A stretch of DNA of 36,071 nt. Source: Fidelibacterota bacterium. GTDB taxonomy: Bacteria; Fidelibacterota; Marinisomatia; Marinisomatales; JABMOV01. The notes under the pieces were generated by a model that made no database searches, was not told where the DNA came from, and worked only from the letters and a program-made list of their open reading frames with translations. Below, piece after piece: positions 1-36,071 of this stretch. Location of the stretch: assembly GCA_046861395.1 (NCBI GenBank), contig JBHHUC010000018.1, positions 1 to 36,071 of the forward strand. Reading direction: 5' to 3'. The position numbers and the translations under genes were made by a program. The stretch's first letter is position 1, and every line of letters begins with the position of its first letter.

Positions 1-134
1 AAAACTCCATTTCCCAGCCACCTGCGTTCCACGTTTGTGGCTTGTCCGCCTTTTGCGTGGTTTATCCGTCGTTGCTGGATACAGTATAGACTGGCAGTGG
101 GGTTGGTAATAATTAACGGCTGGTAAAAAATGTT

Positions 135-1031
135 TCATTTAATTCCCAGTATTTTCACACTCACACTGTCAAAAGCAATTTTAACGGGGATACTAATTGG
201 GATTGTTTCATTTGGATCGAGAAATTCAGTGCAGTCATATTTGCATACTAAATCACCGGATTTATTACTAAACAATATCTCAAACTTCAATATTTTAGAC
301 TGATTAATTGCCCGATTACTGAGGAAAAATATTTGTTTTTCATTATGGCTAACTTCAACTGGATTGTGGGTAATTAATATTGAAAGACTATCAAAAACTT
401 TATAAACATTTAAATGCTTTGAAATTTGCTCAATAAATTCATTTTTTGATAAACAGTTAGAATTGTTGACACAGTTTAGTACGAGCAACGTGTCCAGAGA
501 ATTACTAATGGTCCCTATAGAAAAATATATATACTTTTCTAAGACACCATCGCAATAAAACTTTTTCAATAAAATGTAATCAATATTTAGTAAATCATTT
601 ACATAATCGTTCGTTAAAACTTCAGGAAATGCACCGTCCCAAGGTAAACCATTTTTTAACACATTTTTAGATTTTATATTTCCATTTGAATCAAATTGGA
701 TTATTTCTTCAACTGGTTCTTTGTATATGATTTCACTAACCTTATATCCTTCTTTATATTTCTCAATCTTCTCGATATTCCCCTCTTTATAATACTCTAT
801 TGAATTTAATGTACCGTCGGTATTCCAAATATTCCATTTCCCCTGCTTCTTACCATCATATATTTTCCCTAGCGGTATCCTCATACCATCAGATATGGAA
901 TAAACTCTACCATTTACCCGTTCGGTAGTATATTTTTTTATATAATAGTCTCCCTGCAATACAATTTGGTTTATCCCATATTCCTGCTGTGAATAAATGA
1001 TGGATACTAATAGAAATAATAAAATTTTCAT
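135..1031 (-). CDS. Secreted hypothetical protein with MORN-variant/YwqK-like repeats; AT-rich, probably horizontally acquired
   Basis: 298-aa ORF with an N-terminal signal peptide (MKILLFLLVSIIYSQ) and repeats such as GKKQGKWNIWNTDG..IEYYKEG and FDSNGNIKSK..LKNG. Sample lines 301-360 and 541-600 are 18/60 and 13/60 G+C, far below neighbouring genes. Confidence 0.7.
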   Translation of the reverse strand: MKILLFLLVSIIYSQQEYGINQIVLQGDYYIKKYTTERVNGRVYSISDGMRIPLGKIYDGKKQGKWNIWNTDGTLNSIEYYKEGNIEKIEKYKEGYKVSEIIYKEPVEEIIQFDSNGNIKSKNVLKNGLPWDGAFPEVLTNDYVNDLLNIDYILLKKFYCDGVLEKYIYFSIGTISNSLDTLLVLNCVNNSNCLSKNEFIEQISKHLNVYKVFDSLSILITHNPVEVSHNEKQIFFLSNRAINQSKILKFEILFSNKSGDLVCKYDCTEFLDPNETIPISIPVKIAFDSVSVKILGIK

Positions 1032-1145
1032 TTAAAGAAACTATTATTAAAATTATAAATATTCATGAAAACCATAAGTTTGCTTATAAACCCCAAGAGA
1101 TTATCGCCCAACTAATACTCATACTGAATTATCCTTATCGCAAAC

Positions 1146-1274
1146 ATCATGATATTTTTCCTCCATTTATGAAATAATATAAACCGCTGAACATTATTAT
1201 TCAATCAAATAATTCCATTCAAACTCCGTCTTAATATCATGATATTACGAGAGTGCATCAAGAATATCATGATA
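1146..1274. repeat. Three copies of the palindrome ATCATGAT(A)
   Basis: ATCATGAT at 1146-1153, a perfect 16-bp TAATATCATGATATTA at 1232-1247 and TATCATGATA at 1265-1274. Confidence 0.75.
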
Positions 1275-1394
1275 ATGCAAAATGATAGTGTAATAACTAT
1301 GGAATCATGTCCCGATCCGGTGTAAAACATTCGATTTCACCGCTTGGTCTGGTTGATTATTTTCTGACCTCTTACATGGAGCACTGCTGACACA

Positions 1395-2945
1395 ATGACC
1401 ACCTTATTTACCATTACCGGGATTTATGGACACCCGGATGCCGATGCCGTTCTATGCCGTGGCGGACGCATCCTGGCCATTGGTGGGCGGGCTGATTTTT
1501 CGGCCGATTCCGTTATTGATCTGGGGTCGGGTATGCTGTATCCCGGATTTACCGACAGTCACCTCCACCTCCTGGGCCTGGGCTGGTCCATGGAAGTTCT
1601 AAATCTGATCGGTACACCGTCCCCCGCAGCCGTTCTGGAACAGGTCGCCACGGCGGCCGGAACACTCGCGCCGGACACCTGGATCGAAGGTCGGGGCTGG
1701 GATCAAAATGACTGGCAGGAGGCGACGTTTCCCCATCGGTCGGCCCTGGACCGGGCGGCGCCCGATCATCCCGTGTGTTTACGACGGATCGACGGACACA
1801 TGGCCTGGGTGAATTCCCGTGCCCTGGCCGCTGCCGGCATTGACAGCCGGACACCGGATCCTCCGGGTGGAATCATTGCCAGAGACGATGCCGGTCAACC
1901 GACCGGGATTCTGATTGACAATGCCATGGAATTGCTGGAGGCGCATCGTCCCCGACCGGACCGGGAGACACGCGTCCGACAAATCAGGAAAGCGGTAGCT
2001 TATCTGAATTCACTTGGTCTTACCATGATCCATGATGCCGGCACCGAAAGGGAATCGATTGAAGTACTGGAGGACCTTATAGCCCGGGATTCTCTGCCTA
2101 TCCGCGTCTATGCCATGCTGGAGGATAAGGAAGAAACCGTGGCGCCTTACCTGGCGTCCGGTCCTGTCCGGGCCCGGTTTCTGACGATCCGCGCCATTAA
2201 ACTATACCTGGACGGTGCCATGGGAAGCCGCGGGGCCGCCCTGCTGGCACCCTACCATGATGATCCGGACAATACGGGATTGTTGCTGATGACACCGGAA
2301 ATCCTAACCGCAAAAATCCGCCGGTTCAATGCTGCCGGATTTCAGGTGGGAGTTCATGCCATCGGCGACCGGGCCAATCGTCTGGCCCTGACCGCTTTTG
2401 CTGATGCCGGAAGGGAAAATGCTCGCAACCGCATTGAACATGCTCAGAATATTTCCGCTCATGATTTATCCCGCTTCCATGAGGCGGCTGTGATCCCGGT
2501 GATGCAGGCCACCCATTGCACCAGTGATATGTATTGGGTGGCAGAACGGCTGGGAAAGGAACGGCTGACACAGGTATGTCCCTGGCGGTCACTGGTGCAG
2601 GCCGGCAGTATCATTCCCGGAGGATCGGATGCTCCGGTGGAAAGTCCCGACCCCCGATTGGGAATCTATGCGGCCATCACTCGCCAGGATACAGCCGGCT
2701 GGCCGGCCGGCGGCTGGCAACCACAGGAAAAGCTGACCTTGTCCGACGCTATAAAGATGGTTACGGAATGGCCGGCCCGAGTGGCCTTTCTGGAGAAGGA
2801 CAACGGACAACTGCGTCCCGGATTTCGGGCCGACTTTACCGTTCTGGCCGAACCGTTGTCGGCTGACAATCCTCGAGACATTCTGACCAATGAAGTAAAA
2901 TTCACCATCCTGGCCGGCAACATTGTTTATTCAGGAGAATCATGA
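1395..2945 (+). CDS. Amidohydrolase family 3 (YtcJ-like) metal-dependent hydrolase
   Basis: PGFTDSHLH, GRGWDQ, RIDGH..WVNS, KLYLDGAMGSRGA, HAIGDRA, RIEHAQ and GSDAPV motifs. Confidence 0.92.
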   Translation: MTTLFTITGIYGHPDADAVLCRGGRILAIGGRADFSADSVIDLGSGMLYPGFTDSHLHLLGLGWSMEVLNLIGTPSPAAVLEQVATAAGTLAPDTWIEGRGWDQNDWQEATFPHRSALDRAAPDHPVCLRRIDGHMAWVNSRALAAAGIDSRTPDPPGGIIARDDAGQPTGILIDNAMELLEAHRPRPDRETRVRQIRKAVAYLNSLGLTMIHDAGTERESIEVLEDLIARDSLPIRVYAMLEDKEETVAPYLASGPVRARFLTIRAIKLYLDGAMGSRGAALLAPYHDDPDNTGLLLMTPEILTAKIRRFNAAGFQVGVHAIGDRANRLALTAFADAGRENARNRIEHAQNISAHDLSRFHEAAVIPVMQATHCTSDMYWVAERLGKERLTQVCPWRSLVQAGSIIPGGSDAPVESPDPRLGIYAAITRQDTAGWPAGGWQPQEKLTLSDAIKMVTEWPARVAFLEKDNGQLRPGFRADFTVLAEPLSADNPRDILTNEVKFTILAGNIVYSGES

Positions 2946-3682
2946 CACTTTCACATAATAAGCTCAAACAATTACGTGCCCTGCACCAGAAAAAATATCG
3001 TGATTTGCAAGGACGATATCTGGCCGAAGGACGCCGGACTGTATCAGAAATGCTGCTGGCCTCCGGTCCGGTGGAAGAAATATTACTGCGGGAAGGGCCG
3101 GATACGACAATGAAGGACCTGGCGGTACAGGCGGAAAAGGCCGGAATCACCGTACATTGTATGAACGGAAAGACGTATGACCGGATAACCCGGACCACCC
3201 ACCCGGCGGGTATTGCAGCTGTCTGTCGTGTCGTGCCGGGCACGTCGAACCGGGAAGGGAATTGGATCTATCTGGATCGCATTTCCGATCCGGGAAATGC
3301 AGGTACCATCCTGCGAACGGCTGTCTGGTTCGGGTGTACCAACATGGCCTTTTCGCCCGCTTCCGTGGATGCCTATAATCCGAAGGTGGTTCGCGCTGCC
3401 ATGGGAGCTCATGCCCGGTGTAATATCGTGGAGCAAACGTCCTGGCAGGATCTTCCCGTCACGACGATTCTGGCGGCGGATATGAGCGGTACGCCGGTGG
3501 AGGAAAGTCCGCTTCCCGCCGAACCCTGGATGTTGGTTCTGGGCAGTGAAGCCCATGGATTATCCCCTGAATTGAAGCAGGTCGCCACGATGCAGGTGGC
3601 CATTCCCCGGCGCGGTCAGGGCGAATCGTTGAATGTGAGTGTAGCGGCCGGAATTTTATTATATCGTTTGTGTAAAGTTTAA
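2942..3682 (+). CDS. TrmH/SpoU-family RNA 2'-O-methyltransferase
   Basis: DPGNAGTILRTA, VLGSEAHG and ESLNVSVA SPOUT motifs; ATGA overlap with the upstream gene. Confidence 0.92.
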   Translation: MTLSHNKLKQLRALHQKKYRDLQGRYLAEGRRTVSEMLLASGPVEEILLREGPDTTMKDLAVQAEKAGITVHCMNGKTYDRITRTTHPAGIAAVCRVVPGTSNREGNWIYLDRISDPGNAGTILRTAVWFGCTNMAFSPASVDAYNPKVVRAAMGAHARCNIVEQTSWQDLPVTTILAADMSGTPVEESPLPAEPWMLVLGSEAHGLSPELKQVATMQVAIPRRGQGESLNVSVAAGILLYRLCKV

Positions 3683-4479
3683 AGCCTGACGTGTTCCACC
3701 TGGGGCGCGGCAGTTCCTAGGAAGCGACCGGCAATGGTTTCGAACTGGGCGGGAAGATCGGTCACCATACAGGTGAAGGATCCCGTTTCTCCGTCGTCGG
3801 CGGACAGGTGTCGCGTTTTCAGTATTTCAGCAATCTTGCCCACGATGGCGGTAGCCGAATCCACCAGCGTTGTGCCGGGCTTTACCACCTGTTGCAGGAC
3901 CGGTTTCAGCAGGGGATAATGGGTACAACCGAGAATCAGAGTATCGACAGAGGAAGCATTTATGTCCGCCAGATATTTTTCTGCCACCGCTTCCACAATC
4001 GGACCGTCCAGCCAGCCTTCTTCCACCAGGGGGACGAACAGGGGACAGGGTGTCGCACGTAAGAGTAAATTCGCCCGTCGCAATTGCAGTTGAGCCTGGT
4101 AGGCGCCGGAACGAATGGTGGCGATGGTCCCAATGATACCGATATGGTTGTTTTCCGTGGCGGCCAGGGCGGTTTCTACCCCCGGTTCAATCACGCCGAC
4201 TACCGGCAGCGACCATTCCGTTTGCAATACGTCCAGAGCCAGCGCCGAAGCCGTGTTACAGGCCACGATAATCATTTTGGCATCATACCCGACCAGGTAT
4301 TCGGAGATCTGACGGGAATAGGATTGGACGGCGGTGGCACTTTTGTTGCCATAGGGAACCCGGGCTGTGTCACCCAGATAAAGTATCGATTCCTGGGGCA
4401 GGGCCTGCCTCAGGGCACGGACAACGGTCAATCCGCCCAGACCGGAATCAAAAACGCCAATCGGTCGCGGATCGCTCAT
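3679..4479 (-). CDS. murI: Glutamate racemase
   Basis: IGVFDSGLGGLTV, VACNTAS and LGCTHYP catalytic motifs. Confidence 0.97.
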   Translation of the reverse strand: MSDPRPIGVFDSGLGGLTVVRALRQALPQESILYLGDTARVPYGNKSATAVQSYSRQISEYLVGYDAKMIIVACNTASALALDVLQTEWSLPVVGVIEPGVETALAATENNHIGIIGTIATIRSGAYQAQLQLRRANLLLRATPCPLFVPLVEEGWLDGPIVEAVAEKYLADINASSVDTLILGCTHYPLLKPVLQQVVKPGTTLVDSATAIVGKIAEILKTRHLSADDGETGSFTCMVTDLPAQFETIAGRFLGTAAPQVEHVRL

Positions 4480-5963
4480 CCGCCTTCGGCCAGAACCTGT
4501 TCCCGGGAAGACTTGAAGGCCACAATGGCCCGATACACAGCTTCGGCAATTTTCTGCCGGTAGGCGGCGTTTTTCAAGTTGCGTTCTTCCTTGGGATTGG
4601 AGAGAAATCCCGTTTCTACCAGGACGTTGGGCATACTGGCACCGATAAGAACATAGAAGCCGGCCTGCTTCACTCCACGGTTTTTGGAGTCTAGTCGTTT
4701 ATCCATTTCGGACTGAATAATGGCGGCAAAATCTTCGCTTTCCTTCATGAACATACTCTGGGCCATGGTCGCCATGATTAGATTGGGTCCGCTGAGTTCG
4801 GCATATTTTTCACCCTTGCGTTCTTCCAGCCGGATCACGCCGTTTTCCCGCGAAGATACTTCAATGGCATCATCTGTTTTGCCCGGCCGCAACAGATAGG
4901 TTTCAAATCCCCGCGCATTGCGATTCGGGTTGGAATTCGCATGGATGGATACAAAAACTTTACCATTGTTCTCATTGGCAATCTTCGTCCGTTTCCAAAG
5001 GGGGACGAAAACATCTTCGTCCCGGGTGTAGACGACATGAATATTCGTATTTTTCTCCAGCAATAATCCGATGCGCTTCACGATGTCCAGTGTAATATCC
5101 TTTTCCCGGGTTCCGTATTTGCCCACCGTGCCACCGTCCTTGCCGCCATGACCGGCATCTAGGACGACGGTATCGAGCCGCCAGCGATCCCGGACATTTT
5201 TAATCCGTGCCGCACTTTTGGCCAGCGGGGTACGCAAGGTGATTACCAGTTCGCTGGGATCGGCATTCTGGTAGAATTCATGGCCTTCGATATCGGACAT
5301 TAGACGGAAAGCCAGTTGTACGGAACTGTCCATCTGATCGGCGACAACTCCACGGATCACGCCCCGGGTTTCGGCCCGCTTGAGCGCCAAAGTGTCCACC
5401 AGGCCTTCCTTGATGGTGACGTAGAACCAGCCGTTATCGTGTTTGAAAGTACTGATATTACGTTCATCAAACATTTTCCGGGTCTGGATGCGTAGAATGG
5501 TTCCGTTGGCTTTTTCTTCGATCTTCAGTCCGGTGATATTGAAGGACAGGAGAGCGATATCCAGTATGTGGCGATCTTCGTCATAGACCAGTCCCGGCAT
5601 GACGGTAGTACGTAAAATATGGAAAAAAGTGGCGGCGGGCAGATAAATATCATCACCCTGTAAAATGGAATGGGTCGTCATCTGGTAAACTTTTTCCCCC
5701 ACCATGATGAATCCCGTCCCGGCGGAAAGTTTGACACGGTGATCGCCGATATATAATACCATTTTTTCCCGGTCAGCGTTGAAATAGGGTTCATGGGAGG
5801 TGACGATCGTCGAAAAATTCCGGGCTGATACATACGTATTCTGTTTCCCCGCCATGGTCTTCAATTCGGTGGTGGATGCATCCAGCCGGTTGATGACCTG
5901 TACTGTAGAGGCCTGTCCCAGAGTCAGGATAAGAAGAAATGATAATATGTATCTGTGAAACAT
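4476..5963 (-). CDS. N-acetylmuramoyl-L-alanine amidase (Amidase_3, AmiC-like) with a long N-terminal region
   Basis: Signal peptide; VVLDAGHGGKD, REKD, FVSIHANS and PNVLVETGFLSN motifs; 4-nt overlap with murI. Confidence 0.93.
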   Translation of the reverse strand: MFHRYILSFLLILTLGQASTVQVINRLDASTTELKTMAGKQNTYVSARNFSTIVTSHEPYFNADREKMVLYIGDHRVKLSAGTGFIMVGEKVYQMTTHSILQGDDIYLPAATFFHILRTTVMPGLVYDEDRHILDIALLSFNITGLKIEEKANGTILRIQTRKMFDERNISTFKHDNGWFYVTIKEGLVDTLALKRAETRGVIRGVVADQMDSSVQLAFRLMSDIEGHEFYQNADPSELVITLRTPLAKSAARIKNVRDRWRLDTVVLDAGHGGKDGGTVGKYGTREKDITLDIVKRIGLLLEKNTNIHVVYTRDEDVFVPLWKRTKIANENNGKVFVSIHANSNPNRNARGFETYLLRPGKTDDAIEVSSRENGVIRLEERKGEKYAELSGPNLIMATMAQSMFMKESEDFAAIIQSEMDKRLDSKNRGVKQAGFYVLIGASMPNVLVETGFLSNPKEERNLKNAAYRQKIAEAVYRAIVAFKSSREQVLAEGG

Positions 5964-6128
5964 AAGGGCAAAAATAATGTACGCGATTGAGCACTTCCAA
6001 TGGCTTAGATTGTCCCCGCTGGCTCAGAAGATCGGGCCAAAACAACCGAAACCGTGTTATCCGGAATATCCTTGTTGCGAAGATTGGTGCCGCCCTTAAT
6101 GTGACAATCCGGCCGTTAGGATCGGGGA

Positions 6129-7904
6129 CTACAGGGCCGTAGTAAAGACAATGCCGCCGTCAAACCGAAGGGGAACCTGGAAGTGGCTCCATTGCCACCG
6201 GGCCCGAAATGCTACCAAGCTCCCGGACGGAAAGGAATACCGATAGGACAGGGCCACCGATTGTCGTGAATCGGGAATCATGATGGACCGCATTTCCCCG
6301 GGCAGATTCGTATCCCAGAAATAAAGCCGGCTGGCAAAATCATTCACATGGGCCATCAGCAGACTGAATTCCAATTGGTGATAGCCGGGATGATAGTAGA
6401 GCGTGGTCTGTCCGCCAATGGAGTGGTCCTTGAACCGATCGGGTTGTACGATGATAATCTGGTTTTTCAGTTTCAAGACGGGAGATACTGTCCAGTAGTG
6501 GGTGAGAGACCGGGTGATCCGAACCGACACCGGCGGTGAAATTGGGGTATAATAAATTTCATCGTCCCGTTGTTTTTCCTTTTGCTTCACCAGGAAGCGG
6601 ACCCGGTGGCCGGTGACGTGATATTCCCACAGCAGTCCATTTTCATAACCGGTATCCGGCCCTCGTCCGGTAGTGCGAAAAATATCGGAATACAGGCTCA
6701 CAGTGTGGGCTCCGGAGCGAAAGCGAAGACCCTGATAGATGCCTTTTTCGTGGGCCGTTGCCGGGGACCATTCCAGCATGGGATTAGTCCGACTGCCGCC
6801 GGGTTCCGTTTCCGCGTAGCGCCCCATGATGCGATATTGCAGCGGTTTGAATTTCAGGGACAGGACCAGAGCGCCGGAAAAAGGTTGCAACAGGGATACT
6901 TCAGCCGCCAGGGCCACCGGATTTTTCTCCACCCAGCCATAGCCAAAAAGCCGGAATCGCCGAACGAATTGTGTTGCTTTGTAATAGGTTGCATGAGAAA
7001 GTGTCATACCAGCCCCGCCGGATTTCAGGGACGCTTCCATCCCGGCCACAACCATGGCCTCCCCGATCGCTCCGGCATTCCAGCCCGTGGTATTCAATGT
7101 CAATTGCCGATCTTGTGTAATAATTCCTCGAATCGGGCGCCGTGAAAGAGCCAATGTGAATTTTTTCGATGAATGCTGCCGCTGGACCGCCATTCCCCGT
7201 AGGGACCAGGAAGCATAACTGCTGCGGTAGGGAATAATACGGGTATTCGGTCTGAGACGAGTTTGCACGGTGGTAAAGCTTTTCTGTATTGCTGTGGGGC
7301 GCCAGAAATGAAATCCAAGACCGGAAAGAATCTGATAATCGCCCAGCCAAACGGTCGTATGATTAAGACGGTATTCCAGATAAGCCGTGGGTATGGTTGT
7401 GGCCAGGGGCTCATCCGGGCTCAGGGCCAGGGTCCAGCCATAGGCCAGCTTATTGCGGGACCAGCGTCCTTTCCAATGCCACCGTGTGACATTACCGTCT
7501 GTCAGTCGGGTTTGCAGGTACCCGGGGCCGGATCGACGTTTTGTACGAACGGAAACCAATCCGGTGATCTTTTTCAGCGTAATAGGTGCCTGTTCATCCC
7601 GCCGGATGGTGGTCAGACTTTTCCCCGATGGACAGGCCCGTAAATATTCCAGGTCCGGCTGGGATAAAAAGGATAATTCTTCCGCCAGGTGGCGAAAAGT
7701 GGCATCATCCCGACCGGAAAGCAGAGTCAGCGTTTCCAGCCGGTCCAGATCCTCTTCCGAAATCGTGATTTCCGGATCAGTAAGCAGTTGATCGAGGATC
7801 GTACCGCTATTTTGTCCGCAGGCCTTTCCCGGGAAGGTCCAAAACCAGAGACAGACCAGTCCGAGTAGAAAAACGCGTAAGATCATGATAATAGATAATT
7901 TCAT
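6129..7904 (-). CDS. Outer-membrane beta-barrel-like protein, resembling FCB helix-hairpin-helix/ComEA-annotated proteins (start may be 7886)
   Basis: Signal peptide; LGDYQ..SGLG..FW, PYRSS...LRGMA and D(F)ASRLYFW..NLP motifs recalled from that family; alternating beta-strand pattern; only a degenerate HhH-like segment (EELSFLSQPDLEYL). Confidence 0.55.
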   Translation of the reverse strand: MKLSIIMILRVFLLGLVCLWFWTFPGKACGQNSGTILDQLLTDPEITISEEDLDRLETLTLLSGRDDATFRHLAEELSFLSQPDLEYLRACPSGKSLTTIRRDEQAPITLKKITGLVSVRTKRRSGPGYLQTRLTDGNVTRWHWKGRWSRNKLAYGWTLALSPDEPLATTIPTAYLEYRLNHTTVWLGDYQILSGLGFHFWRPTAIQKSFTTVQTRLRPNTRIIPYRSSYASWSLRGMAVQRQHSSKKFTLALSRRPIRGIITQDRQLTLNTTGWNAGAIGEAMVVAGMEASLKSGGAGMTLSHATYYKATQFVRRFRLFGYGWVEKNPVALAAEVSLLQPFSGALVLSLKFKPLQYRIMGRYAETEPGGSRTNPMLEWSPATAHEKGIYQGLRFRSGAHTVSLYSDIFRTTGRGPDTGYENGLLWEYHVTGHRVRFLVKQKEKQRDDEIYYTPISPPVSVRITRSLTHYWTVSPVLKLKNQIIIVQPDRFKDHSIGGQTTLYYHPGYHQLEFSLLMAHVNDFASRLYFWDTNLPGEMRSIMIPDSRQSVALSYRYSFPSGSLVAFRARWQWSHFQVPLRFDGGIVFTTAL

Positions 7905-8613
7905 AGAAGAAAGAACAGTTTAACCAGGAAAATGAAACGCTGCCCAGAATCCGGGTGGGATGACGAGCATAGCCCGATAAACATTGCAACCGGGGCGAGG
8001 GTGAATAGATGAGCCAGATCGCGGATTCCAATGGATCATAGCCCCGGGATAAATCCTGGGTCCAGCGGACATGGCCGGTGAGGAATGCAAGTGGCTGCCA
8101 GCGAGTTTCCAGCCGCGCCACCACCGGCAGCTCTTCCCGGGAGCGGCCGATTCGGGGTTGATTGATATTTCGCAAAGCAAACCGCCAATGCAGGTCAGAC
8201 CGCACCCGGCCAGCCAATTCCAGCGAAAGCCCCCAGGTCCGGGCCTGACCGTAATCGCGAATCCGCAAACTATAGTTCTGCAATGAAAGGGAAACAAGTA
8301 GCGGACGTCGGACCTGGTACCCGTACTGCAACGCCAGAGTTGATTCGGTATAAATCGTATTTCCATACTGGAAATGGGCCAGCCGAAACCGGTGCCGTGT
8401 CCAGGACCCGAAAATTTGTTGTTGGTGATAATATAGTCCTGGCAGCCGAAAGGGTCGTCCTCTTTCCAGTGATAGATTCAATGATAAATCATGGGATGGT
8501 AGGAAGCCCGGCGGTCGGCGGGACATGAAAAATTGTTCATCGGGATGAAGTTCAAAAGCGGCCTGTAGATAGGTCAAAATCCATATCAAAAATATAGCTG
8601 ATTTATGTGACAT
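7807..8613 (-). CDS. Hypothetical outer-membrane beta-barrel protein
   Basis: Signal peptide, amphipathic aromatic-rich strands (YGNTIYTES, RNINQPRIGRSREELP); overlaps the downstream gene by 80-98 nt. Confidence 0.6.
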   Translation of the reverse strand: MSHKSAIFLIWILTYLQAAFELHPDEQFFMSRRPPGFLPSHDLSLNLSLERGRPFRLPGLYYHQQQIFGSWTRHRFRLAHFQYGNTIYTESTLALQYGYQVRRPLLVSLSLQNYSLRIRDYGQARTWGLSLELAGRVRSDLHWRFALRNINQPRIGRSREELPVVARLETRWQPLAFLTGHVRWTQDLSRGYDPLESAIWLIYSPSPRLQCLSGYARHPTRILGSVSFSWLNCSFFYEIIYYHDLTRFSTRTGLSLVLDLPGKGLRTK

Positions 8614-8658
8614 CGCACCCTCGTGTATAACATGAATATAATTAAGGTGAATTTTACA

Positions 8659-8685
8659 GGATATTAGGGAAAAATCCTAATATCC
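8659..8685. promoter_or_regulatory. Perfect 10-bp inverted repeat (operator or terminator)
   Basis: GGATATTAGG-GAAAAAT-CCTAATATCC between the GT2 stop (8695) and the barrel gene start (8613); no clear U-tract on either side. Confidence 0.55.
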
Positions 8686-8694
8686 ACTGGAAAA

Positions 8695-9612
8695 TTATTC
8701 GGGTGGCAATGCTTGTGACCGGTAACGGGCACGGGCACCGTCAATGGCGGCAGCGATTACCAAATAACGCGTTAATAATCCATGCGGGTACAGGGTGCGC
8801 AACGTGCGAACCAGGATACGGATCAGGGGATTAAAGACGATATAACCGCGTATCGAGCGTATCCAGGGGCCGCCCAGTTCACGAGTTTGCTCAGGATGTT
8901 TTTCCAGCAGCAACGGCAAATTATGATAACCATACGTTGTCATGGATCGGCAAAAGTCCTCCATCGTGCGGGGATGGTGGTGAATGACGGTGGCAGCGGG
9001 GAGAAATCGCAGTCCTTGGGGGAATTGTTTGGCGATACGAATGGCCAGATCCGTGTCTTCCCCACCATAAGCTCGGAAAGTATCATCAAAGTAGCCGATC
9101 TGATCCAGTACAGTTTTCCTTATGGCGCAATTCCCAAAGAGAAACCACTGAAAACCCAAGGGTGTTTCAGGCGGAAACTGTCGTGCGCCGCGATCGGGTC
9201 CGAAATAATACCGGTCAAAAGATGACAAGGTTTGTTCCGGGGGTGGCTGATTGTCACCCATGACGGCGACCACATCGGCATCGGCCAGACCCATTACCAG
9301 GGTGGCGATCCAGTGCTTCGGTACTTCCATGTCTCCATCCAGAAAAAGAATAATATTCCCCTTGGCCTGTTCGATTCCACTGTTCCGGGTGGCGGCCAGA
9401 CCGCGGTTGGTGTCATGTGTGATGATCCTGAAATGGGGGACGGAAGCAAAAGACGCCAATATCCGGGCCGTTGCGTCATTTGAGGCGTCGTCAATGAAAA
9501 GACATTCCACTCTTTCCAGGGGGTAGGTTTGGGTGGTCAGGCTCCGGCAGCATTTTTCCAGAGCCCGCTCCACATTATAACAGGGGACGATGACACTGAC
9601 CGTTACAGCCAT
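8695..9612 (-). CDS. Glycosyltransferase family 2
   Basis: VSVIVPCYN, IDDASND, NRGLAATRNSG, FLDGD and GGEDTDL motifs. Confidence 0.93.
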   Translation of the reverse strand: MAVTVSVIVPCYNVERALEKCCRSLTTQTYPLERVECLFIDDASNDATARILASFASVPHFRIITHDTNRGLAATRNSGIEQAKGNIILFLDGDMEVPKHWIATLVMGLADADVVAVMGDNQPPPEQTLSSFDRYYFGPDRGARQFPPETPLGFQWFLFGNCAIRKTVLDQIGYFDDTFRAYGGEDTDLAIRIAKQFPQGLRFLPAATVIHHHPRTMEDFCRSMTTYGYHNLPLLLEKHPEQTRELGGPWIRSIRGYIVFNPLIRILVRTLRTLYPHGLLTRYLVIAAAIDGARARYRSQALPPE

Positions 9613-10688
9613 TCCCGCTCCCGGTACAATTCATACAATCGTTGGCCGGTGTTGTTGTAATCATGGTATTTGACGACCCAGTCCCGCCCCACTTTTTTTC
9701 TGGAACGGATTTCTTCCGGTCGATCTACCAGAGAACGCAGGGTGGATTCAAGGGTCTCTGCTGTTATGGGCACAAAGGGATGATCTGGAATAAAAACCTG
9801 GTATTGTTCCACCAGTTCCGTCAGGCACACAAGTCCCAGGGATAGGGCTTCTACCGAATTCATGCCGTACCCCCAACCACCGCGGTTATGTACCTGGTCG
9901 ATTAACAGATCGCAGGTTTGTTTTTGTGCCAGTACTTCATCCTGGCTTAATCCTTCCAGGAGTACGAATCGGATCAGACCTTCGGCTTCCAGTTTACGGC
10001 AAACCGGTATAATGTCATCGCTGCCCTTATAATAACGGTTGGTGGGACTATGACATACTCGCAGAGGAGTATGTATGTCAAAATTCGGCGTGTGCTGCTG
10101 CGTATCATATGGTAAAAACATGTAGGTGAGATCCGGATGTTTGTCCAGCAGGTCCAGTTCACTGGTGAGGTTCAACTGACTGGCGGCGTCCACGGCAGGG
10201 AAAACACCGCGCGTGCGCAAATCCTGACCATGATAGGTAGCTGCAACAGGTTTCCCCCGGTCCGCTACCCGTCGGACAAACCTTCCGTCACGATAAAGGT
10301 CCATACCCCATTCAAAATGATAGATATCAAAATTGAGGAGATCATATTTTTCAATCGCCGGCTCAATAGTAAAATGCCATAACCAGTCTCGCCACCGGAA
10401 ATACCATTTTTCCAACCGGGAACCGGGTTGCCATACGGGGGGGTGACCGGGTTTTTCGGTATAGTCGCCCAGGGCACCCCGGTGGAGTTGGTAGTACCGA
10501 TGCCGCAGCTTCATGTAGGGTCCGGAAGAATAAACCAGGGGCAGGTTTAGACAAATGCCCGGATTGTTCTGAAACCGGGTCCGGTACAATGTGATAATCT
10601 GACATTCATTCCCCCGTTCCTCATGATAGCGCTGCCATAGATTGAGGGTTCCCACGGTGTTTTCCGGTGATATGTAAAGGATTTTCAT
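9603..10688 (-). CDS. GT-B fold glycosyltransferase (GT4-like)
   Basis: Start moved to MKILYISP (10688, ATGA-coupled to the upstream gene); YHGQDLR, HSPTNRYYKGSD and DQV..GYGMNSVEALSLG motifs. Confidence 0.82.
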   Translation of the reverse strand: MKILYISPENTVGTLNLWQRYHEERGNECQIITLYRTRFQNNPGICLNLPLVYSSGPYMKLRHRYYQLHRGALGDYTEKPGHPPVWQPGSRLEKWYFRWRDWLWHFTIEPAIEKYDLLNFDIYHFEWGMDLYRDGRFVRRVADRGKPVAATYHGQDLRTRGVFPAVDAASQLNLTSELDLLDKHPDLTYMFLPYDTQQHTPNFDIHTPLRVCHSPTNRYYKGSDDIIPVCRKLEAEGLIRFVLLEGLSQDEVLAQKQTCDLLIDQVHNRGGWGYGMNSVEALSLGLVCLTELVEQYQVFIPDHPFVPITAETLESTLRSLVDRPEEIRSRKKVGRDWVVKYHDYNNTGQRLYELYREREWL

Positions 10689-11779
10689 GACAGTGCGGCC
10701 CGGTATATTTCCAGCAGCCGATTCTGAACGGTTTCCCAGTTTCCCCCGGTCCGAATCCATTCCTGATTTTTTCTGACTTGGGTTTGAAGAACGTCCGGTT
10801 GTTGCAATAAATCACGGCAGACGGCAGCCAGTGCCCGGGGGTTGCCCGGTTCGACCAATGGCAGCCAGTCCAGACCCGACAGACGCAGGGGACGTACATC
10901 GGAGGCCACGACGGCGCAACCGGCAGCCATGTATTCGAAAAGTTTGGTGGGTGTATTGGCTTCGGTGAGGGGACTGCTGAGAAAGGGAATGAGGCCGATG
11001 GCAGCCTGGGTGATCCGCGGCCAGATTTCTTCATGGGGGATTTCAGTTTCCAGAACAATTCCGGCTTTGGCCGGGGAATCAGCAACCCGATCACGAAGAT
11101 GGCGCTGATAGGCATCGCTTTCGGCCGGACCGATCAGGGACAGCTCCAGAGTTGAGTCCCCCTCATACAGTATTTCATAAGCCTGAAGCAGAATTTCTGT
11201 CCCGCGCTCCGGTGACATTTGTCCGTGATACACCAGACGATGACGGTGGTTTCCGGTCATGATCCGTGATTTCAGAGGAAAGTTCTCCAACAATGTTAAT
11301 CGTCCGGAATGTGAGGGATAGGGGTTTCCAGCCACCATATTGTTGGCAAAAATGATGTGATCGACATAGCGTAAATAATAACGCTCATACCACGACAAAC
11401 CCCGGTTTATGATGGTTTTTACAGGTCGAGACCGGCGGGAATGGGTGCCCCACATTTCCCGCATATATTCATGGACATCGTACAGGGTAAAAGTGGAACC
11501 ACGCCGTTTGAACCAGCGGGCCAGAGGCAAAAGTTCAAATTCATGAAAATGAAACACAGCCACGAAAGCGGGAAGATTTTCCTTTACGGCCGTCAGAAAG
11601 GAAGCCCGGTCAAGATCAGGAAAATTAATGTGGGTGACCAGGTCGTCGGAAAGATCGACTCGGACCGCACTGCGGGTCAGGTAGGTAATGGGACGCCCCA
11701 GCGTTTTCAGGGTTCTGATTTCCCGGTGATATATCCGTTCATCATCCGGCCGGTGACCCAGGCTGGCAACAACAATCAT
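10685..11779 (-). CDS. Glycosyltransferase family 4
   Basis: H.PDDERIYHRE, YDVHE, YHGQMSPERG and PTKLFEYMAAG..VVASD motifs. Confidence 0.9.
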   Translation of the reverse strand: MIVVASLGHRPDDERIYHREIRTLKTLGRPITYLTRSAVRVDLSDDLVTHINFPDLDRASFLTAVKENLPAFVAVFHFHEFELLPLARWFKRRGSTFTLYDVHEYMREMWGTHSRRSRPVKTIINRGLSWYERYYLRYVDHIIFANNMVAGNPYPSHSGRLTLLENFPLKSRIMTGNHRHRLVYHGQMSPERGTEILLQAYEILYEGDSTLELSLIGPAESDAYQRHLRDRVADSPAKAGIVLETEIPHEEIWPRITQAAIGLIPFLSSPLTEANTPTKLFEYMAAGCAVVASDVRPLRLSGLDWLPLVEPGNPRALAAVCRDLLQQPDVLQTQVRKNQEWIRTGGNWETVQNRLLEIYRAALS

Positions 11780-13194
11780 CGGGAAATGATTCCTCGCAAC
11801 ACTTTGCGGTCGGAAGCCGGCAGAATTACCGTTACCCAGATTACGGCATAGAGCATCGGCAGCGCTAATTTGGTGAAAAGATTATGGGGTAGTATCATGG
11901 TGAGAATGATAGCCAGGACAGGAAACAGGATGGCGGTCCAGCGGTAAGGAATGGGATATAGAGCATGTGTTTTGCGATAGATGCTCCCGGCCATGAAGGC
12001 ATAGGCCATACAACTGGCCCAGGCCGATCCCATGATGCCAAACAGCGGAATCAATGCCAAATTGAGGACAATGGCCGTTACGGCACCCACGGCCCGGAAT
12101 TGTACAACCCAGCGGGTATTGTCAGTATGGTAGATCGCGGGGTGCTGAAGAACGTATAACCCGAAAAACATGTATCCCAGGAGAATGATGGGAACGATGA
12201 CTGTGGATTCCCAGAATGATTCACCGAAAAAACTGTATCCCAGAAAACGAAAGGTAACCAAATCCTGAATCCACAGGATGATGATGACGGAAATCAATCC
12301 CTGGATACCGGTAAAAAAATTGGCAACGCGGGCAAACAACTTTTGTGCTTCGGGATTGGTCCGTTGCTTCAAAAAATATGGCGTCCAGCCCATGTTGAAA
12401 CCCATAACAATGAGGAGGCCGAACATCCCCAGTTTATACCCGGCGGAATAGACTCCGACCGTAGCGGTATCCGTCAGCCAGTTCAGGAAATAACGGTTGG
12501 AGAGTTCCATAATCATGGTGAAAATGCCGGCTGGTAAAAAGGGCAGGGCAAAACGCAATACGGTGCGGGAATAATCCGGCGATAAGCGGTGAAAAACCAT
12601 GCGGCGGAAGAAAAAGGGAAGCGTGAGGATTACCAGAAAAGCCGATACGATCAGGTTTGAATAGAGTACACCCCGGATTCCCAGATGCAGGCCGACAACA
12701 AAATAAATATTCAGGCCCAGCGACCCCATGACATTGATCAGGTTCAGCAGGACAAAACGGACCGGTTTTTCTTCCGAACGCAGGACAATGGCTGCCAGGG
12801 TCCAAATCGTATCACAGAACAGAATGCCGCTGGTTATGACAATGATGGTTGTATCACTGACGGCGAACAAAATGGGGGACAGCCAGCTCCGGCTCAGGAT
12901 CAGAAATCCCGAAAATAGAAATCCGGTGACAATCTGTAGCAATAGAATGGTGGTCAGATACACTGGCTGATCGGCTTTTTCCTGAGAATAAAATTTCATG
13001 AGGGCTGTATCGGTGCCGTAGCGATAAAACATCATGGCAAATCCGATGAAGGCATAGACCAGAGAAACAACACCGTATTCTCCCCGGGTAAAGACATTGG
13101 TGTAAATGGGCAGTAGAAGGAAGGTGATCAAACGGGAAATGATATGGCCGAAACCATAGATCAATGATTGTTTTCCCAGCGCCCGGACGGACAT
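11776..13194 (-). CDS. Wzx-type oligosaccharide flippase (MOP superfamily)
   Basis: Start reassigned to MSVRALGKQSLIYG (13194), just past the upstream stop; LLLPIYT...EYG and VGVYSAGYK motifs; many TM helices. Confidence 0.88.
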   Translation of the reverse strand: MSVRALGKQSLIYGFGHIISRLITFLLLPIYTNVFTRGEYGVVSLVYAFIGFAMMFYRYGTDTALMKFYSQEKADQPVYLTTILLLQIVTGFLFSGFLILSRSWLSPILFAVSDTTIIVITSGILFCDTIWTLAAIVLRSEEKPVRFVLLNLINVMGSLGLNIYFVVGLHLGIRGVLYSNLIVSAFLVILTLPFFFRRMVFHRLSPDYSRTVLRFALPFLPAGIFTMIMELSNRYFLNWLTDTATVGVYSAGYKLGMFGLLIVMGFNMGWTPYFLKQRTNPEAQKLFARVANFFTGIQGLISVIIILWIQDLVTFRFLGYSFFGESFWESTVIVPIILLGYMFFGLYVLQHPAIYHTDNTRWVVQFRAVGAVTAIVLNLALIPLFGIMGSAWASCMAYAFMAGSIYRKTHALYPIPYRWTAILFPVLAIILTMILPHNLFTKLALPMLYAVIWVTVILPASDRKVLRGIISR

Positions 13195-13198
13195 AAAG

Positions 13199-14176
13199 TT
13201 AGAAGCGGAATTCCAGCGTATCGCGAAACATGCCGCTGGCCCCGAAATTTTCCTTGAAACGGGCCAGTCCGAAATTGGGCGTTTCATTAACCGTAAAGAT
13301 TCCGAAATCAAATACCTGGTATTTTTCCCGAATGGCCCAGTCAAAAATGGAATAAAAGAGCAGATTGAGGGCGCGGTATTCCTGGTAATCCTCATCATGG
13401 CTGATATAGAACGCCAGGACGACGGCATCGGTTGCGATGAAATTCACGACGCCGGCAATCATGGCATCACCGATGAAAGCGCCGAAAAGGTTAACCCGGT
13501 CGGGAAACCGATCCTGCAAATCCATGAGTTCAGCCAAAGAATGGGTTGGTGTAACACCATGACGTATGTTGAGGTTTTGTTCCAGAATGGCATAGAAGGC
13601 GGGATAATCCTGTGATTGGCGGACCGTGACACCCATGCGCTGGGCTTTCTTAACCGCCCGGCGATGGGTGGGTTTGAATTTTTTCAGATTGTCGATCACC
13701 GTTTTTTCCAGGAACAGGATACTTGATACTTCCCGACGGGCATAGGAGAAGCCATGCTGAATGAGAGCAAAATCGATATAATTCGACAGACGCCGGTTAT
13801 AGATGGTAGGAGGCATTGTGAGGCGAATTCCGGAAAATCCCTGGTCGCGACCATAATGCCGCAATGTTTCCACCAAACCGTAGGCCCGTGCGAAGGACAG
13901 ATCCTCCGGCACGACAAAGGAACCGTAGGAAGATCCAGGATGCGACACCAGCCAGCGCTGCCCCTGTTCCATCCGTTCTGCCGCCGGAAAGAGGGCGTAA
14001 GGCCGGTCCTTCACAGAAAAGATCAGGCTGTGATCTTGGAAACGATCCGGTGGATGGTAGCCAAGAAAGCGGCGGGTATGGAATAGGGTACCATTATTGG
14101 CCTGCCAGACAAAAGTATCCCAGTCGTTGGCCAGAGAAGGGTGAAAGTGTTCTACCGTAATTGTTGGTGTTGGCAT
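13199..14176 (-). CDS. FemAB-like/GNAT-fold acyltransferase
   Basis: WDTFV..ANNGTLFHTRRFLGYH, SHPGSSYG, RRAVKKA and FDFG...GLARFKENFGA motifs. Confidence 0.85.
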   Translation of the reverse strand: MPTPTITVEHFHPSLANDWDTFVWQANNGTLFHTRRFLGYHPPDRFQDHSLIFSVKDRPYALFPAAERMEQGQRWLVSHPGSSYGSFVVPEDLSFARAYGLVETLRHYGRDQGFSGIRLTMPPTIYNRRLSNYIDFALIQHGFSYARREVSSILFLEKTVIDNLKKFKPTHRRAVKKAQRMGVTVRQSQDYPAFYAILEQNLNIRHGVTPTHSLAELMDLQDRFPDRVNLFGAFIGDAMIAGVVNFIATDAVVLAFYISHDEDYQEYRALNLLFYSIFDWAIREKYQVFDFGIFTVNETPNFGLARFKENFGASGMFRDTLEFRF

Positions 14177-14265
14177 TGGACCCCAGAGTCAGTTCCTGTG
14201 TAAATGAAATTAGGGGTTGGAAGTTTCACGGACAAAGGAGAGATTACTGCTGTTGGACTACGGGA

Positions 14266-14475
14266 TTAATTCCCAAAGAAGTCTAGGACATTTTCCAGGG
14301 TACTGGTTTCCGTTTTATAAATTTCCGTGTATCCGCACTGCCGGCAACTGACGGTGGTGAATTTTTTATTCTGAATATTGAAAAATTTCGTGAACCCGCC
14401 GCCGGTGGCAGCGAATTGCCCGACTTCGAATGAATCATGGTTACATTTGGGACAAGACCAGTTTTGATGTTTCAT
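14266..14475 (-). CDS. Small Zn-ribbon putative nucleic-acid-binding protein (DUF2082-like)
   Basis: CPKC...ATGGGFTKFFNIQNKKF..VSCRQCGYTEIY signature. Confidence 0.85.
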   Translation of the reverse strand: MKHQNWSCPKCNHDSFEVGQFAATGGGFTKFFNIQNKKFTTVSCRQCGYTEIYKTETSTLENVLDFFGN

Positions 14476-14626
14476 ATATTCTCTCGGTTAATTGCAAAAT
14501 AATTCCAGATAAATATAACCCAGTTTACTCGGAATCCGAACAGGATAAACGGTGAGAGCCGGGCGGGAAAATCGGAAAAGAGGTAGAAAGATACTTCACA
14601 CAAATTCAATTCTTATTCTAATTTGA

Positions 14627-16271
<1,645 letters not shown>

Positions 16272-16290
<19 letters not shown>

Positions 16291-16847
16291 TAGACTTCCT
16301 CACCCCGTAATACGGATTTACAGATAAACTCCACATTTTCCGGCGGACGGTCAAAATCATAATAGAGTTCAGCCACAACGGATTGTTTCGGTGGTACGAT
16401 GGCTAGGTCCTGGTATTTCCCCTTGAATGGATTCAGGTCTCCCCGGTTGTTCCCCGAAGCGGTTATCCGGGTCATCATCATGGCCGAATAATCAAAAGGT
16501 TTCCCGCGTAAATTTGTAATCCGGAGTTTAAGATGCACCTGGTTTCCGTCACGATTAGCGGACAGAACATTGTATTTTACCTTATCGGCGATCTGATCGG
16601 TGCCCGGAGGCAGCGCCACCCGTGGATCCTCAAAGGCTGCGACCGGAATATACACGTCCACCGTGGTTTTGATAAATTGTTTGCTACGGTCCAATTTCAG
16701 TTTGGTCACAGGGAGTCCGGCCTCCAGAGACCCGACGGGTTTTTCATCTGAAGGAGAAAGAAAAACAGGTGTTTCTTCTTTGAGAGTGGTCTCCTGGGCT
16801 AAAAGTGCGCCTAGAAGGATACTAAGAAAAAAGAGGCGGATGATCAT
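16272..16847 (-). CDS. Secreted hypothetical protein (SH3b-like N-domain plus DUF4352-like Ig fold), coupled to motB
   Basis: Signal peptide (..GALLA/QE); ETPVFLSPS..VGSLEAG.PV..L (SH3-like) and LKLRITN...VPPKQSVVAELYYD (Ig-like); ATGA overlap with the motB stop. Confidence 0.65.
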
Positions 16848-17572
16848 ATGGTTCCTGTGACGGTGTGTGTTTTAATGAAGGCATCGAGATAGATTTCCAC
16901 CCGCCGATTCTTGGCACGAGCTTCCTTTAAATTCAGCGAATTTTTCCCAACACTCGCAGGATCAATGACGGGCCGGAATTCACCGTAACCCATGGCCGAA
17001 AATCGGGGCTCGGGAATGTGAGAAAATTCACTGAGGAGCTTTACAATATTCAGAGCGCGGGCCGTGGAAAGATCCCAGTTACTCTCATACCGGGCCGGTT
17101 GCTTCACCGGTAAATCATCCGTATGGCCTTCGCAGCGGATTTCAACATTGAAAACTCCACCGCGGCGCTTGATTACTTCGATTAAATTAGCATAGGTAGA
17201 ATCTTCTTCGACGTGCATGAGTTTGGATACGCGGATAATGCTGCCAATCTGACGTAACAAGGGATGAACGATGGGCTGTACTTCAGCTTCGTTAGAACGA
17301 AACAATTCACCGCTGGCCATTGTGATTTTAACACCCTTGGTGACCCGCTCTACGGAAACGTATTTTGACTCTATCTGTTTCAGTTCTTCATATGTTTCAT
17401 CCAGGAGCCGGTTTATTACACGATCGATGTGTTTTTCCGCATCATTCATAATGACTAACAGGAGGACAAAAAATGTGAGTAACAGTGTGGTTAAATCGGC
17501 GTAGGTGATAGCCCAAGACGTGCTTTTAGCCTTGGCCTCAGAAACGGTCATCCCAAAGTTTTTAGCACTCAT
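16844..17572 (-). CDS. motB: MotB/PomB-like stator B subunit with an OmpA-like peptidoglycan-binding domain
   Basis: WAITYADLTTLLLTFFVLL TM with the conserved Asp; EGHTD, SNWDLSTARA, GYGEFRP and KNRRVEI motifs. Confidence 0.9.
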   Translation of the reverse strand: MSAKNFGMTVSEAKAKSTSWAITYADLTTLLLTFFVLLLVIMNDAEKHIDRVINRLLDETYEELKQIESKYVSVERVTKGVKITMASGELFRSNEAEVQPIVHPLLRQIGSIIRVSKLMHVEEDSTYANLIEVIKRRGGVFNVEIRCEGHTDDLPVKQPARYESNWDLSTARALNIVKLLSEFSHIPEPRFSAMGYGEFRPVIDPASVGKNSLNLKEARAKNRRVEIYLDAFIKTHTVTGTI

Positions 17573-17575
17573 TGC

Positions 17576-18388
17576 TCAGGAAGTCTCCCCTCGTTTGCTG
17601 GCGGGGACAAAAGTCATGAGTTTTTCACGGATCAGAATGGGATGTTCCTTGGCGTGAATACTGATAATTCCTTCGGCCATGATGGTTTTGAGCATCAATT
17701 CATCCTGGGATTTTCGCTTCAGCTTTCCGCCGATGGGCAGAAAAACAAGGTTGGACAGTAATACTCCATAAAAGGTGGTGATCAGGGCCAGCCCCATGCC
17801 GGTGAGGAGTTCGGCGAATTTCACAGCCACATCAAACTCCAGCGATTCGACGGAACCGCCGTTCCCCCCCGAAAAATTATTCATCATGACAATCAATCCC
17901 ATGACGGTGCCCAGCATACCGAAGGCCGGGGCGTAAGCCCCCATATAAAAGAAAATTTCCTGACCGATATTGTGTCGTCGTTCGATATTGCTCAATTCCA
18001 GATTCAGAAAGGTACGGAGACGGCCTGCGTCCCGTTCGTTGATGGCCAGTTCAATTCCGCTGCGTAAGAATTTATTGTCAATTTTGTCCAGGTCGGCTTC
18101 GAGTGACATAATGCCTGATTTTCGTGCTTTTTCTGCCTTTTCAACCAGAGCATCGATTTCTGCCTCATAACTGTGACTTTCATAGATAAAGACATTTTTC
18201 ATGACCTTGAAAATGCTCAATACATTGCGCAGGGGATAATTTACCATCGTGGCAGCCAATGTTCCCCCCAGGACAATCATTATGGAATTAAAATTAAAGA
18301 ACCAATAGAGGTCTCCATGTCCTCGCACAACACCAATTGCCACAATTCCCAACCCCGCTAACAGTCCAATGGCGGTACCGAAATCCAT
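17576..18388 (-). CDS. motA: MotA/PomA-like stator A subunit
   Basis: MDFGTAIG, IVLGGT, ARKSGIMSLE, APAFGMLGTVMGLI and ALITTFYG..LSN..FLPIGGKL motifs. Confidence 0.92.
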   Translation of the reverse strand: MDFGTAIGLLAGLGIVAIGVVRGHGDLYWFFNFNSIMIVLGGTLAATMVNYPLRNVLSIFKVMKNVFIYESHSYEAEIDALVEKAEKARKSGIMSLEADLDKIDNKFLRSGIELAINERDAGRLRTFLNLELSNIERRHNIGQEIFFYMGAYAPAFGMLGTVMGLIVMMNNFSGGNGGSVESLEFDVAVKFAELLTGMGLALITTFYGVLLSNLVFLPIGGKLKRKSQDELMLKTIMAEGIISIHAKEHPILIREKLMTFVPASKRGETS

Positions 18389-18420
18389 ATTATATCCTTT
18401 ACAGATTTTTTACCATGTAA

Positions 18421-18448
18421 ATTATAATAGTTAAATTCAATCCCGCAA
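18421..18448 (-). promoter_or_regulatory. Putative sigma70 promoter for motA; the palindromic ATTATAAT gives TATAAT on both strands
   Basis: Minus strand TTGCGG (18448-18443)-N16-TATAAT (18426-18421); plus strand TATAAT at 18423-18428 upstream of folC. Confidence 0.5.
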
Positions 18449-18458
18449 GCTATCAATT

Positions 18459-19730
18459 ATGACAACACAATTCAGATCTCTCGATGATCGTCTGGACTAT
18501 TTATACGGATTACAGCGTCTGGGTATCAAAAAAGGTCTTGGCCATACCCGTGCCCTGCTCCGGCATTGCAATAATCCCCAAAATCATTTCCCGGCGATCC
18601 ATATTGCCGGCACAAACGGAAAAGGGTCCACGTCAGCGCTGCTGGCATCGATTCTGAGCAAGGCCGGTTACCGAACAGGATTATATACTTCGCCGCATTT
18701 AGTCCGGTTCAATGAACGGGTCCGGGTCAATGGGGTACCCATCACTGACGATGCCATCATCCAATTTGTCGATAACTATCGCCCGGCCATCGAAGAGATT
18801 CAATCCACTTTTTTTGAAACCACAACAGCCCTGGCCTTTTCCTGGTTTGCTGAACAGAATGTGGATGTTGCCGTGATTGAAACAGGTCTGGGGGGACGGC
18901 TGGATTCCACCAATGTAGTACAACCGGAATTATCTGTCATTACGCCGGTGGCGATGGATCATCAGCATATCCTGGGATTGACACTGAGGCAGATTGCTCG
19001 GGAAAAGGCTGGCATAATAAAGCGTAAAACACCGGTGATCACCGTTCGACAGAATAAGGACGTAGCCATGGTGATCCGGGAGACGGCCCACCGGAAGGAA
19101 GCATCCGTGATCCGGGTCCCGGTCCCAGAAGAAATTGAAGTCGTGGAAACAGCGACCCGATTTTTCTTGGCCGGTGAACGGTATTCCGTGGCACTTCCGG
19201 GGTATCATCAGGCAGAGAATGCCTCAATAGCACTGACCGTAGCCCGGACCTATCAGCCCCAAATTACCCAACCGGTCATACAAAAAGGACTGGATACCAT
19301 CCGGTGGCCAGGGCGTATGCAATGTTTGTCACGGAAACCGCTGCTCTATTATGATGTTGCCCACAATGCGCACGGCATCCATTCCATGCTACAGACGCTG
19401 GCGTCCATACGTCCCTCGAAGCCGGTAGGTTTGTTGGCCCTGAAAGGAGATAAGGATATAGTTGATATTGCCGGGGTTGTGCGAGGGAGGTTTTCCCGCC
19501 TGATAGTATCATCCCTGCCCGACGCCGATCTAATTCCGGCGGAGACCCTGGCCCGGGAATTGACGCAGCAAAAGGTTGATGTGGATGGTGTTCTCCCCTT
19601 TTCAGCCGCCATAACAGCCTTGGCAACTGCCGCTGGTCGGGACCGGCCGGGAGTGATATTTGGCAGTCATTATATTGGAAAAGCAGTATTTAGCGCGTTT
19701 GAATTTCCCTTTGACACGGGAAGGATTTAA
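18459..19730 (+). CDS. folC: Folylpolyglutamate synthase/dihydrofolate synthase
   Basis: HIAGTNGKGST, YTSPHL, ETGLGGRLDSTN, EKAGIIK, WPGR and DVAHN motifs. Confidence 0.97.
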   Translation: MTTQFRSLDDRLDYLYGLQRLGIKKGLGHTRALLRHCNNPQNHFPAIHIAGTNGKGSTSALLASILSKAGYRTGLYTSPHLVRFNERVRVNGVPITDDAIIQFVDNYRPAIEEIQSTFFETTTALAFSWFAEQNVDVAVIETGLGGRLDSTNVVQPELSVITPVAMDHQHILGLTLRQIAREKAGIIKRKTPVITVRQNKDVAMVIRETAHRKEASVIRVPVPEEIEVVETATRFFLAGERYSVALPGYHQAENASIALTVARTYQPQITQPVIQKGLDTIRWPGRMQCLSRKPLLYYDVAHNAHGIHSMLQTLASIRPSKPVGLLALKGDKDIVDIAGVVRGRFSRLIVSSLPDADLIPAETLARELTQQKVDVDGVLPFSAAITALATAAGRDRPGVIFGSHYIGKAVFSAFEFPFDTGRI

Positions 19731-19738
19731 CGTAATTT
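19711..19738 (+). promoter_or_regulatory. Putative sigma70 promoter of the rho operon
   Basis: Perfect TTGACA (19711-19716)-N16-TAATTT (19733-19738), straddling the folC stop. Confidence 0.6.
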
Positions 19739-19828
19739 ACTTCTTCGGATTTTTATTCTCTTCGAAGGATATTTCGTTTAGCGCGCAATCCCCCACAAAA
19801 ACGTAAGTCTAAACCACAAGGTTTGTAA

Positions 19829-21076
19829 ATGGATATTAATGAATTACAAGCCCTGAAAATCAAGGAATTGACCAAGCTGGCACGAGACTTGGACATCCAA
19901 GGATACTCAGGACTCAATAAGCAGGAATTAATTGTCAAGATTCTTCAGGCAAGCGTGGAGAAACAGGGAGACCTGTTTGCCCGCGGTACGCTGGAAGTAT
20001 TATCCGACGGTTACGGTTTCCTGCGCAGCCCAGATTTTAATTATTTACCGGGACCCGATGATATATATGTCAGCCCTTCCCAGATTAAACGTTTTGGTTT
20101 GCGCACCGGTCATCTCATTGCGGGACAGATTCGTCCGCCCAAAGCCAAGGAGCGGTTTTATGCTCTGCTGAAAGTCGATTTAATCAATGACCGACCGCCG
20201 TCGGAAATATCCAACGCCATTCTGTTTGAAAATCTTACCCCTACATTTCCGGAAGAAAAATTCAATCTGGAAGGGGACCCGAAAAATTTATCCATGCGGA
20301 TCATGGACATGATTTCTCCCGTGGGAAAAGGACAGCGGGGATTAATTGTCGCCCAGCCCAAAACCGGAAAAACCGTGCTGTTGCAAAAAATTGCCAATGC
20401 TATTCGTACCAACCATCCTGACACGAGAATGCTTATTCTGTTGATTGATGAACGGCCGGAAGAAGTGACTGACATGAAACGGAATGTGGATGCGGAAGTG
20501 GTGAGCTCCACTTTTGATGAACCGCCGGAGCGACATGTATCGGTGGCTGAAATGGCTTTGCAAAAAGCCAAAAGGATGGTGGAATTCGGTGAGGATGTTG
20601 TCATTCTGTTGGACAGTATCACCCGCCTGGCGCGGGCCCATAATGCCGTCATCCCCCATAGTGGAAAAATTCTTTCCGGTGGAGTTGATGCCAATGCCTT
20701 AAAAAAGCCGAAACAATTTTTTGGTGCCGCTCGTAATACGGAAGAAGGTGGGAGTCTTACTATTATTGCTACGGCTCTGATTGATACCGGCAGTCGAATG
20801 GATGATGTCATTTTTGAAGAATTCAAAGGAACTGGTAATCTGGAATTAGTTCTGGATCGTCGTCTGAGCGACAGACGTATTTACCCATCTTTCGATATTA
20901 TCAGGTCAGGAACCAGACGTGAAGAATTATTGTTACCCAAGAAAACACTGGGCCGGATGTGGATCCTGCGTAAACTGCTCAATGAAATGAATGTAATTGA
21001 AGCCATGGAATTTTTACAGGACCGTATACGGCGCACCAAATCCAATGATGAATTCTTGGATAATATGAACGGGTGA
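19829..21076 (+). CDS. rho: Transcription termination factor Rho (compact, no N-terminal insertion)
   Basis: [59 protein letters not shown] and SGTRREELL motifs. Confidence 0.99.
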
Positions 21077-21117
21077 CAAATCATTAGCAGATACTAACAT
21101 ATTCATGAGGTATAGTA

Positions 21118-22059
21118 ATGGAATCAAAGCGTGTTAAAGTACCATCCGTTGCGGTAAAAATCGTAACCGATAAACCCGTTAAGAAAACCCCTTATCAGGT
21201 AAAAGGGGTCATCATGCGACAATTTCCCGATGAAGAAATTGTACCAATGCTGGATGGGCGGTACCGGGAAAAATTCCTTTATCCGCGGGTCCAGGTCAAA
21301 ATCCTGAATGAGCAGATTTATCTTCTTGGATTGAATGAAGGTGTGGCGCCCATAATGTCCCTGATTGATAAGTTTGACTTTCTTGATTTTGGCAACATTA
21401 CTTTTCAGGTTTTAGGTGCCGATGTAGATAAAAACGACAATCGGTTTCAACCGACCAATCGTCTGATCCGCTATCGTTTTATTACACCGTGGGTGGCGTT
21501 AAATCAGATTACAGGAAGTCGGTATCGTTTCTTGAACAATGCCGAAAGGGCCGTATTTCTTAATCGGCTGTTGGGACAAAACATTGTCTTTCTGGCCCGG
21601 GAAATGGGAATGGAAATTCAGAAAAAGGTATATACCAAGACATCCCTCACGTCCCTGTTCCCGAAACCGGTAGATGAACATAACTGGGGTGCTTTCACCG
21701 GTGAATTTCGTACGAACTTCGTATTACCCAACTATATTGGTGTTGGTAACGGTATTACCCGGGGCTATGGCACGATCTACGGCCTGTTCAATCCGGACAT
21801 GTTCCATTTCGATGAAGGCAACCTGTCCGAGGAAGCCGTCGATGACAGTGGGATTGAGGAAATATCGGAAAATGACACCGAACTGGAAGAAGTCAGTGTT
21901 GATGATGTTCCGACTCCTCGCAAGCGCCGTCCAGCCTCAAAAAAGAAGGGCCGTAAGGTTCTTAGCGAAGAATTCGACATTGAGGAAGAGGAAGACACCA
22001 GTGACGAAGACGCAAAGTTCAATCGCCCGGAATATCATTCCAAGCAACACGACTTTTAG
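21118..22059 (+). CDS. Stand-alone Cas6b-like RAMP protein with a ~85-aa charged C-terminal tail
   Basis: Cas6b-type motifs YPRVQVK, YRFITPWVALNQ, L.R.L..NI...A and F.GEF.TNF.LP.YIG, plus the G-rich loop GVGNGITRGYG (aa 208-218, nt 21739-21771); GAGG RBS; no cas genes or array in the window. Confidence 0.85.
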   Translation: MESKRVKVPSVAVKIVTDKPVKKTPYQVKGVIMRQFPDEEIVPMLDGRYREKFLYPRVQVKILNEQIYLLGLNEGVAPIMSLIDKFDFLDFGNITFQVLGADVDKNDNRFQPTNRLIRYRFITPWVALNQITGSRYRFLNNAERAVFLNRLLGQNIVFLAREMGMEIQKKVYTKTSLTSLFPKPVDEHNWGAFTGEFRTNFVLPNYIGVGNGITRGYGTIYGLFNPDMFHFDEGNLSEEAVDDSGIEEISENDTELEEVSVDDVPTPRKRRPASKKKGRKVLSEEFDIEEEEDTSDEDAKFNRPEYHSKQHDF

Positions 22060-22074
22060 GAACGGTCCCAGAGC

Positions 22075-23259
22075 ATGTTTGCCGATCGAGTTGCGAAAAT
22101 TCGCCCATCGTTCACCCTTCAGATGGCCAGCAAAGCTGCCGAATTACTGGAGGCCGGCCGGGATGTTATCAATTTCAGCGTAGGTGAACCCGATTTCAAT
22201 ACGCCGGAGAATATCCGTCGTACCGCCCATGATGCCATAGAGAACGGTTATACGAAATACACGGCCGGACAGGGCATGATGGAATTGCGCCAGGCGATTT
22301 GCAGTAAATTTGCCCGGGAAAACAATCTGACTTACACACCGGATCAGGTGTTGGTTTCCAATGGCGAAAAACAGAGTTTATCGCTGGCCTGTCAAGCCCT
22401 GTTTCAGGACGGTGATGAAGTCATTATTTTTACGCCGTACTGGGTGTCGTTTCCGGAATTTGTACGGCTGGCAGATGCGACTCCGGTGTTGGTGCGGACG
22501 AATGCCGACCGACAATTTGAACCAGACTGGGACGATCTGGAACGGAACATATCACCGCGGACAAAAGGGGTGATCATCAATTCTCCTTCCAATCCCACAG
22601 GCGGCGTATGGTCGAATGAAGCCGTTCATCGTCTGCTCACCATTGCTGCCGACCAGAACTGGACCGTTATTGCAGATGAATGCTATGAACGACTGGTATA
22701 TGATGGCGTCTTTACCAGCGCGGAAGCGTTGAACGATGTGGGCGCAACCATCATTACATGCATGAGTTTATCCAAATCCTATGCCATGACCGGCTGGCGG
22801 ATCGGATATGCCGCCGGTGCAACCAGTATTATCAAAGCGATGAGTAAAATTCAGGGACAGGCCACATCTTGTGCCAATGCCATCGGCCAAAAAGCGGCGG
22901 TAGAAGCATTAACGGGCGATCAATCGGCAGTGGAAACCATGCGCCAGACGTTTCAGTCGCGGCGGGATATCATGATATCCCTCTTGCGGGCTATTCCGGA
23001 TGTGAAATGTGTGGTTCCTCACGGGGCTTTTTATGCCTTTCCCGATCTGTCCGCCTATATGAATAAAAAAAATGGTACCCGAATCATCAAAGATTCTTTT
23101 GCCTTATCCGATTATCTGTTGGAAATGGCCACGGTCGTTACGGTACCTGGGGACGGTTTTGGTGCCCCGGGACACATCCGCTTTTCTTTTGCCACCGGAG
23201 CGGAACAAATCCGTAGAGGAATAGAGCGGGTACAGAATGCATTACGTAAATTAGAGTAG
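22075..23259 (+). CDS. PLP-dependent class I aminotransferase (aspartate aminotransferase-like)
   Basis: SVGEPDF, NSPSNPTG, DECYE, SLSKSYAMTGWRIGY and GAFYAF motifs. Confidence 0.95.
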   Translation: MFADRVAKIRPSFTLQMASKAAELLEAGRDVINFSVGEPDFNTPENIRRTAHDAIENGYTKYTAGQGMMELRQAICSKFARENNLTYTPDQVLVSNGEKQSLSLACQALFQDGDEVIIFTPYWVSFPEFVRLADATPVLVRTNADRQFEPDWDDLERNISPRTKGVIINSPSNPTGGVWSNEAVHRLLTIAADQNWTVIADECYERLVYDGVFTSAEALNDVGATIITCMSLSKSYAMTGWRIGYAAGATSIIKAMSKIQGQATSCANAIGQKAAVEALTGDQSAVETMRQTFQSRRDIMISLLRAIPDVKCVVPHGAFYAFPDLSAYMNKKNGTRIIKDSFALSDYLLEMATVVTVPGDGFGAPGHIRFSFATGAEQIRRGIERVQNALRKLE

Positions 23260-23274
23260 TTACAGGAGTAAAGG

Positions 23275-23481
23275 ATGAAACCGAATATCCATCCCGAATA
23301 CAAAAAAGGTACGGTTACCTGTGTTTGTGGTAATTCGTTTGAGGTTTACAGTACCGTTGGCGAACAGCGGGTTGAAATCTGCAATAAATGTCATCCCTTT
23401 TTTACCGGGAAACAGAAACTGGTTGATACCGCCGGACGTATTGAGAAGTTCAAGAAAAAATACAACCAGGCAAAAAAGTAG
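23275..23481 (+). CDS. rpmE: 50S ribosomal protein L31 (Zn-binding type)
   Basis: [26 protein letters not shown] and DTAGRIEKF motifs. Confidence 0.98.
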
Positions 23482-23496
23482 TTTATTAATCAGAGT

Positions 23497-23536
23497 ATGA
23501 CTTCTCGATCCTCCAGTAGGCGGGAAGTCATTTTTC
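23497..23536 (+). terminator. Intrinsic terminator after rpmE
   Basis: ATGACTTCTCG...CGGGAAGTCAT stem (one G-U pair) with an inner CCT/AGG extension, followed by a T run. Confidence 0.7.
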
Positions 23537-23541
23537 TGCCC

Positions 23542-24510
23542 ATGATAAAGCGAATTTTACGAATTCTGGTTGCCAAGCCTACCATTCTGGTTGGGGGACA
23601 GGCTGTGATCGAAGGTGTCATGATGCGGGTGCCGGGGGCCTATGCTACAGCCGTACGTACTCCGGAAGGAACCATCTCAGTCGATCGTCACCCGTTTACG
23701 TCCCGGGCGGAAACGTCACGAATATGGAAATGGCCCGTATTCCGGGGTATCATCGGGCTGTTCGAAGCGATGAAAATCGGATTCAGCACCCTGCAGTGGT
23801 CGGCCGATATTGCCTTGCCGGAAGAAGAACAATCCGATAAGGACAACCGTTGGAGCAATGCCTTATCCACATTGTTTGCCGTGGTGCTGGCAGTGTCCCT
23901 GTTCATGATAATTCCCTACGTTCTAACCACCTATGTCTTTCATCTGGAAAAATCCGCTTTATCCTTCAATCTGATGGCCGGGCTGCTGCGCATTACCTTC
24001 TTTGTGGTGTATTTATTGATTATTTCACTACTAAAGGATGTCAAACGGCTCTTCATGAATCATGGAGCCGAACATAAGGTGGTATACAATTTTGAATCCG
24101 GCCGTGAAATTACGGTGGAAAATGCTCAGTCTTTTCAAACCCAACATCCCCGTTGTGGAACAAGCTTTATGTTTATTGTCCTGATGGTGGCGATTCTGGT
24201 GTTTGCCATCGTAGATACCATCGCCATGGCCATGGTGGGACAATTGTCGGTTCCGGTACGACTGCTCATGCATTTGCCTTTGATTCCACTGGTGGCCGGT
24301 CTGGCTTATGAAGGAATTAAGCTTTCTTCCCGGCGTGGCGACAAATTGCTGTTCCGTATTTTACGGGCTCCCGGTCTCTGGCTCCAGAACATTACCACTA
24401 GCGAACCGGAAGACGGAATGGTTGAAGTGGCCATCGTGGCTTTAAAATCGGCTTTCGGCGACCGCTTTAAGGAATTTGAAGGACGGAAATATCAGGCCGA
24501 GGCCGTCTGA
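23542..24510 (+). CDS. DUF1385 (YqhQ-like) membrane protein
   Basis: [27 protein letters not shown] and PGLWLQ.ITT.EP motifs; start moved to 23542 because 23497 lies inside the terminator. Confidence 0.92.
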
Positions 24511-25589
24511 TGGAAGAGAAAATCAAGCAGATTATTGACCGTTACCAGTTGTTGGGTGAACAAATGTCCAACCCGGAGATTTATTCCGATCAGAAAAAAA
24601 TGAAAGAGCTGGCACAGGAACACAGCCACCTGAAAGAAATTGTCACCTGCGGAAAACAATATCTCGATGTTTCGGCTCACCTGAGGGAAGATCGGGAAGT
24701 CCTGGCGGGACAGGATAATGAGCTGAAGGAGTTGGTACAGGGAGAAATCCCGGAGCTGGAAGAAGAAAAGCGGGAACTGGAAGCCCAGTTGAAATTATTG
24801 ATGTTGCCCAAGGATCCCAATGATGACAAGAATATCATAGTAGAAATCCGAGCGGGCACCGGTGGGGACGAAGCTGCCTTGTTTGGGGCGGACCTGTTTC
24901 GCATGTACACCCGCTATGCCGAACGCCGGGGATGGAAGACGGAAATTCTCGACTCCAACAGTACGGGAATGGGCGGTTTGAAGGAAGTCATATTCTCCAT
25001 GGAAGGTAAAGGGGTGTATGGTCAGATGAAATTCGAAAGCGGCGTTCACCGAGTTCAGCGGGTTCCCAAAACGGAAACCAGCGGACGAGTGCACACGTCG
25101 GCGGCTACCGTGGCCGTTTTACCAGAAGCCGAAGAAGCGGATGTTGAGGTGGTGGAATCCGATCTGAAAATTGATACATATCGTGCCAGCGGAGCCGGGG
25201 GACAGCATGTGAATAAAACAGAATCGGCCATTCGGATCACCCATGTTCCCACTGGTCTGGTCGTAACATGCCAGGATGAAAAATCACAGCATAAAAACCG
25301 TGCTTCAGCCATGAAAGTACTCCGATCCCGATTACTGGCCCTGGAGCAGGAGAGGATTGCCAAGGAACGGGCCGAAGAGCGTAAAATGCAAGTCAGCACC
25401 GGTGACCGTTCTGCCAAGATCCGGACATATAATTTTCCTCAGGGCCGAGTCACGGACCACCGTATAAACCTCACGTTGTATAATCTGGAAGCAACAATGG
25501 ACGGCGATATCGGGAATTTGATTGAACAGTTAAGGCTGGCAGATCAGCAGGCCCGTCTGGCGGCTATCGGGGAAAGTTTTTCGAGCTGA
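24510..25589 (+). CDS. prfA: Peptide chain release factor 1
   Basis: [17 protein letters not shown] (PxT, RF1-specific), GAGGQHVN and [10 protein letters not shown] motifs. Confidence 0.98.
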
Positions 25590-25603
25590 CCCCCCCTTTT
25601 TTT
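25569..25603 (+). terminator. Possible intrinsic terminator overlapping the prfA stop
   Basis: GGGG-AA-AGTT-TTTCG-AGCT-GA-CCCC interrupted stem followed by T7. Confidence 0.4.
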
Positions 25604-25688
25604 CTTTATTTTACTGACAAACTCTTTTCAGCCCGGATTATGAGTCGTTCCCGGAAAGGTATTATTCATTCTAAATTGCCCGTGTAAC

Positions 25689-26561
25689 ATGGTACTGGAA
25701 AAATCCATCTGGCGCGTTATCGATATCATCAAGTGGGCGGAATCCTATTTCGCGGAAAAGGGCTTTTCCCATCCCCGCCGGGAAATCGAATGGTTGCTAC
25801 AGGATCTACTTCATTGCCAGCGCATGGATATTTATCTCCGATTCGATGAACCGCTGAGCCAATCCCAGCTCAGCACTCTGCGATCCTGGATCAAACGCCG
25901 CCTGAATCGCGAACCGCTGCAATATATTACCGGCAAGACAGAATTTTATGGACTGCCGTTCCATATTACACCTGCCGTTCTCATTCCCCGGCCAGAGACG
26001 GAAAGACTGGTTGATGTGGCCATCCATACCCTAATTGGTATCCCTGACCCGAAGATTCTGGATATTGGCACCGGAACCGGCTGTCTGGCCCTGGCTCTGG
26101 CACATGAAATTAAGTCGTCCCGGGTGATGGCAACTGATATTTCGGAGGATGTTTTAACCCTGGCCGAACGAAACAGAAAAGAATTGGGATTGGAAAATGT
26201 GGAACTGATTCAATCCGATATTCTGACAGAAATACCGGGGGAAGGGTTTGATGCTGTTATTTGCAATCCCCCGTATGTACCTGCGATTGAAATGGATTCC
26301 CTCATGCCGGATGTCCAGGATTTTGAACCGGTCACGGCCCTGACGGACGGGGCGGATGGCCTCACATTTTACAGTCGGCTGGCTGAAATCGGTTCCACTC
26401 TGGTTCGACCTGGTGGCTGGCTTCTGCTGGAGGTGGGACTGGGTCAACATCCCGAACGGGCTAAGGCCTGTTTTGCATCCTCAGCAGACTTCCTAACCGA
26501 GCTGATACCGGATTATAACGGTGATCCCCGCGTCTTGAAAGTGCAGGTGCGCCAATCATGA
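25689..26561 (+). CDS. prmC: Release factor glutamine methyltransferase
   Basis: EPLQYITG, VLIPRPETE, LDIGTGTG, NPPY and GADGL.FY motifs. Confidence 0.96.
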   Translation: MVLEKSIWRVIDIIKWAESYFAEKGFSHPRREIEWLLQDLLHCQRMDIYLRFDEPLSQSQLSTLRSWIKRRLNREPLQYITGKTEFYGLPFHITPAVLIPRPETERLVDVAIHTLIGIPDPKILDIGTGTGCLALALAHEIKSSRVMATDISEDVLTLAERNRKELGLENVELIQSDILTEIPGEGFDAVICNPPYVPAIEMDSLMPDVQDFEPVTALTDGADGLTFYSRLAEIGSTLVRPGGWLLLEVGLGQHPERAKACFASSADFLTELIPDYNGDPRVLKVQVRQS

Positions 26562-27403
26562 CCATGAAATACCTGTTTGCCCTGGTAAATTTAATTCGTC
26601 CCCTGAATTGTGTTATCGGCGCTCTTACCATTGTGGTCACGGCCGTGCTGACACGGTCCACCGATCAGCGGGGATTGATGATGTTGGGTGGGTTGGTAGT
26701 CTTTCTTTATAATGCCGGTGCCAACGCCATCAATGATTATTACGACTATGCCACGGACCGGATAAATCGTCCCCGGCGTCCAATTGCGTCCGGCCTCCTG
26801 TCCCGGAAAACGGGGTTATGGACCAGCGTGGTGCTTTTCAGTCTGGGGAGCCTACTGGCATTGCAGTTGCCGGTGCCGGCCATGATCGTTGCCATTCTTC
26901 TCGCTCTGCCCCTGTTGGTGGGATATAGTGTCCTCCTAAAGGGGCGACCTCTGGTCGGAAACCTGACAGTGGCTTTTATTCTGGGACTGGTCTTTGTTTT
27001 TGGCGGTTTGATCTTCGGGGACTATCAGACTATGCTGATTCCGGCCACACTGGCTTTCGTGCTGACGGTTCTGCGGGAATTAATAAAGGATATGGAAGAT
27101 GTTCGCGGTGACCGGGAACAAGGTTTGCGCACGTTTCCCGTGGTAGCGGGCCTGCCCCGTTCAGCCGCCCTGGTGCGGGTCATTGCTTTTATCACGGGTA
27201 TATTAATGCTAATTCCCAGTTGGTTCGGCATTTATAACGATATCTATCTCTGGATAGTCCTGGGTGGAATTCACCTTCCCCTGCTTTATATTCTGAATCA
27301 ATTTCATTCCGGGGTGGCGGTTCCATCTGTCCGGTTTGCGGCACAATTGCTGAAATTCAGTACCATTGCCGGCGTGCTCGCGGTGTATATGGGATCCCTG
27401 TGA
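26558..27403 (+). CDS. UbiA-superfamily prenyltransferase, DGGGP-synthase-like
   Basis: IRPLNC, NAINDYYDYATDRINRPRRPIASG, LK..PLVGN and RELIKDMEDVRGD..QG.RT.P motifs; multiple TMs; ATGA overlap with prmC. Confidence 0.85.
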   Translation: MTMKYLFALVNLIRPLNCVIGALTIVVTAVLTRSTDQRGLMMLGGLVVFLYNAGANAINDYYDYATDRINRPRRPIASGLLSRKTGLWTSVVLFSLGSLLALQLPVPAMIVAILLALPLLVGYSVLLKGRPLVGNLTVAFILGLVFVFGGLIFGDYQTMLIPATLAFVLTVLRELIKDMEDVRGDREQGLRTFPVVAGLPRSAALVRVIAFITGILMLIPSWFGIYNDIYLWIVLGGIHLPLLYILNQFHSGVAVPSVRFAAQLLKFSTIAGVLAVYMGSL

Positions 27404-27480
27404 ATGTCTGACAACCGGAAACTGAGAATGCAATCCAAAAGTAGAAATTATTATTACCAAGGATCTGATTGGGAGATATA

Positions 27481-28920
27481 ATGAGAATTCTTCTTCTTGC
27501 CCTTTTCCTTCTGACCGGAGGGATTTCACAGGAAACAGATAGCGGTTTAACATTGGAGCGTTATCCCATTCTGATATTACCGGCAATCGGTGATTCAACC
27601 AATGCTCCCATTGCTGAGGATCTGACCCGGTTACTCAGCACCGAAGCGACAGCGCTACAACGGTTTAATGTCATTGACCATACCCAGCTGGAATCGGTTC
27701 TAGCAGAACAGGCCCTCCAGATGAGCGGTATTGTTCGCGATGAGGATGTGGTGGAATTTGGCCGTCTGGCGGCCGCACGTGAAGCTCTGGTGCTGCGGGT
27801 TCTGAATTTCGGTCAGAAGGGTGTCCCACCGGAGGATGAAGAGGAGGAGGATGAGAAAGATCGCGCCAAAGCCCGGGAATACGGTTTGTTCGGAATTGTG
27901 GTGAAAGGTATTGTGGACGCGATTGTGGATAAAGAACTGGAAGACGTGGAACGTTATCCAGACAATATCCAGACGATTATTCAGGCTGAGGTCAGTAAAC
28001 TGGATATTGAATCGGGCAAATCCGTGGCTTCCTTCAAAGTGGTGGTCCTGCATACCGGTGGTAACCGTGATAAATCATTGAGTGCGGCCCTGAGCCAGGC
28101 TGCCCGTGAGATGTCGTCCGAATTACGTAAGCTTTATCTCCTGAACAGTGAAGTCCTGGAAGTGAACGGCGATGAAGTTACCTTGCTCTTGGGGAAAAAT
28201 CTGGGTATCCGGCCGGGAATTCAATTTGATATTGTATCGCGACCACAAGAACGCCAGCTCCGGGGACGTTCAATTACATTGCCGGGACGATCCGTGGGGC
28301 GGGTGCTAGTGGAAACGGTGAGTCCCGATGCCAGTCAGGGGCGGATATTGCGGTACTGGGAACCGCTGCAACCCGGATACAGGGCGGTGGAAACACTGAA
28401 ACCGGTTGTTGGTCTTGGTATGACATTGACCCTGGCACCGGACATCAGGTTCTACCGACTTCAGGTGTTGCCCAATCCCTTACCTTTCCAGAAATTCATT
28501 ATTCAGGGACTGTTCTCCTTGGGTATGATGAAAGACACCAGAAACGATATGGATTTTTCGCTGGGTTTCGGGCTTCAACTGGGTCATAATGTGTATTATC
28601 ATTCCCAACGGGCCCTGGGAATAACGGTTTCCCTTCCTTTGCATGTAGCCTTTCGCAGCGACGATGAATCCAATATGGTTGCGATGCCTGTATTTGCACC
28701 CGGAATCGGCGCTGTGCTGAAATTTCAAATGGATCGCAGGCGTGATTTGATACTAGCCATTGATGTCGTCTCCATGTCCACAACCGGGAGGTGGAAATAT
28801 TCCAAGGACAATGAAGACGGAAATACGGACACCTTCGATGCGATCTGGCATGATACGACCCCGGACATTCGTCCGGAGGGATTGTATTTTTCTGTCGGTT
28901 ACCGTTTCCTGACGTTGTAA
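27481..28920 (+). CDS. Secreted/outer-membrane protein: CsgG/TolB-N-like domain, FlgT-C-like domain and a C-terminal beta-strand region
   Basis: Signal peptide after a GGAG RBS; FNVID..QLESVLAEQALQMSG and VNGDEVTLLLGKNLGIRPG..F motifs; ends in YFSVGYRFLTL. Confidence 0.6.
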   Translation: MRILLLALFLLTGGISQETDSGLTLERYPILILPAIGDSTNAPIAEDLTRLLSTEATALQRFNVIDHTQLESVLAEQALQMSGIVRDEDVVEFGRLAAAREALVLRVLNFGQKGVPPEDEEEEDEKDRAKAREYGLFGIVVKGIVDAIVDKELEDVERYPDNIQTIIQAEVSKLDIESGKSVASFKVVVLHTGGNRDKSLSAALSQAAREMSSELRKLYLLNSEVLEVNGDEVTLLLGKNLGIRPGIQFDIVSRPQERQLRGRSITLPGRSVGRVLVETVSPDASQGRILRYWEPLQPGYRAVETLKPVVGLGMTLTLAPDIRFYRLQVLPNPLPFQKFIIQGLFSLGMMKDTRNDMDFSLGFGLQLGHNVYYHSQRALGITVSLPLHVAFRSDDESNMVAMPVFAPGIGAVLKFQMDRRRDLILAIDVVSMSTTGRWKYSKDNEDGNTDTFDAIWHDTTPDIRPEGLYFSVGYRFLTL

Positions 28921-28923
28921 ACA

Positions 28924-29475
28924 TTGCATCGCTCAGCTCTGTTGCAGCAACTTCGGGCGTATGAACCGGATACGACGCAGGAAGCGGTCATACGGGATGA
29001 AATCATTTCTTTTGTTCGGGCCAATGAACATTGTTTTGAGCGGTCAAATCCCGGCGGTCACTTAACCGGTTCGGCTTGGATTATCAACAGTAATCGGCAG
29101 CGGGTACTGCTGGTCCATCATCGCAAACTGGGGAAATGGATTCAACCCGGTGGTCATGCCGATGGACAGACGGATTTGAGTCAGGTGGCGTACCGGGAAG
29201 CATTAGAAGAAACGGGGATCAAGGACCTTCGACTGGTAGCACCGGATATATTTGATCTGGATATTCATCCCATTCCGGTCCGCAGGGACGAACCGGATCA
29301 TTTCCACTATGATGTCCGCTATCTCTTTATTGCCGGACCGGAAGACGGGCCGATCCGAAATCATGAATCTCTGGCAGTCCGTTGGATTGACCTGACGGCG
29401 GTACATGAATATAATTCCGGTTCGTCGCTGCGGCGCATGATCGAAAAAATCCACACCCGCTTTCCGGGATCATAA
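28924..29475 (+). CDS. NUDIX hydrolase
   Basis: GHLTGSAW, HHRKLGKWIQPGGHAD, REALEETG (Nudix box) and HFHYDVRY motifs; TTG start. Confidence 0.93.
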   Translation: MHRSALLQQLRAYEPDTTQEAVIRDEIISFVRANEHCFERSNPGGHLTGSAWIINSNRQRVLLVHHRKLGKWIQPGGHADGQTDLSQVAYREALEETGIKDLRLVAPDIFDLDIHPIPVRRDEPDHFHYDVRYLFIAGPEDGPIRNHESLAVRWIDLTAVHEYNSGSSLRRMIEKIHTRFPGS

Positions 29476-29509
29476 TTGTACTTTTCTTTGAAAGAGTTAT
29501 GCTGTAAAA

Positions 29510-29529
29510 TAGTAAGTGATTACTTACTA
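29510..29529. promoter_or_regulatory. Putative TetR operator
   Basis: TAGTAAGT-GATT-ACTTACTA palindrome immediately before the tetR start and downstream of TTGTAC-N16-TATGCT (29476-29503). Confidence 0.75.
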
Positions 29530-29530
29530 A

Positions 29531-30067
29531 ATGATGACAGAAAAGAAACAATACATCCTTGCGGCGGCCCTGGATCTCTTTTCCCGGCAGGGCATTAACA
29601 AGACAACTACGGCAGAAATCGCCCAAACGGCCGGTGTCTCGGAAGGCCTCGTATTCCGTCACTTCCAACATAAGCAGGGATTGGTGGATACTCTTTGGGA
29701 ACAATGCCAAAACCATGTTGCACAACATTGTCAACCGCTATTGCAGTCGTCCCTGCCGCCCCGGAATGCTCTGCAGCAGATTATGTCACTGCCCTTTGAT
29801 CTGAAAACGGCAGATTTTCCTTTTTGGAAAGTCCTGTACCGGCTGACCTGGCACTATCCGGCCGATCGGCCTTCGCCGCTGGAATTATTGCGGATCAGAT
29901 TGGAAAATATTTTTTCGGTTCTTGGTCATACCGATGCTGCCGCGGAGGCCCAGACGGTATTGATGATACTGGATGGTGTTGTGCTGTCACGCTTATATAG
30001 GACGTTGCCGGGACGTGAAACATTACGGCGCTGTTTACTGGAAAAATATGATCTGGACGAATGGTAA
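29531..30067 (+). CDS. TetR/AcrR-family transcriptional regulator
   Basis: ILAAALDLFSRQG...TTTAEIAQTAGVSEGLVFRHFQHKQGL HTH. Confidence 0.93.
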   Translation: MMTEKKQYILAAALDLFSRQGINKTTTAEIAQTAGVSEGLVFRHFQHKQGLVDTLWEQCQNHVAQHCQPLLQSSLPPRNALQQIMSLPFDLKTADFPFWKVLYRLTWHYPADRPSPLELLRIRLENIFSVLGHTDAAAEAQTVLMILDGVVLSRLYRTLPGRETLRRCLLEKYDLDEW

Positions 30068-30080
30068 GAAAAAGAATACT

Positions 30081-31304
30081 CTAACGGAACAAGTCTTTTA
30101 CAGCGGTCACCTTACCGTCGGCCTGCGGATTGGGAATCAGTCCAAGGATTTTTGCGATTATGGGATATACCATGATATTTTGAATTTCAGCCCGCTGATA
30201 AGCATTTTTAAAGGCCGGTCCGTCGGCGATGAAGATGGCTTGCATACTCCGTAATTGATTGTCATATCCGTGCGTGGCGCCCCGGGTCAGGGAAGCAAGA
30301 TATTCAGGGTCATGGGCCCGCTTCAGGTTGGGGATGCTCCAACCTTCATCGGCAACGAGTAATACATCCTTGATACGATAATGATTCCGGTAATGGTACC
30401 GCTTCGGGATATCTGCTTTGCGGTATGCATTTAGGTGGGGAATGCGGTTCAACTGTCTAACTAGTCGGCGGGCGCGCCATCCCTTGACTGGATAGAGAAA
30501 GGAAAAAGGCCCGGATCGTTCCTGGGTAATTCCAGTCAGATCAATCTTTTCAGGGAATTGGATGATTTTTTCCGGAGAAAGATCCACCATGCCATGATCG
30601 CTAACAACGATAATATTTAATCGGTCATAAATGGGAAGAGCCACCATGGTGCGCATGATGTATCCTAGTAAAGAATCCAAGGCCGCCACTTTTTGTTCCG
30701 TTTCGGCGGATCGGACACCGAAATGGTGACTGGTTTCATCCGGTTCGTGAAAATACAGGGTTACCAAATGGGGGCGACGGTTTTCTGGCAGGGAAAACCA
30801 GGCGGCTACCGAATCAACCCGGTCGAAAAAGGGCATGTGATGGTCATACCGTTTCCAGATGGAAGGTTGAAGACCTGCGACAGGGGCCTCAGAACCGACC
30901 CAGAACATGGATGCGGATTTTACGCCCTGTTGTTCGGCCGTAACCCAGATGGGTTCTCCACCGTAGAATCGCGCATCTTCCACTTTGGTGCGGTCACTTA
31001 ACCGGTAGGTTTCATCCAATTTTTCATCATAGAAGTAATTGTCGATCAGGCCATGATTTTCGATATACATTCCGGTTGCCAGTGTATAATGGTTGGGAAA
31101 TGTCTTGGTAACATAAACCGGTTGCATATGTTCGGCCCGGACACCGGCCTCAGCCAGCGCGTGAAAATGGGGTGTAGGGTACCAGTCCAAATAGTCAGCT
31201 CGAAAACCATCAAAGGAAATGAGCAAAACATAGGGAACATCACGGTCCTGGCCCAGGGCCAGGCTCCAAAGCGATAGAAAAACAAGGCAGATACGTTGTA
31301 TCAT
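30081..31304 (-). CDS. Secreted ectonucleotide pyrophosphatase/phosphodiesterase (type I phosphodiesterase)
   Basis: LISFDGFR, TKTFPNHYTLATG, LYFHEPD..SH, VSDHGM and HGYDN motifs; signal peptide. Confidence 0.94.
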   Translation of the reverse strand: MIQRICLVFLSLWSLALGQDRDVPYVLLISFDGFRADYLDWYPTPHFHALAEAGVRAEHMQPVYVTKTFPNHYTLATGMYIENHGLIDNYFYDEKLDETYRLSDRTKVEDARFYGGEPIWVTAEQQGVKSASMFWVGSEAPVAGLQPSIWKRYDHHMPFFDRVDSVAAWFSLPENRRPHLVTLYFHEPDETSHHFGVRSAETEQKVAALDSLLGYIMRTMVALPIYDRLNIIVVSDHGMVDLSPEKIIQFPEKIDLTGITQERSGPFSFLYPVKGWRARRLVRQLNRIPHLNAYRKADIPKRYHYRNHYRIKDVLLVADEGWSIPNLKRAHDPEYLASLTRGATHGYDNQLRSMQAIFIADGPAFKNAYQRAEIQNIMVYPIIAKILGLIPNPQADGKVTAVKDLFR

Positions 31305-32290
31305 CTGAAGTCCTCCCGAGAAGTTGTGTCGGGCCAGGGTACGAACAGGAGAATTGTTCGTGGATGCTTATCCGTGATGATGATGAAGCCTTGGTCACCG
31401 TAACGGGCAATACCTTCCCAGTTATGCGACTGCGAATCACTTGGTGGAATATTCAGCGGTGGTGTAGGTGTGACAAAAATATGGTTGTCACGATATTCCA
31501 TTTCCAGGAGGCGTTCCACGGCTGTGCCCGGTTTCACGGCCTTACCGCCCGGTAGAAAAGGATCCGGGGCTGGTTTCAATAGTCGGTAATCACCGGGCCA
31601 GAGATAGTTGATGACCCAGAATTTTCCCGTCTCATCCATGTCTGTGGCATCGGTGATGCGATATTCTATGGTGGGAAAGGGTATTTTATCAACGACCTGT
31701 AAATCCGGTCCTAATACCGGTTGCCAGGGATCTTCGTTGACTCGAGCACCATTTGCTTCGTAAAGGGGAATGTATTGACCATCCACGCTGATCAGGGATT
31801 CGTAAGCCATATTGCGTTTTTTCCGCGGAGTCATAATTTCGACGGTGCGGGAAGGGTCAAGTGAAATGCCTTTTTCAAGCGATGGGAATTGTCCCTGAAT
31901 GGCCAGTGCTGACATTTCATGGCCATGGTTAATTTCCACCATGAGAGTTACCAGTGTATCCTCGATCAGTATGGCTTCGAACCCTTCAAATCCGGAAATG
32001 AGCTGTTTGAATTCATCTCCCAGGAACGGCACCCTGATTGGTTGGACGGGGGGATGAGCCGGGTTTTCCAGACAGGAAGCAATGTCAGGCCGCGATAGTG
32101 CCACGATGTAGCCGGTGGGATACTGGGGCAATAGGATCAGATAATCCCGGTACCAGGCCAATGCGGAGTATTCCAGTTCAGGCTGATTGAACGGAGATGG
32201 TAGAGGGATCTCCACCGGCGGGTCGGCGCCTCGCAGACCGGACAGGAAAGCCAACAACAAAAATTGAATTAATCGCACATTTTTTTGCAT
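31301..32290 (-). CDS. Secreted hypothetical protein, probably a beta-propeller
   Basis: Start moved to MQKNVRLIQ (32290), giving a signal peptide and no overlap with pcm; repeated blade-like motifs EYSAL, GFEAI, AYESL and NWEGI. Confidence 0.6.
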   Translation of the reverse strand: MQKNVRLIQFLLLAFLSGLRGADPPVEIPLPSPFNQPELEYSALAWYRDYLILLPQYPTGYIVALSRPDIASCLENPAHPPVQPIRVPFLGDEFKQLISGFEGFEAILIEDTLVTLMVEINHGHEMSALAIQGQFPSLEKGISLDPSRTVEIMTPRKKRNMAYESLISVDGQYIPLYEANGARVNEDPWQPVLGPDLQVVDKIPFPTIEYRITDATDMDETGKFWVINYLWPGDYRLLKPAPDPFLPGGKAVKPGTAVERLLEMEYRDNHIFVTPTPPLNIPPSDSQSHNWEGIARYGDQGFIIITDKHPRTILLFVPWPDTTSREDFR

Positions 32291-32326
32291 TGAACCAGTA
32301 AATTCCTTCAAATTCAAGGGTCTAAG

Positions 32327-32968
32327 TTGAACAGGGACGAGGAACAATTCAAAGTGTTACGTTATCAGATGGTGGCAACACAATTACGGTCCCGCGGTAT
32401 ACGGGACGAACGTGTTCTGGCGGCCATGGAAACGGTTCCACGCCACCGGTTTATTCCCTCCGGAGATCGTTACCGGGCCTATGAAGACGGTCCCCTGCCC
32501 ATCGGATACGGTCAGACAATCAGTCAACCATATATCGTCGCTTTCATGACGGAATGTCTGTCGGTAGCGAAAAATACTTCCATTCTGGAAATCGGTACCG
32601 GCTGCGGCTATCAGACAGCCATTCTGGCCACGCTGGGTGCACGGTTGGTCAGTGTAGAACGGATAGCGGAACTGGCCGACAAAGCCCGGCAGCGTCTTGA
32701 ACAATTGGGGTTTCACGGTATCAGAATCATTCATGGCGACGGGTTTGACGGATATCCCGATGATGCCCCCTATGACCGGATCATGGTGACGGCTGCACCA
32801 CGGACCGTACCCGAGCCGCTGGTGGAACAATTGGCACCGGGCGGAATCATGGTATTGCCGGTGGGACGTTCACTGTTACGTCAGCATCTTGAAATAGTGG
32901 AAAAGGATAATGACGGCAAGGTGCGGACGATTCAGTCTATTGGTGTCCGATTTGTATCCATGGTTTAA
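32327..32968 (+). CDS. pcm: Protein-L-isoaspartate O-methyltransferase
   Basis: VPRHRF, PIGYGQTISQPY, LEIGTGCGYQ, APYDRI.VTAA and QLAPGG motifs. Confidence 0.96.
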   Translation: MNRDEEQFKVLRYQMVATQLRSRGIRDERVLAAMETVPRHRFIPSGDRYRAYEDGPLPIGYGQTISQPYIVAFMTECLSVAKNTSILEIGTGCGYQTAILATLGARLVSVERIAELADKARQRLEQLGFHGIRIIHGDGFDGYPDDAPYDRIMVTAAPRTVPEPLVEQLAPGGIMVLPVGRSLLRQHLEIVEKDNDGKVRTIQSIGVRFVSMV

Positions 32969-32985
32969 CGCCAACCTTTTCTGGA

Positions 32986-33714
32986 TTAATTCCGCAACGA
33001 AGCCTTGGAGAAGGTCCCTTCGGGGATATCGACATCAAATGCAATATCTTCGATGATAATTTCCGTGCCTTTCCCTTTTGAAAGGGCATCTTTGTACAGA
33101 ATTCTACGGGGATACCACCGTCCGTCTACCAACATGACCTCTTTTACGGTGGTTGTTTTCAACAGTGTCCCGCTGCGGGCAAACCGTTCTTCCCGCAATG
33201 CGATATGTCGTAGTTTATCCACAATCAGAAGGCGCTGGTAATAGGCCACAGCTTCAGTCCTTGCGGTGAGTCTGAGCCGCCAACAATCCCGCCCCTGAAA
33301 CCCCTCTGAGCCCAGGATTTCTACCTGATACATATCGGTGAGCCGTTGGTCCTCCAGCATGTCTTCATACGAAAGGTCGGAGCCCATGAGAGATTGTCTC
33401 AGCATATGACCTGCGATGCGAATCACCCGGTCGGATTGAGGCGAATAGACCCAGAGCTGATCGTTCACCTTTAGCATTTTTGTCCCTTTTTCCCGTGGCG
33501 GTGCAATATATTCGGTAAAGGATTTGGTATTGCCCTGAATCAGGGATTTGGCAGTGACCGTACGGGTCGTCCGGCGGCCGTGAATCACCAACGTGATCGT
33601 GGCAGAGCGGTTACCGGCCACGGCATTATGATCCAGCGCCCGGAGGATATCATCTCCTGAACGGGATTGTCCGGACAAAAAGGTCAATAGTAAAACGCAT
33701 AGTACATAAACCAT
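32986..33714 (-). CDS. Outer-membrane lipoprotein-sorting (LolA-like) protein
   Basis: P.REKGTKMLK...LW.YSP..DR and GSDLSYED motifs; start moved to MVYVLCV (33714), which gives a signal peptide after the upstream stop. Confidence 0.88.
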   Translation of the reverse strand: MVYVLCVLLLTFLSGQSRSGDDILRALDHNAVAGNRSATITLVIHGRRTTRTVTAKSLIQGNTKSFTEYIAPPREKGTKMLKVNDQLWVYSPQSDRVIRIAGHMLRQSLMGSDLSYEDMLEDQRLTDMYQVEILGSEGFQGRDCWRLRLTARTEAVAYYQRLLIVDKLRHIALREERFARSGTLLKTTTVKEVMLVDGRWYPRRILYKDALSKGKGTEIIIEDIAFDVDIPEGTFSKASLRN

Positions 33715-33715
33715 C

Positions 33716-34990
33716 TCAGACTTCCAGTTCTTTGAATAGTTGAGCCGTTTGACGACGATAGATTCCAATTCCGGCCAGTGCTGTCCCCAAGACAGTGGCC
33801 ATCGTGCCGGGAATAAAACCAATATACCAGGTCTCTGGTGTTATGGAGGCCCGGAATACGGTAGGAACCATCATATGAATGTTTTTCATCAATCCGCTGA
33901 TGTCCAGTCCAACGGTTTGCAACCAGTAGGCGCAGATCAACCCCAGGGCAGTACCGAAAACTGAACCGGCCAGACCCACGGCCAGCGATTCATAAATCAT
34001 GGAGCGGTAAATATGACCCTTAGGTTCTCCAATGGCCAGGCGAATCCCCACTTCTCCATACCGGCGAAGACCGCCTAACAGACCGATATTCCACAAAACC
34101 AGGGACATGACAGTGGCAAAAATTCCGATGATGATCAATCCCATTTTATCAGCTATATCCAGATATTCACCAAGGCCGCTGGTTTTTCTAAGCGTCGCCA
34201 TGAAAGGTGAAAATTCATCATCAGGATTGGAATAGCGCTGATTGAAGTCGCTTGCGATGGCCCGGGCTAGAGGATCATTGTATTTTCGTTGCGGAAAGAA
34301 CCCGAGTATTTCACCAGCTGCATCAGCCATATCCAATGCAGCCCGAATGTCGGATATATCCGCAATGATTGCTCCCCGATCCATGGCCTGGATGCCAAAC
34401 CTTACCGTTCCGGCCAGAGTAAAATTATAGATACTCATTCCGCCGTACATGGTGGAACTCAACAAGGACACCGATTGCCCTGGTTCAAGGTGTAATTTTT
34501 CTGCCAACCCATCACTAATGAGAATTTCCCCCGGATGTTGCGGCAGATGTCCCTGCACCAGGGACGATGCGATATTTAGGGTTTCTGTTTCTCGTGTTTC
34601 GGAATGCAATAGATCCACACCCATTCCCATGATCATTCCCTGGGCCCGGGTTTCTCCCATTTCACCGGGAACATCCAGAATGCCACCAAAATGAATACGC
34701 GGAACCCAGGTCATGTCAGGAAAATCGCGCTGTAGGCGATCAACCAGGACAGTGATTTCCAGCAGGGCCAGATCATTGGCTTCCTGACTGGTATTTTCTG
34801 CCATGGAGCGGGTCGTGATCTTTACATGTCCGGAGGAAAAACGGGCGTTATAATCAATCATATCAGTGAGAACACCGTGCAAGTAGGCCTGCATGAAGAC
34901 GGTAATCCACACACCGATGGTAACAACCAGCACCGGGAAAAGACTCCGTTGGCGATCGCGCAGCAAACCGCGGACCAGAAAACCGATCAT
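33716..34990 (-). CDS. ABC transporter permease (LolC/E, MacB/FtsX family)
   Basis: Start MIGFLVRGLLRD..RS at 34990; N-terminal TM, large periplasmic domain, RRYGEVGIRLAIG and C-terminal TMs. Confidence 0.9.
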   Translation of the reverse strand: MIGFLVRGLLRDRQRSLFPVLVVTIGVWITVFMQAYLHGVLTDMIDYNARFSSGHVKITTRSMAENTSQEANDLALLEITVLVDRLQRDFPDMTWVPRIHFGGILDVPGEMGETRAQGMIMGMGVDLLHSETRETETLNIASSLVQGHLPQHPGEILISDGLAEKLHLEPGQSVSLLSSTMYGGMSIYNFTLAGTVRFGIQAMDRGAIIADISDIRAALDMADAAGEILGFFPQRKYNDPLARAIASDFNQRYSNPDDEFSPFMATLRKTSGLGEYLDIADKMGLIIIGIFATVMSLVLWNIGLLGGLRRYGEVGIRLAIGEPKGHIYRSMIYESLAVGLAGSVFGTALGLICAYWLQTVGLDISGLMKNIHMMVPTVFRASITPETWYIGFIPGTMATVLGTALAGIGIYRRQTAQLFKELEV

Positions 34991-36071
34991 TGGATTTTCC
35001 CCCGGAGAGCGTCCGTTGGTTTCATTTTTACGATTCGTCGGGCCGGCAGGTAACTGACAAAGGTGGTTGTGGTCAGGACGATACACGTTGTCGTCAGAAT
35101 CAGACCTAAACTGTACACCGGGTAAATGGTTTCAGCGATGGTAAGTCCGAAATCATCGGTTCCGGCCGGCATGGTCCACCCTACCACAGCCTGGTATCCC
35201 AATAGGGGTATTCCGTAAAGAGCCGCCAGCAGGGCGGCCAACACCGAGTGGATGGCACCTTCGGTCGTAAACAACATGACGACTTGCCGTCGCGTCATTC
35301 CCAGGGCAATATGGGTGCCGATTTCCTTCTGCCGACGGAAAATGGATAGCACCTGGGTGTCGAAAATAGCCAGCATGGCCAGCGAGAGCAGGATAATAAA
35401 AAATATCTTACCCCCGATGGATTTCATGGCGATCATGTTCCGGATTTCCTCAAGCAGGAAATCATAGTCCTTGAATTCCCAGCCGGGGAAGGCGCCAAGA
35501 TATCCGGTTTCCGGGGAAGTCACCAGCAACGTGGCATGGTTTTCCAATTGCATCATGCTTTGTAAATCCGTTAACGGTAACCACAGAGAAGCCTGATCCA
35601 TCGTCAGTACGTTGGTTTTGAAAATGTAGACGATTACGATTTCCGTGGCATCGAATGTTCCGTAGTTGTCCCGCCAACGCACCGTGACCAGGTCGCCTAC
35701 CCGAAGATGATTATCCCGGGCCATACGTTGACCGATGATGGCGGGTATGGTATGACCATTAGTTTGCAAATAAGCAGTAGGTAACTTCAGGATGGTCTGT
35801 TCCGGCGGAATGCCTTTCAGAATAATATTCTGCATTCGGCCCTGGGGGTAAATGGCGGCAGGGACGAATAACAGTGGGACCAATCGGCCCCGGGAAATTT
35901 CAGTGACAATGGAAGGCGACAGTGCCGTATGGCTGCTGTCAAGTGTATAGGGATCATAGGGGTCGTAGTTTTGCTCCCAGTAAACACCGCCACCGATTTC
36001 CCAATCGATGGTATCGCGCTGGGCCTGCTGATCCCAGCCGTTGAGCAGTCCTTTGTTCCAGATAATAACAA
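34987..36071 (-). CDS. ABC transporter permease (LolC/E, MacB/FtsX family), 5' end beyond the window
   Basis: RRQKEIGT.IALGM and SYLPARRI.KMKP.DALRG motifs; the frame stays open from 35883 to the window edge (VIIWNKGLLNGWD...YDPYDP). Confidence 0.9.
   Translation of the reverse strand, partial: VIIWNKGLLNGWDQQAQRDTIDWEIGGGVYWEQNYDPYDPYTLDSSHTALSPSIVTEISRGRLVPLLFVPAAIYPQGRMQNIILKGIPPEQTILKLPTAYLQTNGHTIPAIIGQRMARDNHLRVGDLVTVRWRDNYGTFDATEIVIVYIFKTNVLTMDQASLWLPLTDLQSMMQLENHATLLVTSPETGYLGAFPGWEFKDYDFLLEEIRNMIAMKSIGGKIFFIILLSLAMLAIFDTQVLSIFRRQKEIGTHIALGMTRRQVVMLFTTEGAIHSVLAALLAALYGIPLLGYQAVVGWTMPAGTDDFGLTIAETIYPVYSLGLILTTTCIVLTTTTFVSYLPARRIVKMKPTDALRGKIQ

Follow-up and report, generated by a model that had tools for sequence, protein, structure and literature searches.

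A Cas6b-like gene fixed directly behind rho in many lineages of the phylum Fidelibacterota (SAR406) appears to be a CRISPR component that has been recycled for ordinary RNA work. Its product keeps the two-domain fold of Cas6b, has lost the catalytic histidine pair of this enzyme and is encoded next to rho in 59 of the 61 loci fetched. The favoured reading, to which a probability of about 0.55 can be given, is that the gene no longer belongs to a CRISPR-Cas system and that the protein is a domesticated Cas6b, acting in the Rho pathway as an RNA-binding protein that does not cut. The fold, the histidine loss and the synteny can be read directly, unlike co-transcription with rho, RNA binding without cleavage and the link with Rho, functional or physical, which we infer. 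The initial annotation had already suggested a domesticated, non-CRISPR Cas6 behind rho, and the fold, distribution, synteny and tree described below speak in its favour.

The gene lies in a window of 36,071 nucleotides, the whole stretch of DNA that was analysed, within a compact cluster of housekeeping genes (Table 1). The TGA stop codon of rho (21074-21076) is followed after 41 nt by the ATG of the Cas6b-like gene (21118), and a GAGG sequence ends 7 nt before this ATG. Gaps of 15 nt separate the gene from the aminotransferase gene and the latter from rpmE. Beyond rpmE the cluster continues with genes identified by Pfam as DUF1385, then prfA (RF-1) and prmC (PrmC). No terminator-like site is found on the + strand of the rho/Cas6b-like spacer, in a scan that is little informative here, the number of sites in the region being that expected from shuffled sequences. 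Apart from this gene the window has 33 large ORFs, which carry only housekeeping Pfam families or none, with no cas gene, transposase or integrase among them, and Rfam gives no match in the window. The G+C content of the gene (0.455) is close to that of rho (0.458), the value for the window being 0.498. The setting had been described beforehand in the same terms, as a gene with its own ribosome binding site close behind rho, without a terminator between them, with short downstream gaps, a base composition like that of rho and neither other cas genes nor a mobile-element scar, and each of these points holds.

Table 1. Positions in the window of the Cas6b-like gene, its parts and its neighbours.
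Feature	Coordinates	Strand	Details
rho promoter-like element and leader	19711..19828	+	TTGACA 19711-19716, 16 nt, TAATTT 19733-19738, then short leader able to form a hairpin
rho, transcription termination factor, 415 aa	19829..21076	+	Pfam Rho_N, Rho_RNA_bind, ATP-synt_ab
rho/Cas6b-like spacer, 41 nt	21077..21117	+	GAGG at 21107-21110
Cas6b-like gene, 313 aa plus stop	21118..22059	+	ORF call, Pfam, PDB match, model, PADLOC
Cas6b N-terminal domain, aa 10-103	21145..21426	+	Pfam PF17955 Cas6b_N, 41.1 bits, cut-off 25
Former active-site loop IVPMLDGRYR, aa 41-50	21238..21267	+	Alignment to 4z7k
Cas6b C-terminal domain, aa 113-220	21454..21777	+	Pfam PF17262 Cas6b_C, 87.9 bits, cut-off 39.4; same place in genome search
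Glycine-rich loop GVGNGITRGYG, aa 208-218	21739..21771	+	G210, G216, G218 invariant
Tail, aa 226-313	21793..22056	+	29 D+E vs 12 K+R, low model confidence, conserved short motifs
C-terminal motif KFNRPEYHSKQHDF	22015..22056	+	Order consensus FN-x-[PE]-E-[FY]-H-x-K-[QR]-H
Class I/II aminotransferase	22075..23259	+	Pfam Aminotran_1_2, 256.7 bits
rpmE, ribosomal protein L31	23275..23481	+	Pfam Ribosomal_L31, 108.1 bits

Residues 8-221 of the protein are a genuine Cas6b, far above chance by Pfam, by match to PDB and by structural model. PADLOC scores the protein at 141.6 bits for Cas6 and 136.5 bits for Cas6b, and NCBIfam assigns it no family. A phmmer search against all PDB chains retrieves Cas6b of Methanococcus maripaludis (4z7k/4z7l) with an E-value of 6.6e-26 over aa 27-221, the next match lying at 0.43. 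The AlphaFold2 model, built from a 31-row alignment, has a mean pLDDT of 82.4, with blocks of at least 85 over aa 11-220 and values mostly above 90 in the core. In Foldseek the five top matches are all chains of 4z7k/4z7l (E-values from 2.5e-18 to 1.2e-13, target-normalised TM 0.80-0.86), the best being 4z7k_A (E 2.5e-18, TM 0.80), and other Cas6 families rank next. Profile, PDB and fold searches thus all lead to the RAMP-type Cas6b fold on which the initial annotation depended. The sequence motifs on which it was founded are likewise present: YPRVQVK (aa 55-61), YRFITPWVALNQ (119-130), FTGEFRTNFVLPNYIG (193-208) and GVGNGITRGYG (208-218).

The M. maripaludis protein, a type I-B crRNA endoribonuclease with domains PF17955 and PF17262, is homologous over the whole core and alike in fold, and shares with the window protein the glycine-rich loop and the motifs Y-P-x-x-Q and T-P-W-x-A-L-N. 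These two motifs are invariant or nearly so across the Cas6b-like alignment; the three glycines of the loop do not vary among 31 sequences, canonical Cas6b included, nor among 25 rho-linked proteins. The core (aa 1-225) is basic, with 31 K+R against 21 D+E. The differences from the archaeal enzyme are of three kinds. The window protein is without the H38/H40 pair and without Y47, its gene is fixed behind rho with no cas operon or array found, and in the order to which the window belongs a charged tail of 88 aa has been added.

The first of these differences concerns catalysis. According to the accessible part of the study of the M. maripaludis enzyme (Richter 2012, PMC3479195), H38 and H40 complement each other: single histidine mutants are still considerably active, the H38A/H40A double mutant is drastically less active and Y47A lowers activity. 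Pairwise alignment of the window protein to 4z7k places P43 opposite H38, a gap opposite H40 and F53, just past the loop, opposite Y47, while Y49 is kept as Y55. The only histidine in the core is H188. None of 60 rho-linked proteins has a histidine at either catalytic column (53 of them aligned, and 7, left out of the family alignment because their ends are uncertain, checked by eye). Canonical Cas6b representatives read H-[NQH]-H at this loop, and histidines occupy these columns in 68 of the 92 full-length representatives in the tree, as well as in both second copies that are not linked to rho. Judging from these alignments, the catalytic histidine pair has been lost in the rho-linked Cas6b-like proteins. 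A basic residue (R50 in the window protein) is kept in most of them, a few class-level members (L032, L035, L040-L042 and L045) have a histidine at loop positions 48-50, and the near-invariant polar residues that are left are Y55, Q59, E143, R144, N155 and N200. The histidine loss by itself does not prove the loss of cleavage, since a Cas6 whose active site is atypical has been described from Crenarchaeota; that protein, as the available part of the report presents it (PMC3652601), likewise lacks the usual catalytic histidine. It is, however, a CRISPR RNA-processing enzyme, whereas no CRISPR context was found for the window protein.

The genome itself is a draft of 2.37 Mb in 136 contigs, 94% complete. 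Its one Cas6b_C match is the window gene; a k-mer search gives no array-like repeat, and searches give no match to Cas1, RAMP, DevR/Cas7, Cas5 or Cas3_HD. Draft metagenome-assembled genomes often miss CRISPR arrays, so that the absence of an array here is no proof alone and population counts weigh more. In four relatives, three of them single-contig assemblies, no match to RAMP, DevR/Cas7, Cas5 or Cas3_HD is found, and none of the four is among the Cas1-positive genomes. The dispersed repeats of the genome were also considered as a source of target RNA and set aside: they comprise a coding repeat (C-terminal domains of the Q-N-Y-P-N-P-F-N-P type) without likeness to CRISPR repeats, a multi-copy element of about 200 nt at contig ends and a cluster of hairpin repeats on contig C54, neither of the latter being CRISPR-like.

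Among 301 genomes sampled evenly across the phylum, 162 have a match to the family, whether the query is the single protein or a profile built on 25 rho-linked sequences; comparison of the genome lists shows that Cas1 has no match in 130 of these carriers. The gene is present in all 114 genomes of 15 families belonging to the window's order (f1, f2 and f4-f16), mostly as a single copy, and Cas1 in 14 of them. Homologues confined to scattered genomes and tied to CRISPR loci would have told against the initial annotation; the distribution in this order is the opposite. The gene is also frequent in f21 (9/10), f29 (4/4) and f22 (4/6), with Cas1 in none of these 10, 4 and 6 genomes. It was not found in f17 (0/15, Cas1 0/15) and f30 (0/9, Cas1 4/9) and rare in f24 (3/26, Cas1 6/26), and is therefore widespread without being universal in the phylum. 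In f26 it has matches in 8 of 33 genomes (Cas1 in 12), and in f28 in 9 of 30 (Cas1 in 13). The two rho loci of f28 that were inspected have no Cas6b-like gene behind rho, which suggests that the matches in this family are probably canonical copies. Family f3 has streamlined genomes of about 1 Mb and lacks both the gene and Cas1 (0/30 each). In three of three f3 loci the order is folC-rho-aminotransferase-rpmE, with nothing between rho and the aminotransferase gene, and this clean absence implies that the Cas6b-like gene is dispensable there.

Relatives in the databases carry the labels Marinimicrobia, Neomarinimicrobiota, Fidelibacterota or FCB group and are named by NCBI 'hypothetical protein' or 'CRISPR-associated endonuclease Cas6'. 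A word-indexed search with L063, the most divergent rho-linked protein, returns 21 matches in which Marinimicrobia is the sole organism name. One 90% cluster contains a single member labelled Lentisphaeria among Marinimicrobia labels.

The linkage to rho is more constant than that to the aminotransferase gene. In all 29 close loci, and in 30 of 32 distant ones, where the identity of the Cas6b-like protein falls to 23-25%, rho is the gene immediately upstream, in the same orientation; spacers between the two genes are mostly 9-74 nt, and the identity of Rho across the phylum loci is 67-89%. In one locus (L046) a TAG stop codon separates the two genes. Among close loci the aminotransferase gene adjoins the Cas6b-like gene in 24 of 29, and among distant rho-linked ones in 22 of 30, so that, of the order rho-cas6-aminotransferase-rpmE whose conservation the initial annotation had asked about, the rho part stands and the aminotransferase part does not. 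Rho is the only constant neighbour of the Cas6b-like gene (59/59 rho-linked loci).

The two loci without rho upstream, L061 and L062, hold second copies, each in a genome with a rho-linked copy as well. They are canonical Cas6b proteins of the same phylum with like Pfam domains (scoring 122 and 87 bits for L062) and, unlike the window protein, they keep histidines in the catalytic loop, are not encoded beside rho and fall within the histidine-bearing group of the tree. In L062, the one second copy whose context was examined, a Cas12a gene lies about 2 kb downstream. The presence of both forms of Cas6b in one lineage argues for different jobs.

The same division is seen in the phylogeny. An unrooted maximum-likelihood tree was computed by a quick method from 126 rows, the columns of the catalytic loop being excluded and the canonical rows being those most similar to the query. 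One branch (SH-aLRT 95) has on one side 70 histidine-bearing rows, together with one archaeal row lacking the histidines, and on the other side all rho-linked proteins, grouped by taxonomic family. Inheritance follows taxonomy, in agreement with the vertical descent proposed in the initial annotation. The core is under strong constraint: its dN to genomes of the same family is 0.057-0.065, against 0.24-0.28 for the tail. Saturation of synonymous sites, seen in 11 of the 12 comparisons of core and tail (six pairs), precludes a dN/dS ratio. Between members of the same family, Rho is 87-89% identical, the Cas6b-like protein 80-84% and the aminotransferase 72-76%.

Only proteins of the window's order have the tail, whose pLDDT block means are 40-76; relatives at class level are 225-263 aa long. 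All 28 complete order-level proteins (L003-L031 without L029, which is cut by a contig end) carry the C-terminal motif, as does the window's own (L002); the motif is modelled, with low confidence, as a helix over aa 295-312. Short conserved motifs in a flexible tail usually mark protein contact, and those of this tail probably mediate it.

Two short patterns recur in the non-coding DNA. In most of the printed order-level loci the sequence TTTGAC(A/C)-N16/17-(G/T)TAATTT occurs about 95-115 nt upstream of rho and may be a promoter-like element; the consensus scan passes over it, its rule requiring a stronger -10 hexamer. In addition, (A/T)GGTGTAGCA is common to the order-level spacers between rho and the Cas6b-like gene, 20-30 nt ahead of the ATG; at the corresponding place the window spacer has a diverged TTAGCAGATA. 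Across five genomes the spacer motif AGGTGTAGCA shows no enrichment, with 2-5 matches per genome against 3-9 for the reversed control, which suggests a local element. It may serve as an autoregulatory operator or belong to an internal promoter.

A direct contact between the two proteins was explored by complex prediction, with alignments of 25 rows each. Rho and the Cas6b-like protein score 0.40, the best of three controls scoring 0.00; individual runs give 0.44, 0.07 and 0.40, with an agreement of contacts of at least 34% and a partner pLDDT of at least 71. Of 157 solved complexes 116 attain the mark set for this score, as do 2 of 215 mismatched pairs. At 0.60 or below, however, only 18 of the 157 solved complexes and both of the passing mismatches attain it, so that a pass in the band around 0.40 is, unless backed by a high prior, likelier to be wrong than right; as custom alignments were used, these calibration counts hold only roughly. 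Adjacency of genes is by itself weak evidence of binding, and the score nudges towards Rho binding without establishing it. No fusion of Rho with Cas6b was found among longer proteins, in a search that is itself weak evidence. One protein of 693 aa, P0323, joins a Cas6b-like part (aa 1-164) to the rear of a RecD2-type helicase; it is a single sequence on a 5-kb contig and probably a chimera of assembly or gene calling.

Taken with the setting of the gene, these features are consistent with the following scheme. The Cas6b-like protein would most likely be translated from the rho transcript, given the 41-nt gap, the separate ribosome binding site and the lack of a terminator. Having kept the two-domain fold and the glycine-rich loop by which Cas6 proteins hold RNA, but not the two histidines and the tyrosine on which cutting by M. 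maripaludis Cas6b depends, the protein would bind RNA without cutting, most likely in the same process as Rho. It could, for example, mark particular transcripts for Rho or shield them from it. In the window's order the acidic/basic tail would then have been gained, probably for protein contact. A bolder version of this scheme makes the protein a Cas6-derived specificity subunit of the Rho machinery in many SAR406/Fidelibacterota lineages, a binder of particular RNA sequences or structures that chooses which transcripts are terminated or spared, with the tail and its C-terminal motif docking on Rho or RNA polymerase; so detailed a role is doubtful at present and is put forward tentatively. Psu, YaeO/Rof and Hfq are protein modulators of Rho and resemble the proposed role, in that a small protein changes where Rho acts; their folds are unrelated to the Cas6b-like protein and, to our knowledge, the gene of none of them is a constant partner of rho.

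The retention of an intact fold and glycine-rich loop would also suit an endoribonuclease whose substrate is a specific cellular RNA instead of crRNA and which cuts through other residues such as R48/R50, Y55 or another conserved polar position. The six near-invariant polar residues offer candidates, and the accessible parts of the published work add a Cas6 enzyme independent of histidine (PMC3652601) and M. maripaludis mutants that stay considerably active after loss of a single histidine (PMC3479195). In the window protein, however, all three positions are replaced whose mutation drastically inactivated (H38A/H40A) or reduced (Y47A) the archaeal enzyme in that same report, none of the 60 rho-linked proteins has a histidine in either column, and no dispersed repeat of the genome fits as a processing site. 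Continued cleavage is therefore considered unlikely. That the protein is still a working crRNA-processing Cas6b, serving in trans a CRISPR-Cas locus that lies elsewhere or is absent from the draft, is scarcely credible and largely refuted already. Such a role would explain the Cas6 name given to some relatives by NCBI, and arrays do assemble poorly in a 94%-complete draft of 136 contigs; yet neither this genome nor the three single-contig relatives has a match to Cas1, Cas3_HD, Cas5, Cas7 or RAMP, 130 of 162 carriers are without Cas1, the catalytic pair is lost, and two genomes possess a separate canonical Cas6b, the examined one beside a Cas12a gene.

The gene might also be a passenger of the operon, serving a different process, for instance the biology of ribosomes or translation factors or general RNA chaperoning, with no functional tie to Rho. 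The continuation of the cluster with L31, DUF1385, RF-1 and PrmC fits this, as do the weak Rho complex score and the loss of the gene in f3 while rho stays. Against it, rho is constant in all rho-linked loci while the aminotransferase gene adjoins in only part of them, and the pairing persists at the lowest protein identities seen. Mere hitch-hiking is thus judged quite improbable, and a non-cutting RNA-binding protein of the Rho pathway is retained as the best explanation.

Recruitment of Cas proteins to roles outside defence is rare and its record mostly anecdotal. Here a Cas6b without CRISPR is held under strong constraint behind rho across much of a highly abundant dark-ocean phylum. If it is a true RNA-binding partner of Rho, it would be a new kind of factor in bacterial transcription termination and, should the reading be right, a natural counterpart to the catalytically dead Cas6 proteins made by engineers. 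No description of a rho-linked or non-CRISPR Cas6b was found in the open-access PMC and bioRxiv literature. The phylum has a cultured member, Fidelibacter multiformis, the accessible portion of whose description (PMC11652737) mentions neither CRISPR nor Cas6, and the function of the Cas6b-like protein is thereby open to experiment. Indeed, a Cas6-named protein of this cultured organism shares a 90% cluster with a rho-linked protein.

A sequence motif, (A/T)GGTGTAGCA, is kept 20-30 nt 5' of the start of the Cas6b-like gene in most of the order-level loci compared, that is, in the spacer between rho and this gene at 21077-21117 of the window and in the corresponding spacers of the rho-linked loci L003-L031 (alignment A4). 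In the spacer of L007 a unit of about 50 nt that contains the motif is duplicated in tandem. Genome-wide enrichment of the motif was looked for in five genomes and none was seen. Further upstream, a promoter-like pattern, TTTGAC(A/C)-N16/17-(G/T)TAATTT, lies about 95-115 nt 5' of rho, where it overlaps the end of folC, and is followed, ahead of rho, by a short leader able to form a hairpin.

Three loci from the streamlined, roughly 1-Mb genomes of family f3 (L066, L067 and L068) lack the Cas6b-like gene and have the aminotransferase gene directly after rho. The Rho proteins of these loci are longer (428-446 aa as read from the ORFs), with additional residues near the N-terminus.

A search for longer forms of the Cas6b-like protein returned P0323 (693 aa), in which residues 1-164 of a Cas6b-like protein of the rho-linked type run on into the back portion of a helicase of the RecD2 type. 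This sequence occurs on a single 5-kb contig, and a chimera produced by assembly or gene calling is its most likely explanation.

At L062:5944-11417 (genome G242), a Cas12a/Cpf1 gene with REC1, REC2, PI and RuvC domains is located about 2 kb downstream of a canonical, histidine-bearing Cas6b gene. The two are separated by one ORF6N-domain gene and two ORFs with no Pfam match; upstream of them all lie two housekeeping genes, guaA and glmS. Since the crRNA of Cas12a is processed by Cas12a itself, the presence of a Cas6b next to it is odd.

A Pfam scan of the large ORFs of the window gave no match at E 1e-5 for seven of them (see table).

Features of the window and of its genome, G000
Feature	Location	Strand	Remark
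Promoter-like pattern	19711-19738		conserved at the equivalent place in order-level loci
ORF without Pfam match	138-1031	-	
ORF without Pfam match	6132-7904	-	in or adjoining polysaccharide-synthesis gene cluster
ORF without Pfam match	7810-8613	-	in or adjoining polysaccharide-synthesis gene cluster
ORF without Pfam match	9606-10760	-	in or adjoining polysaccharide-synthesis gene cluster
ORF without Pfam match	16275-16847	-	
ORF without Pfam match	27469-28917	+	
ORF without Pfam match	31304-32347	-	
Multi-copy element (~200 nt or more)	contigs C6, C18, C46, C77, C78, C109 (twice), C110, C115, C126		

Elsewhere in this draft genome, the core of the multi-copy element occurs in 10 copies, many of them where a contig stops; the element probably represents the terminus of a mobile element or intron that breaks the assembly. 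Contig C54 carries, at about 24000-25100, clustered repeat units with perfect small palindromes of the AACCCCAGCGGGGTT and GATTCCGTAGGAATC types, 100-290 nt apart. This cluster could represent a REP-like or cassette-array structure, and its palindrome-bearing units are also found on contigs C4, C90, C119 and C133.
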